The translations under genes were made by a program, and so were the position numbers. The notes beneath the pieces are model-generated. The model saw only the letters and a list, made by a program, of their open reading frames with translations. It made no database searches and had not been told where the DNA came from. Positions 1 through 64,000 of a stretch of 64,000 nucleotides of DNA are shown here, in pieces. Every line of letters begins with the position of its first letter. Within the stretch, counting starts at the first letter, position 1. The stretch comes from a virus, in the IMG/VR virus record IMGVR_UViG_3300003322_001323, positions 10,534 through 74,533 of that record; one strand, given 5' to 3'.

Positions 1-32
1 GTCTCCTTCTTTAATGGTAAAGCGATCTTGGC

Positions 33-227
33 TCATTTCATATCCCTTAAGCGATAAACGCGCCGGCCGAGCTCCTGCAGCTCCGGCCCAATGGGCACGC
101 CCTCGCAGGTAGCGAAGACCCGGGCCACGCGCTCGGCCTGGCGGACGATCGGACCGGCGTTGACGTGGTAGCGCCAGCAGGTGAACAGGACGCCGGTGAT
201 AAAGCCGATGGCGAGGCCGACAATCAT
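33..227 (-). CDS. Small hypothetical protein with N-terminal hydrophobic segment
   Basis: ATG at 227 overlaps TGA of upstream gene (ATGA); MIVGLAIGFITGVLF. Confidence 0.6.
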   Translation of the reverse strand: MIVGLAIGFITGVLFTCWRYHVNAGPIVRQAERVARVFATCEGVPIGPELQELGRRVYRLRDMK

Positions 228-670
228 GACACGCGCTCCGGAAAGGGGTGGCCGGCGGCCTCGTAGCTGACGCAGGCGCGCGTTACCCAGTCCACCTGCC
301 GCTTGTCCAGTTCCAGCAGGAGGCCGCCCCAATGGGCGTGCTCCGCGGTAATGGGCCCGATGCCGCGCGCCATGCGCCACATCTCGGCGCCGGCTTCGGT
401 GTAGGCGGCTTTGCGACCCTCCTCCTTGGCGCGCTGTTTTTCATAGGCCACGTCATCGCGATCGGCGCGGCAAACGTACCAGTCCACCTCCCAGCGCTTG
501 ACGATGGCCTCGGGGATCGGCTGCTGGCGCCGGTTGAGGAAGCCGGCTACGGCCCTGGCCTCCTCCTCGGTGAAGGAGACGCCCTGGACGGCAGCCGCTG
601 GGTCCACGAACCAGCTCTTGCAGCTTGCGTGCCCACAGGGACATTTTACTGCGTAAAAGGTTTTGGTCAT
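224..670 (-). CDS. Hypothetical protein (N-terminal CPCGHASC metal-binding motif)
   Basis: ORF with GGAG RBS, coupled to neighbours. Confidence 0.7.
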   Translation of the reverse strand: MTKTFYAVKCPCGHASCKSWFVDPAAAVQGVSFTEEEARAVAGFLNRRQQPIPEAIVKRWEVDWYVCRADRDDVAYEKQRAKEEGRKAAYTEAGAEMWRMARGIGPITAEHAHWGGLLLELDKRQVDWVTRACVSYEAAGHPFPERVS

Positions 671-870
671 TGGCTTTCTCCCATCGACTCAATCAGAATA
701 TCAATGTCATCCTTGTCGGCCGCTTCGATCGCCAGGCTCTCCTCCCACAGCTTCTCATCGCGGAACTTGCGCACGGCATCCTCAATGATTTGCGCGATGT
801 ACTCCGGTGGCAGCGCGTCCAGCTCCCAGCTGCTCTCGCCGTGAACCTGGCGGTAGCCAGGTGGGACAGG
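667..870 (-). pseudogene. C-terminal remnant of a Toprim-like (WELDAL-motif) phage protein
   Basis: Start-less frame GYRQVHGESSWELDALPPEYIAQIIEDAV...; in-frame TAG at 871-873; upstream ATG at 898 is in another frame; stop overlaps next ATG. Confidence 0.55.
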
Positions 871-900
871 CTACCTTCTTGGCTTCTTTCCGGTTCATGC

Positions 901-2433
901 TCAGCCTCCCACGAACATAAGTTCAAGCTTCGCGCGGGTATAGCCAACGTACATTAGGTTGTACTCCTGCTGCAGCTGCCACTCCTGCTTCGCCGACTTG
1001 GACGGGCACAGCTCCGGCTTGTAGATGGCGCAGCGCTCGAACTCCGCGCCCTTGAGCTTGTGCATGGTGGAGAGGCTGAGCACGTCGGCCTCGCCGGCCT
1101 CGCCGAACAGCCCCTCGATCTTGACGATGAGCGCCGGCACGGTCCGCTGGTTCTCAGGCAGGTGCTCGGCGACGATCTTGATGCAGTCCACCCGATCGGT
1201 GATGGATTCCGCGCGCGCCTCGTTGCCCTCGGAGATGGCCTTGGCCACCTCCCGCTCGCGATAGCGCTCCAGCTTGTCCAGCAGGTTCTGCAGGCCCTTG
1301 GCCTTCTGCCGGCGGACGAGGTTCACCAGGTTGGCGCCGATTTCCCGGCCCAGCACCCGGCACCCCCTGCCTTGAGCGACTAGGCTGAAAGCCAAGTCGA
1401 TCAAGGGCGCCGTGTTGCGGCACATGATGGCATCCCGATTGGAAAGCCGGGTAAGCGCGTCCTTGAGGGTGGTATGCGTGATGGCTCCCTCGGGCGCTCC
1501 CGGCGCCGCCTCGATCTGCGGCACCAGCGTCTTGGCGAGCTCCACGATGCGGCGGCCGCAGCGATAGCTGACGGACAGGGGGAACTCGGCGCAGTTGAAG
1601 GCGTTCTTGATGAGGTCCATGGCGTCGTGGCTCGCGCCGGTAAAGCCGTAGATGGCCTGATGGCGATCACCGACCGCGATCAGCCGGCCGCCCGGGCGCA
1701 GGGCCTTGGTGGCGATGGCGCGGCGCACCGGGTTCGTGTCCTGGGCTTCATCAATGAATACCCAGTCGTTCTGCCACAGCCGGAGCTTCCAGAGGAGTGG
1801 AATGTAGAGATGATCGTCGAAGTCCAGCACGGCTTCGCGTGCGAGCTCATTGGAGCGGCGCAGGGCGTTGCGGGCGAACTGCACCGCGGCCTCCTCGCTG
1901 GCCTCCTCGGAATCCAGAAACAGGTCGTGGTGGTGGATGAGGTCCAGCCAGTCGTTGGTATCAGCCGCCACCAGCGCGCCGAAGCCCTGGCCCTTGGCGA
2001 GCCCGACGAGCTTGGCGCAGAAGGCCCCGTAGGTATCATAGTCCTCCTCGGAGAGCTGTTCCTGCAGGATTTTGCGGACCTTGCTGGAATCCGTTTCCAC
2101 CTGGTCGGGCTTCTTGTTGAGCCGCTTGCAGATGGCGGAGAAGCCGACCGAATGGAAGGTCGTGACCCGCACGCGGGACATGTCCCGGCCGGTATCCTTC
2201 CCGAGCTTTTCAATGGCCTCCCGCATCTCCTTGGCGATGATGACATTGAAGGCGAAAATGTGAATGCACTTGCTTGTCGGGATGCGGAGCACGCACTGCT
2301 TGATGGTGGTGGACTTACCTGAGCCGGCCACCGCCTCCACGATCGCGGACCCGCGCCCGCGCTCCACGAAGTCAAAGATGGCGACCTGGTTGGGGGAGGG
2401 TTGGAAGGTGGGTTTCTTGATGGTCTGGAGCAT
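901..2433 (-). CDS. UvrD/Rep-like SF1 helicase (copy 1)
   Basis: AVAGSGKS, IDEAQD, VGDRHQAIYGFTGA, SYRC, STMHKLKGAEF, YVGYTRA. Confidence 0.93.
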   Translation of the reverse strand: MLQTIKKPTFQPSPNQVAIFDFVERGRGSAIVEAVAGSGKSTTIKQCVLRIPTSKCIHIFAFNVIIAKEMREAIEKLGKDTGRDMSRVRVTTFHSVGFSAICKRLNKKPDQVETDSSKVRKILQEQLSEEDYDTYGAFCAKLVGLAKGQGFGALVAADTNDWLDLIHHHDLFLDSEEASEEAAVQFARNALRRSNELAREAVLDFDDHLYIPLLWKLRLWQNDWVFIDEAQDTNPVRRAIATKALRPGGRLIAVGDRHQAIYGFTGASHDAMDLIKNAFNCAEFPLSVSYRCGRRIVELAKTLVPQIEAAPGAPEGAITHTTLKDALTRLSNRDAIMCRNTAPLIDLAFSLVAQGRGCRVLGREIGANLVNLVRRQKAKGLQNLLDKLERYREREVAKAISEGNEARAESITDRVDCIKIVAEHLPENQRTVPALIVKIEGLFGEAGEADVLSLSTMHKLKGAEFERCAIYKPELCPSKSAKQEWQLQQEYNLMYVGYTRAKLELMFVGG

Positions 2434-2451
2434 TGAAGCTCTCCCTTTTCT

Positions 2452-2808
2452 CTATTCTACGCGGTCGTGGATGGCCACGGGGTCGTACATGCGGACCCGG
2501 GTGCCAAGGAGCTTGGCGACGGCCTCGCCGAAGGAGCTGTCGCCCTTGGCGTAGTTGCCGCCGAACATGACCCACTTGGACTGCTCGGACTTGAGCGGGC
2601 GGACGCGGATCGCGCCGGGAACGTGCTGCTCCAGTACCAGAATGGGAGTGGGATGATCGTCGGCGCGCTCCCGCTTGAGGGCCTCGCCGTCGGCGTCGCT
2701 GAGGGCGACCAAAAAGCGTTCGTGCTTGGAGGAGAGGCCCCCGTTGGTGCAGTCGTAGGTCCGCGAGCCGTAAAGCACGCTCACGCTGTGATATTGGATT
2801 TTGGCCAT
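2452..2808 (-). CDS. Conserved phage hypothetical protein
   Basis: AGGAGG RBS; DCTNGGLSS and MFGGNY motifs. Confidence 0.8.
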   Translation of the reverse strand: MAKIQYHSVSVLYGSRTYDCTNGGLSSKHERFLVALSDADGEALKRERADDHPTPILVLEQHVPGAIRVRPLKSEQSKWVMFGGNYAKGDSSFGEAVAKLLGTRVRMYDPVAIHDRVE

Positions 2809-2829
2809 TGAAGACCTCCTATGTTGATT

Positions 2830-3030
2830 TTAATTTTCTTCGGAAATTTCCAGATAGTCGTAGCCGACCAGCTCGCTGGTCAAATCGGGCTTGTGCCCGA
2901 CCACCCCGCTGTCCGCGGCCGCGAGGAGCTGCTCAAAGGTGGGATAAAACCCAATGAAGGTCTTGCAGACCGTATCTTGCCCTGGGAAGGTGAAGCAGGC
3001 TATGAGGGCGTATTTATCATTGTTGGTCAT
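2830..3030 (-). CDS. Hypothetical protein
   Basis: Same AGGAGGTCTTCAATG start context as the next gene. Confidence 0.75.
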   Translation of the reverse strand: MTNNDKYALIACFTFPGQDTVCKTFIGFYPTFEQLLAAADSGVVGHKPDLTSELVGYDYLEISEEN

Positions 3031-3058
3031 TGAAGACCTCCTTGGGTTCTGTTGGGAG

Positions 3059-3093
3059 GACTACACCACGGCCCTGAACAAATGTAAACCCCC
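3059..3093 (-). promoter_or_regulatory. Putative phage early promoter, copy A
   Basis: 30/35 identical to 21081-21115; minus strand TTTACA-17 bp-TGTAGT; intergenic. Confidence 0.7.
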
Positions 3094-3106
3094 GCATGAA
3101 GATATT

Positions 3107-3130
3107 TTGCAGGCCCCTTTAAGCCTGCAA
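3107..3130. terminator. Hairpin (TTGCAGGC/GCCTGCAA), possible terminator or operator
   Basis: 8-bp inverted repeat between the HTH gene stop and promoter A. Confidence 0.35.
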
Positions 3131-3140
3131 TTTCAAGGAC

Positions 3141-3497
3141 TTAGCTAAAGCGGAAGCCGCGGCCCTCCCAGAAGGCCCGCAGGTCCGGGTGGCTGGCGGC
3201 CTCCCGGCGCAGCAGGATCACGTGGCTGATCCCCATCCTGGCGGCCGTCCGGCGCAGGGAGAGGCCCGTACGGCGCCGGGCCAGGGCGCAGAGGTCCCCA
3301 ACCGAGGGCTCCACCCCATAGCGCCACCAGCGGGGCAGCTCAAACTCGATTTGATCCGTTTCGCGCAGCCAGTAGGAGGTGCGCCCGAGCCCGAAGCGCG
3401 CGGCGGCGTGCACCTGCTTGATCCCTTCACGCCGGCGCCACAGCCAGAGCTGCTCGCCGAAGGTCTGGTCGGTCAAATCCTTGTTGGTGCTGTTCAT
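3141..3497 (-). CDS. Tandem XRE-type helix-turn-helix protein
   Basis: WRRREGIKQVHAAARFGLGRTSY and ARRRTGLSLRRTAARMGISH; ATG 3497 overlaps upstream TGA. Confidence 0.75.
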   Translation of the reverse strand: MNSTNKDLTDQTFGEQLWLWRRREGIKQVHAAARFGLGRTSYWLRETDQIEFELPRWWRYGVEPSVGDLCALARRRTGLSLRRTAARMGISHVILLRREAASHPDLRAFWEGRGFRFS

Positions 3498-3925
3498 GAT
3501 GATATGAGGCTCTTGATGAGTTGCGTGGTAGGAAAGATTCCAGTGCCTATAACGTAACGCTCCAGCGCGGCGCGGTGAAGCCGGCGCTCGAAGATGAGCC
3601 GCAGCGCGAGCGGCGAGACAAAGAGATAGTCGCGGTCCACCTGGATGAGTGTCGCTACCCGCCCCCCTGCCGCGTGCCAATCCTCCTGCCACTGAACCTG
3701 CTCCTTGAAAAGCTTGGGCAGGTGCAGGGGGGTTTCGGGGCGCGCGGGCCATTCGCCCTTCTTGAGCTCCAGCCACCCATTGCAGCGGCTCGCGACGGTG
3801 GGAATCTTGCCGGCCCAGGCGACGTCCGGTGTCCCCCGCTCGCAGGCGTTCTCCACGCGGTGCAGGCAGAGAAATACTCCCACCTTGTCGCGCAGGGTTT
3901 TCCAGAGACCGTCCTCGCTGCTCAT
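3494..3925 (-). CDS. PD-(D/E)XK nuclease, VRR-NUC/Holliday junction resolvase-like
   Basis: RVEN..GTPDV...WLELK, EQVQW, AGGR. Confidence 0.85.
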   Translation of the reverse strand: MSSEDGLWKTLRDKVGVFLCLHRVENACERGTPDVAWAGKIPTVASRCNGWLELKKGEWPARPETPLHLPKLFKEQVQWQEDWHAAGGRVATLIQVDRDYLFVSPLALRLIFERRLHRAALERYVIGTGIFPTTQLIKSLISS

Positions 3926-4326
3926 GCATATTGATCCAGGTTACGGAATAGCGCCGACTTTTGCTTTGGGCTGAGCGACCCACGCTGATCCCACTGTTCC
4001 TTGAGCGAAGTGATAAATTGCTCGGTGCCGGAGGGCAGGTTGACGCGCTCCAGGCGCCCGAAGGCCTCCTCGATCTGGGCCTGGTCGGGATCGCGCCGGG
4101 CCGGTGCTGGCCTATCCTGCGGCAGGGTGTCGCCGCCATCCTCCACCTCCGGCGCGCCGCCATCCACCTTCACCAGGCGGGCGAAGGCGTCGGCCCAGGT
4201 GTAGTTGTACTTGGCGAGCAGGGCGTTGGCCGCCCGCAGCGCGTTGAGCGCCTCCGCGTCGTTGGTGGAGGTCGTTTGCATCATCGTCTTTTCCAGCACG
4301 CGGAAGTCGCGCAGGGACATGGCCAT
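3922..4326 (-). CDS. Hypothetical protein (DUF2786-like N-terminus)
   Basis: EALNALRAANALLAKYN; C-terminal LSPKQ motif. Confidence 0.7.
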   Translation of the reverse strand: MAMSLRDFRVLEKTMMQTTSTNDAEALNALRAANALLAKYNYTWADAFARLVKVDGGAPEVEDGGDTLPQDRPAPARRDPDQAQIEEAFGRLERVNLPSGTEQFITSLKEQWDQRGSLSPKQKSALFRNLDQYA

Positions 4327-4341
4327 TTTGCGTATTCCTTT

Positions 4342-4761
4342 TTAAGGTGTCCAATGCTCCGGATCGGGAGCGCCGTCCATGCGCCGGCCCGTGTTAAACT
4401 CCACCTGTACGGCGCGATCGTCCCATAGTTCCGTCATGGCGAAGTCCTTGGTGGCCGTAATGGCGAGCACGCGGCCGATGTGCTGCTTGCACCAGCGCTC
4501 TATGGGCTTGCAGGCTAGGTCCAGCTCGCCGGGCGTACCCACGCGCGCGGTGAAGATGCGCACCTCCCGGCCCTCCTTAAGCCAGTTCTTTACGCGACGA
4601 ATCATGGGCATGATGGGCGGTCCGATATGATTATATCCGAGCCAGATGCCGTCCCAATGCGCGAGCGTTCCATCCAGGTCCACACCAATCCACCCTCTGG
4701 ATTTTGGCTTGGTGGCTCGGGTCTTGGAATGCTTGGCCGTATCAAACCGCTTGTTGGACAT
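4342..4761 (-). CDS. HAD-family phosphatase
   Basis: IGVDLDGTL, IFTAR, K, ELWDDRA motifs. Confidence 0.85.
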   Translation of the reverse strand: MSNKRFDTAKHSKTRATKPKSRGWIGVDLDGTLAHWDGIWLGYNHIGPPIMPMIRRVKNWLKEGREVRIFTARVGTPGELDLACKPIERWCKQHIGRVLAITATKDFAMTELWDDRAVQVEFNTGRRMDGAPDPEHWTP

Positions 4762-5347
4762 TCTGTTCCTTCATGATGGCAAAATAAACTTCGGCCGTGG
4801 CGCGGCAGTCCACTACCGCGCTGTGAGCGCCCTCGAAGCCGTCCGGATGCACGAAGTATTTGTAGGCTTCCTGCAGGTTCGGGGGCTTGTACTTGTCGAA
4901 GCCGGCCGCGCGCATGCGCTCGGTGGGCGGCAGCTTCATGATGGGCGTGGCGAGTTCCATGCAGCAGGTGATCTTGTCGGGACCTGGGTGCGAAGGCTGC
5001 CGGCCATAGCGATGGAAGGCGGTCCGCAGCACGGTCTCGTCGAACTTCTGGTTGAAGCCCACTACCTCGCTGGCGCGCGCTCGCAGCTGGGCAAAGACGC
5101 TCAGCGCCGTGGCCATCGGCACGCCGCACTCGCGCGCAATCTCGGTGGTGATGCCGTGAACGCGCGCCGCGCCCTCCGGTATGGTCCAGCCGTTGGGCTG
5201 GATTATGAGGTCGGCGGAGCAGACCTCCTTGCCCTCATCGGTGACGAGCAGGCAGCCCAGCTGCACCAGGTGCGGCTGCGTCGGGTGCCCCGGCGGCAGC
5301 GAGCTCTGCACTAGGCCGGTGGTTTCGGTGTCGTATACAAATATCAT
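4742..5347 (-). CDS. DEDDh 3'-5' exonuclease (DnaQ-like)
   Basis: YDTETTG, VHGI, NQKFD, AHSAVVDC. Confidence 0.92.
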   Translation of the reverse strand: MIFVYDTETTGLVQSSLPPGHPTQPHLVQLGCLLVTDEGKEVCSADLIIQPNGWTIPEGAARVHGITTEIARECGVPMATALSVFAQLRARASEVVGFNQKFDETVLRTAFHRYGRQPSHPGPDKITCCMELATPIMKLPPTERMRAAGFDKYKPPNLQEAYKYFVHPDGFEGAHSAVVDCRATAEVYFAIMKEQNVQQAV

Positions 5348-5362
5348 GGTGAATTATCTCCG

Positions 5363-5623
5363 CTATTTCGCGTGAATTGCGGGCAGGAGGACACACGCCA
5401 CCAGGTAGACGATGCCGACCCAATAAAGAAAATCGACGATGCGGACCCCCGCGTGCTCGGCCCATTTAACTCGCGGGTGCTGTCCAACCGCGCGAGAGCA
5501 TATTCCATCGTGGTCGGGATGGAGCTGGCAAAAGTCTGAATGTTCTCTCATTGAGATTCCTCCTAACAGTTTGGTGAACTCGCGGCTTTGGGTCAGATCG
5601 ACGGTGTTCAATTTGCGCTCCAT
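5363..5623 (-). CDS. Hypothetical protein with C-terminal transmembrane segment
   Basis: ORF filling the gap; FLYWVGIVYLVACVLL. Confidence 0.55.
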   Translation of the reverse strand: MERKLNTVDLTQSREFTKLLGGISMREHSDFCQLHPDHDGICSRAVGQHPRVKWAEHAGVRIVDFLYWVGIVYLVACVLLPAIHAK

Positions 5624-6082
5624 TTATCCGGCCAGGCGCCGCAGCCAGCGCCGCTTTGGCTCTGGCCGCACCGCCTTGGCGCGAGGGCGTGACGGGCGGG
5701 ACCATTCCCCGCCGTCCGTCAAACCCATGTCCATAAATCCTGCGGCCCGCAGGCTGGTGCCGGGTTCCTCCGGCAAGGTGTATGTCCAGGCTTCCCGATA
5801 CCCGAGTGCCTTTGCAGCTCGGCACAGGGCGCCATAGAGACAGGAGCAGGCATTCTCCGCGCCCTCGGTCGCCACCCTCGAAATCACGATGCGCCCGCTG
5901 TCCTGCCAAACCCGCGAAGGGTTGCCGGCGACGGCCACGCCCAGCACCGCGCCGTCATCACCCAGGACGCGAGCTGCAAAAAGACCCCCTTGCAGCTCGG
6001 GCAGGTGCCGGTGCCAAGCGCGCACGATGGCTCGCGCGGCTTTCACCGTGCAGGGCGCAATCGTGAGGCGGGACTGGCTCAA
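5624..6082 (-). CDS. XF1762-like protein (GNAT/Mom-like fold suspected)
   Basis: WHRH, VAVAGNP, SRVAT..ENACSCLYGA..RAAKALGY, TYTL.EEPGTSLRAAG. Confidence 0.8.
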   Translation of the reverse strand: MSQSRLTIAPCTVKAARAIVRAWHRHLPELQGGLFAARVLGDDGAVLGVAVAGNPSRVWQDSGRIVISRVATEGAENACSCLYGALCRAAKALGYREAWTYTLPEEPGTSLRAAGFMDMGLTDGGEWSRPSRPRAKAVRPEPKRRWLRRLAG

Positions 6083-6094
6083 GCTATGGGCTCC

Positions 6095-6268
6095 CTAGCC
6101 TTGCTCGGCTGCATAGGTGGAAGCGGTATCCGCCACCGCCTGCCACATGATCTTGCGAAATTCTGGCGCCCAGCCGTTGCGGTCCATTTCCCGTTGAAGG
6201 GGGCGCAGCAGGTCGCTCGCCTTGAAGGCGATCCGCTCGGCCAAGATTTGTGCCTTATCGTCGCTCAA
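6095..6268 (-). CDS. Hypothetical protein
   Basis: GGGAGG RBS before TTG at 6268. Confidence 0.6.
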   Translation of the reverse strand: MSDDKAQILAERIAFKASDLLRPLQREMDRNGWAPEFRKIMWQAVADTASTYAAEQG

Positions 6269-6281
6269 TGAGCCCTCCCTT

Positions 6282-6422
6282 TCAGACGTGGATTTCAGAT
6301 TTGCGAAATGACAGGCCAACCGGCCCCAGGCACAGCGTCACTTCCCACTCGGAAACGATGACGCCGACAACCCACCAGTGCAGGTCAAAGTGCGGCTGAA
6401 ATCTCCATTGCGTGATCCACAT
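6282..6422 (-). CDS. Small hydrophobic protein (46 aa), not in ORF track
   Basis: GAGGAG RBS supplied by the repeat; MWITQWRFQPHFDLHWWVVGVIV... Confidence 0.55.
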   Translation of the reverse strand: MWITQWRFQPHFDLHWWVVGVIVSEWEVTLCLGPVGLSFRKSEIHV

Positions 6423-6430
6423 GGTTTTGG

Positions 6431-6525
6431 CTCCTCAAAAGTTGGCGGGTGAGCAACAAGCTACGAGGACTTCCACCCCGTGCCCGGTTCTAGACCTTCG
6501 CCTGCGCTCACCCATAAAATCGCTC
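6431..6525. repeat. 95-bp perfect direct repeat, copy 1
   Basis: Identical to 6788-6882. Confidence 0.97.
6443..6513 (-). ncRNA. Putative structured RNA (three-way junction ending GCCA), copy 1
   Basis: GGGUGAGC/GCUCACCC and GCAGGC/GCUUGU stems enclosing two hairpins. Confidence 0.5.
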
Positions 6526-6527
6526 GA

Positions 6528-6779
6528 TTAGTTGGCGGGACGAATTGATGGCTGGTTGCCGCATTCGAACGCTTGGTTGCAGGAAATTTCATGGCCGTAC
6601 ATGCCGTCGCTCAGAAGAATTTGAGGCGACCCCATAGCGCAATAGTAGCAACGCTCGGCTTTGAGCTTGCACTCCGGGCATGTGCTGGACCGCTTCTGGC
6701 CAAGGTAGTGATTGCCGCAGCGGCCACACTCGCATTCATACTGATCTTCTTTGGCGAAATCTGGTATCAGGTTGGTCAC
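6528..6779 (-). CDS. Cys-rich zinc-binding small protein
   Basis: CECGRCG, CPEC, CYYC; lies between the two repeats. Confidence 0.7.
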   Translation of the reverse strand: MTNLIPDFAKEDQYECECGRCGNHYLGQKRSSTCPECKLKAERCYYCAMGSPQILLSDGMYGHEISCNQAFECGNQPSIRPAN

Positions 6780-6787
6780 AGCAAGCC

Positions 6788-6882
6788 CTCCTCAAAAGTT
6801 GGCGGGTGAGCAACAAGCTACGAGGACTTCCACCCCGTGCCCGGTTCTAGACCTTCGCCTGCGCTCACCCATAAAATCGCTC
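6788..6882. repeat. 95-bp perfect direct repeat, copy 2
   Basis: Identical to 6431-6525. Confidence 0.97.
6800..6870 (-). ncRNA. Putative structured RNA, copy 2
   Basis: Identical to 6443-6513. Confidence 0.5.
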
Positions 6883-6885
6883 CTT

Positions 6886-7107
6886 TTAATCGTCCAATGC
6901 AGCGCCGTGCGGCTGCAAAAACCAATCTGCAAAACCGCTGACGATCCCGTAGAGCGTAAAGAGGGGCCAGCAGGTCGATACCGCGAAAATCTTCCAGCGT
7001 GGCACCTTGGTCATGCGCGAACCGCCGTCAGTGATCCAGATAACAAGATTGATGCCGCCGCCGATGTAGGCCACGAGAGCGATCCAGAACCAAGGGTCTT
7101 GTGTCAT
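6886..7107 (-). CDS. Small membrane protein
   Basis: AAGGAG RBS, two hydrophobic segments. Confidence 0.7.
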   Translation of the reverse strand: MTQDPWFWIALVAYIGGGINLVIWITDGGSRMTKVPRWKIFAVSTCWPLFTLYGIVSGFADWFLQPHGAALDD

Positions 7108-7121
7108 GTTGAGGCTCCTTT

Positions 7122-7268
7122 TTAATCCTTATCCTGCCGCGCCCAGCTCTCGCGCTGGCGCTTAATCATGGCGGCTTTTTTCGCCGAAGTCATCTTGGCT
7201 ACTCGTTTCTTGGCCGCCGCCAATAGCTTTTCCAGGTCAGGCCGAATCTTCGCTTTTGACTTCCTCAC
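7122..7268 (-). CDS. Small basic protein (48 aa), not in ORF track
   Basis: GTG overlaps polymerase TGA; ...AMIKRQRESWARQDKD. Confidence 0.55.
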   Translation of the reverse strand: MRKSKAKIRPDLEKLLAAAKKRVAKMTSAKKAAMIKRQRESWARQDKD

Positions 7269-9328
7269 GAGCAGGCTCCCCAATCCGCGCCGCGATCGCT
7301 CTCCACCAGCACCGGCACCTTGAGCTGGATGGCATTCTCCATGATCCGCGTCAGCTCCCGGCCGGCCTCGTCCGCGGCCTTGGTCTTGGCGATGGAGCTG
7401 CCGAGCTCGTCGTGGACGGTAACCAGGAACGGCCCAATTACGTCCAGGATGCCGGCCTCGTGCGCGTCCACCATGGATTTTTTCGTCAGGTCCGCGGAGG
7501 AGCCCTGCATCTTTCGGTTCATTGCCATGTAGGTGTTAACCCGCTCCACCTGGCGCACGCTGTAGCCGCGGTATTTGCGAAAGCCGCGCTGCGCCTCCTC
7601 GCTCGTGATCCAGTAATGCACGGCCTCGGCGCGATCGCGAAACACGGCTGCCGGGATTTTCCGCTGATAGCGCACCGGCCCCCAGAAAGGAAAGCGCTGC
7701 TTGCGGCCCAGGATCGTGGTGACGTAGCCATTGCGCTGCGCCCAGTAGGCGCAGGCATCGAAGGTATCCTTGGTGAAGGGCAGCTTCTCCTCGTACTCGC
7801 GCACAAACTCCTCCGCCTCCTCCACCGAGCATCCGAAGGTGAGCGCCAGCTTGGGCGGCTGGGCGCCATAGCCCTTGGCGAAGTTGGTGTTCTTGACGCG
7901 CTTGCGCTTCTTCGAATCCTCCGGGTCCACGCCCAGCATCTGCGCCGTGAGCTTGTGGTAGTCGGTCTTGGGGTCGTTGCGGTAGGCGTCGCGCGCCTCC
8001 TCCGCGCCGCGACCCACGGCAAAGTGCGCGGTAAAGCGGTACTCGATCTGGCTGAAATCGTCGCGCTGCCACTCCTCCCCCTGCTCGGGTTCGAAAACGC
8101 CGCGCACCAGCGGCGCGATATTTTGATCCTCCTGCCAGTCGGACTCGCGCGCCGGAATGAATTGCATGTTGGGATGCGAGCCGGCAAACCGGCTGAGCGA
8201 GCCGCCCTCGTCGTCCTTGCCCTGCTTGAAGGTCGGATGCACCCGGCCTTTATGCAGGTGGCCTAGAATCTGACCGTCAATGAAGGTCGTTACCAGCGTA
8301 TTGAACTTGCGGCCGTTCAAGAGCACGCGAACCAGGGGGTCGTTTTGATACTGCTCCATGAAGGGCTTGGTTATGGAGGGAGCGTTGGTTTTCTTGGTGC
8401 GCGGTACCTCAATACCCTTTTCTTCCAGCGCCCGATAGAAGCTGAGGGGCTCGGTGAGCTCGGCCTTTGGACCCGCCAGCCGCTTTAGCTCCTTGGTCCA
8501 GCGCGCCACCTCCTTGGTGAAGCGGGCGCGCAGCTTCATAACCTTGGCCTCGTTGACCGGTACGCCGCGCTGGCGCATCTTCACCAGGATCGGGATGAGC
8601 TTGCGCTCCAGCTCGTAGACCGGGAGCTGCTCGTCTGCTTCTAGCAGCGCCAGCTGCTTTTCCAGAATTTGCAGCGGCCGTAGCGCGTCCACTTGCGCGT
8701 AGGGTCCCACCACGCCGGCGGGCATGCGATGAATGTTGCGTTTAACGGCGTCATCGCTGGCGCCGAATCCCAGCGCGCTGGCCGCCTCGCGCAGCAGGTC
8801 CTCGTCCTTGCCGAGCCCCAGATGGGTCTGCGCCACGGCCTCCAGCGAATAGGAATCGCGCCACTCGTCCAGCAAAGGTTCAGCCACCAGCACGTCGTGG
8901 AATACCTTTACGTGGGTAAACTCCACGCCCCAGCAGGTGGAGAGGCCATCCAGGTCGTAGCCCAGCGACGCGCCGACGAGCTCGCCCCGATACTCGCTGG
9001 CAAGCTTCTTCATGAAGCGCTGCACCAGGCCACGGTCCAGGTTGCCGCCGCCCTCGTGGTCGGTGGGCAGGTACCAGGCGCGCCCATCGTCGGTCGCCAG
9101 CGACACGCCTACGGGCTTGGCACCCCAGCGAAAGCCCGGCCCCTTCTCCTGCAGCTCCGGGTCGTGGGTCTCGGTGTCGATCCCCAGGCGCTTGACGCCG
9201 GCCAGGTTGATGGTGTTGAGGTCCGGCGCCACCCACTTGACCTCCGGCTGGAACAGGGCCATCTGGCCCATCTCCGCGGCCTGGAGGTGGCGGCGCGCGC
9301 CGGCGCTCATGCTATTACCGCGGGCCAT
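7265..9328 (-). CDS. polA: Family A DNA polymerase with 3'-5' exonuclease domain (start uncertain)
   Basis: IDTET exo I; DFSQIEYR motif A; KRVKNTNFAKGYG motif B; TVHDEL motif C. Confidence 0.96.
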   Translation of the reverse strand: MARGNSMSAGARRHLQAAEMGQMALFQPEVKWVAPDLNTINLAGVKRLGIDTETHDPELQEKGPGFRWGAKPVGVSLATDDGRAWYLPTDHEGGGNLDRGLVQRFMKKLASEYRGELVGASLGYDLDGLSTCWGVEFTHVKVFHDVLVAEPLLDEWRDSYSLEAVAQTHLGLGKDEDLLREAASALGFGASDDAVKRNIHRMPAGVVGPYAQVDALRPLQILEKQLALLEADEQLPVYELERKLIPILVKMRQRGVPVNEAKVMKLRARFTKEVARWTKELKRLAGPKAELTEPLSFYRALEEKGIEVPRTKKTNAPSITKPFMEQYQNDPLVRVLLNGRKFNTLVTTFIDGQILGHLHKGRVHPTFKQGKDDEGGSLSRFAGSHPNMQFIPARESDWQEDQNIAPLVRGVFEPEQGEEWQRDDFSQIEYRFTAHFAVGRGAEEARDAYRNDPKTDYHKLTAQMLGVDPEDSKKRKRVKNTNFAKGYGAQPPKLALTFGCSVEEAEEFVREYEEKLPFTKDTFDACAYWAQRNGYVTTILGRKQRFPFWGPVRYQRKIPAAVFRDRAEAVHYWITSEEAQRGFRKYRGYSVRQVERVNTYMAMNRKMQGSSADLTKKSMVDAHEAGILDVIGPFLVTVHDELGSSIAKTKAADEAGRELTRIMENAIQLKVPVLVESDRGADWGACS

Positions 9329-9575
9329 TGTGATGATACCGGCAGCCCGGTTCTCCGAAATTGTGATAACGATTTTCACCGCAAGAGGCATCGCAGTTGC
9401 AGCGCTCCGGCAATGTCCTAGAAACCTTGCTAATATAATCGCGCAAACTGCGTACCAGGTTGAAAGCCTTGCGGTGGAGCTGACGCGAGTGCCGATCGCG
9501 CGAGGCCTCGTCTACGAACTTGCGGGCGCAAAACTCGCAGGGCACGCGGCGAATGGATTTGGTGGGCTTAGGCAT
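9315..9575 (-). CDS. C2H2 zinc-finger protein
   Basis: CEFC-x12-H-x4-H with conserved Phe; second Cys/His cluster. Confidence 0.65.
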   Translation of the reverse strand: MPKPTKSIRRVPCEFCARKFVDEASRDRHSRQLHRKAFNLVRSLRDYISKVSRTLPERCNCDASCGENRYHNFGEPGCRYHHNGPR

Positions 9576-10068
9576 GGCGCAGCAGCTGGCGCTCCTCCGG
9601 CGTGAGCATTATCTCTAGGCGATCCAGCACGGTTTTGCTTTGCGCCCAATAATTTTCGGTCGCCAACTTTACCAGCTCGGCGTAATACCAGCGGCCCTTC
9701 TTTAGGTCGTCCTCACCGTTCTTGTTCTGGTAGCGGCGCACGTATTTGAGGGCGTTGCCGGCGGCGAACTCGGGCGCCCAGCCGGATGCTACAATGTAGT
9801 CCCAAGGCTGTATGCCAGCACCGTAATGGGAAGCGCGCTGGCCCACCTCGGCCGCGTCGCCCTTGACCTTCTGGTGTAGCTGCACCTCCAGGTCGTGGAT
9901 GCGGTGTAGCATGGAAGTGATAACCTTGGAGTGCTGGAAGCTCTGCTGGGCTGCGTCCCACGGTTCGCCGTGGCGCAGCCAGCGCGTGCCGCCGCCCACC
10001 AGGTATATAACGGTATATTTTCCGCCATCCAGCTCCACGCGAAAGTCCTCTTGGCCAATGTCGCTCAT
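9568..10068 (-). CDS. DUF3310 (SaV/T7 gp1.7-like) domain protein
   Basis: HY..GIQPWDYI, GNALKYVRRY..KNGEDDLKKGRWY. Confidence 0.85.
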   Translation of the reverse strand: MSDIGQEDFRVELDGGKYTVIYLVGGGTRWLRHGEPWDAAQQSFQHSKVITSMLHRIHDLEVQLHQKVKGDAAEVGQRASHYGAGIQPWDYIVASGWAPEFAAGNALKYVRRYQNKNGEDDLKKGRWYYAELVKLATENYWAQSKTVLDRLEIMLTPEERQLLRHA

Positions 10069-10265
10069 TTCTTGCTCAACTCCACCTCAATCAGGTTGAT
10101 CGGAATGCCGCTCAGGTTGGACGCGGTTCGCAGGCGGTCCTGTGGGGTGCCATCGCGGCCGTCGCGTACGTAGCGCACCGCGGCCGCGAGCAGCTGGGCG
10201 CGTTGTGTCTCCAGGTTTCGGCACATGTCCCGGTCTGGAAAGGTATATATGGCGGTGCTATTCAT
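10065..10265 (-). CDS. Hypothetical protein
   Basis: GGGAG RBS, coupled to neighbours. Confidence 0.55.
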   Translation of the reverse strand: MNSTAIYTFPDRDMCRNLETQRAQLLAAAVRYVRDGRDGTPQDRLRTASNLSGIPINLIEVELSKK

Positions 10266-11214
10266 CGCGATACTCCCTTGGTAATGGGGCTTTGGCCTCG
10301 CCGGGCAGCATCTTGCGATACTGACGCCAGCCGGTGAAGTTGCCGTGCTGTTCTTTGTTCTTCCATTCATACTGGCCGGAGGTTCCATAGCTTTTGAACT
10401 CAAAAGTGTCGGGAGTGGCCTGGTGCTCCGCCGGCGAGGCGTGGATGGGCTCGTCGGGGTTGTAGTATTCCGTGCCGGGAATGTTGAGCCGGGCGTAGGT
10501 GCGCAGGTCCTCGCCCCAGCTGCTCTCCTTGCCGGTCTCGAAGCTGGAGGACGTCACGCGGGCGCAGCGCGCCACCGAGGTGATGCGCAGCCGGCGCTGC
10601 AGCTCCTCCCGGCTCAAATGCTTGGAGCAGTCCTCCCGCTCGCAGGTTAGGCGGTTGGGGTCGGTGGGGCCCACGTAGGGCAGATGCCACTCTCCCGGCG
10701 CCAGGTTAATCGGCACGCTGGCCTTGATCGCCGGCCACATCGCGTCGGCCAGCGCCTTGAACTCCGGCATGGCCATGTGATGGAGGCGCAAGCCGAAAAA
10801 GTTGTCGAAATCGGTAGCAGTGATGACGCCGTGAACCCACATAAACGGCTCCAGTAGCCGATTGGCAAGCTGCTTATGCAGTCCAAGAGCAGCTAACTGC
10901 TCCGCGTGCTCTACAGCTGATTGCGCGGCTCTATGCCATTCGTCCTTAGCGCAATTCAATGCTTCACCAGTCAATTCTTCCGCCGCCTGCATGCCGGCCT
11001 GGTTCTTTCCCCAGAAGACGGGCATGGCGGGGTTGGTGCGAACCTCCTCCAGCAGCTTCTTTACCGGCACGGCGCGCGAGCTCCGGTAGTTGCGGCTCAG
11101 CATGCGGTGCGTGTTGATTTCCGCCAGAATGAAGCGGTGCGCCGTGACCTGGACCGTGGTGAGCCGGACGCCGGCCGGCGAGAGGCTGTCGCAGATAACC
11201 TGGGCCTGAATCAC
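10258..11214 (-). CDS. thyX: FAD-dependent thymidylate synthase, phage type
   Basis: AEINTHRMLSRNYRSSRA (xHRxxSxxxxSxR), HKQLANRLLEPF, NFFGLR, HASPAEH. Confidence 0.88.
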   Translation of the reverse strand: MIQAQVICDSLSPAGVRLTTVQVTAHRFILAEINTHRMLSRNYRSSRAVPVKKLLEEVRTNPAMPVFWGKNQAGMQAAEELTGEALNCAKDEWHRAAQSAVEHAEQLAALGLHKQLANRLLEPFMWVHGVITATDFDNFFGLRLHHMAMPEFKALADAMWPAIKASVPINLAPGEWHLPYVGPTDPNRLTCEREDCSKHLSREELQRRLRITSVARCARVTSSSFETGKESSWGEDLRTYARLNIPGTEYYNPDEPIHASPAEHQATPDTFEFKSYGTSGQYEWKNKEQHGNFTGWRQYRKMLPGEAKAPLPREYRDE

Positions 11215-11711
11215 TTCTTGCGCTCCTTGCGAAAGAGGGTAGTTTTCGGTCCAAGCTCGGTAAGCGGCGCCGTAACCTCGCCCCGATGGATTTTTTCCAC
11301 CGTCTCCTGCACGGTGGCGTAAACCTGGAAGGCCACGTTGTTGGCGCGCTCCACCGTAACGAACCGGGCAAGCTTGTACTGCTCCGGGGTCAGCTTCTTC
11401 TGCTCCTTCGTTTCCGGCGCCATGTCCATGAAGCCACTGGCATAGGCCATGCCGGCGGCGAACAGCGCGCCAATGAAGACAGCATCGCCCGTGGGAATAT
11501 CAATATCCATGGCCTCCCGAATTTCCTCCAACGACCGTTTTACGGCCGGCAGGCGCTGCAAAATGTCAATGGCCGCGGTGGCCACGGCGGTTGCCTTGCG
11601 GTCCAGGCCGCCCTGCGCCTCGATCTGCTCGCGCACCTGCTGCCTGAACGCCTCCTGCCGCAGCTCGGGTGGAATGTCCTCCAGCAGCTTCTTGATAAAA
11701 TCCGGGTTCAT
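11211..11711 (-). CDS. Hypothetical protein
   Basis: AGGAG RBS before ATG 11711. Confidence 0.7.
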   Translation of the reverse strand: MNPDFIKKLLEDIPPELRQEAFRQQVREQIEAQGGLDRKATAVATAAIDILQRLPAVKRSLEEIREAMDIDIPTGDAVFIGALFAAGMAYASGFMDMAPETKEQKKLTPEQYKLARFVTVERANNVAFQVYATVQETVEKIHRGEVTAPLTELGPKTTLFRKERKK

Positions 11712-11721
11712 ATGAGTTCTC

Positions 11722-12264
11722 CTATGGGCTCTGCTTAATGAATATCTGGCCGCCATAAACCTTCTGCGCCCGGGACATGCGGCGCGCGTCCTCTAAGCCC
11801 AGGCCCAGAAGCAACGAGGGAAACCACTTTTGCTCAAAGGGCTTTCCGGTCGGCTTGTAGAAGGTCAGGCGGTGGTCGGGAAACCAGATGGCCGCGCTAT
11901 GCTCCATGATGAGCTGCGTCGCCCGGGTCTCGGTGGAGCGCCCGTTGAGCAGCGCTATCCCACTACGCTGCTCTATAAATTTTTTCGCCCACCGCAGCAC
12001 GCCGCGATAGGGCGGATTCATGAACACCCGGTCGCTCTCCCGCCACGGATACTCCAAGCCGCAAAGCGTCGCCGGATGGTAGAAACCCTTACGCGCCTTC
12101 CTAGCGCTGCCATCGGTCAACATCAACCGCGCAGTCCGCCACGGCATCTGCGGCGGGCAGCACGGGTCCAGGTCAAACGGCCCGAGCAGCTTCACCAGCT
12201 CCGGATCGGTGAGGTAGGTGTTGGACCAGTTCTGCTGGTCGGAATAGGGCTTGGCGTCAGGCAT
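11722..12264 (-). CDS. Phage DNA N6-adenine methyltransferase
   Basis: LGPFDLDPC and VFMNPPY motifs. Confidence 0.85.
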   Translation of the reverse strand: MPDAKPYSDQQNWSNTYLTDPELVKLLGPFDLDPCCPPQMPWRTARLMLTDGSARKARKGFYHPATLCGLEYPWRESDRVFMNPPYRGVLRWAKKFIEQRSGIALLNGRSTETRATQLIMEHSAAIWFPDHRLTFYKPTGKPFEQKWFPSLLLGLGLEDARRMSRAQKVYGGQIFIKQSP

Positions 12265-12724
12265 GCTGTCTCCAGGTATCCAGAGGCACACCCCTCAAAT
12301 ATACAAAGCTCCCCCTGCTCCGCTGCCAAAGGCTCCGCGAAGCGCTATCGTGGGCGTAGGGCTCGCGGAACACAATTCGCTTGCAGCCCGTATTCATCAG
12401 CAGCTTGACGCAGTGCAGGCAGGGGGAGTGTGTGGTGAAGCAGGTAAAGATGCGTCGCACGTCGGGGCACTTGAGCAGCGCGTTGGCCTCGGCGTGAATG
12501 GCCTCGCACAGCTCCAGGCCGGTGCCGGGCGCGCAATTGGCGCCGGCGCAAGGCGTATCAATGCAGTGCGGCATGCCGCTGGCCGGGCCGTTGTAGCCCG
12601 AGCTCAGCTCCACCCCGTCCACGTCAAACAGCACGCAGCCCACCTGCCGGCGAGCGCAGGTGCCGCGATCGGCCCACACGGCCGCCAGGCTCAAGCCGGT
12701 GTCGTCCTTGCTGATCCGACTCAC
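12257..12724 (-). CDS. dCMP deaminase
   Basis: CARRQVG, GYNG, HAEANA, SPCLHC; GTG overlaps upstream TGA. Confidence 0.93.
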   Translation of the reverse strand: MSRISKDDTGLSLAAVWADRGTCARRQVGCVLFDVDGVELSSGYNGPASGMPHCIDTPCAGANCAPGTGLELCEAIHAEANALLKCPDVRRIFTCFTTHSPCLHCVKLLMNTGCKRIVFREPYAHDSASRSLWQRSRGSFVYLRGVPLDTWRQHA

Positions 12725-13620
12725 GCGAACAGCTCTCCGAGGAAGTGGCTTGATTGCAACGACCATTGCCCCCGCGCGCAGGCCAAGAGGTGGGAAATCA
12801 GGTCGTCGCTTGACTGGAACTCGGCGAGGTTGAGCGAGCGTAGCGCGGGATTGCTCGCCTCGTTAAGGCAGGCCCGCGCACCCTCCAGGTCCACCTGGTA
12901 GAGGTGCTGCGAGCCGGCGGTGAGGGTGAGGTAGCCCAGCTGGAGCTCTTGAAGTGCTTCCAGATGACTGGTGGCTTCTTGAATGGTTTGCCCGTAGCAT
13001 GAGCTCATTGGAACGTCACCAACATTTTGCAGGAATTTAGTGGCGCGCTGTCGTAGTTCTAGCGCCACCACGGCCGCGGCCATTGAGAAGTTGAAGACGT
13101 CGTAGACCCAGCCGGTCCAGATGTCGGAGGAGCGCATGGTGGCAACGCAGTGAAGCTTGCCGCCGCGAATGAGGAACTGCCACGAGAGCGTGCAGGGCGT
13201 ATCCTTGCTCGGGCGGGGCTGCTCGCGCCAGATGTTCACCACCGCCTGGCGCGAAGCCGGGTCCTTGATGAGGGTGTCCACCACGAAGGAGAGTTGGTCC
13301 ACGAACTTGGGCCCATAGGCGCCGAAGTAGCGCCGGCCGTCGTCGCTCAGCTCCTTGATGGCTTTGGCATAGGGCGCGATCGTGGCGACGCGATTGTCGC
13401 CGGACAGAATCCAGGCGGCCTCGGCGCACATGAACTTGTAGCCGAGCTTGCGCGCTGGTGAAATCACCACGGGATGCTCCATTGGGATCACGGTCTGGTA
13501 GCCGATCAGCTCCCGGTTCTCGCGGCCGCGCCACGCGGCGCCAGCCGACATGGGTGATACCCGGACGCCGCTGTGCATCAGGTCCAGCAATGCTTTCTTC
13601 CAAATCAGGGTGGTGGTCAC
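12721..13620 (-). CDS. ThyA-fold pyrimidine C5 transferase, dCMP-type (methylase/hydroxymethylase)
   Basis: AEAAWILSG, GAYG, SRQA, DTPCT, MRSSDIWTGWVYD (Asp at ThyA Asn177 position), SQHLY. Confidence 0.88.
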   Translation of the reverse strand: MTTTLIWKKALLDLMHSGVRVSPMSAGAAWRGRENRELIGYQTVIPMEHPVVISPARKLGYKFMCAEAAWILSGDNRVATIAPYAKAIKELSDDGRRYFGAYGPKFVDQLSFVVDTLIKDPASRQAVVNIWREQPRPSKDTPCTLSWQFLIRGGKLHCVATMRSSDIWTGWVYDVFNFSMAAAVVALELRQRATKFLQNVGDVPMSSCYGQTIQEATSHLEALQELQLGYLTLTAGSQHLYQVDLEGARACLNEASNPALRSLNLAEFQSSDDLISHLLACARGQWSLQSSHFLGELFA

Positions 13621-14630
13621 AGCTGCAATGCCTCCTTTAACAGGGCTTGATATTTTTCGGGATGGCCGGCCTGGAAGCGGCGCGCCCACTGGGGATGCGG
13701 TACGTTGACCGCGTTGGGAAATCCCAATTCCTCAACGCTCCGCGCCGCGATGCCGCCCAGCGCAATCACGCGCGTGGTAGCGGAGAGGTAATCGCGCAGG
13801 AACGGCAGCCAGCGCTCGGGTGCGAGGGCGTTGGTCCATAGGGCCTGATCCTCGCAGAACTTTAGGTCGCGCAGGTGCGCATTCAGGTAGCTGGCCGAGC
13901 TCGGCGCGTCGCTCCACAGGAACGGCGCGGCGCGCGGGCAGGCCCGGGGCGAGAGGCCCTCGCCCACGAATAGGTATTTGGGATCGCGTGGGTTGCCGGT
14001 GAGATTTCCGGTGGGAGCTAGAAAGTCCCCACCAATGTCGCGCTGCAGCGCCCTCATACGACCCACGATGGTATCCATGCTGAGGCCCAGCATCTTGGGC
14101 GAGAGGCCCGCCACCTCGAAGTCGTACACCAGCACGTCATCGCGCAACGGATAATCCTGGAACTGGGTAAGCTGCTGATAATACCATTTACCACCCGCCG
14201 CCAGGTTGCCGTCGGCCAGGTCCAGGTAGCGCTGCGCCACCATCTCGATGCGAGCGAACTTCTCCCTGCGGCTATTCTTCAACTCCTCAAAATGGTGCAT
14301 GTGCCTAGCGAAGTCGTGCCGCACGCAGAGCACCGTCACCGCACCGTAGCGCATCAAAGCACGATCTAGGCATCTTGCGCCTAGATCGTACTTTGGCCCG
14401 CCGCGGAAGGTGTCGCCATATATCTGCTCGGAGAGCCAGAGCCGGTCAATGACCACCAGCCGCTTCTGGCTCATCTTGATGGCCAGGTCCACGGTCGCCA
14501 GGTGACGGAGCCAGATGTTGGGCCAGAGGCCGTTGTGGATATAGAAGGCGCCGTAGCGCTTAACCAGCTCGCGCGCGAGCGTGGTCTTGCCCGTGCCGTC
14601 GGCACCCTCTAGAACGATGATCCCACGCAT
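13617..14630 (-). CDS. dNMP kinase (P-loop) fused to uracil-DNA-glycosylase-like domain
   Basis: LEGADGTGKT, IDRLWLSEQIYG; C-terminal LFVGE, PF, WTNA, IALG..A, VPHP. Confidence 0.8.
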   Translation of the reverse strand: MRGIIVLEGADGTGKTTLARELVKRYGAFYIHNGLWPNIWLRHLATVDLAIKMSQKRLVVIDRLWLSEQIYGDTFRGGPKYDLGARCLDRALMRYGAVTVLCVRHDFARHMHHFEELKNSRREKFARIEMVAQRYLDLADGNLAAGGKWYYQQLTQFQDYPLRDDVLVYDFEVAGLSPKMLGLSMDTIVGRMRALQRDIGGDFLAPTGNLTGNPRDPKYLFVGEGLSPRACPRAAPFLWSDAPSSASYLNAHLRDLKFCEDQALWTNALAPERWLPFLRDYLSATTRVIALGGIAARSVEELGFPNAVNVPHPQWARRFQAGHPEKYQALLKEALQL

Positions 14631-14631
14631 C

Positions 14632-14820
14632 TCAGTCCTTCGGCCCAATCAGGTTGAGGCTCAGCTTGACGCCCTCCGGCGCGCCGTCCACCTTGGCGAA
14701 GCCGCCGGTGCTCGCGATCATGCGCGACTTGCCGGTGCCGCTCAGCGGCGCGGCCTTCACCTGCTCGGCGCTGCACGGAATGCGCACCACCACCTCGCCG
14801 TTTTCGTATGCGATCTTCAT
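14632..14820 (-). CDS. Small conserved phage protein
   Basis: GGGAG RBS; SGTGKSRMIASTGG. Confidence 0.75.
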   Translation of the reverse strand: MKIAYENGEVVVRIPCSAEQVKAAPLSGTGKSRMIASTGGFAKVDGAPEGVKLSLNLIGPKD

Positions 14821-14865
14821 TTAATTCTCCCAGCTCTGCTTCGAGGCTAAACCCTAACCTCTCGG

Positions 14866-14881
14866 GTAAACAAAAGTAAAC
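14866..14881 (-). promoter_or_regulatory. Tandem GTAAAC box (GTAAA-N5-GTAAA)
   Basis: Intergenic direct repeat with 10-bp period; same hexamer at four other intergenic sites. Confidence 0.55.
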
Positions 14882-14886
14882 ATCGT

Positions 14887-15375
14887 TTATTCGCCGACCC
14901 GGAAGCGCGCGGCGTGCCGCTCCAGCGCCGGCGCGTGATCCGGCGGCACAAAGTCAACCGGCTTCACCACGTCTAGGCTGTGTCCGCGAGTCGATCTTTC
15001 GTCGCTCGCGGACACGGCGCGCTCCTTGCTCATGTTGGCGCGCTGCACCTCGGCAAAGACCTCGTTGAGCGGAACGCCCATCATGTGCGCCGTGCCATCC
15101 AGAACATATTTCAGGTCGGCCAGTGCATCGGCGCCGCCCTCAAGGTCCTGCTGCGCTGGGTCCACGGGGTAGCTCTCGATGCTGCGGCTCATGTTCTGCA
15201 GCTGCACGCCAAGCCGGATCATGCCGCAGGCCTGCGCAAACTCGGCGAGCTCCTCCAGCAGAAAGGCCATGCGAAAGCGAACCACGTCATCGGTCGGAAA
15301 GCCCGGCGGGGTACCATCGGCCACCGCCAGCCCAAACTTCTTGTGAAACTCACCCACGGCCGTGAAGGTATCCAT
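14887..15375 (-). CDS. MazG-like (DR2231/PRA-PH) nucleotide pyrophosphohydrolase
   Basis: EFHKKFG, LLEELAEF, DALADLKYV, EVQRANMSK, VVKP. Confidence 0.88.
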   Translation of the reverse strand: MDTFTAVGEFHKKFGLAVADGTPPGFPTDDVVRFRMAFLLEELAEFAQACGMIRLGVQLQNMSRSIESYPVDPAQQDLEGGADALADLKYVLDGTAHMMGVPLNEVFAEVQRANMSKERAVSASDERSTRGHSLDVVKPVDFVPPDHAPALERHAARFRVGE

Positions 15376-15380
15376 AGCTC

Positions 15381-15920
15381 TTATCTCCGATTTAGAACGT
15401 TGATGATTTCGACCTCGCTGATGGGACGATAGTCGGCGTAGTCGCAGTCCACGCCCACGTCCAGGAAGGTGCAGCCTTCCAGCCGGGGCGAGTGCAGCTC
15501 GGGTCGGCCCTTACGGCCGTGCAGGTGCCCGTGCAGCACCAGGCCGGAGCCCATCGGGGCGTGCAGGTGGAGCCGATAGGGGTCATGGATCAGATGCGCC
15601 GGCGTACCGTTGGCCAGCGTCAGGGTCCGGTAATGGAAGACCTCACCCCAGCCGTTCGCCTTGTAGACATCGCGGTGATCGTGGTTGCCGATGCCCAGAT
15701 GCTTGCGGCCCTTGAGACCGGCCAGCACCTGCTCCAGGTCGCGCCGGCGCCAGTAGAGCGCCACGTCGCCCAGCACCCAGACGTCATCGGCGTCGCCCAC
15801 GGTGTCGTTCCACCGCTGCGTCAGCTGTTCCGTCATGTGGGCCAGGTCGCGAAATGGCCGCTCGCAGTAGTCAATGATCTTGTCGTGACCGAAATGGAGG
15901 TCGGAGGTAAAATAGTTCAT
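15381..15920 (-). CDS. Calcineurin-like metallophosphoesterase
   Basis: SDLHFGH, LGD, GNHD, HGHLH, DVGVD. Confidence 0.92.
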   Translation of the reverse strand: MNYFTSDLHFGHDKIIDYCERPFRDLAHMTEQLTQRWNDTVGDADDVWVLGDVALYWRRRDLEQVLAGLKGRKHLGIGNHDHRDVYKANGWGEVFHYRTLTLANGTPAHLIHDPYRLHLHAPMGSGLVLHGHLHGRKGRPELHSPRLEGCTFLDVGVDCDYADYRPISEVEIINVLNRR

Positions 15921-16129
15921 CCGTCCACCATCTTCGTTAGATGCCGCGCCCGCGCCGTTTCGCCACCTACATCGTGGAATGGACACGCCTTCTTGTGCGA
16001 GCCGCGCTGATAATAGTTCGCGCCGTTATAACCGCAAAAGACGCAGGGCGCCGCCAGCAGATTGCTAGCTAATACTGGCTCTAGCAACCGATCCAGTATG
16101 GCCTTAGCCTGTTTATTCAGCAGCTTCAC
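15917..16129 (-). CDS. Small zinc-binding hypothetical protein
   Basis: CVFC...H..AC; coupled. Confidence 0.6.
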   Translation of the reverse strand: MKLLNKQAKAILDRLLEPVLASNLLAAPCVFCGYNGANYYQRGSHKKACPFHDVGGETARARHLTKMVDG

Positions 16130-24732: not shown

Positions 24733-25136
24733 ATCGAGCTCCGGGCCGGCAGCACGGCCGGCGGATCAAAGGGCAGCGCGTAGTAGCCCTTGCCCCACAG
24801 TGTGGCAATGAATTTATCGTGCCCATAGGTACGCCGCAACTTGGTGCGCAGCTTGGACACGTAAACGTCCACCGTTTTTATCTCTGGCCAGTCAGCCTCC
24901 GCCTTGTCGTGGCAGATGGCGGCGTAGAGCCCGCCATCCTTCTTCACCAGGCGGCCCTCCGCCCGCAGCAGGGCTCCCACCACCGCGCCCTCGTGGTTGG
25001 TCAACGTGATGCTGAGCCCGCCGGCCAGCAGCACGCACAGCTCCTCGTCGTAAACCCAGCCTCCCCAATCCAGCAGGCGGGGCATATCCAGATTTCCATT
25101 GCAGTGTGGACAAAACCGCAGCACTTGTCCCGTCAT
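24729..25136 (-). CDS. Receiver-less OmpR-family (CtrA-like) winged-helix protein with N-terminal CPHC
   Basis: LTNHE, PEIKTVDVYVSKLRTKL, IATLWGKGY. Confidence 0.85.
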   Translation of the reverse strand: MTGQVLRFCPHCNGNLDMPRLLDWGGWVYDEELCVLLAGGLSITLTNHEGAVVGALLRAEGRLVKKDGGLYAAICHDKAEADWPEIKTVDVYVSKLRTKLRRTYGHDKFIATLWGKGYYALPFDPPAVLPARSSM

Positions 25137-25147
25137 CTTCCAGCTCC

Positions 25148-26719
25148 CTACATGGCCTCCGGCTTGGAAAGAGCCGGCAGCTTGAACTCCTCGGTCTGCT
25201 TCGAAAAGGCCGGGAGCACCCACAAATTCACAATCTTGCCCTTGATGGTCCGCACCTCGCTGATGGCGCGGCGCCGGTGCAGAAACTTCCAGATGGCGCG
25301 CTCGTCAATGCCGGACACGCGATGCTGCTGGAGATATTGGAGAAAGTCCGAGGACTGAAAGTAAACCAGGCCCGCCGCCTCGTCCGTGTAGGGCTTGCCC
25401 ATGATTACCTCGTCCAGCTCCTTGGCAATCACCTTGCCGGTGCAGAAGCGGTGCAGGAAGCTCCACCACTGACCCTCGCGGGTGGCGTCCTCCGGCACGT
25501 CCACTTCCTCCGCCTCGTCCATCAGCCCCTGGACCAGCTCCATCCACTTGGCGGGCTTGATCGGCCGCGGCCAGAAGCTGGTGGCCTCGATCACGGCCGC
25601 GGCAAACCGCATCTGGTTCATGAAGGTCGGTGTGTCAATCTCCAGACGGCGCTCATTTACCTCGATGATCCAGGTTACTGGATCGGTCTTGAGCTTTACC
25701 ACCTTTCCAAACGCGACGTCGCTTGTATCGGAGAGCGGAATCTTCTCCTTTTTCTTCGGCGTTATTCCAAACTCGCACTTGGCGCAGGCCTTCTTGTCGC
25801 ACAGCTCCTTGATCGGTGACTGCTCGCACATGTAGAAGTAGTCGCGCTTGGTCACCGAGCGCGCCACCCCCTGCATTTCCTTGAAGGGCAGGGGGTTTTC
25901 CAGCAACTCGTTTAGCGGCTGCATATGGTCCATGAACTTTTCCAGCCCGTAGCGCGCCTTGGCGTAGCGGGCCAGGTTGAAAAGCATATTGTTGTCCCAA
26001 TCGCCGAACTTTTTCTCGCGCACCCCGCGCGTGAAGCACGGTGGTGCACCGCGCAGCAAATCGTCCAGGCCGCCGGTGGACGGCAGCGCCTGGACCTCGA
26101 TCGCCGCGAGCATTCCCGGTCCGCTCAGCGCCGCGTCGGCCGCAACCGCCAGGAACCCTTCGGGAGTCATAGCCTCGCCGGTTACCGGGTTCAGCGCGTA
26201 GCGATTGGAGAACTCGCCGCCGGCATAGGGCATGTTGATCCAGTTGCCCGTACCGTCATCGTCGATGGTATCCTGCTTGGGAAAGACTTCCACGCCGGCG
26301 TAGCCCAGGGCTTCCGCCCACTTGGCGAGTTGGGCACGCACGAGCGCGGCCGGCGCCGGGTTATCGAGAAATAAATATAGATGCGCACCGCCGGACTTGG
26401 TGCGACAGACGATAAGCGGCAGCTTTAGCCGCTGTACCCGTGCGTTGAGGGCCTTAAGGTCCAGGCCATCGTAGATGTCAATATCGATGGCGCCAAACCG
26501 GCACTCGCTGTTCTCGTTGATCGGCACGACGCCGATGGCGTAGGAGCCGCTGAGATGCTTCTCCCAGAGCTCGGCCGTATAGGTGCTGTGAACGGTCTTG
26601 CGCTTGCCGGTCAGCTTGCCCTTGGCGTCGGCCGTGAGGCCGCCACCCAGCGCGTAGGTGCCGTGGCCTCGTTGAAGCCCGGCGAAGCGCGCATAAAATT
26701 GTTCGGCAAGCGATGACAT
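25148..26719 (-). CDS. Archaeo-eukaryotic-type primase (prim-pol) with Cys cluster domain
   Basis: AIDID, TKSGGAHLY, EVFPKQ, GNWINMPY; PPC...YMC...LCDKKAC. Confidence 0.85.
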   Translation of the reverse strand: MSSLAEQFYARFAGLQRGHGTYALGGGLTADAKGKLTGKRKTVHSTYTAELWEKHLSGSYAIGVVPINENSECRFGAIDIDIYDGLDLKALNARVQRLKLPLIVCRTKSGGAHLYLFLDNPAPAALVRAQLAKWAEALGYAGVEVFPKQDTIDDDGTGNWINMPYAGGEFSNRYALNPVTGEAMTPEGFLAVAADAALSGPGMLAAIEVQALPSTGGLDDLLRGAPPCFTRGVREKKFGDWDNNMLFNLARYAKARYGLEKFMDHMQPLNELLENPLPFKEMQGVARSVTKRDYFYMCEQSPIKELCDKKACAKCEFGITPKKKEKIPLSDTSDVAFGKVVKLKTDPVTWIIEVNERRLEIDTPTFMNQMRFAAAVIEATSFWPRPIKPAKWMELVQGLMDEAEEVDVPEDATREGQWWSFLHRFCTGKVIAKELDEVIMGKPYTDEAAGLVYFQSSDFLQYLQQHRVSGIDERAIWKFLHRRRAISEVRTIKGKIVNLWVLPAFSKQTEEFKLPALSKPEAM

Positions 26720-26750
26720 AAACCCAGCCCATTGTTTTTATTATCAGCAA

Positions 26751-26785
26751 TGGGGTCACGGTCTCGACAAAGCCCCGTGACCCCA
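26751..26785. terminator. 11-bp stem hairpin between SSB-like and primase genes
   Basis: TGGGGTCACGG/CCGTGACCCCA; no strong U tract. Confidence 0.45.
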
Positions 26786-26803
26786 CTCTTACTCAACTAA
26801 AGG

Positions 26804-27763
26804 CTACATGGGCGGTTCGTTGCCGTGCTTATCGCCGACACCTTCATCAGCGCCGGTTTTGTCGGTGCTGATGTCGGCGCTGGCCTTGCCCTCCTTGAGC
26901 ATGGCGTGGAAGGCCTTGGCATCCTGGTAGAGCGGATCACTCACCGGAATGAGGCTCTTTTGATAGGCGTCCTCGCTGCCGTCCTCGCGCTTGGTGGCAA
27001 GCGTGAGGTTGTAGCCGTAGAAGTCGCCCTTCTTGTTGCCCTCGAAGGCCGTCTTCAACGACCAGCGATGCGCCCACATCGGCGGTGTCACGTCCGGCAG
27101 CGGGGCGTTTTCCGTGGACTTCGGGTTGGGATACTTGAAGTTGGTCACGCGTCCCATAAAGCCCTGGTACTTCTTGATCTGCGTGGACTTGAAGCTCAAC
27201 ACCGCCCGGAAGCGCTGACCACTGTTCGGGTCCTTGAAAATGCCGAACAGCGAAAAGACCTCCGTGATTTCGGTGCCGTCCAGCGCCTCGCCCTTGTCGT
27301 TGCGCTTGGTGACACCGCGCGGCAGACGCCCGAACTTTCCGTGCTCGGCCTGGAGCTTGAGCACGAGTGGGTCGCTGGGCTCATAGACGGCAACCAGGCC
27401 GCCACCCAACGGCCGAGGCGTGAACTCCAGGAACTTGTGGTCACGGAACACCGGAATAAACTCCATCGCGGTCTCATCGATCGCGTAGAGCTCGCCGGTG
27501 GCGCCATTCAGCAGCATGCCGGCCTTCGCGCCCGGCATTCCGCCCGCGGCCACGGGCTTGACCTGCGGCGAAAGGGGTTGGAGCAGGTTGAGGAAGGGAA
27601 TCTTCAGCTCCGCGCTGGAAACTCCCTCCAGGCCCGCGCCGGCGTCCTCGCCGAAGTCGTAGGTCTGAATCGCCGTGCCGGTGGACTGCTCCGCCGGCAG
27701 GTTCTTGGTTTCTTCCTTCTTCACTTCTTCGTTCTTCACTTCTTCATTCTTCGCTTTGGACAT
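26804..27763 (-). CDS. Single-stranded DNA-binding/annealing protein-like
   Basis: IPFLNLLQPLSPQV, KSTQIK motifs, acidic tail, position beside primase. Confidence 0.7.
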   Translation of the reverse strand: MSKAKNEEVKNEEVKKEETKNLPAEQSTGTAIQTYDFGEDAGAGLEGVSSAELKIPFLNLLQPLSPQVKPVAAGGMPGAKAGMLLNGATGELYAIDETAMEFIPVFRDHKFLEFTPRPLGGGLVAVYEPSDPLVLKLQAEHGKFGRLPRGVTKRNDKGEALDGTEITEVFSLFGIFKDPNSGQRFRAVLSFKSTQIKKYQGFMGRVTNFKYPNPKSTENAPLPDVTPPMWAHRWSLKTAFEGNKKGDFYGYNLTLATKREDGSEDAYQKSLIPVSDPLYQDAKAFHAMLKEGKASADISTDKTGADEGVGDKHGNEPPM

Positions 27764-27822
27764 ACTAACTTTCCTTCTTCAACTGCCCGAACTTTCTAGC
27801 GGCAACGGGCTAACCGCGCTTC

Positions 27823-27855
27823 TGTCTGTACGCGTCAAATTGATGCGTACAGACA
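27823..27855. promoter_or_regulatory. 33-bp near-perfect palindrome, operator-like
   Basis: TGTCTGTACGCGTCAA-A-TTGATGCGTACAGACA, one mismatch. Confidence 0.6.
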
Positions 27856-27859
27856 AACC

Positions 27860-28051
27860 TTATTTTTTAAGCGCGCGATACATTCCAATGGAAATAAACG
27901 CAACGGTGAGTAGAAATAATACGGCTAAAATCCCCATAAGAATGATTTGCCCAACCTCAAACGTGGTAAGCACTACCATTCCTAGCATGATGGCTACAGC
28001 CACCAGCCAAGCCAGGACAACAGAGGCGGCGGCGCGCTTATTCATTGGCAT
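27860..28051 (-). CDS. Small two-helix membrane protein
   Basis: GGAG RBS; hydrophobic. Confidence 0.65.
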   Translation of the reverse strand: MPMNKRAAASVVLAWLVAVAIMLGMVVLTTFEVGQIILMGILAVLFLLTVAFISIGMYRALKK

Positions 28052-28220
28052 ATCTCCAATGCGTCACGTCGTTGTCGGGGTCGCGCGGGTCGTGGTGCCA
28101 CGACAGGCTGGCCGCGCGAATGCGCAGCCGCTCGCCGCCGTCGCGATGAATCACGGAAACGAAGGCCTGGGCATTACACGGCCGCTCCCCGCCATCGTGG
28201 GGTCGATAGCCCTTAACCAT
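28038..28220 (-). CDS. Hypothetical protein
   Basis: HDGG..P....V.V..RDG...W...D..HWR pattern typical of small phage domains. Confidence 0.6.
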   Translation of the reverse strand: MVKGYRPHDGGERPCNAQAFVSVIHRDGGERLRIRAASLSWHHDPRDPDNDVTHWRYANE

Positions 28221-29112
28221 CGAACGCCGCCACGCCCTTCTTGCGCTCCTTTTTCTCGAAGGTGGCGTAACGGAGCTTAAACTGGTCCACGGTATCCGGC
28301 AGCGCCTCGTCGGGGTTGAGGCCCTTCTGAATGAAGGTCTCGCGCTCACCCTTGCAGTAGGCCTGCAGGGTCTGATAGTGGATTTCCTCCTTGATTTCCG
28401 GGTGCAGGTCCACCTTGCGCTTGGCAAGGTCGGCGAGGAACTTCTTGGCGGCCTTCACCTGGTCACGGCCAAACTTGATGACGATGGTACGCTTGACAAT
28501 GGCATCGTCCTTCTTCTTTTCCAGCCAGCCGATGAACTTCGAGAGGTTATCCTTCTTGATGGAGAACTTCACGTCCTCTACCAGCGCGGTCTCCCACTCA
28601 CCGTCGTTGCGGTCCTTGTAGACCCAGCCACTGGTGCGCGCGTTGGTCATGGCATTGGGAAGGGTTATCTCGGTCAGCTCCTTGAGCTCGGCGTGGAGCT
28701 TGGCGAGATGGGCCTCCGCTTCCGGTATTAGCAGTTCCTGCAGCTTCAAGCCGCGGCTCACCAGGTGCGAAATGTTTTCGACCTGCTCCGCGGTGGGGCC
28801 AGCGGCCTCGCCGGCGTCCTCCGCGGCCTCAACCTCCACGGGCGGGTTGCTGAAGCTCTTGAGCACGTCGGCCACGGTCAAGATGTGCACCTCCTCCCCC
28901 TGCTGGACGTAGCGGGCGCGGCGGTTGCTCACGTTATGGTCGGCGCACAGGCCGCACATCGGCAGGCACACCTTATCGGTCCCCATCACCACGAAGGTGG
29001 CGGGCTGGCGGCACGGGATATAGGTGGGTGAACCCATAATGCACTCGGCGCACTCCACGCCGGGGCCGGGATGCATGTTCTTGGAAACGGGCGGTTTAGA
29101 TTTTTTCGTCAT
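28213..29112 (-). CDS. Phage replication-module protein (coiled-coil) with N-terminal zinc ribbon
   Basis: ELTEITLP..M, F..WL, IHYQTLQAY; Cys clusters. Confidence 0.7.
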   Translation of the reverse strand: MTKKSKPPVSKNMHPGPGVECAECIMGSPTYIPCRQPATFVVMGTDKVCLPMCGLCADHNVSNRRARYVQQGEEVHILTVADVLKSFSNPPVEVEAAEDAGEAAGPTAEQVENISHLVSRGLKLQELLIPEAEAHLAKLHAELKELTEITLPNAMTNARTSGWVYKDRNDGEWETALVEDVKFSIKKDNLSKFIGWLEKKKDDAIVKRTIVIKFGRDQVKAAKKFLADLAKRKVDLHPEIKEEIHYQTLQAYCKGERETFIQKGLNPDEALPDTVDQFKLRYATFEKKERKKGVAAFDG

Positions 29113-29527
29113 AGGCAAGTTCTCCAGGCTCTGTGGGGTGGGTAAGATGATTGCTAGCGGGAAACAGGGGGATTTTGCAGGCGGCATAGCCGAGCTCGCG
29201 CCCGCGCCACACCAGCACGTTGAGATTGTCGCACGCTGAGGGGCCGAACACGCCCGCGACGTCGTAGCCACCTATGATGGAAGCGGCGGCCGCGATGAGC
29301 GCGGGATGCCCGATGGGCAACAAAAAATCCTCATCGGGATTGAAGTCCAGTAGTCTCTTGGCCATCTCCGGCCACCAGCCTTGCGGGTCCAGCGGCGGCT
29401 CGCCCGCGGCCGACAGAAAGATGAGCTCGCCGAAGGGCTCGGCCGGGCGCAGGTCGATGGCGCGACCGTACTCCGCGGAGCCGGGAATGCGCTTGAGGGG
29501 TTCGTTGACGACAAAGACCTTGGGCAA
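29096..29527 (-). CDS. Conserved phage hypothetical protein
   Basis: VFVVNEP, PAEPFGEL, DFLLPIGHP. Confidence 0.75.
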   Translation of the reverse strand: MPKVFVVNEPLKRIPGSAEYGRAIDLRPAEPFGELIFLSAAGEPPLDPQGWWPEMAKRLLDFNPDEDFLLPIGHPALIAAAASIIGGYDVAGVFGPSACDNLNVLVWRGRELGYAACKIPLFPASNHLTHPTEPGELAYDEKI

Positions 29528-29531
29528 AAGA

Positions 29532-29852
29532 CTATTCCTCGTTCAGGATGGCCGATACCACGCGCGCGGCAAGCTCGGTGGGGGTGAGCGCGGCGTAGTT
29601 TATTACGTCCAGCATGGCTTCCACGCGCTTCTCCGCCTCGCTGCGCTGGCCGGTGCCGATGGACACGGGGCCCAGGCTGCCGGCCAGCTCCGCCGCCTCG
29701 AGGGGCTCAAAGAGAAAGTCGAGCCATCCCTGCGTCGGGTGGCCGAGCCGCAGCACGGGGAAGCTCGCGCCGCCCAGCGTCACGGTTCCAATCTGGATTG
29801 GGGGATTGATGGCGGCGAGATGCACGTCACCTTCCAATTTATCGATACTCAT
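29532..29852 (-). CDS. Hypothetical protein
   Basis: GGAGG RBS. Confidence 0.6.
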   Translation of the reverse strand: MSIDKLEGDVHLAAINPPIQIGTVTLGGASFPVLRLGHPTQGWLDFLFEPLEAAELAGSLGPVSIGTGQRSEAEKRVEAMLDVINYAALTPTELAARVVSAILNEE

Positions 29853-30045
29853 AGGGCCTCCCATCGGCGTCCTGAAGTTCAAAGGGCTTGAAGTGCACAC
29901 CACCGATCATCATGGAGGTGCCGTAAAGCATCATCTTGGAGCGGGCCAGCAGGTGCGGGTCCACCCATACCACGCTTCCCGGCGCGCACTCCTTGGCGCG
30001 CTGGCGCAGGTGGACCTGAGCCTGGTTGGTTGGATCGCCTCTCAT
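29839..30045 (-). CDS. Hypothetical protein
   Basis: Coupled ATGA start. Confidence 0.5.
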   Translation of the reverse strand: MRGDPTNQAQVHLRQRAKECAPGSVVWVDPHLLARSKMMLYGTSMMIGGVHFKPFELQDADGRPYEYR

Positions 30046-30239
30046 GGGTGCTCATCCTCCACGAAGCGATTCAGGCACGCGACACCCCAGACAAAAAATA
30101 CAACCGTTCCAGCCATAAGGGGAAGCGCGTTGAGCTTCTCGTCGTGAAAAATATCGACCGCTATCAGCATTAAGATGGCGTTGGTGAAGAAGCTAAGGGC
30201 GGAAGCGAAATGGCGGCGCTGGCGCTTGGTCATATCCAC
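30042..30239 (-). CDS. Small membrane protein
   Basis: Two hydrophobic helices; coupled. Confidence 0.6.
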   Translation of the reverse strand: MDMTKRQRRHFASALSFFTNAILMLIAVDIFHDEKLNALPLMAGTVVFFVWGVACLNRFVEDEHP

Positions 30240-31888
30240 TTCCCCGAATGCTCGTTGAGGATCAGGTCGGAGAGCTTGCGGCGCTCGCGGTGGCTGCGCA
30301 CGATGTCCTCGTCCTTGGTGTCCTGGGCGATTAAATCGACAATGCCGGTGGCTACAGTCCGAAGGCCGGTTTGAGCCCGGACTTCGGACTGTAGACGCTG
30401 ATTGAGGCCAAACTCGGAGGAGTAGTACATCATCCAGCGCGCCGCCGAGACGTTGACGGCGCGGCCGGCCGAGCGGGTCTTGGCGACGAAGGTGTCAAAC
30501 TCGCCCGCCTGGAAGCCCGCCTTGTTGCGATGCTTGGTTTCGTCGTCCACCTTGCCGTCGTAGCGGCAGGGCCGGCGCCCGAGGTCGCGGCAGAGCTGGA
30601 GCACGTCGGCTATGTCCTGGTCGAAGCGGCACCAGATGATAGCCGGATCGGGAGAGACCCGAAACTCAGCGGCGAGCCCGAGCAGCTTAGGGTTGCGATC
30701 AAACGGAACAAGGCGCTGTAGGGGGACGTCGCTTTCAAGGACGCCAAGGCCGTCACACGCCGCGCAGTCATCGCCCTCTCCCAGGCATCGCTCGCAAACG
30801 GTCGCGGATTTGGAACTGGGCCAGAAGCCGCTAGTGAGCTGCTGCAGGCGCAGATAGCGCGTGAGTACGTTGGCCACGCTGACCTTGCCGAGAGCTTCCA
30901 GCTCCAGCTCGTAGTCAACGGACAGCTTTTCGTAATGCGCGCGCTGCTCATCGGTCAACTCCACGTAGCGCTTCTGATAGATGGGCTCGGGTACGTCCTT
31001 GAAGACGTCCTTGAAGAGAACCCGATAGGTATGCGGCGCGATGATCCGCTGCATTTTATCCAGGTTCTTGTAAATGGGCCGGCCATTCTCGTCCTTCTTG
31101 GTCCGGCTGAAGGCCTTGGCGTCGCGGCCATACTTGACGACCTCCTGCTCGCAGTATTTGGCGCGAAAGACGGTGGCGTTGGTGCCGAAATAGTGGTCGC
31201 CGAGAAAGCGATACTGGGTAAAGACCGGCACGGGCTCGCCGCCGTTGGGCGTACCGTCCAAGACGCGCTTCATTACCGCGTGCTTGCTCATGTAGTAGAG
31301 CGACTTGGTGAGCGCGGCATCGGGGGTCTGCATCAGGAGCGTACCCTCGTCGCCCACCAGCAGGACCTTGCGCTTCTTGAGGAACCTGGTCAGCATGAAC
31401 TCGGTGAAGGCGTCGGTGCGGGCGCTCTCGCCGTTGATGCAGATGATGGAAAGCCCGTCAAAGGCGAGGAGGTTGGCGAGCTCCTCCGCATAGGACAGGT
31501 TCCGGGCCTTGCGCCGGCCGTTGGGCAGGCGCACCTTCTTGTTGAAGCCCGCCTTGGTGTTGTCCCACAGCAGCACGCGCTTGGGGATGAAGTTCGGCAG
31601 CATGCCTGCGTTGATCTCGTCCACCCAGTTGCGCGGCGCGCCCGAGGGCATGGCCACGATCACCAGGGCGTCAATTTTCTTTTGGAGAAAGTTGTAGGCG
31701 GCCGTGTCCAGGATTACCTGGGTCTTGCCGGTGCGCTGCTCCATGGAGAGGTAGAAGCCGCCGCGATCGTGGCTGCGGGCAAAGCCCTCCACCTGATGAT
31801 CCCAGCGCGTGCGGCCGGGCAAGGGCGTGGCGGCAATGTAGTCGCCGGGGCTCCAGCCCGCGGCCTCGCTCAAATTCGGCACCGACAA
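30230..31888 (-). CDS. SNF2-like SF2 helicase, divergent
   Basis: MEQRTGKT, VGDE, LDGTP, LRLQQLTSG, IIWCRF, YDG, QSEVRA. Confidence 0.88.
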   Translation of the reverse strand: MSVPNLSEAAGWSPGDYIAATPLPGRTRWDHQVEGFARSHDRGGFYLSMEQRTGKTQVILDTAAYNFLQKKIDALVIVAMPSGAPRNWVDEINAGMLPNFIPKRVLLWDNTKAGFNKKVRLPNGRRKARNLSYAEELANLLAFDGLSIICINGESARTDAFTEFMLTRFLKKRKVLLVGDEGTLLMQTPDAALTKSLYYMSKHAVMKRVLDGTPNGGEPVPVFTQYRFLGDHYFGTNATVFRAKYCEQEVVKYGRDAKAFSRTKKDENGRPIYKNLDKMQRIIAPHTYRVLFKDVFKDVPEPIYQKRYVELTDEQRAHYEKLSVDYELELEALGKVSVANVLTRYLRLQQLTSGFWPSSKSATVCERCLGEGDDCAACDGLGVLESDVPLQRLVPFDRNPKLLGLAAEFRVSPDPAIIWCRFDQDIADVLQLCRDLGRRPCRYDGKVDDETKHRNKAGFQAGEFDTFVAKTRSAGRAVNVSAARWMMYYSSEFGLNQRLQSEVRAQTGLRTVATGIVDLIAQDTKDEDIVRSHRERRKLSDLILNEHSGKWI

Positions 31889-32017
31889 ATCTCCAAGCTC
31901 TGCGATCGGTTCAAATAAATATGTAGCGGGCGAGAAGCGCGATTGGCGCTACTCGTTCCATTAGCTTTACGCGGTGATAGGCCCCGGCTCCTCGCCCAGA
32001 ATCCGACGCTATAAAAA

Positions 32018-32023
32018 GTAAAC
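32018..32023 (-). promoter_or_regulatory. GTAAAC box upstream of replication operon
   Basis: AAAAGTAAAC, as at 14872-14881 and 32711-32720. Confidence 0.45.
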
Positions 32024-32066
32024 AATTGGTGTCCATAGCTGAGCGAAGTTATTTTTTGACGGATTG

Positions 32067-32600
32067 TCAGTCAAGCTCGTAGGCCTGGGTCGAGGTGAGC
32101 TGATAGGCAATCTTGCCCTCAAAGGTATAGGAGCGCTTCACCAGGCCCTCCTGCTTGAGCTTGTGAAGGGCAACCAGCGCCTTCTGACGCGCGAACTTTC
32201 GCTCGTGCGGGGTGTCGTTGGCGCCCTTCATGTAGAGCTCGGCAATGGCGTCCACGGCGATGGGCCGGTCCACCCGCAGGCTGCGAATTAGCTCCATGCG
32301 AGTGACGCGCTCGTAGGTATGGCGCTGGTTGTTGAACGTGCCCACCTCGGAGAGCGATCGCTCCACGATGTCGATGCCGAGGTTCTTCAGGGCGCGGCGC
32401 GCGCGGTTTAATTCATCGCGCTGCTCGGGTCTCCAATCTGTGACAAGTTGCCGCATTGGAGAGAAGGAGAGCTCGCTGTCGGGCCAGGTCAGGCCGTTCT
32501 TGCTTACGTCGTCAACCTCCGCGGCCTCGACGAGGGCGACGCTCAGGCCGGTGCGAGGTCCAGAGGTGCGGCCAAAGCGGCCAGAACCGGGTCCACCCAT
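32067..32600 (-). CDS. Hypothetical protein, possible C-terminal winged helix
   Basis: MGGPGSGR start; ALHKLKQEGLVKR...YQL. Confidence 0.7.
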   Translation of the reverse strand: MGGPGSGRFGRTSGPRTGLSVALVEAAEVDDVSKNGLTWPDSELSFSPMRQLVTDWRPEQRDELNRARRALKNLGIDIVERSLSEVGTFNNQRHTYERVTRMELIRSLRVDRPIAVDAIAELYMKGANDTPHERKFARQKALVALHKLKQEGLVKRSYTFEGKIAYQLTSTQAYELD

Positions 32601-32698
32601 AGTAGATAAATCCTTTCAAGGGGTTACAGGGGGTTAGTCGTAATTCGCCTCAATTCGCGCTCCTGGTCTATATAAGCGCGGTGGGACATTACGAGAGC

Positions 32699-32742
32699 AT
32701 CCTAATCTAAAAAAGTAAACAGCAAAGTTTTTAGGTTAGGAT
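32699..32742. promoter_or_regulatory. 15-bp inverted repeat enclosing a GTAAAC box in the divergent control region
   Basis: ATCCTAATCTAAAAA/TTTTTAGGTTAGGAT, one mismatch. Confidence 0.6.
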
Positions 32743-32883
32743 AGCTTCGAAATGCATCTATACGTGTACCCGCGCGCGAACCGCGGTGGGTGGACCCAAT
32801 AGGTCCTGGGTGGGCGAGCGAGGGAGTTACTCAGTTTTTACGATTTGCGAGCCAGGATGCGGCGGGTTTGTCGAAGGCGGCGC

Positions 32884-33390
32884 ATGCGGCGATGGTACGT
32901 GGCGAGAACGCAGGCGGGGCTTGGCTCCATCGCGGAGCGAGAGCTTCAGCGTGCGTACGGCGATCGGCCGGCGTTCAAAACGCTGATGCCATTGGACGAC
33001 AAGGGCCGCTCGGTCTTTGGTCCGTACATCTTCATCGAAATTGATCTTGACACGGACTATTGGGAGCCGATCAACTCGGTGCGCGGCGTGATGCGCCTGT
33101 TGCCCATTGGTCTGCCATCCCCCCTGCCACTTCGCGATGATTTCATGCGAAGCTTGCAGAAGCGCCTGAACGATGGCGATTTCAACGAGAAGGTCGCGGT
33201 TGAGCTGGTTTACGCCTATTCGGCCCAGGAGCCGGCGCTGGTTACCTCGGGGCCTTGGGAGGGTCACGTTGGCAATTTTGTGCGACGACGTAAGGGATTT
33301 ATAAACCTTTCGCTGTTATTGTTCAACCGACCCTTCGAAATCCCAATTCCGGCCCACCAGGTCCGACCCGCGTCGCCAAAAGCAGCTTGA
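32884..33390 (+). CDS. NusG-family paralog (NGN+KOW), probable late antiterminator
   Basis: WYVART, FGPYIFI, INSVRGV, VTSGPWEGHVG. Confidence 0.88.
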   Translation: MRRWYVARTQAGLGSIAERELQRAYGDRPAFKTLMPLDDKGRSVFGPYIFIEIDLDTDYWEPINSVRGVMRLLPIGLPSPLPLRDDFMRSLQKRLNDGDFNEKVAVELVYAYSAQEPALVTSGPWEGHVGNFVRRRKGFINLSLLLFNRPFEIPIPAHQVRPASPKAA

Positions 33391-33444
33391 GGCTGAGTGC
33401 GGCAGCTATTGGCCGCTTGATTTAAACCAAGAACAATTCATGTA

Positions 33445-33930
33445 ATGGGCAAGGCGCTAGCGAAGAAAACCAATGGGCATGGAGGAGCCAGGCCCAACGC
33501 TGGCCGCAAGCCCGGCGGCCTCGGTGAGAAGGCGCGGCTCTATGCGGCGCAAGCCGCGGAGGATGGCGTACGGCCCATTGACGTGATGCTTGGCAACATG
33601 CGCTACTACCACGAGCGCGCCGAGGATTTCGACAAGAAGCTGGAGGCGGTTGCCACCTCCATGACTCCGGAGCAGATCGCCGCGGGCGGCGAGGAGGTGC
33701 TCAACGTTCTGAAGCTGGTGGCCAAGATTGGCGAGTTTCGCATGAAGGCGCAGACTTGCGCCGTGGACGCGGCACCTTACGTTCATCCACGCTTAACCGC
33801 GATTGCGGTGAAGGTGGACAATGGCGATTCGAAGAAGCCATTGATTTCCATCTCCGAGCAGAAAACGCCACAGATGGCGGCTGAGGCCTACGCGCAGATG
33901 CTGGCGGAAGGTTATGACGAAGAAGCCTAA
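33445..33930 (+). CDS. terS: Terminase small subunit
   Basis: HGGARPNAGRKPG, AAPYVHPRL; precedes TerL. Confidence 0.8.
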   Translation: MGKALAKKTNGHGGARPNAGRKPGGLGEKARLYAAQAAEDGVRPIDVMLGNMRYYHERAEDFDKKLEAVATSMTPEQIAAGGEEVLNVLKLVAKIGEFRMKAQTCAVDAAPYVHPRLTAIAVKVDNGDSKKPLISISEQKTPQMAAEAYAQMLAEGYDEEA

Positions 33931-35686
33931 GCCGGGCAGGTTTTATCCACCCAAGGTTTTAGGTAAAGCTCATTGGCCACCGAGCTATGAGCGCGTGCAT
34001 AAATGGCGCCAGCTGCAGCTGCGAACGTTCAAGCGTGATCCAGCTTCATTGGAAGCGGCACTGCGGTATTACGCCGAGCCCAAGCACGCGGCCGAGTTCA
34101 TCTGCCACTGGGTGGACACCTACGATCCGCGCAACGCCGGTTCAAAGTTGCCCACGCGATTGCCGCTCGTGCTGTTTGAGAAGCAGGCCGAGCTTGTGGA
34201 TTTCCTGAACGCACTGGTTGAGAACCAGCAGAATGGGCTCATCGACAAGAGCCGCGACATGGGTGCAACCTGGCTCTGCTGCGCGTTCAGCGTTTGGATG
34301 TGGCTGTTCGTTCCGGGCGCATCGATCGGTTGGGGCTCGCGCAAGCAGGAATTGGTGGATAAGCTTGGCGATCTGGACAGCATCTTTGAGAAGCTGCGCC
34401 AACTCATTCGCGGTCTGCCGCGCGAGTTCCTGCCACACGGTTTTGCCTATTCAAAGCATTTGAGCTTTGAGCGCATTTTGAACCCGGAGACGGGCGCCAG
34501 CATCACGGGCGAGGTCGGCGATAACATCGGCCGTGGCGGCCGCAAATCGATTTACTTCAAGGACGAGAGCGCCCACTATGAGCATCCCGAGCTCATTGAG
34601 GCGGCGCTGGGCGACAATACCCGCGTCCAGGTGGACATCTCCACGCCGAACGGCATCGGCACGGTCTACGACCGCAAGAAGGAAAGCGCCATAGAGTGGA
34701 AGCCCGGCGACAAGATGAAGCCGGGCTTTACGCAGATGATCGTGATGGACTGGTCACATCATCCGATGAAGACGCAGAAGTGGTACGACGAGCGCGAAGC
34801 CAAGATGAAGCGCGAGGGCCTCATCCACATCTTCCGCCAAGAGGTGGACCGCAATCCAGCCGCCTCGCTCGTCGGCATCATCATCCCGGCTGAGTGGGTG
34901 AACGCCGCGGTGGATGCCCACGTCAAGCTGGGCTTCGGCGCGACCGGCAGCCTGGTAGGCGCGCTAGACGTGGCGGATGAGGGCGGTGACCTCAACGCGC
35001 TCACCATGCGCAAGGGCGTGATTCTGCAGCTGGCCGAGGACTTCGCGGGCGACGAGGAGGGCGTGGGCAAGAGCGCGCGCTACGCCATCGGGGAGCTGCA
35101 GCAGCGGGGCTGCTTCAATCTTCAATACGACTGCATCGGCGTTGGCGCCGGCGTTAAGACCGAGGCGGCGCGGCTGCGAAAGGAGCAGAAGCTGCCGCGG
35201 GGCTTTCAGGTCATTGCCTGGGATGCGGGCCAGTCGGTGCTCCGGCCGAAGGAGCGCCTGGTGCCGGGCGACAAGACCTCGCCGCTGAACGAGGACTTCT
35301 ACAAGAACCTGAAGGCGCAGGGCTGGTGGGAGCTGCGCCGACGGTTTGAGAAGACCTACCAGATGATAAAAGAGCCCTACATCTATCAGTATAAGTTCAA
35401 CGAGCTCATCTCGCTGCCGAGCACGCTGCCCCGGTTGCCGCAGTTGAAGAGAGAGCTTTCCCAACCGACGATCGCGCGCGATGGAGCCATGCGCATCCTG
35501 GTGGACAAGAAGCCGGATGGCGCGAAGTCGCCCAACCTTGGAGACAGCATTATGATGAATTATTTCCCGCTCCAGGGCGCGATGATCGTGACCGACGAGC
35601 ACATTGCAAGCATGGCCAGGCCAACACCCATGAAGTTGCGCAGCGAGCGGCAATCGCAGGCCGACCAGGTGGCGCAGTTCCGGTGA
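33914..35686 (+). CDS. terL: Terminase large subunit
   Basis: KSRDMGAT, FKDESAH, STPNG, LDVADEGGD, KSPNLGDS. Confidence 0.95.
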   Translation: MTKKPKPGRFYPPKVLGKAHWPPSYERVHKWRQLQLRTFKRDPASLEAALRYYAEPKHAAEFICHWVDTYDPRNAGSKLPTRLPLVLFEKQAELVDFLNALVENQQNGLIDKSRDMGATWLCCAFSVWMWLFVPGASIGWGSRKQELVDKLGDLDSIFEKLRQLIRGLPREFLPHGFAYSKHLSFERILNPETGASITGEVGDNIGRGGRKSIYFKDESAHYEHPELIEAALGDNTRVQVDISTPNGIGTVYDRKKESAIEWKPGDKMKPGFTQMIVMDWSHHPMKTQKWYDEREAKMKREGLIHIFRQEVDRNPAASLVGIIIPAEWVNAAVDAHVKLGFGATGSLVGALDVADEGGDLNALTMRKGVILQLAEDFAGDEEGVGKSARYAIGELQQRGCFNLQYDCIGVGAGVKTEAARLRKEQKLPRGFQVIAWDAGQSVLRPKERLVPGDKTSPLNEDFYKNLKAQGWWELRRRFEKTYQMIKEPYIYQYKFNELISLPSTLPRLPQLKRELSQPTIARDGAMRILVDKKPDGAKSPNLGDSIMMNYFPLQGAMIVTDEHIASMARPTPMKLRSERQSQADQVAQFR

Positions 35687-37983
35687 AGCCCCACAAGCCC
35701 GGCGAATATACCCGGCGCAAGCGCCGGCAGCCCAAGGCCGCCAAGCCGCGGCCGGCGATCGCGCGCCATCCGGTCAAGGCCAAGGCCAAGCGTGGACCCC
35801 GGTTGCGCGAGGCCGGCCTGGGCGCCGACCAGCTCTCGCAGTTCACCGGCATTCAGCGGGAGCTGAAGCGGGTCAAGGACAAGCCCTTAAAGGGCAAGCG
35901 GGTCTTTCGCATCACCGATCAGATGCTGGCCAATGCCAGGGGTCACACGGGCGCGAGCGTGGAGCTGGCGCGCAAGATATTCGCGGCGGCCAAGCCCTTG
36001 CCAACGGTGCTGCCGAAGAACAACCAAAAAGCCCTGCTGGCGATGGATGAAAACATCAGCCTGTTCACGGCCTGGGCGGCGCAGAGCATCTACAATGGCG
36101 CCTTCCAGCAGGGCGTAACCTTCCTGGGCTATCCGTACCTGGCCGAGCTCACCCAGCGCGCCGAATATCGTCGGATCAGTGAGGTGATCGCCACCGAGAT
36201 GACGCGCAAGTGGATCGAGATCAAGGCCCACAGCGCGCAGAAGGTAACGGCCGCGCTTACCGATGAGGAGGGCGAGGACACCGAGGAGGAGGACCTCAAC
36301 GCGGGCGGCCCCGAGGAGGCGGAGGAGCTCCAGGGTGATGACCCGAGCTTCCAGTACGACGACGGCGTGGCCACCGATGAGGTGGTCAAGTGGGTGGACA
36401 GCCCGGAGCAGGCCGCGGCCGAGGTGGACCAGCTTGCGCAGACGCAAAACGGCGAGGCGCCTACCGACCCCAACGCCAACCTCGAGGTGGACGGCGAGGA
36501 GGACGTGGACGTGGACGGTGCGGTGGCGCCGAGTGCGCCCGCCGCTCCGGATAAGACCGCCAAGATCAAGGAATTGGAGGACGAGCTAAAGCGTTTAAAC
36601 GTCCAGGCCCTGTTCAAGAGCATCTGTGAGCAGGACGGCTTCTTTGGCCGCGCGCATCTCTACATTGATACGGGCCATACCGACAACCTGCCCGAGCTGA
36701 AAATGCCGATTGGCGACGGCCAGGACCAGGTAAGCCAGGCCAAGCTCAAGCCGGGCAGCATCAAGGCGCTCAAAACCGTGGAGGCTATCTGGTGCTACCC
36801 GGCCAACTACGACAGCTTTGATCCGCTCAAGCCGGACTGGTATCGACCATGCTCATGGTTCGTGCAGGGCAAGGAGGTGCACGCCTCACGCCTGCTGACC
36901 TTCGTCGGGCGCGAGGTACCGGATATGCTGAAGCCGGCCTATTCGTTCGGCGGGCTATCACTCTCGCAAATGGTCAAGCCGGTGGTGGACAACTGGCTCA
37001 ACGTGCGCCAGAGCGTGGCCGACATCATCAAGGCCTTCACGGTCTTTGTACTTAAGACTAACCTGCAGACCTTAATGCAGGAGGACGGCGACCAGGTTAC
37101 ACGCCGCGCCGACTATTTCAACGCCACGCGCAGCAACCGCGGCGTGATGATGGTGGACAAAGAGACCGAAGACTTCATGAACGTCTCGGCCTCGCTGGCA
37201 TCGCTGGACAAGCTCCAGGCCCAGGCCGAGGAGCACATCTGCTCAGCCTCCGGCCTCCCCCTGGTCAAGTACACCGGCATTTCGCCCAGCGGCCTTAATG
37301 CCACGAGCGAGTTTGAGATTCAGGTCTTCTACGATTTCATCAAGGCCTTCCAGAACTTCTTCTTCGCGCCCAACCTTACGCGCATCTTTCACATGGCCCA
37401 GATCAACCTGTGGGGTGCGGTGGACCCGGACCTGTACTATGAGTTCCTGCCGCTGCAGGAGCTGACCGAAAAGGATCGCGGCGACAAGGAGAAGGCCGAG
37501 GCCGATCGCGACAAGACCCTTATCGACGCGGGCGTGCTCCATCCCGAGGAGGCCCGCGCGCGGCTGAGCCAGGAGGCCGATGGCCCCTACGCCGGCATTG
37601 ACGTGAACAACGTGCCGGAGCCGCCGATGCCGCCAGGCGGCGAGGACCCGTTCGGGCGCGAAGAAGGTTTTGACGAGGGCGCTGAGCCCGGCAGCGAGGA
37701 GCCACCGGCCTTTGATGCCGATTTTGATGAGAGCAAGCATCGGCGCGGCCCGGGTGGCCAGTTTGGCAGCGGCGGCAAGAGCGCGAGCGCAAAGCCGGTG
37801 AAGCATAAGGCCGGCGAGGTGCATCGCGTGGGCAAGTTCTCCGTGCGCCACGACCCGGCGCGCGCCAAGAAGGGCCTGCCGTCCTACGCCGTATTTGAGG
37901 ACGACAACGTGAAGGCGCATAGCGCGCACCACGACTTAAACGAGGCTAAGGGTGCCGCCGAGAAGCGCCACCGCGGCGAGTAA
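35683..37983 (+). CDS. Portal protein (DUF1073-type) with acidic insertion and C-terminal extension
   Basis: FLGYPYLAELTQRAEYR, VHASRL, YSFGGLSLSQ, GISPSGLNAT. Confidence 0.9.
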   Translation: MKPHKPGEYTRRKRRQPKAAKPRPAIARHPVKAKAKRGPRLREAGLGADQLSQFTGIQRELKRVKDKPLKGKRVFRITDQMLANARGHTGASVELARKIFAAAKPLPTVLPKNNQKALLAMDENISLFTAWAAQSIYNGAFQQGVTFLGYPYLAELTQRAEYRRISEVIATEMTRKWIEIKAHSAQKVTAALTDEEGEDTEEEDLNAGGPEEAEELQGDDPSFQYDDGVATDEVVKWVDSPEQAAAEVDQLAQTQNGEAPTDPNANLEVDGEEDVDVDGAVAPSAPAAPDKTAKIKELEDELKRLNVQALFKSICEQDGFFGRAHLYIDTGHTDNLPELKMPIGDGQDQVSQAKLKPGSIKALKTVEAIWCYPANYDSFDPLKPDWYRPCSWFVQGKEVHASRLLTFVGREVPDMLKPAYSFGGLSLSQMVKPVVDNWLNVRQSVADIIKAFTVFVLKTNLQTLMQEDGDQVTRRADYFNATRSNRGVMMVDKETEDFMNVSASLASLDKLQAQAEEHICSASGLPLVKYTGISPSGLNATSEFEIQVFYDFIKAFQNFFFAPNLTRIFHMAQINLWGAVDPDLYYEFLPLQELTEKDRGDKEKAEADRDKTLIDAGVLHPEEARARLSQEADGPYAGIDVNNVPEPPMPPGGEDPFGREEGFDEGAEPGSEEPPAFDADFDESKHRRGPGGQFGSGGKSASAKPVKHKAGEVHRVGKFSVRHDPARAKKGLPSYAVFEDDNVKAHSAHHDLNEAKGAAEKRHRGE

Positions 37984-38785
37984 CGCCAAGCCCAAGCTGC
38001 TCAAGCCGGTGCGCCCCTCCGCGGCGATTGACGCCTGGTACAAGCGCAAGCTGGACCAGCTGGTTGAGGAGATGAACGCCTCGATTGCCTTCTGGCTGGA
38101 GCGATCCTACGCCAACCGCGAGGACCAGATTGTGGCCATGGATGAGCTGCCGGCCAAGCAACTGAGCCGGGCGCTGGCCCGGTTGCGGCGGCGCTGGCAG
38201 AAGAACTTCGACGAGGCGGCGCCCAAGATCGCCAAGCATTTTACCCAGCAGGTGGACCAGCGCAGCAAGAAGCAGCTGCAGGACATTCTGAAGGAGGCCG
38301 GCTTCTCGGTCGAGTTCACGATGACCTCGAAGCAGGCTGATGGTATTCGCGCCAACATTCAGGAAAACGTGTCGCTGATCCGATCCATTCCGCAGAAGCA
38401 CTTTACGGATATTGAGGGCATGGTGATGCGCTCAGTGCAGGCGGGTCGGGACTTGCACACGCTTTCGACCCAATTGCAGAAGCAATACGGCAAGACCAAG
38501 AAGCGCGCCGCGCTCATCGCGCGCGATCAGAACAACAAGGCAACGGCCTTTTTGACGCGGACGCGGCAGGGGGAGCTCGGCATCAAGAAGGCCATCTGGA
38601 TGCACAGCCACGCGGGCAAGGTCCCGCGGCCGACGCACCTGGCCAACGACGGCAAGCCCTACGACGTGGAGAAGGGCTGGTACGATCCCGATGCCCACGG
38701 CAAGGGCAAGGGCGCCTACATCTTTCCCGGCGAGCTCATCAACTGCCGGTGCGTTTCCAGGTCCATCATTCCGGGTTTCACATGA
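37952..38785 (+). CDS. Head morphogenesis protein (MuF/SPP1 gp7 family)
   Basis: ENVSLIRSIP, RAALIARDQNNK, PRPTH, PGELINCRC. Confidence 0.92.
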   Translation: MPPRSATAASNAKPKLLKPVRPSAAIDAWYKRKLDQLVEEMNASIAFWLERSYANREDQIVAMDELPAKQLSRALARLRRRWQKNFDEAAPKIAKHFTQQVDQRSKKQLQDILKEAGFSVEFTMTSKQADGIRANIQENVSLIRSIPQKHFTDIEGMVMRSVQAGRDLHTLSTQLQKQYGKTKKRAALIARDQNNKATAFLTRTRQGELGIKKAIWMHSHAGKVPRPTHLANDGKPYDVEKGWYDPDAHGKGKGAYIFPGELINCRCVSRSIIPGFT

Positions 38786-38976
38786 GCATCTTGAGATTGG
38801 ACGCTAACGACACGCAGTTTGCCGCGCTTGCCACCACGCTCGGGTTCACCGAGATGGAGGGGCGCTACCTGGTGCGTGGCAAGCCGCTTACCAACGACGA
38901 GGCGGAGCGGGTGCGCGACGCGCTCCAGGACGGCATGTACAAGCTCTATCACATGGAAGCGCGGGGCAACGCGTGA
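38782..38976 (+). CDS. Hypothetical protein
   Basis: ATGA/GTGA coupling on both sides. Confidence 0.6.
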   Translation: MSILRLDANDTQFAALATTLGFTEMEGRYLVRGKPLTNDEAERVRDALQDGMYKLYHMEARGNA

Positions 38977-39596
38977 GCACACCGCGACGCCAGGTACTGG
39001 ACTTTTTCAAGCTGTATCCGACGCGCCGACCCATCTCGCGCGCCGCGCTCTCGGGTGTGCTGGGAATCGCCTTTCCAACGTTGGACCTGGCGCTGGAGCA
39101 GTTGCGCTCCGAAAACATTCTGGAGCCGACCAGCTGTGGCGAGTGGCGCCCCACCATGGCCTTTGTGCGGGTAGAGCTGGCCAAGCGCGATTTCATCGTG
39201 GAGCAGGCCGATGCCGCAGCGCAAAAGATCGCGATAAAAAACGAGGAGCGCCAGCGCAAGCGGGCGGAGAAGCTGGCTCGGCGCGAGGAGCGCGCGCGGG
39301 AGCGCCTGATTCAACGCCTGGAGCGCCAGGCCCAGCAGGCGGTTGACCGGGAGAAGGCGCGCGAGGAGCGGGCCAACCAGCGGCTAATCGATCGGCTGGA
39401 GCGGAAGCTGCTGGATCAGCAGGAAAGCGCTGGCAAGATACCGCCGGCCGTGGTGGAGCCGATCATCTTTGAGCCCAAGGTCATCACCCCAAGCAGCGAG
39501 GCCTGGGCGAAGGTGCGGGAGCGTCGCTATGCCAAGCCGGCCTACCTGGGCAGCGAGTTTACGCTTGATCCGCGCAAGCTGATGGGCTCGCGGTGA
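38973..39596 (+). CDS. Hypothetical protein, wHTH-like N-terminus plus coiled coil
   Basis: ISRAALSGVLGI..PTL..AL..L; E/R-rich helix. Confidence 0.65.
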   Translation: MSTPRRQVLDFFKLYPTRRPISRAALSGVLGIAFPTLDLALEQLRSENILEPTSCGEWRPTMAFVRVELAKRDFIVEQADAAAQKIAIKNEERQRKRAEKLARREERARERLIQRLERQAQQAVDREKAREERANQRLIDRLERKLLDQQESAGKIPPAVVEPIIFEPKVITPSSEAWAKVRERRYAKPAYLGSEFTLDPRKLMGSR

Positions 39597-40000
39597 GCCT
39601 GGAGGAGCCGGTACAGCGCTTTCAGCGCCTGAGCGCCAAGCTGATCCGGCGCTGCGGCTATCACTTTCCGGTCGGGCACTGGACCTACGCGCACTGGTGT
39701 CCGGCCTGCGAGGAGCTGCACGACTTCGCGGTGGAGCAGCCATTTACCAATGGGGCGCAGTGGACGCTATGCGCGGACGGCCTGGAGCTGCCTACCTTCA
39801 GCCCGAGCATGAACATTCGCATTGGACCGTTACCAGCGGACAGCCACAAGCCGGGTGGCTTCGAGGTTTGCCATTACTTTCTGAGCAAGGGCCAGCTGCG
39901 GTATCTCACCGACTGCACGCACCGGCTATGCGCCCAGACGGTGGACCTGCCCGACATTCCGGCGCGCGCCCTGCAATATATGACCGAGGTCAAATCATGA
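39593..40000 (+). CDS. DUF6527-like zinc-binding protein
   Basis: WCPAC..H, PTFSPS, CHYF..G...LTDCTH. Confidence 0.75.
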   Translation: MSLEEPVQRFQRLSAKLIRRCGYHFPVGHWTYAHWCPACEELHDFAVEQPFTNGAQWTLCADGLELPTFSPSMNIRIGPLPADSHKPGGFEVCHYFLSKGQLRYLTDCTHRLCAQTVDLPDIPARALQYMTEVKS

Positions 40001-40281
40001 GTCATCTAAGCGATTTTACTTATCATCTGATCGAAAACCGCGAGGGTACGCCCGTGGAAGTGGGGACCATCGTTTCGGTCTTTACCAACCTGGGCAACTA
40101 TCTGCCGGGCAGCACGCCGGCGGAGCAGCGCGATTACGCGCGCCGCGAGCTGATGCCTGAGAAAATGCTGGCCTTCGATGCGGAGGCGGACACCTTCGAC
40201 ACCATCAACGAGGGCGAAGCGCCAGAGGATTTTCTCATTCGTCGCGACAAGGGCCTAAAGGACAGCGGGTTCCGTGCCTAG
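39997..40281 (+). CDS. Hypothetical protein bearing LAFDA motif
   Basis: ATG 39997 with GAGG RBS, coupled. Confidence 0.6.
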   Translation: MSHLSDFTYHLIENREGTPVEVGTIVSVFTNLGNYLPGSTPAEQRDYARRELMPEKMLAFDAEADTFDTINEGEAPEDFLIRRDKGLKDSGFRA

Positions 40282-40906
40282 CGTTTCGGAGAAGCAGCAC
40301 AACGCGATGGAAGCGGCCGCGCATGGTCACTCCACGCTTGGTATCCCCAAGAGCGTGGGCCAGGAATTTGTCGAGGCCGACAAGGTGGCCAAGGACGCGG
40401 AGCCGCGCGCCGCGGGCGTGCTGGTACGGGATGCGGACGGTCGCGTGCTGTTCGCGCGCCGCTCGGGCACCGGCGACTATGGTGGGCACTGGGCGCTGTT
40501 TGGCGGTGGCGTGGAGAGCGGCGAGACCGATGAGGAGGCAGCACGGCGTGAATTGATGGAGGAGAGCGGCTACCAGGCCGACAGCCTCACCCCGGTGCAC
40601 GAGCATTACTTCAACGGGCTCAACTTCGCGACCTTCGCGCACGACGCCGGCTCGCAGTTCATTCCCAAGCTCACGGGCGAACACGACGCCTGGGCCTGGG
40701 CGCACCCGAGCTCGCCGCCATCCCCCCTGCACCCCGGCGTGGCCGCCACGCTCGGCGACATCGCGCGCGAGCAGGAGGCGCGGTTCACCTGGGGGCCGGA
40801 TCAATTGGAGATAATACAGCCGGAAAATCCCCAGCCGGCGCCGCCGTACATTGAGGAGATTGACGACCCCGGCGAGGCCGCGGTGGAGCTGGAAATCTCC
40901 GAGTGA
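40274..40906 (+). CDS. Nudix hydrolase with N-terminal leader
   Basis: Complete Nudix box G-GVESG-E-TDEEAAR-RELMEESG. Confidence 0.92.
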   Translation: MPSVSEKQHNAMEAAAHGHSTLGIPKSVGQEFVEADKVAKDAEPRAAGVLVRDADGRVLFARRSGTGDYGGHWALFGGGVESGETDEEAARRELMEESGYQADSLTPVHEHYFNGLNFATFAHDAGSQFIPKLTGEHDAWAWAHPSSPPSPLHPGVAATLGDIAREQEARFTWGPDQLEIIQPENPQPAPPYIEEIDDPGEAAVELEISE

Positions 40907-42399
40907 TCCCGAACCTGAACGCGCTGGCGCGCCTGGCCTTTGACGAGGGCGATTGGAAGGAGAGCCAGCATCCGCGCGACCCGAAGGGTCAGTTCACGAG
41001 CGGGGGCGGGAGCTCCGGCACCGGCCCGAGCAACTCGAACAAGCCGGTACAGGTCTCCACCACGATCGGCACGCCGCTGAGCAAGGCCGGCTTCAAGAAG
41101 GTGAAGCAGCCCGGACCGAACGGCAGCGTGACCTTCTTTCACCCGAGCGGGGTGAAGGTCCACGTGCACCCGGCGCCCGAGGGCAAGAAATATTCCAGCA
41201 AGTGGACGCATGAGGCGGAAGGCGCGCAGACGCAGGGGGAGGGCTCCAAGCTGGAGCAGCTTCTCGCCAAGCTGGTGCAGAAGGCGGAGGCGGCGAAGCC
41301 GGCGCCAACGCTGAAGGCAATGGGCACGCACGAGTTTACGCCGAATGGCAGCAGCAACGCCGAAAAGATCGCCGACATCGAGAGCAAGGGATGGAAGTTT
41401 GCCGGCGTTAGCAAGGAGGGAGATAAAACCCTCTTTAATGGTGGAGGAGCGGGTTGCGTCTTCAACAATAAGACGGGAACTGCCACCACCTACATGCATT
41501 TTAGCGACGCGCAGCAGGCGGTTAACGCAGAAGCGCCTGCGCTAAGTGAAAACGAACAAGCGTTCATAAAGGCGAGTGGTACCTTCGCCAAGGAGCAGGG
41601 CTACAAGCCGATTGACATAGATGGAAGTACGATAATCTATGCTAAGGAAAACGGGGCCAAACTACAAATCAGTGCTGGCAATGGACATTGGGTTGCTTCA
41701 ACTCCGGGACACGTGACCAAGGAAGGTTATAGCCTGGACAATTTGAAACAATTGCTAACCACGAATACCGTACCTTCTGGCGTTTTTAATTCGCAATTCG
41801 CCATTCAGACCCAGGCTGAGAAGGTAGCCGCCACCAAAGCGCAGAAAGAGGCGCAGAAGGCGCAGGCCGAGGCTAGCAAGCACAAGAAGCTCTATACCAA
41901 GCTCAAGGACCAGGCGCCGCACCCGACCTCGACGCAGCAGAATGCCATCGCCAAATACAGCGGCTCGGGCTATTCGTCCTGGAACGATAAGCTGCGGCAC
42001 GATCCGAACTACGCCAAGACCGACCCGCTGACGAAGCACCTGGATGATTATTTGAACAACGCCACCTTTGAGGAAGATTTCACCGTTACCCGTAAGGTGG
42101 ATGGTGAATACGCCAAAATCCTCAAGAGCATCATCTTCGAGGGGACGAAGTTCATCGATCGTGGCTACGTTAGCACCAGCGCCACGGGGCAATGGCATGG
42201 TAGCTTAAAGTTCATCATCAACATCAAGAAGGGCCAGAAGGGCGCGGCGATCGGCAAGTGGTCGCACCACCCGAGCGAGGACGAGGTGCTGCTACCGCGA
42301 AATTCGGCCTTTGTGGTCAAGACCTATGACGCGGCGAACAACACCATCCACGTGGATTTGGACCAGAGCCATTTTGAGGAGAAGAAGGCGGCCGCATGA
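40903..42399 (+). CDS. ADP-ribosyltransferase (VIP2/C3/T4 Alt-like R-S-E clade), multidomain
   Basis: YSGSGY..WN.KLR, VTRKV, GYVSTS, SEDEVLLPRNS. Confidence 0.88.
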   Translation: MIPNLNALARLAFDEGDWKESQHPRDPKGQFTSGGGSSGTGPSNSNKPVQVSTTIGTPLSKAGFKKVKQPGPNGSVTFFHPSGVKVHVHPAPEGKKYSSKWTHEAEGAQTQGEGSKLEQLLAKLVQKAEAAKPAPTLKAMGTHEFTPNGSSNAEKIADIESKGWKFAGVSKEGDKTLFNGGGAGCVFNNKTGTATTYMHFSDAQQAVNAEAPALSENEQAFIKASGTFAKEQGYKPIDIDGSTIIYAKENGAKLQISAGNGHWVASTPGHVTKEGYSLDNLKQLLTTNTVPSGVFNSQFAIQTQAEKVAATKAQKEAQKAQAEASKHKKLYTKLKDQAPHPTSTQQNAIAKYSGSGYSSWNDKLRHDPNYAKTDPLTKHLDDYLNNATFEEDFTVTRKVDGEYAKILKSIIFEGTKFIDRGYVSTSATGQWHGSLKFIINIKKGQKGAAIGKWSHHPSEDEVLLPRNSAFVVKTYDAANNTIHVDLDQSHFEEKKAAA

Positions 42400-43892
42400 T
42401 TGAGCTGCACTTTACCGACAATCAGTGCGTAGTCAAGGGGCGCCCCGACCTGGGCGGCTTTCCCAATCCCTTCGCCGCGCTCAAGGCGGTGGAGCTGCTC
42501 GGCATGGATGAGATGCCGAACCGCAACTTTGATCGCGATGGTCGCATGCACGTTCGCACCTCGAACATCTCGAAGGCGAACATCTGCGATTATTACGGCC
42601 GCGAGATTCCGGGCTGGCAGCGCCTGGGCCTGGACCCGCTGAAGAAGTACAAGCTTTTACGGCATCCCGATGAGCTCGCCAAGGCCGCGCCGACCTTCAA
42701 CAATCTGCCGATCCTCATCAAGCACACGCACGTAACGGCCGACGATCATCAGCCGCACCTGATCGTGGGCACTACGGGCTCGGAGGCGCGTTACGAGCAT
42801 CCCTACATGAAAAACGGGACGAGCTTCTGGGCCGGTGGCGCCATCGACGGCATTCGCACCGAAGCCATGAACGAACTTTCCAGTTCCTACCATTACCGCC
42901 CGGATATGACGCCGGGTGAGTATGAGGGAGAGGCCTACGATGGAGTGATGCGAGACATCGTAGGAAACCACGTCGCATTGGTCCGTGATGGACGAGCCGG
43001 GGACGACGTCGTCGTCGGCGACAGCAAACCAGAGGAGTATCTTATGAGCAAGACTGTGTTGTCGCGCACGGCTCTCTACGCGGCCGGGGCCTTGCAAGCC
43101 CTGATCGGTGCGAAGCTGGCGATGGACTCCAAGCCGATTGACACGTCGGCGCTGTTCGAGGGTGTGACGTCCAAGAACTTTGACGAGCAGAAGGCGACCG
43201 TCAAGGCGCGCCTGCTGGAAGCGTTGAAGGGCGAAGGCGTCAAGCTGGCGCAGGATGCGCTGCCCGAAAACCTGGCCGGCCTCGCCGAGAAGATGGAGAT
43301 GCCGGCAGTGCAGGAGGGTGCCGACGCCGACCCGGAAACGGGCGCACCGCTGGATGCGGAAGCCCTGATGAAGGCGATGCACGATCCGGGCGCTTCCGAC
43401 ATCGATGTTGATTCCAAGCGGCGCGAGTTTCTCGCAGGCAAGCTCTCCGCCGATGACATGAAAGCCTACGACGCGATCGGCGGCGCACCGTCCGAAGAAA
43501 CCGTGGTTGTACCTGAAAAGGAGAAAATCGAGGACATGATCACCAAGCCGGCCATGGATGAGGCCATCAAGTCTGCCACTGACGCTGCCATTGCAGGCGA
43601 GCGTAAGAACCAGCAGGCCATCCAGGCCGCGCGCGAAGCGGTCGAGCCCTATGTCGGCAAGCTGGCGCTTGCGTTCGACAGCGCGCCCGACGTCTATCGC
43701 AAGGCCTTGGGCATGATGGGCGTGAAGGACGCGGACAAAATCCACGCCGATGCGCTCCCCCACGTGCTTTCTGCCCAGCGCAAGCCGGGTGAGCGCGTCA
43801 ACAGCGGTCGTCTGAGCCTGGCCCACGACGCCAAGCCGTCGGACGACTTTCACACCCGCTTCGCCGGTGCCTCGCGCATCGGGGTGGCGTAA
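42396..43892 (+). CDS. DUF2213 prohead protease/scaffold
   Basis: ISKANI..YYGREIP, ELSSSY, GNHVALV..GRAG. Confidence 0.9.
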   Translation: MIELHFTDNQCVVKGRPDLGGFPNPFAALKAVELLGMDEMPNRNFDRDGRMHVRTSNISKANICDYYGREIPGWQRLGLDPLKKYKLLRHPDELAKAAPTFNNLPILIKHTHVTADDHQPHLIVGTTGSEARYEHPYMKNGTSFWAGGAIDGIRTEAMNELSSSYHYRPDMTPGEYEGEAYDGVMRDIVGNHVALVRDGRAGDDVVVGDSKPEEYLMSKTVLSRTALYAAGALQALIGAKLAMDSKPIDTSALFEGVTSKNFDEQKATVKARLLEALKGEGVKLAQDALPENLAGLAEKMEMPAVQEGADADPETGAPLDAEALMKAMHDPGASDIDVDSKRREFLAGKLSADDMKAYDAIGGAPSEETVVVPEKEKIEDMITKPAMDEAIKSATDAAIAGERKNQQAIQAAREAVEPYVGKLALAFDSAPDVYRKALGMMGVKDADKIHADALPHVLSAQRKPGERVNSGRLSLAHDAKPSDDFHTRFAGASRIGVA

Positions 43893-43920
43893 AGATCAAT
43901 CTTGAAAGGAGATTGAAATT

Positions 43921-44889
43921 ATGAACGGCATTCAAACTCAGGTTGGCGCCGCACAGGCCCCCGCGGTAGCGGGTGATTGGGCCTCCGGCAACCCGCGCTC
44001 GTTCTTTGACGCTGGTCCGGGCGGTCTCGTGGCCGGCCTCGCTGGCGTTACCGTGGGCGTTTTCGCCTGGACGAGCGCACTGCGCGTCGATGGCGACGGC
44101 GCTCCCGCGGTGGCAAACAATTTCGGTGCGGGCCTTCCCACCGGCATTGTGCACCGCCAGCAGCAGGGCCTCATCACGACCTTCCTGGCCGACGCCTCGA
44201 TGGTCATCGTTCCCGGCACCCAGCTCGCCATCTGCACCGCAGGTGACATCTGGGTCAAGAACGATGGCTCCACGCAGGCGCTACCGGGCCAGAAGGTCTA
44301 TGCGAACCTCACGACCGGCAAGATCAACTTTGCCGCGACCGGGGCCGCCACGGCCGGCGCCACCAGCTCGGCGTCTTCCATCGCTGCCAGCACCTTCTCG
44401 GTGACTGGTTCCATTGCCGGAAACGTGTTGAGCGTTACCGCGGTGGGCTCGGGCACGGTGGTTCCCGGCGGCACCATCTCGGGCACCGGCATCGCGACCG
44501 GAACCAAGATCGTGTCGCAGCTCACCCCCCTGCTCTCGGGCGAAGCGCTGGGCGGCATTGGCCGTTACGCCGTTTCGATCCCCGAGCAGACCGTTGCTTC
44601 CACGACCGTCAGCGGTACTTATGGCACGCTGACCGTGGGCGGCACCGTGGCGGGCACCTTCGCCGTCGGTCAGGCCCTGGCCGCGACCGGCTCGGTGGTG
44701 GCGGGCACGACCATCACGGCGCTGGGCACCGGCACGGGCGGCGCCGGCACCTACATCGTGGACAACAACACGGTGGTTGCCTCGCAGGCGATCAACGTGC
44801 TGGCGGTCAACATCGAAACGCGGTGGTACGCGGTCAGTTCCGGCTTGGCCGGAGAGCTGGTCAAGATCACCACGCATCCGGTCGGCTAA
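43921..44889 (+). CDS. Head decoration/cement protein with inserted beta-rich modules
   Basis: PAVAGDWASGNPR, VHRQQQGLIT, GDIWV; directly upstream of capsid gene. Confidence 0.8.
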   Translation: MNGIQTQVGAAQAPAVAGDWASGNPRSFFDAGPGGLVAGLAGVTVGVFAWTSALRVDGDGAPAVANNFGAGLPTGIVHRQQQGLITTFLADASMVIVPGTQLAICTAGDIWVKNDGSTQALPGQKVYANLTTGKINFAATGAATAGATSSASSIAASTFSVTGSIAGNVLSVTAVGSGTVVPGGTISGTGIATGTKIVSQLTPLLSGEALGGIGRYAVSIPEQTVASTTVSGTYGTLTVGGTVAGTFAVGQALAATGSVVAGTTITALGTGTGGAGTYIVDNNTVVASQAINVLAVNIETRWYAVSSGLAGELVKITTHPVG

Positions 44890-44918
44890 CGGCCAACTCG
44901 AGAAGGAGCAACTGAACA

Positions 44919-46007
44919 ATGAATTTGATTGAAGCACAAGCCCTCTTCGAGTCGGATCGTCCGCATCTCGAAGAATTGGGTATCAGCCTGCCGGCGGTAC
45001 AGTCGTACCTGCCGACCGGCGCCAAGAAGGACTGGACGCTCGCCTTTGACGCCCAGCCCTCCCTCGTCACGGACCCGAACTCCGCCGTGCCGGCAATGCT
45101 CACCACCTTGATTGACCCCGATGTCATCAAGGTGCTGTTCTCGCCGACCAAGGCCGCCGAGATTCTCGGTGAAAAGCGCAAGGGTACCTGGCTGGATGAC
45201 GTCATCATGTTCCCGGTCACCGAAGACACCGGCGAGGTTTCCTCGTACGATGACTTCGCGGAGAACGGGCGCAGCGGCCTGAACGTCAACTGGCCGCAGC
45301 GCCAGTCGTATCTTTTCCAGATCATGAAGGAATACGGCGAGCGCGAGCTCGAGCGTGCCGGTCTGGCAAAGATCAACTGGGTGTCGAGCCTGGACCAGGC
45401 GGCAGCGGGCGTGATGAACCGCTTTCAGAACCTGTCCTACTTCTTCGGCATCGCCGGCCTGCAGAACTATGGTCTGCTCAACGATCCCAACCTGTCCGCC
45501 TCCCTTACCCCGGCCACCAAGGCCGCAGGCGGCGTCAAATGGATCAATGGCACCCAGATCGTGGCGACGGCCAACGAGGTCTATTCCGACATTCAATCGC
45601 TGTTCTTCCAGCTGGTTTCCCAGGCTGGTGGTACCATCGACCAGAACGCGGAAATGACTCTCGCCATGTCGCCGACCTCGGAGGTGGCTCTTACCGCCAC
45701 CAACTCGTTCGGCGTCAACGTGACCGACCTGTTGAAGAAGAACTTCCCCAACATGAAGGTCATCACCGCCGTGCAGTATGGCGTGGTCTCTGCCGCCAAT
45801 CCCAATGGCGTCGCGGCCGGCAACCTGGTGCAGCTGATCGCGGGTCGCGTGGACGGTCAGGAGACCGGTTTTGCGGCCTTCAACGAGAAGATGCGCCAGC
45901 ACAACCTCATCAAGGCCACCTCGTCCTTCAAGCAGAAGGTCTCGGGCGGCACCTGGGGTGCGGTCATCCGGCAGGCGTTCGCCATTTCCTCGATGGTGGG
46001 CGTGTAA
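44919..46007 (+). CDS. Major capsid protein (DUF2184-type)
   Basis: NWPQRQSY, YGERELE, GLQNYGLLNDPNL, GGTWGAVI. Confidence 0.92.
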   Translation: MNLIEAQALFESDRPHLEELGISLPAVQSYLPTGAKKDWTLAFDAQPSLVTDPNSAVPAMLTTLIDPDVIKVLFSPTKAAEILGEKRKGTWLDDVIMFPVTEDTGEVSSYDDFAENGRSGLNVNWPQRQSYLFQIMKEYGERELERAGLAKINWVSSLDQAAAGVMNRFQNLSYFFGIAGLQNYGLLNDPNLSASLTPATKAAGGVKWINGTQIVATANEVYSDIQSLFFQLVSQAGGTIDQNAEMTLAMSPTSEVALTATNSFGVNVTDLLKKNFPNMKVITAVQYGVVSAANPNGVAAGNLVQLIAGRVDGQETGFAAFNEKMRQHNLIKATSSFKQKVSGGTWGAVIRQAFAISSMVGV

Positions 46008-46070
46008 CTCCAACCCTTGGCGTCTTGCGGGGCCGGTAGGAGTCCGGCTCCCGTCGCCTGGAGAATTTCA

Positions 46071-46598
46071 ATGAGCAAAACCCAACAGAAGCTGGCGCTC
46101 GCGAAAACCGTGACCGTTGGCCTCAAGCATCCCAGCGGCCTCATCCTGCGTCTCTTCAAGGAGCAGGAGGTTACCGAGCAGACCCCCTCGGGTCCGCGCC
46201 AAGTCAGGCAGTTCTTCCCGAACCTGGAAGCGGGAACCGTGGCAATCAAGGGCTATGGCGGCGCCGCGTTCGGCCAGGTGCAGCCGCACCGCATCATCGG
46301 CCAGTACGCACTGACCCAGGGCGTCCCGGCCGATTTCATTCAGGAATGGCTGAAGCAGAACCAGGACCACGACCTGGTGAAGAACAACCTCATCTTCATT
46401 CACGCGGATGAAGCCGACGCCGCGGCCCAGGGCAAGGACCAGCAGACCGTCTGGGATGGCCTCCACCCCCTGCGCATGCATTCCGCCAAGAAGGACCCCC
46501 GCGTGCCGAAGAAGGTGCGTCAGCTGTCCAAGAACGACGGCGACGAGGCCAACAACGACACCATGCCCATGACGGCGCCTGCCTCGGCGGCTGCCTAA
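46071..46598 (+). CDS. Conserved virion-module protein
   Basis: VTVGLKHPSGLIL, YALTQGVPADF..EW. Confidence 0.75.
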   Translation: MSKTQQKLALAKTVTVGLKHPSGLILRLFKEQEVTEQTPSGPRQVRQFFPNLEAGTVAIKGYGGAAFGQVQPHRIIGQYALTQGVPADFIQEWLKQNQDHDLVKNNLIFIHADEADAAAQGKDQQTVWDGLHPLRMHSAKKDPRVPKKVRQLSKNDGDEANNDTMPMTAPASAAA

Positions 46599-46600
46599 TC

Positions 46601-47065
46601 ATGGGTTGCGGAGGCGCCATCGCCACGCCGGACTACGCCGCGTGGCTGCTGCTTTTTCCCAACTTCTCCAATATCACGTCGGACCAGTATAACGCATGCT
46701 GGGACCTGGCCACGCAGTTCTGTCGCAACGATGGAACTGGGCCCGTGACGAAGGAAGCGGTGCAGCAGCGCCTCCTCAACCTGCTCGCCGCGCACTGGGC
46801 GTTCCTGCTTTATGGGGACGCCCAGAGCGGCGGCGCGTCGCAGCTCGTGGGTCGCATCAGCAGCGCGGCCGAGGGCTCGGTGAACGTCAGCACCGAAAAC
46901 AATTATCCGCCGGGTACCGTGCAGTGGTTTCAGCAAACCAAGTACGGCTCGGCCTTCTGGGCGGCCTCGGCGCCCTATCGCACCTTCCGGTATCGCAGCT
47001 TCCTGACGGACGCAGCGATTGCCGGTACCTACAACCCGACCTTTCCGGTCATTTTTTCCAACTAG
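46601..47065 (+). CDS. DUF4054 head-tail adaptor
   Basis: LLNLLAAH, VGRISSAAEGSVNVS, WFQQTKYG..FW. Confidence 0.88.
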   Translation: MGCGGAIATPDYAAWLLLFPNFSNITSDQYNACWDLATQFCRNDGTGPVTKEAVQQRLLNLLAAHWAFLLYGDAQSGGASQLVGRISSAAEGSVNVSTENNYPPGTVQWFQQTKYGSAFWAASAPYRTFRYRSFLTDAAIAGTYNPTFPVIFSN

Positions 47066-47074
47066 GAGTGGATC

Positions 47075-47332
47075 ATGGATTTGGACGCACAGCTGAAGTC
47101 GTTGAATGCTCGCGTGACGGTTCTGGAGGGGCTGGTGCAGCTCTTGCTGGGCGTGCCCGGCCTGCGCGAGGAGGCGGAGCGCGCCGCGCTGGAGCGCGCG
47201 GAGGCGGAGAAGCGCGCGCCGCAGGTGGAGCAGGGGGGTAAGGTCGAGGAGGTCGCTCCGGTCGAGGAGGTCGCTCCGGTCGAGGAGGTCGCTCCGGTCG
47301 AGGACCCCGCCAACCCGAGCGCGCAAGCCTAA
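47075..47332 (+). CDS. Hypothetical protein with VEEVAP repeats
   Basis: AGGAG RBS. Confidence 0.65.
   Translation: MDLDAQLKSLNARVTVLEGLVQLLLGVPGLREEAERAALERAEAEKRAPQVEQGGKVEEVAPVEEVAPVEEVAPVEDPANPSAQA
47242..47304 (+). repeat. 18-bp tandem repeat x3.5
   Basis: GGTCGAGGAGGTCGCTCC perfect units. Confidence 0.95.
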
Positions 47333-47830
47333 ATGAAGGTAAAGGGCGGCGAGAAGTTTGAGGCGGCGCTCAAGCAAATCGCCGCCGACCTCTCGCAGCC
47401 CGGCAAGGTGCGCGTCGGCTTTCTGGAGGGCGCTACCTACCCCGACGGGCAGACCGTGGCGGAGGTGGCGTTCTATAACGAATACGGCCGCATGGTTCGT
47501 GGCAACCTAGAGGAAAGCGCCAGCGGGAAGGGCGATCTTTACTATCAGCTGCCGCGGCCGTTTTTTCGCAACATGCTCGACGCCAAGAGCGGCGAGTGGC
47601 CGGAAGCCGTGCGAAGGAACCTCAAGGATACGAAATACAACATTCCACTGACGCTGCAGCGTGTTGGAGAGGGAATCAAGGGCCAGCTGCAGCAGAGCAT
47701 TCGCGACCTGGTATCGCCGCCATTGGCGCCGAGTACCATTCAAAAGAAGGGCTTTGACAAGCCCCTCATTGATACGGGACACATGATAAATAGCGTGGCC
47801 TACCAGGTGGTGGCGGAGAAAATTAAGTGA
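47333..47830 (+). CDS. Neck/tail completion protein
   Basis: VGFLEGATYPDG, PRPFFR, KPLIDTGHMINSV. Confidence 0.85.
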   Translation: MKVKGGEKFEAALKQIAADLSQPGKVRVGFLEGATYPDGQTVAEVAFYNEYGRMVRGNLEESASGKGDLYYQLPRPFFRNMLDAKSGEWPEAVRRNLKDTKYNIPLTLQRVGEGIKGQLQQSIRDLVSPPLAPSTIQKKGFDKPLIDTGHMINSVAYQVVAEKIK

Positions 47831-48219
47831 CGGTTGGTGGTGGGTTGAATCTTCATGGTATCGTGCGCGGTGCCATTACAACCGTCAACGAGGACGTAAC
47901 GGTAGCCTATGAGCGCAGCAACGGCTTCACTATCGGCGCGAGCGGCAAGACTACGCCGGCTTATTCGCCGGTAGAGTCGATTCGAGCGCAGTTTCAGGCG
48001 TTGACCTTTAAGGACCTGCAGCAGCTTGATGGAATAAACCAGAATGGTATGCGTCGCGCCGTTTACCTTTATGGAACGGTTGACGGCGTGGTTCGGGCTG
48101 ACGCCAAGGGAGGTGACCTTATAACGGATTCCGAAAATCATCTATGGCTCGTGACCCAGAACTTGGAGCAGTGGCCATACTGGTGCAAGGTGGCCGTAAC
48201 CCTTCAAAATGGGAGCTGA
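47827..48219 (+). CDS. Head-closure/adaptor protein
   Basis: NLHGIV, QFQAL...DL, KGGDL, EQWP.W. Confidence 0.8.
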   Translation: MTVGGGLNLHGIVRGAITTVNEDVTVAYERSNGFTIGASGKTTPAYSPVESIRAQFQALTFKDLQQLDGINQNGMRRAVYLYGTVDGVVRADAKGGDLITDSENHLWLVTQNLEQWPYWCKVAVTLQNGS

Positions 48220-48221
48220 AC

Positions 48222-48296
48222 ATGCGCTATCTTTCAGATTTGTGGGCCGCGATGGTGACGGCGATGCTGGTCTTGGCTTTTCCGGATATGACGTAG
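48222..48296 (+). CDS. Possible 24-aa hydrophobic peptide
   Basis: GGGAG RBS; fills the gap. Confidence 0.3.
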   Translation: MRYLSDLWAAMVTAMLVLAFPDMT

Positions 48297-48306
48297 GAGC
48301 TTTATT

Positions 48307-48657
48307 ATGAACCGTTTTCTCTCTTTCCTGTTCGGCGCGATCCTGCTGGGCCTTTCGGCCGACGTGGCGAGCGCGGACGGCTGGGTGCAGCAGGTACCGC
48401 TCGGTTATCAGCAGATTACGTCGCTGGGCACCGCTCAGGCCCTCACGGTACCCAGTGGCGCCACTCAGGCGGTGATTTATGTGGAGGCCCAGGCGGTGCG
48501 CTATCGCGACGATGGCACGAACCCCACCGCTACGGTGGGCGCGCCGCTTGCCGTTACCGGGAGCGGCCAGCCGTTGGTTTACAACGGGACCTTGAGCGCT
48601 ATTCGTTTCATCGAGCAGACCTCGGGAGCGAAAATCAACATTCTTTATTATCGCTAA
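48307..48657 (+). CDS. Beta-rich protein with Sec-type signal peptide
   Basis: MNRFLSFLFGAILLGLSADVASA; VRYRDDGTNPT. Confidence 0.75.
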   Translation: MNRFLSFLFGAILLGLSADVASADGWVQQVPLGYQQITSLGTAQALTVPSGATQAVIYVEAQAVRYRDDGTNPTATVGAPLAVTGSGQPLVYNGTLSAIRFIEQTSGAKINILYYR

Positions 48658-49437
48658 ATGGCGCTGCTCGTCTCCCCCACCCAGGAGGAGACCCTCACGG
48701 TCTTAAAGGGCTATCTGGATTCCATCGTGGGGCCGGCGCCCGTGCTGCAGGCTCAGGGCAATCGTGTGCCCGAGGTGGCGGCCGATGCCTTTGTGCTGAT
48801 GACACCGGGAAACCGGGTACGGCTCTCAACGAACCGTGACAGCTTTTTGGACTGCGCCTTTACCGCTTCGATCAGCAATGACCAGCTAACGGTAACGGCG
48901 GTGGCGATCGGGGTAATTGTCACTCCAGCGCAGATTTTTTCACCCTCGTTCGATCTGGGTACGCCGGTTACCATTTTAAGCCAGCTTTCCGGTGATCCTG
49001 GTGGGGTTGGCGTGTATCAGCTCTCCGCGGCGCCTGACGTCGACGCGCATTCCGACGTGGGTGAGTTCGTGATTGGCGAGAGCCCGGTGGAGGGTACCAA
49101 GTTTGCCTCGGGCCAGGAGGGCGCGCTACAGCCCACCAAGTTCCGGGTGCAGCTGGACGTGCACGGCGAAGCCAGCGCGGACCTCTCCCAGATTATTTCA
49201 ACCATGCTCTGGGATGAGCAGGCCTTTGACTTCTTCAAGGCAGCCAATCCCAACGTGCTGCCGCTCTACTGCGACGATCCGCGTCAGCTGCCGTTCAACA
49301 ACGATCAGAGCCAGGTTGAAAACCGCTGGGTTGTTGACGTCTATCTTCAAGTAAACGCTACGGTGCGGGCACCGCAGCAATTTGCCGACCAGGTAGCGGT
49401 TGGCCTTATCAATGTCGATGCCACCTATCCCCCGTGA
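48658..49437 (+). CDS. Tail terminator/neck protein with inserted module
   Basis: QGNRVPE, VQLDVHG, PLYCDDPRQ, ENRW. Confidence 0.8.
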   Translation: MALLVSPTQEETLTVLKGYLDSIVGPAPVLQAQGNRVPEVAADAFVLMTPGNRVRLSTNRDSFLDCAFTASISNDQLTVTAVAIGVIVTPAQIFSPSFDLGTPVTILSQLSGDPGGVGVYQLSAAPDVDAHSDVGEFVIGESPVEGTKFASGQEGALQPTKFRVQLDVHGEASADLSQIISTMLWDEQAFDFFKAANPNVLPLYCDDPRQLPFNNDQSQVENRWVVDVYLQVNATVRAPQQFADQVAVGLINVDATYPP

Positions 49438-49447
49438 GGAGTGAAGA

Positions 49448-50956
49448 ATGAGCCTTGTCAATAGCATTCCGGCCAGCGAGCTGGTCCAGGTCAACCCCAA
49501 CGTTTTGAGCGCCGGCGGCGAATCGCTGGACGTTATCGCCATGGTGCTGACCGACAGCGCCCGCGTTCCGATCGGCGCCGTGCAGTCCTTTGCCGACGCT
49601 GAGAGCGTTCGCGCCTATTTCGGTACCGGGTCCAATGAGGATACCTTCGCCACCAAGTATTTCGCCGGCTTTGTGGGCCGTTCCATGATTCCGGCATCCA
49701 TCCTGTTCACGCAGTATCCGACCGCCGACGTCGCGGCCTTCATGCGGGGTGGATCGGGCCTGACGCTCAACCAGGTAAAGGCGGTGACCTCGGGCACGAT
49801 TGCCGTTACGGTGGACGGCACGCTGAATACCTCCTCGGCGATCAACCTGGCCGCAGCCACGAGCTTCTCCAACGCTGCAACCCTGATCCAGGCCGCCTTT
49901 ACCACGCCGAATTTCACCGTAACCTGGGACAGCATCATTGGAGCGTTCGTATTCACGAGCTCCACGACCGGTGCCACCTCCACCATTACCTTTGGCAGCG
50001 GCGCTGCGGCGACCGCTCTATTGCTGACCTCGGCCACCGGAGCGGTGCTGAGCCAGGGCGCCGATGCCGCCACGCCCGATGCCTTCATGGATAACATCGT
50101 GGACAACCTCAGCCAGAACTGGGTGACCTTCGCGCTGACCTTCGATCCCGATACCGGCGGCGCCAACACCAACAAGCTGGCCTTCGCCCAGTGGAACAGC
50201 GATCAGAACCAGAAGTTTGCCTTTATCTGCTGGGACCCCGATGCCGCGCCGTTCAACAGCAGCTCGGCGCCCACCAGCCTGGGTGCGCTGATCGCGGCGG
50301 CCGACATCTCCGGTACCTGCCTGATTTGGGGCCCGAGCTTCGACAAGGCCGCCTTCATCTGCGGTACCGCGGCCTCGATCGACTTTACCCGCACCAATGG
50401 CCGCATTACCTTCGCCTTCCGCCGGCAGGACGGCCTGGTGGCCGACGTCACCAACCAGTTTGGCGCCAACAACCTGCTGGCCAACGGCTACAATTTCTAC
50501 GGCGCCTATGCCACGCGCTCCGACCAGTTCAATATCTTCTATGATGGCTCGGTATCGGGCGATTTCGACTGGCTGGACAGCTACATCAATCAAATCTGGC
50601 TGAACAGTGCGCTGCAGGAGGCCATCGCTACCGGCATGCAGAGCGCCAAATCCATCCCGTACAACTCGGCTGGTTACGCGCTCATCGAAGCCTTCTGCAT
50701 GGACCCGATCAACGCCGCACTCAACTTCGGCGCCATTCGCACGGGTGTAACGCTATCGGCCTCGCAGATCGAGCAAATCAACCTGGCCGCCGGCGCCGAT
50801 GTGGCACCCGTCGTGCAGACGCGCGGCTGGTATCTCCAGGTGAAGGATGCCAGCCCGCAGGTTCGCGCCCAGCGCGGCTCTCCCCCCTGCACCCTCTGGT
50901 ACGCCGATGGCGGCTCGGTCCAAAAGATCGTGCTCGACTCGATCGAAGTGCAGTAA
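49448..50956 (+). CDS. Tail sheath protein (DUF3383-type)
   Basis: IPAS.LV.VNP, NGRIT.AF, NGYNFYG, WLDSYINQIWLN, WYADGGSVQ. Confidence 0.92.
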   Translation: MSLVNSIPASELVQVNPNVLSAGGESLDVIAMVLTDSARVPIGAVQSFADAESVRAYFGTGSNEDTFATKYFAGFVGRSMIPASILFTQYPTADVAAFMRGGSGLTLNQVKAVTSGTIAVTVDGTLNTSSAINLAAATSFSNAATLIQAAFTTPNFTVTWDSIIGAFVFTSSTTGATSTITFGSGAAATALLLTSATGAVLSQGADAATPDAFMDNIVDNLSQNWVTFALTFDPDTGGANTNKLAFAQWNSDQNQKFAFICWDPDAAPFNSSSAPTSLGALIAAADISGTCLIWGPSFDKAAFICGTAASIDFTRTNGRITFAFRRQDGLVADVTNQFGANNLLANGYNFYGAYATRSDQFNIFYDGSVSGDFDWLDSYINQIWLNSALQEAIATGMQSAKSIPYNSAGYALIEAFCMDPINAALNFGAIRTGVTLSASQIEQINLAAGADVAPVVQTRGWYLQVKDASPQVRAQRGSPPCTLWYADGGSVQKIVLDSIEVQ

Positions 50957-50983
50957 TTCAACCGAACCGAGAGGATTTAATCC

Positions 50984-51415
50984 ATGCCCTCCTTGACCGG
51001 CGCAACCGCCGTTATTCAGCTCCAAATTCCGGGGCTCTACGATCAGCCGCAGTATCTTCAGGGGTTTGCGGCTGACGACGTTTTCGACACCGAAGCCATC
51101 CAGAACGTGGAAACCCTGATGGGTGTCGATGGAGTCATGTCGGCTGGCTTCGTCTGGGTTCCGAAAACCATGAACATCGCGCTGCAGTCGGATTCACCTT
51201 CCAATGCCGTCTTCGACAACTGGTATTCGGTTCAAGAGGCGCAGACCGACGTTTATTTCGCCAATGCGGTGGTGATGCTGCGGGCCCTGGGTCAGAAGTG
51301 GAATTTGACCAAGGGCGTGCTGCAGAGCTATACGCCCATTCCGGCGACCAAGAAGCTCATTCAGCCGCGCCGCTATGGCATCCTCTGGAACCTGATGAGC
51401 CCCGCGCCCGTCTAA
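50984..51415 (+). CDS. Tail tube protein
   Basis: LQGFAADD, MGVDG.MSAG; follows sheath. Confidence 0.85.
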   Translation: MPSLTGATAVIQLQIPGLYDQPQYLQGFAADDVFDTEAIQNVETLMGVDGVMSAGFVWVPKTMNIALQSDSPSNAVFDNWYSVQEAQTDVYFANAVVMLRALGQKWNLTKGVLQSYTPIPATKKLIQPRRYGILWNLMSPAPV

Positions 51416-51449
51416 GGAGTTTTTCACCGCCTAATCGTAGGGAGACGAG

Positions 51450-51944
51450 ATGGCACGCCGAACTAAGGACGTTACGATCAAGGCCGAGGGCCGCGATCAG
51501 GGAAAAATGTTCCGCATTACCGAAATGGCCGCGGAACGGGGCGAGGAGTGGGCCATGCGAGCTATCATGGCCCTCACCAAGGCGGGCGTGGAGCTTCCCG
51601 AGGGAACGGCCGGCATGGAGGGTATTGCCACTGCCGGCCTGACGGAACTTGGGAAGCTGCAGTTTACCGAGGTAAAGCTGCTGATGGACGAGATGTTTGC
51701 CTGCATAGAACGCATTCCCGATCCTAAAAACCTCAGCGTGGTGCGGCCGCTCGTTTCAGATGACACGGAGGAGGTGCGCACGCGGCTCACCTTGCGCGCG
51801 GAGGTCTGGACGTTGCACACGGGTTTTTCATTTCCCGGGCTCCCCTCGACGGGCTCGAGCTCGGGAACGGACGAGAAACCCGGCAATTCCTCCGCCCAGT
51901 CAACATCTCACCGGCCCTCTCGGCGGTTTCGTCGTCGGGGCTAG
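51450..51944 (+). CDS. Tail assembly chaperone (short form)
   Basis: GRDQGKMFRITEM, DTEEVRTRL.LR; between tube and tape measure. Confidence 0.85.
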   Translation: MARRTKDVTIKAEGRDQGKMFRITEMAAERGEEWAMRAIMALTKAGVELPEGTAGMEGIATAGLTELGKLQFTEVKLLMDEMFACIERIPDPKNLSVVRPLVSDDTEEVRTRLTLRAEVWTLHTGFSFPGLPSTGSSSGTDEKPGNSSAQSTSHRPSRRFRRRG

Positions 51945-52063
51945 CGAGCTGGGCAGATTTGAGCACCGTGCTGGGAGTAAAGGACCTCTATGACCTGCTG
52001 GAAATTGCCGCGGTGAACGCGCATAACGAACGCGTAGCTCGCAAGCTGGCGGAGCATAAGTAG
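51450..52063 (+). CDS. Tail assembly chaperone, -1 frameshift long form
   Basis: G GGT TTT slippery site at 51821-51827; -1 frame open to TAG 52061-52063. Confidence 0.8.
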
Positions 52064-53913
52064 TGCCAACCATTATTGACGCGCTCGTAGTTGAGCTTGG
52101 CTTTGACGCGAAGGGACTGGAAGCGGGCCGAAAGAAGGTCACCGAGACCTTCAACCAGACCAAAGAGAGCGCGGAAAAGACCGGCAAGGAGGTTGAAAAG
52201 TCGGCCAAGTCGGCCGAGCAATACATCACGCGCCTGCGCAACAACGTGCTGGCGCTGTTTGCCGCATTCACTGCAGGCCGCGGATTGAAGGAATTTACCG
52301 CCGACGTTACCCACAGCAACGCGGAGCTGGGTCGCTTTGCCAAGACCATTGGCCAAAACGCGCAGGAGATTGCCTCTTGGCGCGCAGCCGGAAAGCTGAT
52401 GGGGGTTGACGCGCGCGATATTGATGCCACCTTTGGTAATCTGGTGCAGCAGTTCCAGCAGTTTTCCATTACCGGAGATTCCACGCTGGTGCCCTGGTTC
52501 CGTGCGCTGGGTCTCAGCATGACGGACGCCTCGGGTCAAATGAAGCCGGTTAGCGACCTGCTTTTGGAGCTATCCGAGCGCGTCAGCAAGATGGAGCCCG
52601 CCAAGGCCACCGCGTTTCTTAACAATATGGGCATATCCCCCGGCATGATAAACATCCTGCTGCAGGGGCCGCCGGCCATTCGCAAGCTGATTGACAGCCA
52701 GCGCGAGCTCGCGCGAGCCCAGGCCGAGGACATCAAGGCCGCGCAGGAGCGTCAGAAGGCCTGGAATGCCTTTTTAAACCAGGCCGAACGCGTCGGCACC
52801 GTGCTTCTGACCATGCTGACGCCAGCGCTGACCGCGGTGGCGGGAATGCTGGAGGAGGTGGCGCGCTGGGCTGGCGACAACCCGAACGCCGCCACCGCGG
52901 TCTTCGGCGCGCTTACGGGTGTAACCCTACTGCTCAGTGGCGCGCTGCTGGTAAACCTGGCCGGCTCGGCGCTTACGGCCGTGGCTGCCGGCTTTGCCGG
53001 GCTTACAACACTTTCCACCGGGCTATTGCTGCGAATGGCGGTGATGACCGCTACGGCGCTTCCCGCGCTATCCAAGGCCTTTTTTGGCCTGGCGCTGGCA
53101 ATCGAATCAACTCCCATTGGCTGGATCGTCACCGGCATTGCCCTTATTTCCGCTGCCGGTTTTCTGCTGTACCGCAACTGGGATTCCATCGCGAAATGGT
53201 GGAAGCGGCTCTGGACCGGCATGAGCGATGATACGGATACTGCCTCCAAGAGCATCGTAAATAACACCAGGCCGCCATCGGCTCGCGGCACCACCTACGG
53301 CAGCAAGGGCGGTCCAACCCAAGCGGACGACATTAACATTCTAACGCGCTACGGCTGGTCGCGCGAGCAGGCTACCGGAATTGTTGCCAACCTTCAGGCC
53401 GAGAGCCGCGGCGACGCGGGTGCCGTGGGCGATAATGGTCGCGCCTATGGGCTAGGCCAATGGCACCCCGATCGCCAGGCCCGCTTCAAGGCATGGGCCG
53501 GCAAGGATATTCGAAACTCCTCGCACGCCGAACAGCTTGCCTTCATCAACTACGAGCTCCGCACCTCGGAGCGCGGCGCCGGCGCCGCATTGGCCGGAAC
53601 CCAAGATGCCGGTTCCGCCGCGCGCGTATTCTCGCGGCTCTACGAGCGCCCCGCCGGTGATCAAGGGGAGCTGCGCGCTGCAATCGCTCAGGCCTTGGTC
53701 AAGGCTCCGGGTACCGCCTCGGTACCGGCCAGTTCCGTCGCCTCCAGCATTGCCGGCAATCGCTATCAAACCAACAATACCAACACGACCGACGTGCGCG
53801 TAGGCAGCATGACTATAAACACGCGCGCCGAGGACGCCAAGGGCATCGCCGGCGACATCGCGCCGGCGCTCTACGGCTCCTTCGCCCAAATGGCCAACCA
53901 GGGGCCAACGTAA
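52063..53913 (+). CDS. Tape measure protein with C-terminal tail lysozyme domain
   Basis: TIIDALVVELG; GIVANLQAES, GDNGRAYGLGQWH. Confidence 0.92.
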   Translation: MPTIIDALVVELGFDAKGLEAGRKKVTETFNQTKESAEKTGKEVEKSAKSAEQYITRLRNNVLALFAAFTAGRGLKEFTADVTHSNAELGRFAKTIGQNAQEIASWRAAGKLMGVDARDIDATFGNLVQQFQQFSITGDSTLVPWFRALGLSMTDASGQMKPVSDLLLELSERVSKMEPAKATAFLNNMGISPGMINILLQGPPAIRKLIDSQRELARAQAEDIKAAQERQKAWNAFLNQAERVGTVLLTMLTPALTAVAGMLEEVARWAGDNPNAATAVFGALTGVTLLLSGALLVNLAGSALTAVAAGFAGLTTLSTGLLLRMAVMTATALPALSKAFFGLALAIESTPIGWIVTGIALISAAGFLLYRNWDSIAKWWKRLWTGMSDDTDTASKSIVNNTRPPSARGTTYGSKGGPTQADDINILTRYGWSREQATGIVANLQAESRGDAGAVGDNGRAYGLGQWHPDRQARFKAWAGKDIRNSSHAEQLAFINYELRTSERGAGAALAGTQDAGSAARVFSRLYERPAGDQGELRAAIAQALVKAPGTASVPASSVASSIAGNRYQTNNTNTTDVRVGSMTINTRAEDAKGIAGDIAPALYGSFAQMANQGPT

Positions 53914-54939
53914 ATGTATTACCCCATGGTTCCAGACGTTCCGGGCGTTCCCGGCCTGCTGCGCCTCCCACCCAGCGTCATTGCGCTGGTGAGCGGCAAC
54001 GTGGACCAGGCCACCGACATTATGACCGGCGTCAGCGCCATTGCCCGCGGCACCCCCCTGCTTCCGATGAGCACCGTATCGGCTGAAATTCAAAGCGCGC
54101 TGAGCCTGGTAAACGTTGTAAATGGCAATTTTACAGCTTACCCCTCCAGCCTGTTTGATCCGTTTGTTATGCCGATGGCCGACATCACGGGGAATCTTAC
54201 CTCGCTGGTTAACACCATCGGTTCAAACCCTACAGGTCCGATAAGCCTTATTTCTGGAACGGTGGACAATACCGCCGAGCTGCTTGGAAACGTCGGCGAC
54301 GACTTGGCGATAGACGCCGGAATTGATGACGCGACGCTGGCAGACGGGGTGGAATCCGTCACCTCCACGGCGTTCAGGGGGGAGCCCGAGTGGGGCATCT
54401 TCTTGTCGAGCCGGTCGGTGGTGGAGGCCGATAACGTCATTGGTTTTGATTACCGCAAGGATTGGACCATCTCCGATTATCCCGTGGAGGAGGGCGCCTT
54501 TCAGAGCTACGACAAGGTGGAGCTGCCGTTTGACGCGCGCGTGCGCTTCTCCTGCGGCGGCTCGCTGGAAACCAGGACTGCCTTCTTGAAGTCCATCCAG
54601 GACATTGCCGGGGACCTGGAGCTTTACGACGTCGTAACACCCACCAAGACGTACCAGAGCTGCAACATCACGCATGTGGATTATCGCCAGACCGCTCAGA
54701 ACGGCGTTGGGCTCATGGTGGTGGAGGTCTATCTGCAGGAAATTCGCGCCACGGCAACGGCTACCTTCAGCCAGACCGCGGGCACCGATCCCAACGCCGC
54801 GCCGGCCCTCACCAAAACCCCGGCGCCCAAGGCGGCTAGCGCGCAGCCGGTCAAGAGTGGTGGTACCAAGCAGGCGCAGCCCGTTCCGCCCCAAGATACA
54901 ATGGCCATCGGTACGGCGCTGTTGAACACGTTGCTCTGA
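53914..54939 (+). CDS. Baseplate/tail tube initiator-like protein
   Basis: ISDYPVEEGAFQSYDKV, YDVVTP. Confidence 0.8.
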   Translation: MYYPMVPDVPGVPGLLRLPPSVIALVSGNVDQATDIMTGVSAIARGTPLLPMSTVSAEIQSALSLVNVVNGNFTAYPSSLFDPFVMPMADITGNLTSLVNTIGSNPTGPISLISGTVDNTAELLGNVGDDLAIDAGIDDATLADGVESVTSTAFRGEPEWGIFLSSRSVVEADNVIGFDYRKDWTISDYPVEEGAFQSYDKVELPFDARVRFSCGGSLETRTAFLKSIQDIAGDLELYDVVTPTKTYQSCNITHVDYRQTAQNGVGLMVVEVYLQEIRATATATFSQTAGTDPNAAPALTKTPAPKAASAQPVKSGGTKQAQPVPPQDTMAIGTALLNTLL

Positions 54940-55253
54940 TGCTGCTTGTTCCGCTGGATGCAGTTGCCTCGCAGAAATTCACGATCAGCCTGGCAAACCA
55001 GGCGTGTCAGATTGAGCTTTATCAGAAGCTTTATGGCTTGTTCATGAATTTGTCGGTGAACGATGAGCTTGTGATTGGTGGTGTAATCTGCCGCAACCAG
55101 GTTCGCATCGTACAGGACCTTTATTTGGGCTTTTCGGGTGACTTCTTTTTCAACGATAGCCAAGGTTCGGATGATCCATTTTATACCGGCCTGGGCGAGC
55201 GCTTTTCGCTGATCTACGTGCCGGCTGAGGAGCTGCCGGCGGGTGTTGGCTGA
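54939..55253 (+). CDS. Baseplate protein (small)
   Basis: YLGFSGD..F.D.QG..DP.Y.GLG.RF. Confidence 0.8.
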   Translation: MLLVPLDAVASQKFTISLANQACQIELYQKLYGLFMNLSVNDELVIGGVICRNQVRIVQDLYLGFSGDFFFNDSQGSDDPFYTGLGERFSLIYVPAEELPAGVG

Positions 55254-56185
55254 TGGCCTTTAAGCAGAAGAAGATCAACATCAGTTTTGCGCTGGGTACC
55301 GGAACTTTTGGCGATACCGGCAAGAACCAGTCCAAGCTGGAGGGACTACGGGCTATCGTTGACATTCGGCGCGCCGGTGGCGTGGCGATGAGCACCGCAA
55401 ATATTGAGGTCTATGGTATGACCTTGGATATGATGAACCAACTTTCAACGCTGGGATTGGTCGCCACGACGGTTCGCCGCAATACCGTGCAGGTGGAGGC
55501 TGGCGATGCGGATGGAATGACGGTGGTTTTTACCGGAACCATTATCAATGCCTATCCCGACTTCTCGTCGCTGCCGGACGTGGCCTTTCGGGTGGAGGCG
55601 CATACGGGTTTAATTGACGCCGTAGCGCCGACTAATCCTCAGAGCTTTCCGCAACCGACCAAGGCCAGCGACATTTTGGCGGGGATTGCCAATCAACTGG
55701 GCGTGCCCTTTGAGAACAATGGAGTAACGACGGTCTTGCCGCCGTCCTACTTTTATGGGTCTCCTCGGACGCAGGCGCTTGCGGTGGTGGAGGCGGCCGG
55801 CTGTCAGTGGAACGGCATGGAGGATGGCACGCTAGCCATCTGGAATCCCGGTGAAGCCCGTGGCGGCCAGGCGCCGCTAATTTCCAAGGACACCGGCATG
55901 GTGCTCTATCCGCAATTTTCGTCGAACGGCATCACCCTGCGCACGACCTACAACCCCTCCATAGGGTTTGGAAAAAAGATCGTGGTGGAGAGCTCGCTGG
56001 GGGACGTTTTGGCCAAGTCGCTAAACCAGACGGCCAACGGCAAGGGCGTCAGCCAGGACAAGAAGCAAACGACCTGGGTAGTATTCGATCTAAACCATCG
56101 CCTTTCTGCCCAGACGCCGCGCGGGCCGTGGTTTTCATTTATTCAGGCAGCGCCGCTCGGGCTGGGCCCAATGGTGCCGTCATAG
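55253..56185 (+). CDS. Baseplate hub protein
   Basis: IEVYGMT...MN.L, FENNGV, ISKDTGMV.YP. Confidence 0.85.
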   Translation: MAFKQKKINISFALGTGTFGDTGKNQSKLEGLRAIVDIRRAGGVAMSTANIEVYGMTLDMMNQLSTLGLVATTVRRNTVQVEAGDADGMTVVFTGTIINAYPDFSSLPDVAFRVEAHTGLIDAVAPTNPQSFPQPTKASDILAGIANQLGVPFENNGVTTVLPPSYFYGSPRTQALAVVEAAGCQWNGMEDGTLAIWNPGEARGGQAPLISKDTGMVLYPQFSSNGITLRTTYNPSIGFGKKIVVESSLGDVLAKSLNQTANGKGVSQDKKQTTWVVFDLNHRLSAQTPRGPWFSFIQAAPLGLGPMVPS

Positions 56186-56916
56186 CCACTCCCAGCAAGT
56201 CGGGCGCCGGCTATCCCGGTCAGCTCGGTTTAAACGGCAGCACCTCCCAGTTCGGCGCGATCACCTTTTTGGTGAAGCAGCTCCAGGGCCTGTTTAGAAC
56301 CTGCACGCTGGTGCGCGTGGAGAAATGCACCAATTCGGGTGGCGTTTCACCTATTGGATTTGTAGACGTCACGCCGATCGTGAACATGGTGGATGGCCTA
56401 ATGAAGGGAAGCGAGCACGGCAAGGTCTACGGCTTGCCCTACGCTCGCGTGCAGGGTGGTCGCAACGCCGTTATCTGCGATCCCTGCAAGGGCGATCTGG
56501 GCGTGGCGGTAATTTCCGATCGCGACATCTCCACCGTGAAGAAAACCAAAAAGGTAGGCAATCCCGGCTCACGCCGGCGCGGGGACCTGGCCGATGGGCT
56601 CTATCTCTTCACGGTTTTGGCCGAAGACGCGCCGCAGCAGTATGTGCGCTTTTTGCTGGACGACGATGGAGCTCCTAACGGCATGGAGCTCGTTGACAAA
56701 TTTTCCAACACGATCGTGATGGATACGGACGGGATAAAGATCAATGGGGTACTATTTGATCGGGACCAGAACGTATCGGAGGCGCAAAAGATCGACGCCA
56801 AGGATGAAATTACCGCCAAGTCGGGCTCGGGCTCCAGCGTGACGCTAACCGGCCATGACCACGGTGGCGTGCAGACCGGCAGCGGGCATACCGCGCCACC
56901 GACGGGAGGGACGTAA
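56128..56916 (+). CDS. Baseplate central spike (gpV/Gp138-like); start uncertain
   Basis: PY.R.QGG, DP..GD.G, DRDIS; C-terminal HDHGGV. Confidence 0.85.
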   Translation: MVFIYSGSAARAGPNGAVIATPSKSGAGYPGQLGLNGSTSQFGAITFLVKQLQGLFRTCTLVRVEKCTNSGGVSPIGFVDVTPIVNMVDGLMKGSEHGKVYGLPYARVQGGRNAVICDPCKGDLGVAVISDRDISTVKKTKKVGNPGSRRRGDLADGLYLFTVLAEDAPQQYVRFLLDDDGAPNGMELVDKFSNTIVMDTDGIKINGVLFDRDQNVSEAQKIDAKDEITAKSGSGSSVTLTGHDHGGVQTGSGHTAPPTGGT

Positions 56917-57273
56917 ATGCCGGATACGCTGCTGCTCGATACACTTACTTGGGACCTGGTGGTGGATGCCAGCGGCAATATCGCCCGGGCGAGCGAGCCT
57001 TATGCGCTTGCGCAGGACGCTGCCAGCGCCATCAAGCTGTTTGAGGGCGAGCTCTGGTACAACGTTGTTCCGGGCGTACCCTACTGGACCCAAATTCTCG
57101 GCGCCTCGCCGCCACCTCTATCACTCATGCGGGCCAAGTTTGAGGCCGCGGCGCTAACGGTACCAAACGTTACCAAGGCCAAGTGCCTTATCACTTCCGT
57201 TGTAGATCGGATAGTTGGGGGTCAGGTCCAGGTTACCAACGCAGCCGGTCAAATTAGCCAGGCGGTATTTTAA
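56917..57273 (+). CDS. Baseplate wedge/sheath initiator
   Basis: WDLVVDASGNIA, F.GELWY, GVPY. Confidence 0.85.
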   Translation: MPDTLLLDTLTWDLVVDASGNIARASEPYALAQDAASAIKLFEGELWYNVVPGVPYWTQILGASPPPLSLMRAKFEAAALTVPNVTKAKCLITSVVDRIVGGQVQVTNAAGQISQAVF

Positions 57274-57275
57274 AA

Positions 57276-58502
57276 ATGTCCATCCCTCTATCTACCAACG
57301 TTCCTCCACCGCTGTTCACGGATCGTGGCTTCATTCCTCAAACGGATGACGCGATCTTAACGGGCGTGCAGCAAGATTATCAGGGTGCCTTTGGCGGCAA
57401 CCTGAATTTTGCTACCGACCAGGCTACCCCGCAAGGACAGCTAGCCAACAGCACGGCAGCCATTATTGCCAATACGCAAGCCGAGTTCTGCGCGCTGGCG
57501 CAGGAGATGGACCCCGCATTCAACTCCGGCCGCTTTCAGGACGCCATTGCGCGCATCTACTATCTGACCCGCAACCCGGCGCTTCCCACCACGGTCCAAT
57601 GCGACTGTGTGGGCGCGCAGGGAACGGTGATCGAGCCCGGCGCGCAGGCTATCGATCAGGTCGGAAATATCTACGTTTGTACCGATGGTGGTACCATTGA
57701 CGAAACTGGAACAATTTCATTGGCCTTTTCCTGCACGGTGAATGGCCCCATTGCCTGCCCCGCGGATTCGCTCAACCGCATCTACATCGCGGTTCCGGGC
57801 TGGGATACGATCAACAACCCCCTGGATGGGGTGCTCGGCCGCAACGTGGAGAGCCGTCAGGCCTTTGAGGCGCGGCGCGCCGCCTCGGTAGCCAAGAACT
57901 CTAATGGGCAAATCCAGTCGGTGCTGGGCGCCGTGCTGTCCGTTTCGGGTGTGCTGGACGCGTTTGCCTATCAGAACGACGAGGATGACCCGCTCATGTA
58001 TCGCGGGGTAACGCTGGCGCCGCATTCCATTTACGTGGCGGTGGTGGGTGGTACCAATGAGGACGTTGCCCAGGCCATCTGGTCGAAAAAGTCGCCTGGC
58101 TGCTCCTATAACGGCGATACGGACGTGGTGGTGTACGATACGAGCCCGGTTTATACCGCGCCCTATCCGGCCTATACGGTGACCTTTGAGCGGCCGGCCG
58201 AAATTCCGATCCTGTTTGCGGTGGAAATCGCCAGCGGCCCCGATGTGCCGGCCGACGCGGCGTCGCAAATTCAAGCAGCTATCATCAGCGCTTTTGCTGG
58301 TGAGGATGGCGGCCCACGCGCTCGTATCGGCTCTACCATTTATGCTTCACGTTTCATTTGTCCCATCAACGCGCTTGGCTCCTGGGTAAAGATAATCACC
58401 CTGCAGATCGGTGTGAGCGCGTCGGATCAAAATTCCGTTACGCTAGACGTCGATGAGGTTCCAGTGACCTCTGACGCGGAAATTACGGTGACGGTAGTTT
58501 AA
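57276..58502 (+). CDS. Baseplate J-like protein
   Basis: TPQGQLA, GRFQDAI.RIY, GRNVES, HSIYVAVVGG. Confidence 0.92.
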   Translation: MSIPLSTNVPPPLFTDRGFIPQTDDAILTGVQQDYQGAFGGNLNFATDQATPQGQLANSTAAIIANTQAEFCALAQEMDPAFNSGRFQDAIARIYYLTRNPALPTTVQCDCVGAQGTVIEPGAQAIDQVGNIYVCTDGGTIDETGTISLAFSCTVNGPIACPADSLNRIYIAVPGWDTINNPLDGVLGRNVESRQAFEARRAASVAKNSNGQIQSVLGAVLSVSGVLDAFAYQNDEDDPLMYRGVTLAPHSIYVAVVGGTNEDVAQAIWSKKSPGCSYNGDTDVVVYDTSPVYTAPYPAYTVTFERPAEIPILFAVEIASGPDVPADAASQIQAAIISAFAGEDGGPRARIGSTIYASRFICPINALGSWVKIITLQIGVSASDQNSVTLDVDEVPVTSDAEITVTVV

Positions 58503-59314
58503 TGGCACCACTAGCAGGTCCCATTGGCAGCTTCGATATTGGTGAAAGCGCCATTGAAGTAAGTCCGAGCTATTTTTTCCCAGCGGGTCAGCCGCCATCG
58601 CCGATCGGCGAATTCGACATTGGCAACAGCCAAATCGGTCGGTGCAGCTATTTCAACTGGCAGGATACGGTTATCAGTCAGTATGCCAACAGCCCGCGCC
58701 TGCTGCAGATAATTGAGAACGTCTTTAACAACCTCGACCAAACGATAAACATCGAGGATTTCTTCTCCAAGATGTGGAGCATTGATTCGGCGGAGGGCTA
58801 CGGCCTGGACGTATGGGGCCGCATTCTGGGTATCAGCCGCACGCTACCGGTGGACGCCGGCAGCTATTTCGGTTTCGCCGAGGCTAATGATGACACGCTG
58901 GTCGGGTTCGATCAGGAGCCGTTCTACAACGGTCCGCCCGTTACCGACAACTATGCCCTCACGGATAGCGCCTATCGACTGTTGCTACTGGCCAAGGCTG
59001 CCGCCAATATCTGCGACGGCTCCATACCGGCGATAAACCAGCTCCTCATGAATCTTTTCCCATTCCGCGGAAAGGCCTACGTGCAGGAGGGCGACGGCCT
59101 GGATTCAAACTATTTCGGTTTTGCCGAAACCGGCGAAGATTTCAGCCAGGGATTTGACCAGGAGCCCTTCTATACGGGCCAGGCTTTTTCTAGCATGAAT
59201 ATGCGCTACGTATTCGAGTTCTCTCTTACACCGGTGGAGCTCGCTATCGTGAACAACTCCGGCGTGCTTCCAACCCCGACTGGCGTAAATGCCATCGTCG
59301 TCATCAATCCTTAA
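58502..59314 (+). CDS. DUF2612 baseplate wedge protein
   Basis: ISQYANSP, AEGYGLDVWGRI, YR.LL.AKAAANI, LPTPTGV. Confidence 0.9.
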   Translation: MAPLAGPIGSFDIGESAIEVSPSYFFPAGQPPSPIGEFDIGNSQIGRCSYFNWQDTVISQYANSPRLLQIIENVFNNLDQTINIEDFFSKMWSIDSAEGYGLDVWGRILGISRTLPVDAGSYFGFAEANDDTLVGFDQEPFYNGPPVTDNYALTDSAYRLLLLAKAAANICDGSIPAINQLLMNLFPFRGKAYVQEGDGLDSNYFGFAETGEDFSQGFDQEPFYTGQAFSSMNMRYVFEFSLTPVELAIVNNSGVLPTPTGVNAIVVINP

Positions 59315-59326
59315 AGGGATACTGAA

Positions 59327-60484
59327 ATGCTGCTGACCGATATTCCCGTACGGTTCGAAATCCCCTTCGCCAAGAACGCGCCGGGCCCGTACATCTCCAC
59401 CCCGATCCCCCTGACCACGCCCACCCCGGGGCGCGCATCGCTTGACGTCGGCTTTCCAGCGGTAAATTTTCTGCCGCGAGGTAGCGGCGGTATTCCGCCG
59501 TTCGGAGTAGATTTCAATGGCCTAATGTTTCAGGTTACTTCGTGGAACCAATGGCATGCGGCAGGGGGGCCGATATTCTACAACACGGCCTTTGCGACGG
59601 CGATCGGAGGCTATCCGAACGGTGCGTGCCTGCTTTCAGCCAACTATCCGGGCCTGGTGTGGCAGAGCACGGCCGATAACAACCTCACCGATCCGGATGA
59701 TTTTGCCACCGCGGCGAACTGGATTTGCGTCCGGAGGTGGAAGCTCTCCGCTGCCACGAACCTATACGTTCGCGCGGATGGCAACGACAATAATTCTGGG
59801 CTTGCCAACAGCGTTGGTGGCGCGTGGCTTACGCCGCAACGCGCGGCAGACTTCATTCAAAAATATGTGGACGTGGGAGCTCAGATTCTCACCGTCAATA
59901 TCGGCGCCGGAACGTTTGGAGTGCTTGGGGTTTCTGGGCCTTTCCCGGGAGCTGCAGGTCCCAACAGCGTTCGCTTCATCGGTGCTGGCTCCACAACCAT
60001 TCTTTCTGGAGCCATACCTATCTCTGGTACGGCGGTCGCGGCTTTCACGGTGGCTGGAGTACAGTCTAATTTCAGTGATCGCGGCGTAATTGCTCAGAGC
60101 AACGCAGTTATCATTATCGGTATTGGCTCAACTTCAGTTACTTTTAACAGCATCGGCGGTACTTTCCATATTGACGCGGATAGCGGTGGCATAATCATTG
60201 GCGGTGGCAATATTTCCATTCAAGGAAATTCCAACGCCTGGGCTGCGGTGGCTGGTCCTAGCACGATAACCATTATCAGCAGAACCTTGACATTCGTAGG
60301 AACGCCAGCTTTTTCAAATGCCGGCGTCTTTACCCAGTACGGCTACATTCAATTTGTAGGTAACACGTACGTTGGAACTACGACTGGTCTAAAGTACAGC
60401 ACCACCTATAACGGCATGATTGAAGGGGTTACCGGACTTCCGGGTTCCGGTACCAATCAGCAAAACGGTGGCCAGTTCCTCTGA
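59327..60484 (+). CDS. Tail fibre protein
   Basis: ASL..GFP, GGIPP.G.DFNG, IGGYP.GA N-terminal anchor; beta-helix-like C-terminus. Confidence 0.85.
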   Translation: MLLTDIPVRFEIPFAKNAPGPYISTPIPLTTPTPGRASLDVGFPAVNFLPRGSGGIPPFGVDFNGLMFQVTSWNQWHAAGGPIFYNTAFATAIGGYPNGACLLSANYPGLVWQSTADNNLTDPDDFATAANWICVRRWKLSAATNLYVRADGNDNNSGLANSVGGAWLTPQRAADFIQKYVDVGAQILTVNIGAGTFGVLGVSGPFPGAAGPNSVRFIGAGSTTILSGAIPISGTAVAAFTVAGVQSNFSDRGVIAQSNAVIIIGIGSTSVTFNSIGGTFHIDADSGGIIIGGGNISIQGNSNAWAAVAGPSTITIISRTLTFVGTPAFSNAGVFTQYGYIQFVGNTYVGTTTGLKYSTTYNGMIEGVTGLPGSGTNQQNGGQFL

Positions 60485-60492
60485 GGTTCGCA

Positions 60493-61740
60493 ATGAAAAA
60501 TTATTTTGGGTTTTTAACATTGCTGATTGGCCTGGCGTTCGCTAATTCAGCGCTCGCGCAGAGCTCGCCGCATCTATATAATGGCCAGCAGCCAAGCAAC
60601 GTGCAGTGGAACTCCTATTTCGCGGCCAAGCAGGACTATCCGGTGCCACCGTTCACCACCACGCAGTCGGGAAGCGTACCCATTTCGCCGGGAGGTACCA
60701 CCGCCTTCTTGCGCGCGGATGGAACCTGGGCGGTACCTGGCGCCGTCATTCTGCCGGGCGATCCGACGGCCACGATCGGCTCCACGCCGGTAAACGGGGT
60801 AGCGACCACCTACATGCGCAGCGACGCGGCGCCGAAGCTTCCGGCTGTTCTGCCCGCGCTGGATGGTTCGCAGCTTACGAATCTGACGATCAACAACCTA
60901 TCCGGCCTGGGTACGGGCGTGGCAACGGCGCTGACGCAAAACGTTTCGGGGACGGGCGCGATTTGCCTGGTTTCTGGAAGCGCCTGCTCGGGAACGCCCG
61001 GCGGGTCCAGCGGTCAGATGCAATGGAATAGCAGTGGCAGCTTTGCGGGAGTAAGTGGTTCCTCGTGCAACGCATCATTTTGCACGCTTACCGGCTACGT
61101 GCTCAGCAGCCCTTCCTTGGGTGGCAGTGTGGTATTTTCGGGCATCACGGGGTCCACACAGTGCCTGCAAGTTAATTCCTCCGGAATTGTATCCGGCACG
61201 GGCTCCGCTTGCGGTGGCGGTGGTGGAGTTACCACCACGGGTTCACCGGCGAATGGCAATTTGACGAAATTTTCCGGAGCATCTACCATTACCAATGGGG
61301 ACCTCTCCGGTGACTGCACGACCTCGGGCACCCTGGTGGTTACGTGCCCATCGCCGATTGCCAAGATCAACGTCAATAACAGCTGGACGGCCGCGCAGCG
61401 TGGCACGCCCGTTACGCTTTCGCTTTCCACGGCGACCGCTACACCAAACTTCGATACGGGACAGAATTTTTCTCTCACGCTTTCCAGCGCTTGCCCCTGC
61501 ACCTTTGCCAATCCATCCACCACGCCGGTGGCGGGACAAACTGGCGTTATTGTCATTATACAAGACGCCACGGGTGGCCGAACTATTGGAACCTGGGGCA
61601 GTAATTATATAACGCCTGGTGGGGTTTCAGTCGGTCTTGCCTTAAGCACTGCCGCCAATGCCAGAGATTATTTCAGCTACTACGTGGATGATTCCACGCA
61701 TATCGTGATCACGCCGGGAGCTCTAAATGCAATCCATTAA
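60493..61740 (+). CDS. Fibre-like protein with signal peptide and five Cys pairs
   Basis: Signal ending ALA-Q; QWNSYFAAKQD; FLRADGTW; IIQDATGGRT fibre-tip-like motif. Confidence 0.8.
   Translation: MKNYFGFLTLLIGLAFANSALAQSSPHLYNGQQPSNVQWNSYFAAKQDYPVPPFTTTQSGSVPISPGGTTAFLRADGTWAVPGAVILPGDPTATIGSTPVNGVATTYMRSDAAPKLPAVLPALDGSQLTNLTINNLSGLGTGVATALTQNVSGTGAICLVSGSACSGTPGGSSGQMQWNSSGSFAGVSGSSCNASFCTLTGYVLSSPSLGGSVVFSGITGSTQCLQVNSSGIVSGTGSACGGGGGVTTTGSPANGNLTKFSGASTITNGDLSGDCTTSGTLVVTCPSPIAKINVNNSWTAAQRGTPVTLSLSTATATPNFDTGQNFSLTLSSACPCTFANPSTTPVAGQTGVIVIIQDATGGRTIGTWGSNYITPGGVSVGLALSTAANARDYFSYYVDDSTHIVITPGALNAIH
60603..60644 (+). repeat. 42-bp perfect repeat shared by two fibre-like genes, copy 1
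   Basis: Identical to 63845-63886. Confidence 0.95.
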
Positions 61741-62821
61741 ACGCATCGTACTTTCTCTTTTGCTGGCGTTGAGCTTACTTTGCTCACCCGCAGCACTGCA
61801 GCCGACGTTCGCTACCATCCTGTTTGCCGGCGGGGAGGACGTGGATTTCAGTTTGATAGGGGATACCGCGCCAAGCAATACGTCCGGATTTTTCCGGACC
61901 GGCTACGCTCGGTCTGCCATTCGAGTGTCCACTACCGCGACAACTGATCCGAATAACAATCGTTTCTATACACCCACCTTTACGGCTGGATCAACCATCT
62001 GGTTTCATGCGGTGGAGCGAAATGAAAATAATACCACCGAAACCAGCAACGGGCAATATCTTTGCGCCATATCGCCGGACGCGGTGTGCCGCCTTGTAAT
62101 TCGGGCAGTTACAGGCACCCAGGTAAAAATCTCAAAGCGCGATTCCGCTGGCAGCTTCACGGACCTTGTGACGTGCAGCCTTGGCGCATGGCCATTGAAT
62201 TCGCTCACCGAGATGGATTGGTTTATCAATTACAACACGTCAGGCAGTACCATTATATATGTCGGTGGCGTCAATATCTGTTCTTACACGGGAAACGTGA
62301 CGACAGATTCTGCGACCCAGATCAATCAGTTTTATCTCAGCAATGGCAGTGCCTTCCACGGCACATATTGGTCTGAAATTATCATAGCGGACACTGACAC
62401 ACGGGACATGAATCTTTTCACATGTTTCCCGAGTGGCGCGGGCACCACTCAGAGCTGGACGGGTGCCTATACCGACGTGAGTCCAGTTACTATCACTGAC
62501 ACTGCGGCGATAACCACTACCTCAACCAGCGCTATCGGAAACTTTACGTGTCCGTCTTTACCGTCTGGTGCCTTCACTGTTCCTGCCGTCGTTCAATCTG
62601 CACGGGTTCAGGGAGCAACTGGGTCCATCACCAACTTCCGGTTCAACAGTCGTCCAGCCGGCGCAGGCGCGGACTTCGACACCACTTCCGACATTGCGGT
62701 AACGGGGATTTTCCAGAATTATCCCAATCGCATTATTACCTTGAACCCAAATACGTCTACTCCATGGACAACCACTACTTTGGGAGCGGGTGTTAACTTC
62801 GGGGTCAAGAGCCGCCCGTGA
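61727..62821 (+). CDS. Lectin/beta-sandwich-like protein with signal peptide
   Basis: MQSIKRIVLSLLLALSLL...; FAGGED; NPNT..PWT; paired Cys. Confidence 0.75.
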   Translation: MQSIKRIVLSLLLALSLLCSPAALQPTFATILFAGGEDVDFSLIGDTAPSNTSGFFRTGYARSAIRVSTTATTDPNNNRFYTPTFTAGSTIWFHAVERNENNTTETSNGQYLCAISPDAVCRLVIRAVTGTQVKISKRDSAGSFTDLVTCSLGAWPLNSLTEMDWFINYNTSGSTIIYVGGVNICSYTGNVTTDSATQINQFYLSNGSAFHGTYWSEIIIADTDTRDMNLFTCFPSGAGTTQSWTGAYTDVSPVTITDTAAITTTSTSAIGNFTCPSLPSGAFTVPAVVQSARVQGATGSITNFRFNSRPAGAGADFDTTSDIAVTGIFQNYPNRIITLNPNTSTPWTTTTLGAGVNFGVKSRP

Positions 62822-63708
62822 AGAAACTTCTCGTTCTTCTGGCATTCCTATTCTGGCCGGCTGCCGCTTTGGCGGCGCCGGCAGTGGACGGCTTTAGCGC
62901 AGTACAAAGCCATTCCGGCAATTCCGCCCTGGCGCTTACCCTCACCACGACGAACACAAATGATATAATCGTGGTGCCAGTTCTGTTGAATGGCGGCCAT
63001 GTTACCTCCATCACCAGCACTACCGGACTTACTTTTACGCTCCGGAAAACTTCAAATACCTCTCCGAATAGCGGTACCTTTACAATTGAAGAATGGACCG
63101 CACCGGCCGCAGCCGCGCTTACCAGTGAAACAATCACCGTAAATGTTTCCTCCGATACCGGCTTTGTTCGCGGCGGAGCCTTTGGCGTTTCCGGAGCTAC
63201 CTTCGCCTCACCTATTGATCCAGGTACCAGCTCAGGTCCAACGACCCCGGGCACGACCGCAATTACCTTGGGCAAGACCTATCTTCCCAATGATCTAATC
63301 ATTGGATTTTATCGGTTTGCGAGCACCAGCACGCCAACCGCTGGCAGCGGATGGACATCTATCTTTCCAACGACCAGCACCTTCATGCTGATCGAAACCC
63401 AAGCCTTCTCCTCAACGCAATCGAGTCTATCTGTCGCTATTGGTACTGGAGCATCGGACGTCAGTGGAGGATTGGTGGACGCTTTCACCTCTGATACTGA
63501 CACGTCGGAGCGATCCAGCAAGATCAACAGCTATCCGATTTTGAACGCCGGAACGGTTAGCGCCATGAGTGCCAGCAAGATTGATGCCTATCCAATCCTC
63601 AACGCCGGTACGGCATCTGCGATAAGCGTCAGCAAAATAAATACCTACGCGATCTTAAAGGCCGTTCCAAACCACACCACCCCGCTATTCCACAGCTTCC
63701 CTCCGTGA
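62818..63708 (+). CDS. Thr/Ser-rich beta protein with signal peptide and three C-terminal repeats
   Basis: MKKLLVLLAFLFWPAAALA; SKIN/DxYxIL repeats. Confidence 0.75.
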   Translation: MKKLLVLLAFLFWPAAALAAPAVDGFSAVQSHSGNSALALTLTTTNTNDIIVVPVLLNGGHVTSITSTTGLTFTLRKTSNTSPNSGTFTIEEWTAPAAAALTSETITVNVSSDTGFVRGGAFGVSGATFASPIDPGTSSGPTTPGTTAITLGKTYLPNDLIIGFYRFASTSTPTAGSGWTSIFPTTSTFMLIETQAFSSTQSSLSVAIGTGASDVSGGLVDAFTSDTDTSERSSKINSYPILNAGTVSAMSASKIDAYPILNAGTASAISVSKINTYAILKAVPNHTTPLFHSFPP

Positions 63709-63722
63709 GAAAGGTTTAAATC

Positions 63723-64000
63723 ATGGAAAATAACAAGTTCTTGACCCGTCTCGCCATCATTACCGCTGCCCTGCTGGCCTCGGCCGCGCCGGCCTGCTCG
63801 CAGTCCAATCCTAACCTGGTGTTCGGTCAGGTCCCCACGGCCGCGCAGTGGAACTCCTATTTCGCGGCCAAGCAGGACTATCCGGTTCCGGTATTCAGCG
63901 CCACGGTGAACGGCTCCGTGCCGGCGCCGGGTACCGCGGTCGGCAACTGCTTGAAGGACGACGCAACCTGGGGTTCCTGCGGCGGTGGCGGTGGCGGCTC
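63723..64000 (+). CDS. Fibre-like protein with signal peptide, paralog of 60493 gene (truncated by window)
   Basis: MENNKFLTRLAIITAALLASAAPACSQ...GQVPTAAQWNSYFAAKQDYPVP. Confidence 0.8.
   Translation, partial: MENNKFLTRLAIITAALLASAAPACSQSNPNLVFGQVPTAAQWNSYFAAKQDYPVPVFSATVNGSVPAPGTAVGNCLKDDATWGSCGGGGGG
63845..63886 (+). repeat. 42-bp perfect repeat, copy 2
   Basis: Identical to 60603-60644. Confidence 0.95.

Follow-up and report, generated by a model that had tools for sequence, protein, structure and literature searches.

Two copies of a 95-nt element flank an orphan gene for a Cys-rich protein in the replication operon of a virus, and the duplication that they represent is real, very recent and takes in a complete intercistronic unit. 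The best explanation, which is about evenly poised between holding and failing, is that the second copy of the unit arose as the orphan gene entered by recombination at short translation-start motifs shared between the recombining sequences. For the interior of the unit, a tRNA-mimic reading finds no support, and a protein gene is not convincing either.

The window, i.e., the whole stretch of 64,000 nt that was analysed, covers positions 10534-74533 of an IMG/VR virus record that is 74,533 bp long and has direct terminal repeats. The source is an uncultured, high-GC soil phage. All genes around the repeat lie on the minus strand and belong to the replication operon of the phage (Table 1).

Table 1. 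Features in and around the duplicated unit. Positions refer to the window; copy A lies upstream and copy B downstream of the Cys-rich gene on the coding strand.
Feature	Position	Strand	Remarks
Family-A DNA polymerase, 708 aa	9391..7265	minus	
53-aa gene	between polymerase and 73-aa gene	minus	conserved
Hypervariable zone between 53-aa/polymerase genes and exonuclease gene	7113..5346	minus	no nucleotide or protein similarity in L007
73-aa gene, membrane-like, upstream of copy A	6886..7107	minus	sole homolog 58% identical, on a JGI contig
Copy A of 95-nt unit	6788..6882	minus	between 73-aa gene and Cys-rich gene
Start-signal motif GAGCGATT, 5' edge of copy A	6875..6882	minus	followed by TTATG; twin in copy B at 6518-6525
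Shine-Dalgarno GAGGAG, 3' edge of copy A	6788..6793	minus	8 nt before GTG of Cys-rich gene
Cys-rich orphan gene, 83 aa, between the copies	6528..6779	minus	
10-mer CCCGCCAACT, final codons of Cys-rich gene	6530..6539	minus	same 10-mer, in the same frame, in both copies
Copy B of 95-nt unit	6431..6525	minus	between Cys-rich gene and 46-aa gene
26-codon ORF MGERRRRSRTGHGVEVLVACCSPANF* in copy B	6435..6515	minus	twin at 6792-6872; UGA overlaps next GAGGAG
71-nt core of copy B, 13-14-bp closing stem around 38-nt interior	6443..6513	minus	ends GCCA; twin at 6800-6870
Shine-Dalgarno GAGGAG, 3' edge of copy B	6431..6436	minus	8 nt before ATG of 46-aa gene
46-aa gene downstream of copy B	6282..6422	minus	homologs ~91% identical on two Logan contigs
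Three further small genes, one Mom-like	down to 5363	minus	
3'-5' exonuclease	5347..4742	minus	

The perfect duplication had already been pointed out in a first-pass annotation of this DNA, and it is confirmed here: the stretch 6431-6525 matches 6788-6882 at 95/95 nt (100%), the two lying 357 nt apart. The unit occurs exactly twice, both in the window and in the full 74,533-bp record, and it is the longest perfect repeat of the window, where no such match is expected by chance. Its boundaries coincide with translational signals. On the coding strand, both copies begin with GAGCGATTTTATG, a translation-start signal, and extend exactly to the next one, the Shine-Dalgarno sequence GAGGAG. The upstream edge lies 3 nt past the TAA of the 73-aa gene in copy A and 2 nt past the TAA of the Cys-rich gene in copy B. 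The same annotation had each copy ending in the ribosome-binding site of the following gene, and GAGGAG is indeed found 8 nt before the start codon in both cases. These start codons (GTG of the Cys-rich gene and ATG of the 46-aa gene) match the N-termini of homologs. A simple tandem duplication was considered and rejected, as the repeated part amounts to just 95 of the 357 nt.

The repeat lies in a zone of the genome that is replaced as a whole in the nearest relative, L007, whose polymerase shows 87% protein and 84% DNA identity and whose exonuclease gene has 80% nucleotide identity. Between these conserved genes, positions 7113..5346 of the window and 8218..10011 of L007 share no nucleotide similarity. 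Likewise, the six accessory proteins of the zone and the peptide of the small ORF inside the unit have no match in the L007 interval and no significant match in the other relatives. Among about 5.8 billion protein clusters, none is closely related to the Cys-rich gene, and a search of viral contigs for its relatives found none. A full HMMER search describes it as a mosaic of two small Cys modules that are found separately in other small proteins; its homologs are remote and modular only. A reading of the Cys-rich gene as a nuclease cassette was rejected, as it has no Pfam match at E<=0.1. The homolog of the 73-aa gene (P0004) lies on a JGI contig of 40,964 nt, and those of the 46-aa gene on Logan contigs of 11,313 nt (P0005) and 65,850 nt (P0007); none of the three was found in the viral-contig or genome-contig collections.

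Although the interval itself is not shared, L007 does use the signal found at the 5' edge of the repeat. The motif GAGCG(A/T)TT occurs three times in L007, in all three cases at stop-to-start junctions of small genes in its variable zone, in the form TA(A/G)-N-GAGCG(A/T)TT-N-ATG. Its recurrence at cassette junctions of L007 marks the motif at the 5' edge of the repeat as a recurrent type of start signal.

These observations suggest how the arrangement may have arisen. The orphan Cys-rich gene would have recombined into the hypervariable zone between the polymerase and exonuclease genes and duplicated the unit in doing so. This could have taken place by two staggered crossovers or template switches, which would leave the recipient at the Shine-Dalgarno sequence GAGGAG and re-enter it at the upstream start motif GAGCGATT. 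Alternatively, a circle carrying the gene and one unit could have been integrated by a single crossover. Either route would yield unit-gene-unit, with identical copies whose edges fall on start signals. We infer both the event and its direction, because no relative was found that carries a single copy of the unit or the unit beside other genes.

In mosaic phages, lambdoid and others, genes meet at short conserved sequences that form boundaries or linkers, which are the basis of a modular-exchange model. As with these linkers, short sequences at gene starts (GAGCG(A/T)TT..ATG and the Shine-Dalgarno sequence) coincide with the points of exchange in the present case. Unlike them, the exchange left a 95-nt duplication rather than a clean swap, and the motif is found in one relative only. 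The first-pass annotation had proposed that the repeat doubles as a recombination boundary for gaining and losing small gene cassettes. This part of the proposal is plausible and fits the context, given the replaced zone in L007, the orphan status of the flanked gene and edges made of recurring start motifs; on the other side, the element is present in no relative and gain or loss was not observed. Because the copies offer 95 bp of perfect homology, the Cys-rich gene should be deletable by homologous recombination.

If recombination at start motifs is the correct reading, the locus would offer a clean, dated snapshot of the entry of an accessory gene into a phage hypervariable zone, in which exchange at short shared start motifs leaves behind a duplicated spacer that is able to delete the gene later. 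It would also extend the idea of repeat-bounded cassettes, known from the promoter-early stem-loops (PeSLs) of T4-type phages, to an unrelated high-GC soil phage whose units carry no promoter or terminator. As a single case without relatives, the example is anecdotal, and a larger question is neither opened nor settled by it unless the RNA proves to be processed.

Each copy of the unit holds one real, fairly unusual stem. It consists of GGGUGAGC/GCUCACCC continued by GCAGGC/GCUUGU, in which 8 bp have a pair probability of 1.0 and 5 further ones 0.94-0.97. Both this closing stem (pair probability 0.94-1.0) and the 71-nt span ending in GCCA (6513..6443 and 6870..6800) had been recognized correctly from the letters at the outset. 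The 38-nt interior folds ambiguously, and the two inner hairpins proposed there earlier do not belong to the preferred fold, their pair probabilities being 0.02 and 0.15; the structure that includes them lies 1.9 kcal/mol above the minimum free energy. Overall, the unit folds with moderate stability (z = -2.9 over the selected 71 nt and z = -1.2 over the 95 nt), and 0.47% of GC-matched 71-nt windows of the same genome fold as well. Other gaps of the same operon hold even stronger hairpins than the unit does. Most likely, the stem acts as a passive intercistronic RNA hairpin that could serve as a decay barrier or possibly as a nuclease site. The stem also provides an observation that runs against the reading of the repeat as a recombination scar, in that a functionless spacer has no evident reason for a stem so stable.

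The resemblance of the core to tRNA, from which the first-pass annotation had inferred a tRNA-mimic ncRNA or a processing signal, is limited to its size and its end. tRNA-like RNAs include the T4 stable RNA species 1 and 2 as well as mascRNA-type mimics and viral TLS. The core shares with tRNAs and tRNA-like RNAs a length of ~71 nt and a G-C-rich terminal helix followed by G-CCA. In contrast to a tRNA, its terminal helix has 8+6 bp instead of 7; an 8-bp helix followed by G-CCA is present, but this helix runs on for 6 more pairs in the place of a T arm, and CCA taken alone is a 3-mer. The candidate T-arm hairpin has the loop UGGAAGU, which lacks the UUC of a T-loop, and a pair probability of 0.15, and the core has neither an anticodon arm nor a D arm. 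ARAGORN finds 0 tRNA genes in the window and again 0 at the 80% threshold. Its 60% threshold gives a 'tRNA-Leu(aag)' from the 5' edge of the unit in both copies, which was rejected as noise together with two further calls in the same 700 nt and the 15 calls of the mitochondrial mode. Rfam gives no match at gathering thresholds, and at E<=10 on 1 kb and on 106 nt it returns no tRNA, tmRNA or tRNA-like family, only noise matches to unrelated sRNA and lncRNA families. Beyond the terminal helix and GCCA, the unit has no tRNA features.

A structured noncoding RNA or processing signal, the tRNA-like idea included, is the likeliest of the alternatives, although it is unlikely. RNase P, RNase III or RNase E would excise the 71-nt core from the polycistronic transcript or cleave inside it, thereby separating the cistrons, and the duplication would have been kept since each junction needs the core. 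Consistent with this possibility are a robust stem of 13-14 bp followed by GCCA, a fold in the top 0.5% of GC-matched windows, an interior that is not coding-like and an intercistronic position in a long operon, as well as the strong hairpins in other intergenic gaps of the phage. Poor support for the inner hairpins (2% and 15%) and the z of only -1.2 for the whole 95-nt unit argue against it, as do the absence of an ARAGORN tRNA and of any tRNA-like Rfam family at E<=10 on the 106 nt. Furthermore, the cassette junctions of L007 work without any such element. Phage T7 provides a known precedent with its intercistronic RNase III sites (R0.3, R0.5, R1 and others). Each of these is one irregular hairpin of about 20 bp, or some two helical turns, and the sites are conserved among relatives. 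The present unit is like these sites in being a structured element between cistrons of a long phage transcript and in being present in more than one copy. It differs from them in that a 13-14-bp stem closes a branched or ambiguous interior, and in that it has no relatives.

The lack of homologs, which also weighs against a structured RNA, extends over several collections. In IMG/VR, an exact 30-mer of the unit has no match, and a closing-stem pattern has 2, both of them chance matches inside unrelated coding sequence. A 20-mer finds 2 matches in the JGI metagenomes, both by chance in coding sequence, and an 18-mer finds 37 among the 185,579 species genomes of GTDB, all with chance identity outside the seed. 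Against GenBank phages, blastn of the unit recovers just fragments of 24-31 nt in unrelated genes, and megablast of a 3.4-kb stretch (6000-9400, from the polymerase to the Mom-like gene) has no match, which means that these deposits include no close relative. The 90%-identity clusters of genes in 4342-9391 (polymerase, exonuclease, 139-aa and 86-aa), together with the representative of the exonuclease cluster, lead only to the L007 record. A covariance model built from the unit recovered itself only when run against five related whole phage records and 12 loci, and blastn-short and nhmmer of the unit against the related loci returned nothing. As no homologs of the unit were found in any collection or in the five related genomes, no covariation is measurable. 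Within the reach of exact-seed searches, this lack of homologs and covariation is one of the outcomes that the first-pass annotation had named as telling against its reading.

The unit could instead contain a tiny protein-coding gene, although this is more doubtful than an RNA function and is distinctly improbable. Such a gene would encode an Arg-rich peptide of 26 aa with its own Shine-Dalgarno sequence and start, duplicated along with the Shine-Dalgarno sequence of the next gene, to which it might be coupled through the overlap of UGA and GAGGAG. Several features of its layout are in favor of this reading: AAGGAG-N7-ATG is present at copy A, the ATG is placed exactly as in real gene starts after the GAGCGATT motif in L007, the frame stays open for 26 codons with its stop inside the next Shine-Dalgarno sequence, and the arrangement is as compact as that of the neighboring genes. 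On the other hand, copy B has only GAG upstream of the ORF, and the start codon abuts the 14-bp stem. The ORF scores -0.84 bits/codon, equal to off-frame sequence (mean -0.81) and unlike in-frame genes (+0.42), and another of its three frames scores better; among in-frame 25-codon windows of the 30 long ORFs taken as genes, none scores as low. GC content by codon position is flat (0.60/0.64/0.60), whereas all neighboring small genes show GC3>GC1>GC2 and score best in their own frame. Of its Arg codons, 4/5 are AGG, AGA or CGA, and tblastn of the peptide has no match in GenBank phages or in the related loci. Judged by its codon usage, the ORF looks non-coding. The good Shine-Dalgarno sequence (AAGGAG, 7 nt) and ATG of copy A are a further observation that speaks against the scar reading, as the 26-codon ORF could be translated.

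The closest parallel to a repeat-bounded gene is found in the PeSLs of the T4-type phages RB49/phi1, PST and nt-1 (PMC2839356, PMC4122927). When PeSL copies recombine, cassettes are deleted, inserted or circularised, and exchange as well as mini-circle formation between these repeats has been shown experimentally in T4-type phages (PMC2839356, PMC4122927); the repeat described here is therefore read as a recent recombination scar. Similar to PeSLs, it is a repeated intergenic unit in a hyperplastic region, spans the distance from an upstream stop to the next Shine-Dalgarno sequence and start, contains a stem-loop and flanks orphan genes. Insertion of a PeSL circle would yield unit-gene-unit, as seen here. 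In contrast to PeSLs, the unit carries no sigma-70-type promoter or terminator tail on its coding strand and has two identical copies, with none in the 5 related genomes or 12 loci. The host element also differs from the T4-like hosts of PeSLs, being a genome of 74.5 kb with direct terminal repeats. By analogy, the unit appears to work like a PeSL-bounded cassette, yet it is not a PeSL.

A stronger version of this analogy, in which the unit is a PeSL-like regulatory cassette, is improbable, and more so than a tiny gene. The unit would then carry both a promoter and a terminator or attenuator, several copies would be retained so that each small gene is driven by one, and the result would be a standing recombination hotspot. 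Its layout (upstream stop, stem-loop, downstream Shine-Dalgarno sequence) and its location in a hyperplastic region full of orphan genes resemble those of PeSLs, and the GGTCTAG of the unit is also present in the -10-like part of a twin 35-nt promoter-like motif of the phage. However, no sigma-70-like site is found on the coding strand of the unit, the only match (9/12) being on the opposite strand, and no terminator-like site is called there; the stable stem has no adjacent U tract. The GTTTAC -35-like element of the promoter-like gaps of the phage is missing as well. A reading of the unit as a promoter was rejected on this basis, since it shares GGTCTAG only and lacks GTTTAC. The restriction to two copies, with none in relatives, also argues against a regulatory cassette.

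A further reading is very improbable. According to it, the unit would be a portable punctuation module made of a start signal, a compact three-way RNA closed by an acceptor-like helix that ends in GCCA, and the next Shine-Dalgarno sequence. Cleavage of the module by a double-strand RNase or by a tRNA-processing enzyme of the host would separate the cistrons, and cassettes would carry it as homology for the gain and loss of small genes.

Integron attC sites, including those of integrase-less clusters (CALINs), occur in virulent phages (PMC9892861), and, like the unit, they are repeated, have a partly palindromic sequence and come after promoterless small ORFs in an array. Unlike attC, the stem of the unit does not involve AAC/GTT. 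Neither of the cores R'' (RYYYAAC) and R' (GTTRRRY), which bracket an imperfect palindrome in attC, is present on either strand in 6200-7200, and PF00589 has no match in the complete genome, while positive controls were matched. The attC reading was rejected for want of core sites in this interval and of a tyrosine integrase in the genome.

Least probable of all is an assembly artefact, in which the repeat itself or the unit count would be mistaken, for example, through a strain mix or a mis-resolved loop. The record is of metagenomic origin with a low depth of about 3-4x in Logan contigs, which lends the idea some force, but the unit adjoins the Cys-rich gene at either end with 0 differences, and a linear genome can accommodate this only with two copies. 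A Logan contig from a root-metagenome run covers 6437-6823, and its length of 387 nt, equal to 357+30, indicates a loop of period 357. Such a loop is the de Bruijn-graph expectation for unit-gene-unit; being closed, it does not fix the copy number by the graph alone. A second Logan contig crosses the junction between copy A and the 73-aa gene, and a second sample carries the junction of copy B with the gene. Depth is likewise in keeping with the arrangement, as the piece with the gene (3.2) equals its flanks (3.2-4.4). Because the root-metagenome run may be the source sample of the record, these contigs are support rather than independent proof. No joint that skips the Cys-rich gene is listed among the low-depth contigs, an observation that counts neither way, and the junction 6387-6436, which lacks contig cover, leaves at most some room for an artefact.

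The last codons of the Cys-rich gene share a short sequence with the unit. The 10-mer CCCGCCAACT recurs in the copies at 6440-6449 and 6797-6806, where it forms the final codons of the small ORF. This sharing may be due to chance, an equally good local match being found in 6% of shuffles. Its in-frame position is a point against the recombination-scar model, which does not account for it.

The Cys-rich protein encoded between the two identical 95-nt copies is a mosaic of two modules. Residues 3-40 carry a CxCxxC...CxxC module (PDFxKExQYECEC...) that stands alone in many small proteins, and residues ~41-79 carry CxxCxMGxPQ...GHEISCNQAxECG, which stands alone in other small proteins. The mini-ORF ATG of copy B (6513-6515, minus strand) is in frame with the TAA of this gene (within 6526-6530), and readthrough of that stop codon would add 31 residues. 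Both frames share a P-A-N terminus, which is encoded by the same 10-mer.

In the nearest relative phage, L007, the motif TA(A/G)-N-GAGCG(A/T)TT-N-ATG joins small genes of the variable zone (L007 8331, 8788 and 9381). In the window phage, this motif is confined to the two 95-nt copies, where it forms the 5' edge. Also encoded within the hypervariable zone is a Mom-like protein of DNA modification (phrog_1384, E = 8.6e-21).

Two long gaps (>100 nt) in the minus-strand operon each hold one site of a twin 35-nt promoter-like motif, and GTTTAC(T)TTT occurs in further gaps (see table). Together, these elements probably represent the phage's own promoter class. Inside each 95-nt copy there is also a weak sigma-70-like match (9/12, TAGACC-N18-TAAAAT), which lies on the plus strand, whereas the genes lie on the minus strand; this match is probably due to chance.

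Coordinates of promoter-like motifs, hairpins and other features in the window
Feature	Window positions	Strand	Sequence
Twin 35-nt promoter-like motif	3059-3093, 21081-21115	minus	GGGGGTTTACAwwTGTTCAGrGCCrTGGTsTAGTC
GTTTAC(T)TTT in further gaps	14847-14881, 31883-32066, 32601-32898		GTTTAC(T)TTT
Weak sigma-70-like match	6491-6520, 6848-6877	plus	TAGACC-N18-TAAAAT
Very stable intergenic hairpins	19565-19646, 20349-20480, 26720-26803, 27764-27859	minus	
Cys-rich gene	6528-6779	minus	
Mom-like protein gene	5624-6082	minus	
64-nt repeat	60600-60663, 63842-63905		
18-nt tandem repeat	47224-47295		

Very stable intergenic hairpins, much stronger than the stem of the 95-nt unit, are candidate terminators or processing sites; at 19565-19646, for instance, the MFE is -55 kcal/mol (z = -4.4). 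The window also holds a 64-nt repeat (88% identity), which lies between two late genes, as well as a tandem repeat of 18 nt.

Follow-up and report, generated by a model that had tools for sequence, protein, structure and literature searches.

A T4-style gene set in an uncultured root-associated phage, most likely for swapping DNA cytosine for a modified cytosine

In the 64,000-nucleotide stretch of viral DNA analysed here (the window; positions 10,534 to 74,533 of IMG/VR record IMGVR_UViG_3300003322_001323), a gene for a protein of the ThyA (thymidylate synthase, TS) fold is coupled to a gene for a dCMP deaminase, with a ThyX-family gene further down the same string. This arrangement raises the question of what the ThyA-fold enzyme makes, and whether its product is destined for DNA or for the thymidylate pool. 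The genes most likely represent a T4-style set by which this uncultured root-associated phage swaps the cytosine of its DNA for a modified cytosine, 5-hydroxymethylcytosine (5hmC) being favoured; the set is assembled from protein families other than those of T4, and the kind of system is already known.

The gene string

All of the operon genes named in an earlier note on this DNA were found, including the MazG-like and phosphoesterase genes that it had placed upstream (PF01503 and phrog_547), and all lie on the minus strand (open reading frame list, Pfam, and PHROGs). The features are as follows.

10258..11214, minus strand: divergent ThyX-family protein, 318 aa (PF02511, 38 bits, cut-off 24.8; phrog_85, E 6e-73)
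11211..11711, minus strand: orf166, 166 aa, whose stop overlaps the ThyX start
11722..12264, minus strand: small protein resembling DNA methyltransferases, NPPY motif present (phrog_111 'DNA methyltransferase', E 3.2e-17)
12257..12724, minus strand: dCMP-family deaminase, 155 aa (PF00383, E 8.8e-15; phrog_174, E 2.6e-34)
12721..13620, minus strand: ThyA-fold enzyme, 299 aa, predicted dCMP 5-hydroxymethylase (5hmdCMP synthase; PF00303, MilA match, residues)
13099..13101, minus strand: Asp codon GAC, equivalent to Asn177 of E. coli ThyA (alignments)
13201..13203, minus strand: Asp codon GAT, equivalent to Leu143 of E. coli ThyA (alignment)
13617..14630, minus strand: kinase-UDG fusion, 337 aa (AlphaFold model, structural matches, 87 homologues)
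14632..14820, minus strand: small ORF, 62 aa (no match in Pfam or PHROG searches)
14887..15375, minus strand: MazG-like all-alpha NTP pyrophosphohydrolase (PRA-PH PF01503, E 2.8e-13; phrog_671, E 6.5e-25)
15381..15920, minus strand: calcineurin-type metallophosphoesterase, 179 aa, ATG at 15920 (phrog_547 'phosphoesterase', E 1.6e-36)
16113..17630, minus strand: C5-cytosine DNA methyltransferase homologue, 505 aa (PF00145, E 4.4e-23)

The MazG-like, kinase-UDG, ThyA-fold, dCMP deaminase, adenine-methylase-like, and divergent ThyX genes form a single tightly coupled minus-strand string, three junctions of which, read directly from the sequence, are GTGA overlaps. Two of these chain the kinase-UDG, ThyA-fold, and deaminase genes as the note had described: the kinase-UDG stop overlaps the ThyA-fold start, with AAGGAGG just 5' of it, and the ThyA-fold stop overlaps the deaminase start. 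The third joins the orf166 stop to the ThyX start. The same reading showed a ATGCCTGA overlap between the deaminase stop and the start of the methyltransferase-like gene at 11722..12264, an ATGA overlap between the phosphoesterase ATG and the orf70 stop, and the stop of the 62-aa ORF 1 nt ahead of the kinase ATG. The starts at 13620 (ThyA-fold) and 12724 (deaminase) are supported by homologues, the longest-ORF starts lying further upstream at 13689 and 12766. ThyX is indeed downstream and within the string, but it is not beside the deaminase, as two genes intervene.

The kinase-ThyA(Asp177)-deaminase core is conserved in 37 viral loci, many of which show the order MazG / kinase / ThyA(Asp177) / deaminase / PolA. 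A thymidylate kinase (TMK)-like gene directly precedes the ThyA-like gene in at least 32 of the 37, a deaminase homologue directly follows it in 22, and a MazG homologue lies 5' of the kinase in 23; the kinase may stand alone or be fused, to MazG in six loci and to UDG in 13. Outside this core, the phosphoesterase (nearest PDB entry aq_1665, 1xm7, E 6.6e-7) has a homologue only in the close relative L010, whose counterpart of the 62-aa ORF is 93% identical, and orf166 matched nothing in Pfam, PHROGs, or NCBIfam. The NPPY protein is methyltransferase-like, of the adenine-N6 or cytosine-N4 type, with a weak Dam match under the cut-off (PF05869, E 8.8e-4). The C5-methyltransferase homologue, in which the catalytic PC motif can be read, heads the same gene string and is found nearby in only L010 among the 37 relatives; the pathway proposed below does not account for it, and in fully substituted DNA it would be without a substrate.

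Substrate and product of the ThyA-fold enzyme

The ThyA-fold protein scores 68.6 bits against PF00303 (cut-off 24.3) but only 59 bits against the NCBIfam TS equivalog (cut-off 327). Its best PDB sequence match (E 2.7e-21) is MilA, the CMP 5-hydroxymethylase of mildiomycin biosynthesis (PDB 5b6d and 5jp9), which acts in antibiotic synthesis and not in DNA modification. The structural model (pLDDT 89.9) matches MilA with Z 23.7 (31% identity, 252 residues) and TS with Z 22.7 (21–24% identity); its alignment to E. coli TS reaches no further than residue 253 of 264, and the C-terminal tail with which TS closes over the folate is missing.

The Asp that had been noted at the E. coli Asn177 position is confirmed, as GAC is read there and the MAFFT alignment, which includes E. 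coli ThyA, T4 gp42, and the Xp12 and PaMx74 enzymes, agrees with a HMMER alignment to MilA. A second Asp occupies the Leu143 position (D140), three residues ahead of the catalytic Cys (codon 13192-13194), and both are invariant across 28 clade members. With these two positions replaced, the enzyme retains E58, Y94, C146, R166, S167, D169, H207, and Y209. MilA has both Asp residues as well, but it prefers the ribonucleotide by way of Ala176 and Lys133, in contrast to deoxyribo-specific TS and T4 dCMP hydroxymethylase (PMC5175136); the phage enzyme follows the latter two, with Ser167 and Arg126. Asp177 together with Ser167 and Arg126 fits a deoxyribo-cytosine substrate and supports the dCMP-type enzyme that the note had predicted.

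As for the product, methyl-forming TS carry a bulky Leu at position 143, and T4-like 5hmdCMP synthases and MilA an acidic residue, which is the published correlate, short of proof, of a hydroxymethyl rather than a methyl product (PMC13326640). In our alignment, this position is Asp in T4 gp42, MilA, and PaMx11 gp51, Leu in E. coli, and Asn in Xp12 and PaMx74. Because the phage enzyme has Asp143, lacks the TS tail, and has MilA as its closest solved relative, and because no dihydrofolate reductase (DHFR) was found across the 74.5-kb genome or in any of 29 related records, a hydroxymethyl product is favoured. The note's expectation of a cytosine modification feeding DNA is thereby kept, and of its alternatives, 5-methyl or hydroxymethyl dCMP, the latter is favoured by the Leu143-position signature and by several independent indications. 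A separate candidate identity, 5-hydroxy-dCMP synthase, is ruled out by the retained Asp169 (signature from PMC13326640).

The enzyme might instead be a dCMP methylase of the Xp12 type, giving 5-methylcytosine (5mC) in the virion, with the deaminase acting on 5-methyl-dC nucleotides to supply thymidylate; we consider this unlikely. Xp12-type enzymes also have Asp177, Xp12 and PaMx74 show the same gene order of pyrophosphohydrolase / TS homologue / deaminase, and their Asn143 means that a polar residue at this position is compatible with methylation. According to Yang et al. (2024, bioRxiv 10.1101/2024.12.05.627091), 5mdCMP was made by five of seven tested deaminase-adjacent Asp177 TS homologues, and many such deaminases prefer 5mC. 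The lack of a hydroxymethyl-decorating enzyme among the 60 proteins scanned, and the fact that most relatives have no other thymidylate synthase (ThyX in 2 of 29 related records), would suit methylation too. However, Asp143 and the missing tail argue against it, as the Xp12 and PaMx74 enzymes retain a TS-like C-terminus in the alignment and, in a quick maximum-likelihood tree, group with E. coli ThyA (SH-aLRT 94), apart from the clade of the phage enzyme. T4 gp42 forms a long branch in this tree and lies outside the best 60 PDB matches of the ThyA-fold protein. Furthermore, DHFR adjoins the deaminase in Xp12 and PaMx74 but is absent in 30 of 30 genomes here, and the phage's own ThyX makes a 5mdC-to-dT bypass unneeded.

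Cultured relatives bear on the same choice. Stenotrophomonas phage AXL3 and Pseudoxanthomonas phage PW916, both siphoviruses, share the order MazG / kinase-UDG (327 aa) / ThyA-like / deaminase, and their ThyA-like proteins, 38–41% identical to the phage enzyme, have both Asp143 and Asp177; AXL3 also shares ThyX. Unlike this phage, their modules are without a C5-methyltransferase and have a Methyltransf_23-type SAM methyltransferase adjoining MazG. AXL3 DNA withstood every one of the 35 enzymes whose sites contain G/C, KpnI and Eam1105I included (PMC7504290), whereas KpnI and AhdI cut Xp12 5mC DNA completely and T4gt 5hmC DNA resists both (PMC7653180). Resistance of AXL3 to KpnI and the AhdI isoschizomer matches 5hmC and not 5mC DNA, in a comparison that involves a 38%-identical relative, an extra SAM methyltransferase, and restriction enzymes of another supplier.

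It may also be that 5hmC, or some other C5 adduct, is only an intermediate, the final base being a cytosine modified further by unrecognised enzymes, although we hold this to be quite improbable. AXL3 DNA withstands XbaI too, which partly cuts T4gt 5hmC DNA, a conserved SAM methyltransferase lies beside MazG in 18 of 29 relatives, and two methyltransferase-like genes lie within the operon; the C5-methyltransferase-like protein or the NPPY methylase might be involved. Nevertheless, the relatives' SAM methyltransferase is absent from this phage, and searches found no amino-acid transferase, PLP enzyme, or radical-SAM enzyme. The earlier statement that neither DHFR nor a glycosyltransferase is visible also holds, for DHFR across the genome and for glycosyltransferases across a Pfam scan of 60 proteins. 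These proteins likewise include no carbamoyl- or other known hydroxymethyl-decorating enzyme, and the 29 related records no carbamoyltransferase; 5hmC, if made, would be undecorated.

The kinase-UDG fusion and the proposed pathway

In the AlphaFold model of the fusion (pLDDT 95.6), VIA-align matches residues 1-200 to thymidylate kinases with Z about 13 and residues 193-337 to the T. maritima family-4 UDG 1vk2 (Z 12.6, rmsd 2.9 Å, 136 residues). The N-terminal part is thus a predicted TMK-like dNMP kinase, putatively acting on modified dCMP. For the C-terminal part (about residues 193-337), the modelled structure confirms a family-4-like UDG domain at the level of fold, as the note's naming implied; profile searches of the fusion gave weak type-4 UDG/UDGX matches (E about 0.01). 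The fusion has 87 homologues, mostly about 335 aa. The P-loop and D62-R63 do not vary, and conservation covers the UDG-type motifs VG[E/D]xx[S/N]P, P236-F237, N267, and H312-P313-Q but no Fe-S cysteines. The UDG-fold domain has no place in the pathway proposed below.

Retention of base-binding motifs by this domain in 50 homologues speaks for a variant of the further-modification reading, in which the fusion might work on DNA, with base flipping by the UDG fold as in 5-HMUDK-type thymidine pathways. Against this, kinase-only and MazG-kinase forms occupy the same place ahead of the ThyA-like gene; the TMK fold, together with an invariant DR motif taken as TMK-type, also points to a mononucleotide kinase.

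We therefore favour, with a probability of roughly 0.6, a T4-type module that replaces cytosine ahead of replication. From the observed gene order and coupling, domains and folds, active-site residues, and core conservation, we infer the substrates and products, a dCTPase role of MazG, and 5hmC in the virion. The MazG-like enzyme (nearest PDB entry D. radiodurans MazG-like DR2231, E 1.9e-8) would serve as dCTPase/dUTPase, the counterpart of T4 gp56, and convert dCTP and dUTP to monophosphates. The ThyA-fold enzyme would take the methylene from CH2-THF, transfer it to dCMP at C5 and, as its active site is proposed to be open to water, release THF and 5-hydroxymethyl-dCMP. This 5hmdCMP, presumably a poor substrate for host Cmk, would be phosphorylated by the kinase from the gene just 5'. 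Host NDP kinase would complete 5hmdCTP, and phage PolA would incorporate it into DNA.

In a parallel branch, the deaminase would convert part of the dCMP to dUMP; its zinc motifs HAE and PCxxC are intact, and its PDB matches are S. mutans dCMP deaminase (E 2.5e-12), cyanophage S-TIM5, and T4 cd. The ThyX-like protein, a predicted flavin-dependent synthase, would then convert dUMP to dTMP without dihydrofolate output, so that deaminase and ThyX are most simply an ordinary T4-like dCMP-dUMP-dTMP branch. This branch is insecure because ThyX is very divergent: it scores under the cut-off of TIGR02170, a phmmer search gave no PDB match, and its motif reads T-H-R-M-L-S-R-N-Y-R-S-S-R, with the first Arg of RHR replaced.

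That the operon rewires the nucleotide pool only, dCMP passing through a C5-modified intermediate and deamination to dTMP while virion DNA stays unmodified, seems to us highly improbable. The translational coupling of the ThyA-like and deaminase genes would be consistent with it, and a 5mdCTP-to-dTTP bypass is published, 5mC-selective deaminases bypassing a second thymidylate synthase in the account of Yang et al. (2024, bioRxiv 10.1101/2024.12.05.627091). However, at least 32 of the 37 loci have a dedicated kinase, sometimes MazG-fused, coupled to the ThyA-like gene, which argues that the product enters the triphosphate pool, whereas for dTMP the host Tmk would suffice. In addition, a hydroxymethyl-type active site would yield hm-dUMP rather than dTMP, AXL3 DNA is resistant to restriction, and contigs with this neighbourhood are reported to be enriched in C-modified DNA fractions (PMC8670742; bioRxiv 10.1101/2024.12.05.627091). 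Since the genome carries ThyX as well as this kinase, the dUMP-independent route to dTMP or hm-dUMP that the note had offered is unneeded.

Relation to known systems

The T4 pathway (gp56 dCTPase/dUTPase, gp42 dCMP hydroxymethylase, gp1 dNMP kinase, cd, and td) has the same inferred logic and activities. T4 gp42 is far in sequence from the phage protein but shares Asp177, Asp143, the retained Asp169, and the missing TS C-terminal tail (PMC5175136; PMC13326640). The families differ role by role, with MazG/PRA-PH for gp56, the TMK-like-UDG fusion for gp1, and ThyX for td and frd, and, in contrast to T4, the phage is without a glucosyltransferase and has its genes in one coupled operon. The Xp12/PaMx74 5mC pathway shares Asp177 and gene order, and differs in the tree position, C-terminus, Asn143, and DHFR described above; the Xp12 and PaMx74 records have no kinase annotated beside the TS gene.

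Closest in arrangement are the metavirome neighbourhoods of Yang (2021, eLife; 2024, bioRxiv), whose accessible portions do not mention an obligatory kinase partner, kinase-UDG and MazG-kinase fusions, or a MilA-like subclade. There, the Asp177 TS homologues of C-modified phages have dCMP-family deaminases and PRA-PH genes as neighbours (Yang et al., 2024, bioRxiv 10.1101/2024.12.05.627091), and these genes are tied experimentally to C-modified phage DNA (PMC8670742; bioRxiv 10.1101/2024.12.05.627091). Their set "Asp177 TS + dCMP-family deaminase + PRA-PH + PolA" is the same neighbourhood as in this phage; the arrangement of Asp177 ThyA, deaminase, and PRA-PH is already published, and the general idea is not new.

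The gene string and its genome

The viral record is complete at 74,533 bp with direct terminal repeats, and the window covers its bases 10534-74533. Among sequencing runs, the main carrier of this DNA is a root metagenome, which is probably the source sample; no RNA run is among the listed carriers. The large terminase shares ~51% identity with its counterparts in Rhizobium and Sinorhizobium phages and in Pseudanabaena phage Pam3. The minus strand holds the replication and nucleotide genes across about the first half of the window, and the plus strand encodes head, tail, and baseplate proteins beyond ~33 kb. The string of pyrimidine genes described in an earlier note was recovered, with all the named genes in order on the minus strand; with the operon as query, megablast gave no match among 50,697 phage records.

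Genes of the string in order (orf70, orf62, and orf166 are ORFs, the latter two with no assigned function)
16113-17630, minus: C5-cytosine methyltransferase homologue, first in the string, followed by orf70
15381-15920, minus: metallophosphoesterase
14887-15375, minus: MazG/PRA-PH pyrophosphohydrolase, followed by orf62
13617-14630, minus: kinase-UDG fusion
12721-13620, minus: ThyA-fold gene
12257-12724, minus: dCMP-family deaminase
11722-12264, minus: NPPY methyltransferase-like gene, followed by orf166
10258-11214, minus: ThyX-family gene, followed by a small ORF and a DUF3310 gene

The ThyA-fold gene really starts with the GTG at 13620 and the deaminase gene with the GTG at 12724, the points from which homologues align, so that each overlaps the stop of the preceding gene in a GTGA; the proposed GTGA chaining of the kinase-UDG, ThyA-fold, and deaminase genes is thus seen at both junctions. 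A third GTGA overlap joins orf166 to ThyX, and the junction between the deaminase and the NPPY methyltransferase-like gene is ATGCCTGA. Promoter- and terminator-like sites are scarcer in this region than in shuffled sequence, and the boundaries of the operon therefore cannot be set from the promoter and terminator scan.

Substrate and predicted product of the ThyA-fold enzyme

The ThyA-fold protein (299 aa) is a member of the thymidylate synthase (TS) superfamily, as it matches PF00303 at 68.6 bits (cut-off 24.3), and its model aligns with TS and with MilA, a CMP 5-hydroxymethylase, at Z 22-24 over ~240-250 residues. It was aligned with E. coli ThyA, T4 gp42, the TS homologues of phages Xp12 and PaMx74, PaMx11 gp51, and three phage relatives. 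In E. coli numbering, it retains Glu58, Tyr94, the catalytic Cys146, Arg166, Ser167, Asp169, His207, and Tyr209, and most of its conserved TS residues are invariant across 28 members of its clade. The Asp noticed earlier at the position of Asn177 (codon 13099-13101) is confirmed by both alignment and codon reading, and a HMMER alignment places it opposite Asp186 of MilA (MilA numbering; PMC5175136). A canonical thymidylate synthase, converting dUMP to dTMP, was rejected because this Asp replaces the uracil-specifying residue and, further, because Asp143 replaces the shielding Leu143, the C-terminal tail is missing, and the score with the NCBIfam thymidylate synthase equivalog is 59 bits against a cut-off of 327. 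A MilA-like hydroxymethylase of the ribonucleotide CMP is excluded by the Ser167 (codon 13129-13131) and Arg126 (codon 13249-13251) equivalents, which are those of deoxyribo-specific TS and T4 CH (gp42), whereas MilA has Ala and Lys (PMC5175136).

The earlier note had left the product as either methyl- or hydroxymethyl-dCMP. According to the experiment-backed signatures of Lee et al. 2026 (PMC13326640), Asp177 denotes a cytosine substrate; a bulky Leu143 keeps water out and associates with methyl products, an acidic residue at 143 associates with hydroxymethyl products, as in T4-like synthases and MilA, and 5-hydroxy-dCMP synthases of the RB69 gp48/DLP3 gp80 type are recognized by an Asn instead of Asp169. 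Codon reading gives Asp143, Asp169 (codon 13123-13125), and Asp177, all three invariant in 28 clade members, and this is the T4 gp42/MilA-type dCMP 5-hydroxymethylase signature; a 5-hydroxy-dCMP synthase is ruled out by the retained Asp169. MilA is also the top match in a PDB sequence search (E 2.7e-21, with the best TS at E 4e-14) and in structural comparison (Z 23.7 and 31% identity, with TS at Z 22.7 and 21-24% identity). The alignment of the model to E. coli TS stops at residue 253 of 264, and the enzyme thus has no C-terminal tail to close over folate, a feature that is also missing from T4 CH (PMC5175136).

Two observations speak against a hydroxymethyl product, namely that the Xp12 and PaMx74 methylases carry Asn rather than Leu at 143 and that Yang et al. 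obtained 5mdCMP from five of the seven Asp177 TS homologues that they assayed (bioRxiv 10.1101/2024.12.05.627091). In a quick ML tree, in which T4 gp42, PaMx11, and E. coli ThyA sit on very long branches, the dCMP methylases of Xp12 and PaMx74 group with E. coli ThyA (SH-aLRT 94), apart from the present clade. These two enzymes retain a TS-like C-terminus, whereas the tail is absent here, and both phages have a DHFR gene after the deaminase, whereas the window's genome has none. The absence of DHFR from the window, as noted earlier, extends to the complete genome and to 29 related viral records (10 of them at least 90% complete), and this absence from 30 of 30 genomes is a circumstantial sign that the enzyme releases THF rather than DHF. 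The quick tree, the C-terminus, and the missing DHFR all stand against an Xp12-type dCMP methylase. Overall, the three Asp residues, the proximity to MilA, the loss of the tail, the tree, and the lack of DHFR favor hydroxymethyl over methyl; as indications rather than proof, they make the predicted enzyme look like a hydroxymethylase.

Two cultured relatives, Stenotrophomonas phage AXL3 and Pseudoxanthomonas phage PW916, have methyltransferase, MazG, kinase-UDG, ThyA-like (Asp143, Asp177), and deaminase genes in this order, as here, and AXL3 also has ThyX. AXL3 DNA is cut only by enzymes with AATT and TTAA sites, and 35 enzymes with G/C sites, including KpnI and Eam1105I, fail (PMC7504290). 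Because KpnI and AhdI cut Xp12 (5mC) DNA completely and T4gt (5hmC) DNA resists both (PMC7653180), the AXL3 base is not plain 5mC; 5hmC or a bulkier derivative fits the pattern. XbaI cuts T4gt DNA partially and AXL3 DNA not at all (PMC7653180; PMC7504290). The PW916 paper reports no DNA-modification data. Of 29 related viral records, 18, among them AXL3 and PW916, encode a Methyltransf_23 SAM methyltransferase beside MazG, which the window's own genome lacks; in the phages that carry it, this enzyme may alter the cytosine derivative further. This protein of ~280 aa is encoded immediately upstream of MazG (as in the related locus L038:5805-6641 and AXL3 gp31) and is present in 8 of 10 near-complete records.

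Deaminase, ThyX, and the kinase partner

The deaminase matches PF00383 at 54.9 bits (cut-off 25) and PDB dCMP deaminases at E 2.5e-12, and has both zinc motifs, H-A-E (IHAEANAL) and P-C-x-x-C (SPCLHC). Its substrate preference is not readable from the sequence, since selectivity for 5mC is reported for such deaminases (mSCD; Yang 2024) as a polyphyletic trait without a sequence signature. The ThyX-family protein matches PF02511 at 38 bits (cut-off 24.8) over profile positions 60-190 only, falls under the TIGR02170 cut-off, has no phmmer match in the PDB, and has Thr in place of the first Arg in the RHR of its RHRxxS....SxR motif. It is unusually divergent, with a C-terminal extension of ~150 aa. 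The presence of this gene beside a hydroxymethylase-like enzyme makes a T4-like branch, from dCMP through dUMP to dTMP, the simplest reading, with the last step predicted to be carried out by the very divergent ThyX. The dUMP-independent route to dTMP that the earlier note had offered as an alternative loses ground to this simpler branch, and the kinase partner likewise argues that the product is destined for DNA.

Relatives of the ThyA-like enzyme, 38-80% identical, were found in 37 IMG/VR loci, many of which run on into PolA. The gene immediately upstream encodes a TMK-like kinase in at least 32 of them, MazG lies upstream in 23, and a deaminase follows directly in 22. The near-constant kinase speaks for a product that feeds the triphosphate pool and DNA, and not merely thymidylate by deamination. 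The kinase occurs in three forms: stand-alone in pelagiphage-type contigs such as HTVC200P, with a UDG fold fused at its C-terminus (13 loci), or with MazG fused at its N-terminus (6 loci). The last are single ORFs that immediately precede the ThyA(Asp177) gene and indicate that MazG and the kinase belong to one pathway.

MazG-kinase fusion ORFs in related viral loci
L026:2867-3856
L030:6950-7999
L033:7009-7986
L035:4144-5115
L040:3310-4308
L042:6953-7918

The window's own MazG-like protein matches PF01503 at 50.5 bits (cut-off 21.3) and DR2231 at E 1.9e-8. In the cultured Pelagibacter phage HTVC200P (L003), positions 4535-5813 hold a kinase and ThyA(Asp143, Asp177) pair, 48% identical to the window enzyme, and the pair is also present in the cultured pelagiphage HTVC119P; the 10.7 kb of HTVC200P that were examined carry no deaminase annotation. 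Judging from these genes, the DNA of both phages is predicted to contain C5-modified cytosine.

The kinase-UDG fusion belongs to a family with 87 members in the protein collection, and its AlphaFold model has a pLDDT of 95.6. Its residues 1-200 align with thymidylate and deoxynucleoside kinases at Z ~13 (over ~160 residues for thymidylate kinases), with G9, D11, G14, and K15 of the P-loop and D62-R63 of the DR motif invariant. The N-terminal part thus has the P-loop, DR motif, and TMK fold of thymidylate/dNMP kinases, with a Pfam TMK score of 24 bits, just under the 27-bit cut-off. Residues 193-337 match the family-4 UDG 1vk2 of T. maritima (Z 12.6, rmsd 2.9 A, 136 residues). Across 50 homologues, the acidic residue of a motif-A-like VG[E/D]xx[S/N]P and a Pro-Phe pair are conserved, Asn is present in 49, and His-Pro-Gln (motif B, HP[SQ]) is invariant. 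Yet this domain has no conserved Cys, and hence none of the four that belong to the Fe-S cluster in family 4; it matches no Pfam UDG model at E <= 0.01, and a profile of the domain reaches only E ~0.01 against the PDB. To go by the model, it would work like a UDG-like pyrimidine-base binder, and it is not to be classed as family 4.

We consider it rather unlikely that this domain is a working enzyme specific to phages with C5-modified cytosine, either as a glycosylase or as a base-flipping module. A glycosylase may excise what deamination of the modified base leaves behind, 5hmU or U, which would arise from the phage's own deaminase and a high dU flux and which host Ung may be unable to excise. 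Base flipping, in turn, may give the kinase access to hydroxymethyl groups within DNA, starting an undescribed cytosine hypermodification.

Comparison with known systems and other genes of the window

The pathway logic is that of T4 (gp56, gp42, gp1, cd, and td), but each role is taken here by a different family. A neighborhood of Asp177 TS, deaminase, and PRA-PH, with or without PolA, has been linked to cytosine-modified DNA (PMC8670742; bioRxiv 10.1101/2024.12.05.627091). The module is genuine and well conserved and is of an ordinary kind, and it leaves the understanding of such pathways unchanged. The reading that we favor, T4-type replacement of cytosine before replication with 5hmC as the most likely base, adds a soil/root phage lineage to those predicted to do so, and the same enzyme clade brings in HTVC200P-type pelagiphages and the cultured AXL3 and PW916. 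For the G/C modification of AXL3, this reading leads to a testable prediction, namely a base derived from 5hmC and not 5mC. In addition, the kinase partner and its MazG and UDG-fold fusions are annotation markers for such modules, and the UDG-fold domain is a candidate enzyme.

The C5-cytosine methyltransferase homologue that heads the same translationally coupled string (505 aa, Pro-Cys motif intact) is odd in this setting, since replacement of all cytosine before replication would leave it without a substrate. It has a C-terminal extension of ~180 aa. Among the 37 relatives, the methyltransferase gene is shared only by the locus L010. A scan of 60 proteins revealed no glycosyltransferase, carbamoyltransferase, TET, PLP, or radical-SAM enzyme, which bears out the lack of a glycosyltransferase noted earlier, and the 29 relatives have no carbamoyltransferase. 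Several palindromes are below expectation in the window's whole genome (GGATCC 0 versus 9.7, GATATC 0 versus 9.2, GTCGAC 1 versus 9.8, TGATCA 3 versus 18.5, and ACCGGT 6 versus 22.3), and this avoidance, as a proxy for unprotected sites, reaches only z -3 to -3.6 in a set of 64 palindromes. The most avoided 4-mers are CTAG and TCGA.

Elsewhere in the window, a 199-aa protein (23802-24401, minus) shows a weak, sub-cut-off match to the nucleoside 2-deoxyribosyltransferase family (PF05014, E 3.9e-5), a superfamily to which nucleotide N-glycosidases such as MilB belong. Within the head-gene block (40274-42399, plus), a NUDIX hydrolase (PF00293, E 3e-20) adjoins an ADP-ribosyltransferase (PF03496, E 4.5e-18). 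The replication module contains two UvrD-like helicase paralogues of 510 and 513 aa (901-2433 and 21152-22693, both minus), and two neighboring OmpR-type winged-helix (Trans_reg_C) proteins are encoded at 24322-25223.

Follow-up and report, generated by a model that had tools for sequence, protein, structure and literature searches.

A predicted A-x-D cleavage site of DUF2213 head-maturation proteases and a widespread HPR tag on phage head proteins and enzyme modules

In phage T4, the prohead protease gp21 follows the cut rule L/I-x-E. The T4 internal proteins and Alt, an ADP-ribosyltransferase (ART), carry capsid-targeting sequences, which are short N-terminal leaders that end at the cut site. 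Alt is packaged, trimmed by the prohead protease and injected. The giant-phage proteases SPN3US gp245 and phiKZ gp175 cut after A-X-E or [S/A/G]-X-E, and the A-X-E rule covers capsid, portal, ejection proteins and the protease itself (PMC10052503).

In the Pbunaviruses PB1, E217 and Pa193 and in Vibrio phage XM1, the portal, MuF, DUF2213, decoration and capsid genes are homologous to those of the phage described here and stand in the same order. The papers on E217, Pa193 and XM1 leave the cut site undefined. In Pa193, the DUF2213 protein (gp24) was called a putative scaffolding protein, and for XM1 another protease candidate was proposed.

Polyvalent proteins and MuF- or portal-fused effectors (PMC5512222, PMC5576092) have the same repertoire as this locus (ART, Nudix, ParB-like, Zeta toxin, LPD) and are likewise linked to MuF, portal and head proteases. 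Their processing and injection with DNA have been proposed earlier (Iyer et al. 2017, PMC5512222; Jamet et al. 2017, PMC5576092), with zincin-like peptidases as the main processing enzymes in the proposal of Iyer et al. Unlike polyvalent proteins, the cargo here is mostly stand-alone, each protein with its own leader. A full-text literature search found no definition of the A-x-D site or of the HPR tag, and the texts of PMC5512222 and PMC5576092 mention neither the tag nor a cut site paired with it.

The head module and its A-x-D motif

We analysed a window of 64,000 nucleotides from an uncultured tailed phage of 74.5 kb (74,533 bp). The window holds the head module of this phage (Table 1), in which portal and MuF are followed by the DUF2213 protease and then by the capsid. 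In comparison with the Pbunaviruses, this phage has ART, Nudix and other genes in addition between MuF and the protease.

Table 1. Features of the head module, with positions in the window (arrows, predicted cut; E-values from the profile searches)
Feature	Position (nt)	Strand	Basis or remark
Portal protein, 766 aa	35683..37983	+	Phage_portal_3, Pfam PF06381, E=3.4e-74
Portal N-terminal site LAMD↓E, Asp 122	36037..36048	+	Motif scan
Portal C-terminal site PAFD↓A, Asp 678	37705..37716	+	Motif scan
Tag copy 1 DFDESKHRRGPGGQFGSGG, portal residues 680-698	37720..37776	+	Read from sequence
MuF-like head protein, 277 aa	37952..38785	+	Pfam PF04233
MuF site VAMD↓E, Asp 64	38132-38143	+	Motif scan
94-aa ORF, candidate small internal protein	39997..40281	+	
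94-aa ORF site LAFD↓A, Asp 61	40168-40179	+	Motif scan
Nudix hydrolase, 210 aa	40274..40906	+	Pfam PF00293, E=3.2e-20
Nudix site VAKD↓A, Asp 41	40385-40396	+	Motif scan
ADP-ribosyltransferase (ART), putative cargo, 498 aa	40903..42399	+	Pfam PF03496, E=4.5e-18
ART leader MIPNLNALARLAFD, predicted cut site (Asp 14) at its end	40903..40944	+	
Tag copy 2 DWKESQHPRDPKGQFTSGGG, ART residues 17-36	40951..41010	+	
DUF2213 protease-scaffold protein, 498 aa	42396..43892	+	Pfam PF09979, E=1.6e-43; PHROG 2229 'head maturation protease'
DUF2213 predicted self-cut sites, six	Asp codons 42507, 43125, 43254, 43557, 43677, 43827	+	
Decoration (minor capsid) protein, 322 aa	43921..44889	+	Pfam PF23982
Major capsid protein, 362 aa	44919..46007	+	Propeptide 1-44, predicted mature protein 318 aa
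Capsid site LAFD↓AQP, Asp 44, propeptide end	45039-45050	+	

The earlier note had listed hydrophobic-A-[MFQHK]-D-[AES] as a motif recurring across the head module, and every listed instance (given as 14) was found in the sequence. Those in the DUF2213 protein are LAMD↓S, LAQD↓A, PAMD↓E, LAFD↓S and LAHD↓A (Asp 244, 287, 388, 428 and 478); a further one, LGMD↓E (Asp 38), was absent from that list. The same four-residue motif thus occurs in at least seven non-homologous proteins, with about five to six copies in the scaffold half of the DUF2213 protein. One carrier, the 94-aa ORF, had no match in Pfam or PHROG. The decoration protein has no hydrophobic-[AG]-[MFQHK]-D-[AES] motif in its sequence.

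Enrichment of the motif in head proteins had been proposed as a check, and it was found: there were 12 matches in 3,444 head-module residues and one in 15,711 residues of other ORFs, compared with 0.2 head-module matches in shuffles. A[MF]D[AES], a narrow expression picked after the data had been seen, matched nine times in head proteins and not at all in others (shuffles, 0.4). When all six frames of the 74,533-bp genome were searched with it, 9/9 matches lay within head-gene frames. Composition bias as the source of the motif is ruled out by the shuffles, and a frame artefact by the six-frame count. In an unbiased scan, hydrophobic-A-x-D ranked first among 327 'hydrophobic-X-any-Y' patterns (p = 5e-4); within the window alone it fails Bonferroni correction (0.18), so that the decisive support is comparative, coming from the sites of relatives and the enrichment.

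In relatives, [LIMV]-A-x-D was retained at four junctions, those near the N-termini of capsid, portal, MuF and protease. Across 63 sites at these junctions (14-17 relatives each), aligned by MAFFT, which may itself help short motifs to line up, P1 was Asp in 63/63 (100%), P3 was Ala in 93%, P4 was L, I, M or V in 89% and P3' was Pro in 39%. In 12 related loci, A[MF]D occurred 53 times in 22.7 kaa of head proteins versus 13 times in 41.4 kaa of others, a 7-fold difference. The column of the portal N-terminal site read [LIVMT]-A-x-D in 14/14 portals, including that of PB1 (VAMD↓S), and the MuF column read hydrophobic-A-x-D, with Asp in all 16 of the 16 MuF proteins. In the capsid, LA[MFLCY]DAQP was kept while the sequence upstream varied, A-x-D standing where variable sequence gives way to conserved sequence. 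The relative L002 retains all five scaffold sites in its DUF2213 homologue and has A-S-D at the same junction of its Nudix homologue. In the cultured Xanthomonas phage PhiXhv-5, the portal carries AAED↓AQ and a tag at the place equivalent to Asp 678. PB1 has A-x-D at the same junctions as the phage described here and, unlike it, no HPR tag.

PB1, E217 and Pa193 have portal, MuF, DUF2213 and capsid genes in common with this phage, and two of their virions have been solved. The capsid models of E217 (PDB 8FRS) and Pa193 (PDB 9B40) begin at residue 66, which is two residues past A-M-D 62-64 (PB1 numbering). The scissile bond is thus not fixed to the residue by these models. Portal density is missing for residues 1-96 in E217 and 1-93 in Pa193, and LC-MS of Pa193 yielded zero peptides from the portal N-terminal segment. 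The A-x-D sites stand at the edges of the segments missing from solved PB1-like virions.

Both cryo-EM papers state that the missing segments 'may be cleaved or disordered'. The second wording agrees with the view that A-x-D is conserved for structure or assembly, for example as a scaffold contact, and is not cut, the E217 and Pa193 segments being merely disordered. We regard this as most improbable. It would have to explain one motif shared by so many non-homologous proteins and repeated in the scaffold half, its place at the border of variable and conserved sequence, its co-variation with the presence of a gp21-fold protease and the lack of Pa193 peptides; moreover, cleavage is proven at A-X-E sites, which are close analogues.

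The DUF2213 protein and predicted head processing

The DUF2213 protein consists of a gp21-like protease domain (about residues 39-244) and a scaffold-like C-terminal half. For the AlphaFold model of residues 25-235 (core pLDDT about 90), Foldseek by itself returned weak E-values (best 2.8e-3). The match to T4 gp21 (PDB 5JBL_C; Z 10.4, rmsd 3.0 Å, 134/166 residues) was obtained with a second structural aligner, and the next matches, herpesvirus assemblins, scored well below it (Z 5.5-6.9). All 15 sequences compared, those of PB1 and Pa193 included, retain His 110, Ser 162 and His 192, which were assigned as putative catalytic residues by this invariance and by the order His...Ser...His. Judged from the model, the protein is most likely a T4-gp21-like serine protease, in which these three residues may form the active site, and the maturation enzyme of the phage.

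The restriction of the motif to head proteins, its conservation at junctions, the virion models and the gp21 fold make it very likely that hydrophobic-A-x-D is the site of the DUF2213 protease family and that the cut falls after Asp. The proposal of the earlier note that the DUF2213 protease cuts after this residue is supported by the conservation at orthologous junctions and by the fold; a cut after Asp is also consistent with the E217 and Pa193 capsid models and with the A-X-E rule of related proteases. By analogy, A-x-D is very likely the Asp version of that rule. With gp21, the DUF2213 protein shares the fold, an acidic P1 and a hydrophobic or small residue two positions earlier; it differs from T4 in the P1 residue (Asp, not Glu), in the near-invariant P3 Ala and in the fusion of protease to scaffold. 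With the giant-phage proteases, it shares the A-x-acidic shape of the rule and the (here predicted) cut after the acidic residue. It differs from them in having Asp for Glu, in belonging to another sequence family (DUF2213) and in occurring in small phages (45-75 kb).

We consider it probable that the DUF2213 protease cuts head proteins and cargo at A-x-D and that the tag acts after cleavage. Inside the prohead, the protease would cut past the Asp of [L/I/M/V]-A-x-D, which is often followed by [A/S/E]-x-P. The capsid protein would lose its 44-aa propeptide, a step that we infer from the start of the E217 and Pa193 models at residue 66. The N-terminal 122 aa of the portal and 64 aa of MuF would be removed, as would leaders of 41 aa from the Nudix protein and 61 aa from the 94-aa protein. 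The second portal cut would free the 88-aa basic tail, the predicted products being a propeptide (1-122), a core (123-678) and a tagged tail (679-766). The protease would also trim 38 aa off its own N-terminus and make five cuts in its scaffold half. The ART would lose a 14-aa hydrophobic leader, likely its capsid-targeting element. After these cuts, both the ART and the portal tail would start with the tag, followed by a Gly-rich linker.

The HPR tag and putative enzyme cargo

The tag spans 16-20 residues with the consensus [DE][WF]xE[SG]xHPRxxxG[KQR]F, and a Gly-rich linker follows. That two proteins carry it directly after the cut motif was confirmed, for the portal with AFDADFDESKHRRGPGGQFGSGG and for the ART with AFDEGDWKESQHPRDPKGQFTSGGG. 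No third copy was present in any frame of the whole genome. In the portal, the tag is followed by a basic, His-rich tail of 68 aa up to the stop codon.

With ART residues 1-60 as query, a word-based search for homologues recovered a single close relative, and among deposited phages tblastn with the 26-aa tag region produced weak matches only, one of which pointed to PhiXhv-5. A profile search with the tag found 2,937 protein clusters at E <= 1e-3; as many as 18 copies occurred in a single protein. From 479 instances, a sharp consensus was obtained (in [WF]-x-E, the aromatic residue is kept in 94% and Glu in 95%). The partner domains include ART, Nudix, topoisomerase IB, Zeta toxin, kinase, MuF, portal and three protease families (DUF2213, Mu gpI-like and XkdF-like), all of them head-maturation proteases. 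The idea that the tag is portable was thus borne out, as thousands of multi-domain phage proteins, unrelated to one another, have it ahead of ART, Nudix and other domains. This widespread module starts enzyme cargo domains in polyvalent and head-associated phage proteins and is specific neither to this phage nor to one protease.

The residues directly ahead of the tag co-vary with the protease family. Within DUF2213-containing proteins, 10/10 tags were preceded by [A/S/G]-x-D. Among 79 viral loci, Asp lay 3-4 residues upstream of the tag aromatic residue in 34/46 tags from DUF2213-positive loci versus 10/50 from the other loci (p = 1.5e-7), the DUF2213-negative class being noisy, as contigs and flanks are cut. 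Tag loci of other lineages have junctions of their own, and the tag lay 1-4 residues past the cut site in every case looked at. Each phage lineage would set its own protease site directly ahead of a common tag.

This constant spacing could also mean that the tag is part of the protease substrate, either as an extended docking element on the P' side that helps the enzyme cut efficiently between folded domains, or with its invariant [W/F]-x-E as a second, generic hydrophobic-x-Glu cut site of gp21-type proteases. Such a role would fit the resemblance of [WF]-x-E to the T4 L/I-x-E and the A-X-E rules, the fact that all tag-associated proteases are head-maturation proteases, and proteins in which the tag starts 3-5 residues from the start codon with no prior site. 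We find it unlikely, as capsid, portal N-terminus, MuF and scaffold carry the site without a tag and the scissile bond is distant from the strongly conserved HPRxxxG[KR]F. In addition, the junction depends on the lineage while the tag is constant, which argues for two separate functions.

The earlier note had likened the tag to the T4 capsid-targeting sequence. This comparison does not hold, because the tag is located past the cut site and is therefore kept on the cargo, unlike the removed leader of T4, which has nothing similar to a conserved retained tag. The tag is also found ahead of internal modules and on modules tethered to portal or protease. On the tethered ones, no packaging address would be needed, and we do not think that the tag is one. 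The short leader ahead of the cut, 14 aa in the ART, appears to be the better analogue. It covers ART residues 1-14, ends in LAFD in the position of a T4 leader, and is conserved; its removal is predicted. All 14 of the 14 homologues with an N-terminal tag have a hydrophobic leader of ~6-25 aa that ends in x-D, mostly A-x-D, and then the tag; the alignment of these leaders shows full conservation of Asp 14 and near-invariance of Ala 12. Also shared with T4 are a short leader up to the cut site and an ART among the packaged, injected proteins, the latter predicted here.

Both enzyme genes lie between MuF and protease. The ART (PF03496, 65.7 bits, cut-off 23.4) has its catalytic domain at residues 331-478, with STS at 424-426 and E-x-E (E-D-E) at 459-461; STS, E-D-E and Arg 397 are invariant. 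Its model contains this one recognised enzyme domain and two or three further domains. The homologues P0010/L002 and P0001 have an additional tagged N-terminal module, which in P0010 was named ParB-like by the source. In the Nudix protein (PF00293, 72.9 bits, cut-off 21.1), the leader (residues 1-37, pattern SxKQxxxMxAAAHG...GIP..V..EF) is followed by VAKD↓A and a Nudix domain with an intact box, GGVESGETDEEAARRELMEESGY (Gx5Ex7REUxEExGU), read in the sequence. In PHROG, phrog_16759 was the match for its residues 1-43, and the portal-Nudix fusion family phrog_15528 that for the Nudix part. Relatives fuse ART or Nudix modules to a ParB-like domain, DUF2213 (L010), portal or MuF, and PHROG families include portal-Nudix and MuF-ART fusions.

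We infer that ART, Nudix and portal tail may be packaged and co-ejected with the DNA. The two enzymes could instead be ordinary late or early proteins that stay outside the head, their leader, site and tag serving another purpose; proteins devoid of the motif (75 aa, 207 aa and DUF6527) are, after all, also encoded between MuF and protease. This seems very unlikely to us in view of the conservation of leader, A-x-D and tag in every N-terminally tagged ART homologue, the fusions to MuF, portal or DUF2213 in relatives and PHROG families, and the precedent of T4 Alt.

In the ART model, pLDDT is below 50 at residues 1-20 and 34-48. This fits a flexible linear motif, and the model gives no structural hint on the tag. 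We would guess that the tag comes into play once a module has been cut free, in head retention, exit guidance or the first steps in the host. In our opinion it is fairly unlikely that the tag functions in the infected cell and not in the capsid, where each injected module would use it, at its N-terminus, to bind a conserved host factor, for instance a chaperone that helps the module to refold once ejected, or a hub of replication or transcription. The tag is the same across lineages that differ in head proteins and proteases, which points to a partner common to all; it is kept on every freed module, even portal- or protease-fused ones, and its flexibility and the linker behind it recall a short docking motif. 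However, such a host partner is hypothetical, and within the head, DNA or some conserved part of the portal channel would be just as universal. We put forward only tentatively, and as a rather doubtful extension of action after cleavage, that the tag could be a label for head cargo which is universal among tailed phages and can be transplanted. Exposed at the N-terminus of a module by the protease cut of the lineage, it alone would decide that the module is retained with the DNA and exits through the tail into the host.

Possible implications for head maturation and cargo delivery

If true, the [LIMV]-A-x-D rule would allow mature termini to be predicted for the capsid, portal, MuF and scaffold proteins of a very large group of phages. 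The capsid family by itself is present in 557 deposited phage genomes, including those of therapeutic Pseudomonas PB1-like and Acinetobacter phages. The rule would account for the segments missing from the E217, Pa193 and XM1 structures, and it would turn the 'scaffolding protein' of Pa193 into a fusion of protease and scaffold.

Thousands of phage proteins carry the tag, always at the opening of enzyme modules, and we found no description of it. If it governs the retention or delivery of capsid cargo, it would offer a testable route to the injection of anti-defence and takeover enzymes, and a handle to load chosen proteins into phage heads. If it were a universal label, any protein built of leader, cut site and tag might be deliverable by many unrelated phages.

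The A-x-D site in the head module

The phage genome containing the window is complete-looking (74,533 bp). Relatives of its capsid protein occur in 557 deposited phages, every one below 60% identity, among them Pseudomonas PB1-like, Burkholderia Bcep781-like, Acinetobacter, Xanthomonas, Aeromonas and Klebsiella phages. Each instance of the hydrophobic-A-[MFQHK]-D-[AES] pattern that the earlier note had listed in the head proteins, and both copies of the HPRxxxG[KRQ]F-type tag (HPR tag), were found in the sequence. The DUF2213 protein has one additional site at its N-terminus, LGMD↓E (arrow, predicted cut). The pattern is enriched in the head module, with 12 matches in 3,444 head-module residues versus one in the 15,711 residues of 67 other ORFs; shuffled head-module sequences gave 0.2 matches. 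No motif of this kind was found in the decoration protein, either terminase or the three small ORFs (75, 207 and 135 aa). All nine occurrences of A[MF]D[AES] in the six frames of the genome fall within head-gene frames, this narrow pattern having been picked after the data were seen. An unbiased scan placed hydrophobic-A-x-D at the top of 327 'hydrophobic-X-any-Y' patterns (p = 5e-4; Bonferroni-corrected, 0.18). Because this value misses corrected significance and the narrow pattern is post hoc, the window alone is suggestive of a cut motif, and it is the comparative sequence evidence that decides the question.

Head module (33.4-46.0 kb, + strand; from ORF calls and family matches) in gene order with predicted cleavage products, followed by proteins of related loci
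Protein	Length or locus	Family or type	Predicted products, or tags
1 small terminase			
2 large terminase			
3 portal	766 aa	Phage_portal_3	residues 123-678 and free tail 679-766
4 MuF	277 aa		residues 65-277
5 small ORF	75 aa		
6 small ORF	207 aa		
7 small ORF	135 aa	DUF6527	
8 ORF	94 aa		residues 62-94
9 Nudix	210 aa	Nudix hydrolase	residues 42-210
10 ART	498 aa	ADP-ribosyltransferase	residues 15-498
11 DUF2213 protein	498 aa		protease domain, residues 39-244; scaffold half, pieces of 43, 101, 40, 50 and 20 aa
12 decoration protein	322 aa		
13 major capsid protein	362 aa		residues 45-362 (318 aa; E217 model, 317)
PB1 gp22	L001:5172-6569	DUF2213 protein, counterpart of Pa193 gp24	
Closest relative, ART	L002, 654 aa	ART	two tags: N-terminal; between ParB-like module and ART part
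Closest relative, ORF	L002, 150 aa		one tag
Related locus, fusion	L010	ART-DUF2213	one tag

We compared the sites across 21 related viral loci and PB1. In capsid proteins, LA[MFLCY]DAQP is kept where a variable N-terminal stretch meets the conserved body, and many database alignments to the window capsid start exactly there. Portals carry [LIVMT]-A-x-D in a single alignment column (14/14 sequences), MuF proteins have the Asp in a single column (16/16) with a hydrophobic residue and Ala before it in nearly all, and DUF2213 proteins keep L/I-[AG]-x-D immediately upstream of the domain. When 63 sites from these four junctions were pooled, P1 was Asp in 100%, P3 Ala in 93% and P4 Leu, Ile, Met or Val in 89%; P2 was mainly Met, Gln, Phe or Leu, P1' mainly Ala, Ser or Glu, and P3' Pro in 39%. 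The five sites in the protease's scaffold half also occur at matching positions in the homologue of the closest relative, and A[MF]D density was seven times higher in head genes than elsewhere in 12 related loci. A second match in Nudix, FAHD↓A at Asp 124, lies within the fold and is probably inaccessible to cutting.

Several features of these genes were observed besides. The capsid protein of the closest relative (L002:10001-11113) has the cut site in tandem, LAMDAFPGLAMDAQP. The window portal contains a long acidic low-complexity insertion with E/D/G/A-rich runs (residues about 175-290; window 36200-36550) between its N-terminal segment and the Pfam portal domain, which is absent from PB1. 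The decoration protein has a Gly/Thr/Val/Ala-rich C-terminal extension of ~160 aa (residues about 165-322; window 44400-44889) that matches tail-fibre-like PHROGs, and comparable stretches are present in large ORFs located downstream in two related loci (L009:14057-16033, L010:17675-19876). In the last 5 kb of the window (59000-64000), G+C drops from about 0.62 to 0.54-0.57; this region, with + strand ORFs of 385, 415, 364 and 296 aa, may represent a mosaic module for tail fibres or host range.

The DUF2213 protease and solved virions

Residues 25-235 of the DUF2213 protein were modelled with AlphaFold from 15 sequences (core pLDDT about 90), and the model matched the T4 prohead protease gp21 (PDB 5JBL) with Z 10.4 and an rmsd of 3.0 Å over 134/166 residues; the next matches, herpesvirus assemblins, scored well below (Z 5.5-6.9). 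Across 15 DUF2213 sequences, His 110, Ser 162 and His 192 do not vary, and PHROGs labels the family 'head maturation protease'. In proteases of this fold, cleavage follows an acidic residue that stands two positions beyond a small or hydrophobic one. In T4 the rule is L/I-x-E. The SPN3US protease follows A-X-E (PMC10052503). By analogy, since same-fold proteases obey these rules, cutting after the Asp of hydrophobic-A-x-D is the natural reading, as an Asp variant of the known rule.

PB1, E217 and Pa193 have portal, MuF, DUF2213, decoration and capsid genes homologous to those of the window phage. The capsid models of E217 and Pa193 begin at residue 66 of 382, and the authors wrote of the 65 residues before it that they 'could be cleaved' (PMC10329688; PMC11456595). 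The PB1 capsid reads GSAMD, with AMD at 62-64 followed by S65 and N66, so that a cut after Asp 64 is predicted to leave one disordered residue ahead of the model start. Portal models begin at residue 97 in E217 and 94 in Pa193, whose first 93 residues were undetected by LC-MS according to the authors (PMC11456595); the PB1 portal has VAMD↓S (Asp 76 in the PB1 record) ~20 residues upstream of the modelled start. For MuF in this phage group, the predicted cut comes after FAKD (Asp 68). Vibrio phage XM1 and the window phage share the decoration-protein family; the XM1 capsid lacks 30 residues at its N-terminus, and the study did not identify the protease (PMC10457771). The structure papers on E217, Pa193 and XM1 do not name the A-x-D site (PMC10329688, PMC11456595, PMC10457771), and our search, thin on subscription journals, found no paper defining the site or the tag. 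Taken together, the conserved sites, the gp21-like fold and the fit with virion models give good support, short of proof, to the processing code of the earlier note and to its cut after the Asp.

The Pa193 homologue has been termed a putative scaffolding protein (PMC11456595). This protein, gp24 (PDB 9B40 chain G), matched the DUF2213 profile over residues 3-168 (E = 2e-18), has the conserved His/Ser/His and is a protease-scaffold fusion. The helix-turn-helix seen at the capsid vertices, residues 286-326 of gp24, is flanked by predicted A-x-D sites. In two related loci (L011:3261-5260, L010:4982-8946), inserted genes divide the DUF2213 gene, leaving protease and scaffold as separate parts; the L011 insert resembles a GIY-YIG-type homing endonuclease, and the end of the protease domain (GRAGPDVVVSD) is found again in the scaffold ORF.

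The HPR tag and its partners

The two window tags, in portal and ART, align with four further copies in relatives. These six were made into a profile, which among 1.84 billion representative proteins matched 2,937 at E <= 1e-3, of which 292 reached E <= 1e-10; one 7,334-aa protein contains 18 copies. Among 479 instances from the best 150 of the 2,937 proteins, the consensus was A-[DE]-[WF]-D-E-S-K-H-P-R-D-x-x-G-[KRQ]-F-G-S-G-G-G, with Glu, His, Pro, Arg, Gly and Phe each at 90-100%. The tag usually stands N-terminally behind a short leader, or between domains; in the AlphaFold model of ART, leader and tag are low-confidence and flexible. Partners in 64 shorter tag proteins were of ART type (PF03496, 13; PF01129, 6; ART-PolyVal, 5), Nudix (7), topoisomerase IB (3) and Zeta toxin (2), with MuF, portal, DUF2213, Mu gpI-like/XkdF-like proteases, ddrB-ParB or LPD1 in others. 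This set is the repertoire of phage 'polyvalent' proteins, and the portability that had been claimed for the tag was borne out.

Nudix itself has another leader (residues 1-41; window 40274-40396), PSVSxxQxxxMxAAAHG..GIP..V..EF, which belongs to phrog_16759 and is reminiscent of DUF3008. The same type of leader occurs inside DUF2213 polyproteins (L008:6932-8986 and proteins P0122, P0113 and P0105), directly after hydrophobic-A-T-D↓PP(V/T)S junctions. It may represent a second module of this kind, a recurrent leader or tag different from the HPR tag. A 199-aa ART-like ORF of a related locus (L008:6336-6935) opens directly with a variant tag with a longer spacer (MMPEFREGDHPRGQPGNSGQF), without leader or upstream cut site.

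Cut site and tag as separate elements

Residues just before the tags are alike within one polyvalent protein and different between proteins (..AAGD, ..LAK[EYS], ..TAA, ..K[GEA], ..R[DE]). In six top proteins with a DUF2213 domain, [A/S/G]-x-D precedes 10/10 tags. Across 79 tag-bearing viral loci, an Asp stood 3-4 residues before the tag aromatic in 34/46 tags with DUF2213 on the fetched stretch versus 10/50 with none there (p = 1.5e-7), several of these ten exceptions being cut contigs with related portal and MuF. All 14 N-terminally tagged ART homologues have a hydrophobic leader of ~6-25 aa ending in x-D, mostly A-x-D, with 1-4 residues between x-D and tag, and neither Asp 14 nor the tag residues vary across the ART family. 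Because the pre-tag junction varies by lineage and tracks DUF2213 presence, cut site and tag are two separate things, a lineage-specific protease site preceding a universal tag.

The proposed analogy of the tag to the T4 capsid-targeting sequence did not hold, as the tag is downstream of the predicted cut and stays on the cargo; it is also found on modules tethered to portal or protease. The 14-aa ART leader, which is predicted to be removed, would be the better analogue. T4 Alt is a precedent for packaged cargo. Given this precedent, the conserved architecture and the fusions in relatives, it is plausible that ART, the portal tail and Nudix are packaged. We favour a tag that acts once cutting has freed each module, in keeping it with the DNA, in tail exit or in first host contacts. 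The tag might instead extend the protease substrate or offer a second cut site, of the hydrophobic-x-Glu type; another rival makes it a host-factor docking motif.

Both the A-x-D sites and the tag are present in the cultured Xanthomonas phage PhiXhv-5 (L102, PV764598.1). Close to its N-terminus the portal (2302-4398) carries VMAMD↓Y, while AAED↓AQ-WEENKHPRADNGQF stands ahead of a ~165-aa C-terminal extension; the DUF2213 protein of this phage has the sites FAFD, PAMD, IAMD and MAND. PhiXhv-5 would be usable as an experimental model for cut site and tag.

Follow-up and report, generated by a model that had tools for sequence, protein, structure and literature searches.

Predicted Sec-exported, cysteine-paired fibre proteins in the tail operon of a soil-type myophage and their possible maturation in the host periplasm

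Introduction

Textbook accounts place the assembly of tailed phages wholly in the cytoplasm. Even the long tail fibres of T4, which join finished particles late and can be supplied by in vitro complementation, belong to this scheme. Signal peptides on virion proteins are familiar from filamentous phages, where the coat proteins pIII and pVIII bear them and pIII needs periplasmic disulfides. Genes with Sec or lipoprotein signals also lie in or near the tail-fibre region of tailed phages, as for lambda Lom and Bor, T5 Llp, and Cor of phi80 and N15.

In our search of the literature we found no paper describing Sec leaders on the tail fibres of tailed phages; a study of CAZymes in soil prophages counted signal peptides and excluded tail fibres. 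Outside phages, a signal peptide followed by phage tail-fibre repeats is one of the listed polymorphic-toxin architectures (Zhang et al. 2012, PMC3482391).

Here we analyse a 64,000-nt window (positions 10,534 to 74,533) of the IMG/VR record IMGVR_UViG_3300003322_001323. An earlier note, made from the sequence alone, had proposed that four genes after the tail fibre and one in the neck module encode proteins that are exported, oxidatively folded in the periplasm and added to virions at or after lysis. Genes are named by their first position in the window (Table 1).

Results

A gap-free block between the baseplate and lysis genes

The record is a complete 74.5-kb myophage, a soil-type phage with a contractile tail. 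We observe that the run from 60493 to 63723 is one gap-free block leading from the baseplate genes to the endolysin, with gene gaps of -14 to +16 nt between 59327 and the endolysin. The leaderless fibre gene 59327 follows baseplate J (57276) and DUF2612 (58502), and only 8 nt separate it from 60493, placing the predicted exported run in the tail operon next to the baseplate genes. The run continues past the window end through the remainder of 63723 (1023 aa in total) and a 1283-aa twin-arginine protein to the lysis genes. Gene 63723 crosses the circular junction of the record and ends at C1:2819; the 25-nt "terminal repeat" of the record sits in a Gly-run coding repeat that is present three times. 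We accept the junction because the 63723 frame stays open and its cysteine pairs continue across it, which leaves some residual probability of a mis-join at this point. The fifth gene, 48307, lies between a tail-completion gene and a neck terminator (48658, NCBIfam match with E 2.5e-12). Pfam and NCBIfam searches name none of the five exported proteins of the window.

Promoter-like sites in the block from 59327 to the endolysin number 8, compared to 4.8 ± 2.1 in shuffled sequences, which is not above the control, and terminator-like sites fall below the shuffle mean. A separate conversion operon was therefore rejected, there being no gaps and no excess of either kind of site; the genes of the exported run would be transcribed late, as a single block. 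A lysogenic-conversion or exclusion moron was rejected as well, since the locus has neither a promoter and terminator of its own nor a small outer-membrane or lipoprotein product.

Table 1. Features of the exported run and related genes; arrows mark predicted cleavage sites.
Feature	Coordinates (nt)	Strand	Description
48307	48307..48657	+	116-aa protein; no Cys
48307 leader	48307-48375		aa 1-23, ASA↓DGW
59327	59327..60484	+	Leaderless tail fibre; conserved N-domain aa 1-135
60493	60493..61740	+	Predicted exported fibre 1, 415 aa
60493 leader	60493-60558	+	aa 1-22, ALA↓QSSP
60493 shared N-domain	60559-60654
60493 tip domain	from about 61375	+	Matches phrog_9017 and the CRP-811 fibre protein
61727	61727..62821	+	Predicted exported two-domain lectin-like protein, 364 aa; six mature Cys
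61727 leader	61727-61813	+	aa 1-29, TFA↓TILFAGGED
62818	62818..63708	+	Predicted exported 296-aa protein; beta-sandwich domain aa 20-225
62818 leader	62818-62874	+	aa 1-19, ALA↓APAV
62818 repeats	63517-63657	+	Three SK[IL]x.Y.IL repeats
63723	63723..64000	+	5′ end of predicted exported fibre 2
63723 leader	63723-63800	+	aa 1-26, ACS↓QSNP
63723 shared N-domain	63801-63896
Tat-leader protein	C1:2836-6687 (past the window)		1283 aa; stop overlaps endolysin start

Five genes encode predicted Sec-type leaders

Signal peptides were called with our own heuristic for n-, h- and c-regions, not with SignalP. Sec export and cleavage by signal peptidase I were taken to require a positive n-region, a hydrophobic core without charges that is at least 8 residues long, and small amino acids at -3 and -1. 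Among the 25 genes from 43921 to 64000, this heuristic flags exactly 5, namely 48307, 60493, 61727, 62818 and 63723, which bears out the five signal-peptide-like N-termini picked out in the earlier note; the only further calls in the genome are a holin-like protein, a lipoprotein and one antisense ORF. The five leaders are thus predicted to be of Sec type. Two of the c-regions, those of 61727 (10 aa) and 63723 (ACS), depart from the textbook form.

Four of the five leader starts are preceded, at a distance of 8-9 nt, by a ribosome-binding motif (GAGG, GGGAG, AAAGG or TAGGAG), TAGGAG being 8 nt upstream of 48307. The fifth start, that of 62818, is a GTG overlapping the preceding stop, with only a weak AAGAG. 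The earlier note had allowed that the true starts might lie downstream. However, the stretch that separates the hydrophobic core from the conserved beginning of the mature protein contains no in-frame ATG, GTG or TTG that could part leader from body, except for a TTG in 62818 that lacks a ribosome-binding site. Mis-called starts were rejected on these grounds. A lipoprotein reading of 63723 was also rejected, because the alignment puts Cys25 at -2 of an A-x-S site, a placement shared with a homolog. No lipobox was found in the products of the exported run (296-1023 aa).

Leader-bearing and leaderless relatives meet at the cleavage site

Comparison with relatives revealed leader-bearing and leaderless forms in five families. 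In each family, alignments and lists of N-termini show a leader that is variable in sequence, constant in form and ends where the conserved body begins; this constancy of form and the single end residue hold across hundreds of homologs. Leaderless relatives in all five families begin at the predicted cleavage residue. In the 61727 family, 44 leader-bearing members contrast with leaderless ones that begin "MTILFAGGED", and the family of the 62818 domain divides into 38 with a leader and 69 without, most of the latter beginning "MALALDGS". A leader is present in 79 of the 120 homologs listed for the 60493 fibre and in 26 of 30 QWN-type fibres, with those of contigs L069 and L070 leaderless. Even the 59327-type fibre is leader-bearing in some phages, about 9 of roughly 70 relatives, and most of these have a ribosome-binding site and no other start. 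The homologs of 48307 in L041 and L062 are leaderless and lie downstream of tail-fibre genes. In the phage collection we found no cultured phage with a leader-bearing member of these families. Such gain or loss of a leader, seen in five families, offers a clean natural experiment on how a protein module moves between compartments.

Even cysteine numbers track the leader

A count of positions confirmed that 60493 has ten cysteines in five local pairs (158/165, 192/197, 224/240, 275/285 and 334/336). Paired cysteines had been reported for 61727 and 63723 as well. The 61727 protein has seven, of which six belong to the mature protein and one to the leader, and 63723 has three within the window, its six local pairs being made up of twelve mature cysteines across the circular junction. 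Proteins 62818 and 48307 have none.

Among leader-bearing members of the 61727 family the cysteine count is even in 43 of 44 and never zero, and Cys150/Cys185 are conserved in 38-40 of the 44, whereas leaderless members have 0-6 cysteines with an odd count in 7 of 19. Leader-bearing members of the fibre family have even counts in 70 of 79 cases. Cysteine density in this family is 1.53 per 100 aa with a leader and 0.60 without; for fibres in the same slot the values are 1.14 and 0.18, all of these counts coming from related rather than independent sequences. Because the two forms of each family meet at the cleavage site and leader-bearing members have even cysteine numbers, it is very likely that the proteins of the run are exported and oxidatively folded. 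This part of the interpretation under study is strongly supported, at the level of sequence, by the leader boundary and by the link between cysteines and leader.

Two predicted exported fibres share an N-terminal domain

The leaderless 59327 matches tail fiber protein families (phrog_12796, 38625 and 1396; E down to 2e-34), and fibres of its type have >550 relatives in IMG/VR. Its N-domain, the conserved part by which annotated tail-fibre families are defined, may dock on the baseplate; a sequence search of the PDB found no match, so this placement draws only on gene position and the PHROG family names. The protein looks complete as a fibre alone, and exported fibres therefore need not be essential.

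The tip of 60493 matches phrog_9017 "tail fiber" (E 0.001) and the fibre protein of Roseobacter phage CRP-811 (49% over 92 aa, E 3e-9), and homologs of this fibre contain DUF5907 repeats (E 1.4e-20). We found that 60493 and 63723 have in common a mature N-domain of roughly 32 aa, including a 42-nt stretch of identical DNA. The motif QWNSYFAAKQD, which the earlier note had read as an anchor, is a real part of this domain, and that reading fits its distribution, as about 40 related phages encode at this position a fibre headed by the motif, whether or not a leader comes before it. The two proteins are best described, from their sequences, as putative paralogous fibres with a common docking-type N-domain and differing tips.

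The gene order baseplate J, DUF2612, 59327-type fibre, leader-bearing fibre recurs in about 25 related myophage contigs; in 4, the gene for the exported fibre is flanked by J and DUF2612. The same slot holds a leaderless fibre with the same N-domain in L100, L122, L136 and L113. That this slot can be filled by either form, and that in some relatives the 59327-type fibre bears a leader too, favours, at about even odds, a fibre that would join the particle at lysis.

Lectin-like, beta-sandwich and twin-arginine proteins complete the run

Protein 61727 matches phrog_6368 over its full length (residues 30-363, E 1.5e-28). Its AF2 model (pLDDT 93.9) consists of a ConA/LamG-like jelly roll and a second beta domain; a single helix, formed by the first 18 residues, stands apart from them. 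BFVD matches with TM 0.6-0.76 include VpV262, Roseovarius phage 1 and the Achromobacter AchV4 "virion structural protein", and the fold is of the ConA-like lectin/glucanase kind, its nearest solved counterparts being lyases and toxin receptor-binding domains. By its modelled fold, 61727 would be a ConA-like two-domain phage protein. For the model of 62818, Foldseek found no PDB match and VIA-align returned generic beta-sandwiches with Z ≤7.8 (CBM, TNF-like and phage receptor-binding heads); as these matches are only generic, we name no fold. In other phages, leaderless 61727 homologs are followed by a gene whose beginning matches the SK repeat of 62818.

In the large protein that ends the run, SRR is followed by a hydrophobic core and AVA↓F, giving by sequence a twin-arginine motif and an A-x-A site, and the corresponding features conserved in the L040 homolog (33% identity) are TRR and AAA↓F. 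A weak PcRGLX-type match hints that this protein may be polysaccharide-lyase-like.

Additionally, we observed the trio of leader-bearing fibre, 61727-like protein and SK-repeat protein in six alphaproteobacterial chromosomal loci beside a leader-bearing RHS toxin, with no phage structural gene within 10 kb. In Mesorhizobium, Rhizobium and Rhizomicrobium, the trio immediately precedes the gene for a leader-bearing RHS protein. Of 301 sampled genomes of the Mesorhizobium order, only the query genome itself had the cassette. By Pfam and NCBIfam, RHS repeats and toxin domains are absent from the proteins of the window; RHS occurs only in the bacterial loci.

Discussion

We propose that the particle would be built in the cytoplasm with only the leaderless 59327 fibre. 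The 60493 and 63723 fibres, the lectin-like 61727, the beta-sandwich and SK-repeat protein 62818, and 48307 would pass through the Sec translocon, lose their leaders at A-x-A-type sites and fold in the periplasm, probably as oligomers, where the host Dsb system would close the local cysteine pairs. The 1283-aa polysaccharide-lyase-like protein would take the Tat route. Holin lesions and lysis would then merge the two compartments, allowing the exported fibres to dock on the tail through their shared N-domain. The late joining of T4 fibres makes joining after the compartments mix chemically feasible. We put the probability of this whole chain, from export through attachment to the particle, at about 0.5.

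The earlier note had offered secreted receptor decoys or surface-display proteins as an alternative. Exported proteins could indeed never join the virion and form a periplasmic or released sugar-binding set that acts with the Tat-routed enzyme just before lysis, binding, masking or cutting host surface polysaccharide. Such free proteins would aid the escape of progeny, stop re-adsorption to debris or block superinfection. The lectin/glucanase-like fold of 61727 is in keeping with this role, as are the position and weak lyase-type match of the twin-arginine protein, whose stop overlaps the endolysin start, and the possibility that 59327 is the only fibre of the particle. The RHS-linked trio, lacking virion genes, also indicates that the exported module can work without a virion, and its presence in rhizobial chromosomes makes a role off the virion possible. 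However, the same slot is filled in related phages by fibres that have the shared N-domain but no leader and few cysteines; these could hardly be periplasmic factors, and a leader on the 59327-type fibre of about 9 relatives would leave their particles without any fibre. Two paralogous fibres with a common docking domain and differing tips are also the usual pattern of virion receptor-binding proteins. We consider the free-protein role unlikely, though a serious competitor.

Host cargo is a more distant explanation, in which the block would encode a surface or secreted fibre-lectin complex for adhesion or for aiming a secreted effector, here the Tat-routed enzyme, at neighbouring cells, much like the complexes found with RHS toxins in rhizobia. 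Gene order parallels that of the RHS loci (fibre-like, 61727-like, SK-repeat and large exported protein), and a GC3 of 0.56-0.63, compared to 0.7-0.85 in core tail genes, suggests recent acquisition. Yet the genes sit between tail fibre and endolysin without gaps, promoters or terminators, the phage proteins have no toxin or RHS domain, the exported fibre holds its slot in about 25 related phages and the RHS-linked cassette is rare, which together make cargo improbable. Least probable is that the N-termini are mis-called starts or uncleaved assembly helices, as the unusual c-regions of 61727 and 63723 might suggest. The ribosome-binding motifs, the lack of usable downstream starts, the constant leader form ending at one residue, the even cysteine counts that track the leader and the detached helix of the 61727 model all oppose it.

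Attachment of the exported fibres at lysis may extend beyond this phage, and we hold the following broader statement at slightly less than even odds. A large group of uncultured tailed phages would build a cytoplasmic particle to which Sec-exported, periplasm-oxidised fibres are added once holin lesions or lysis have joined the two compartments; lineages would swap routes by adding or dropping a leader, and bacteria would have borrowed the fibre-lectin set as a partner of secreted RHS proteins. If true, host Sec, signal peptidase and Dsb would help to set the host range and yield of these phages, fibre engineering or heterologous production would need periplasmic expression, and filters that use signal peptides to split "structural" from "auxiliary" genes would misfile these proteins. 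If the RHS link holds, phage recognition proteins could become aiming devices for secreted toxins.

The closest described systems each share part of this arrangement. T4 long tail fibres likewise have a separate folding pathway and join in the last step; however, both their synthesis and their attachment take place in the cytoplasm, and they lack a leader. Filamentous phages have virion proteins with signal peptides, but they assemble at the membrane and are extruded without lysis, unlike a cytoplasmic tailed particle. Lom, Bor, Llp and Cor are small outer-membrane proteins or lipoproteins for exclusion or conversion and are not fibre-like, whereas the proteins of the window are fibre or lectin proteins of 300-1000 aa, homologous to virion fibres and encoded in a late operon. 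Sec-dependent RHS polymorphic toxins also combine a signal peptide with tail-fibre repeats; the proteins described here have no RHS or toxin domain and lie inside a complete phage. Leaderless fibres (PHROG 12796, 38625, 1396 and 9017; CRP-811) are alike in their position after baseplate J and DUF2612, in their modular build and in their common tip and repeat modules, and the fibres of the window differ from them in having a Sec-type leader with a predicted cleavage site as well as 5-6 local cysteine pairs, both of which are missing from the leaderless relatives.

A run of leader-bearing genes in a single late operon

By its gene content the window encodes a contractile-tailed phage, and the IMG/VR record of 74,533 bp, from which it takes bases 10534-74533, is classed as complete and has a terminal repeat of 25 nt. 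Spacings along the run that follows the leaderless tail fibre 59327 (genes are named by their start in the window) are 8, -14, -4, and 14 nt, and genes continue past 63723 to lysis; the stretch from baseplate to lysis is therefore a single uninterrupted late operon. Neither promoter-like nor terminator-like sites are enriched in the late block over shuffled sequence. The fibre gene 63723 leaves the window at its end, and its frame stays open over the circular junction to C1:2819, giving 1023 aa, so the circular join of the record is plausible, though its basis is a short internal repeat. The record's 'terminal repeat' falls inside a Gly-run coding repeat present three times in one fibre gene. 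GC3 is 0.56-0.63 in the fibre block (window 59327-64000) versus 0.70-0.85 in head and core tail genes, which fits frequent exchange of the block's genes. Solely from GC content and the taxa of homologs, we infer an alphaproteobacterial host.

Features of the structural module and lysis genes, in gene order, and of the RHS-linked bacterial cassette (bare numbers, starts or positions in the window; C1, the record's own numbering; L, compared phage contigs or bacterial loci)
Feature	Position	Remark
Leader-bearing neck-module gene	48307	predicted cleavage ASA/DGW
Neck terminator	48658	
Sheath	49448	
Tube	50984	
Tape measure	52063	followed by baseplate genes
Baseplate J	57276	
DUF2612	58502	
Tail fibre	59327	leaderless
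Fibre	60493	predicted cleavage ALA/QSSP
Jelly-roll protein	61727	predicted cleavage TFA/TILF
Beta-sandwich protein	62818	predicted cleavage ALA/APAV
Fibre	63723	predicted cleavage ACS/QSNP
Gly-run repeat copies	63966-63992; C1:1-25; C1:1887-1913	
1283-aa protein	C1:2836-6687	3′ of 63723
Lytic transglycosylase-like lysin		start overlaps stop of 1283-aa protein
Holin-like gene, then two lipoprotein-like genes		after lysin
Chromosomal cassette	L030:9044-16626	likewise L032, L034, L035, L036, L038
Cassette gene 1		leader-bearing fibre-like protein, tip resembling 60493 tip
Cassette gene 2		61727 homolog
Cassette gene 3		leader-bearing, ~100 aa, built of 'SSKLSPGVV' repeats
Cassette gene 4		small leader-bearing YD-repeat protein
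Cassette gene 5		leader-bearing RHS protein, 1100-1570 aa; RHS_repeat E 1e-52 to 1e-70

The earlier note saw signal-peptide-like leaders on 48307, 60493, 61727, 62818, and 63723, and each of these N-termini does begin with basic residues, followed by an uncharged hydrophobic core and then a site of small residues. Using our own simple scan for n-, h-, and c-regions, we found that these are the only positives among the 25 genes between 43921 and the end of the window; elsewhere in the genome the scan picked out just a holin-like protein, one lipoprotein, and an antisense ORF. A ribosome-binding motif lies 8-9 nt 5′ of four of the five leader starts, and 62818 starts with a GTG overlapping the preceding gene's stop. 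In none of the five genes was a usable in-frame start found after the hydrophobic core and before the conserved body.

The encoded proteins and their families

Both 60493 and 63723 are modular fibres with a common mature N-domain of ~32 aa that carries the QWN motif. The 60493 tip has matches in a PHROG tail-fibre family and in a protein of Roseobacter phage CRP-811 that is annotated as a fibre, and fibre homologs contain DUF5907 repeats. A 42-nt stretch encoding QWNSYFAAKQDYPV is identical at window 60603-60644 and 63845-63886 while its flanks, leaders included, have diverged, which points to gene conversion or to a recombination joint at which fibre bodies are exchanged.

The 61727 protein matches phrog_6368 (E 1.5e-28), and its model (pLDDT 93.9) shows a ConA/LamG-like jelly roll and a second beta domain, with the first 18 residues as a lone helix. 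At domain level only, its nearest solved folds are clostridial neurotoxin receptor-binding domains and lyases acting on glucuronan and alginate; among predicted viral structures, the closest are cultured-phage proteins, uncharacterised or 'virion structural'. The cultured siphophage Brevundimonas phage Polewnik has a leaderless homolog (L039:6995-7984, annotated hypothetical only) among its tail-tip genes, one gene past the tape measure and ahead of the tip-attachment gene. The 62818 protein has a well-modelled beta-sandwich for which we found no clear solved relative, and three SK[IL]x.Y.IL repeats stand at its end. Because this repeat also opens the gene 3′ of leaderless 61727 homologs in many phages, 61727 and the SK-repeat protein form a conserved pair. 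The 1283-aa protein weakly matches a rhamnogalacturonan-lyase-type (PcRGLX-type) N-domain, and its leader has S-R-R (T-R-R in the 33%-identical homolog in L040). Its mature start, FIFAGG, is similar to the TILFAGG start of 61727.

Relatives provide the strongest evidence that the leaders are real. Among 63 database proteins of the 61727 family, 44 have a sequence-variable leader whose A-x-A end directly precedes the conserved 'TILFAGGED', and ~16 are leaderless, starting 'MTILFAGGED' or 'MSILWCGGED'. The 62818 domain family comprises 849 representatives at E up to 0.001; leaders occur in 38 of its 107 small members, and most of the other 69 start 'MALALDGS', immediately past the predicted cut. 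Of 30 fibres that carry the QWN-type N-domain, 26 have a leader, and those of L069 and L070 begin at the mature N-terminus. Leaderless homologs of 48307 occur in two other phages.

Cysteine content tracks the leader

The paired cysteines reported in the earlier note were borne out, and the pattern is stronger than claimed: 60493 has five local pairs, the full-length mature part of 63723 holds six, and 61727 has one cysteine within the leader and six after it. There are none in 62818 and 48307. In the 61727 family the cysteine count of leader-bearing members is even in 43/44 (range 4-10, zero in none); leaderless members have 0-6, odd in 7/19, and the Cys150/Cys185 pair is present in 38-40 of 44 leader-bearing versus 2 of 17 leaderless proteins. 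Leader-bearing members of the fibre family contain 1.53 Cys per 100 aa (even count in 70/79) and leaderless members 0.60 (zero in 14/41); all these counts come from related sequences and are not independent trials. Since the number of pairs ranges from 2 to 5, pairs were gained repeatedly. Three leader-bearing 59327-type fibres (L079, L111, L128; near locus position 4090) read 'QIGIQNC' or 'QIGVTNC' where leaderless ones have 'QIGI..G', a gain of Cys within the conserved N-domain. Cysteine content that tracks the leader is the signature of folding in an oxidising compartment, and we put the probability that the leader-bearing proteins are exported and oxidatively folded at about 0.9.

Possible attachment to the particle or action as free proteins

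On the question whether the exported set reaches the particle, two IMG/VR searches are informative. One, seeded with the QWN motif, returned ~25 myophage contigs that keep this order of baseplate genes and carry a leader-bearing fibre immediately 3′ of a 59327-type fibre; in four of them the exported fibre separates baseplate J from DUF2612. A second search was seeded with the leaderless 59327 N-domain and was hence blind to leaders. Here the slot after the 59327-type fibre held a leader-bearing, Cys-rich fibre in 37 cases versus a leaderless, Cys-poor one in 5 (1.14 versus 0.18 Cys per 100 aa), and the leaderless fibres keep the same N-domain, YG.V.T..QW...F..KQD. The 59327-type fibre itself is leader-bearing in about 9 of some 70 relatives, most with a ribosome-binding site at the leader start, the usual DUF2612 spacing, and no other start. 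In two (L087:3941-4003, L128:3941-4003) a Met directly follows the cleavage site, a footprint of a leader added 5′ of the old start, and such a gene could yield exported and cytoplasmic forms.

The exported set might instead act as free proteins, never joining the virion and serving as periplasmic or released sugar-binding factors. In a scan of one genome per species, 61727 homologs with a leader turned up in Mesorhizobium shonense, M. newzealandense, Rhizobium sp. Root1203, a Rhizomicrobium, and two further assemblies of Alphaproteobacteria, in chromosomal cassettes that end in an RHS gene (one with a peptidase C39 domain). Within 10 kb of the cassettes, on either strand, we found no homologs of the head, tail, or baseplate genes of the present phage, so the exported trio of fibre, 61727, and SK-repeat protein can function without a virion, which speaks for free proteins. 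The cassette is rare: of 301 genomes sampled from the order that includes Mesorhizobium, only the query genome itself had it. We read it as a recognition set that was already exported when bacteria borrowed it. Sec-dependent polymorphic toxins with tail-fibre repeats are on record (PMC3482391). The cassette may represent an undescribed set that aims or partners Sec-dependent RHS toxins. Outside Alphaproteobacteria, an Omnitrophota assembly (L033:9974-11460) has a 61727 homolog with a leader, together with an SK-repeat protein; their neighbours are an IS-like gene and a leader-bearing protein of 2343 aa.

The cassette keeps action as free proteins in play as the less likely reading. We favour attachment of the exported fibres to the particle at lysis, mainly because a phage that exports all its fibres has to regain them outside the cytoplasm or else be fibreless. 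Holin lesions connect cytoplasm with periplasm before the outer membrane ruptures, and in T4 and other model phages fibres attach last and can be attached in vitro. Exported fibres would join the particle once holin lesions or lysis merge the compartments.

Comparison with known systems

To our knowledge, exported disulfide-bonded virion proteins are known in filamentous phages and not in tailed phages. A full-text literature search found no description of Sec leaders on tailed-phage fibres, and a 2026 soil-prophage CAZyme paper counted signal peptides with tail fibres excluded. New here are the boundary between leader and no-leader forms across five families, the exchange of leader-bearing and leaderless fibres in the same slot, leaders on the 59327-type fibre itself, and the RHS-linked cassette. 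Signal-bearing genes adjoining tail-fibre genes are known, namely those for Lom, Cor, and Llp; however, these are small membrane proteins, whereas the leader-bearing 60493 and 63723 are themselves fibres.
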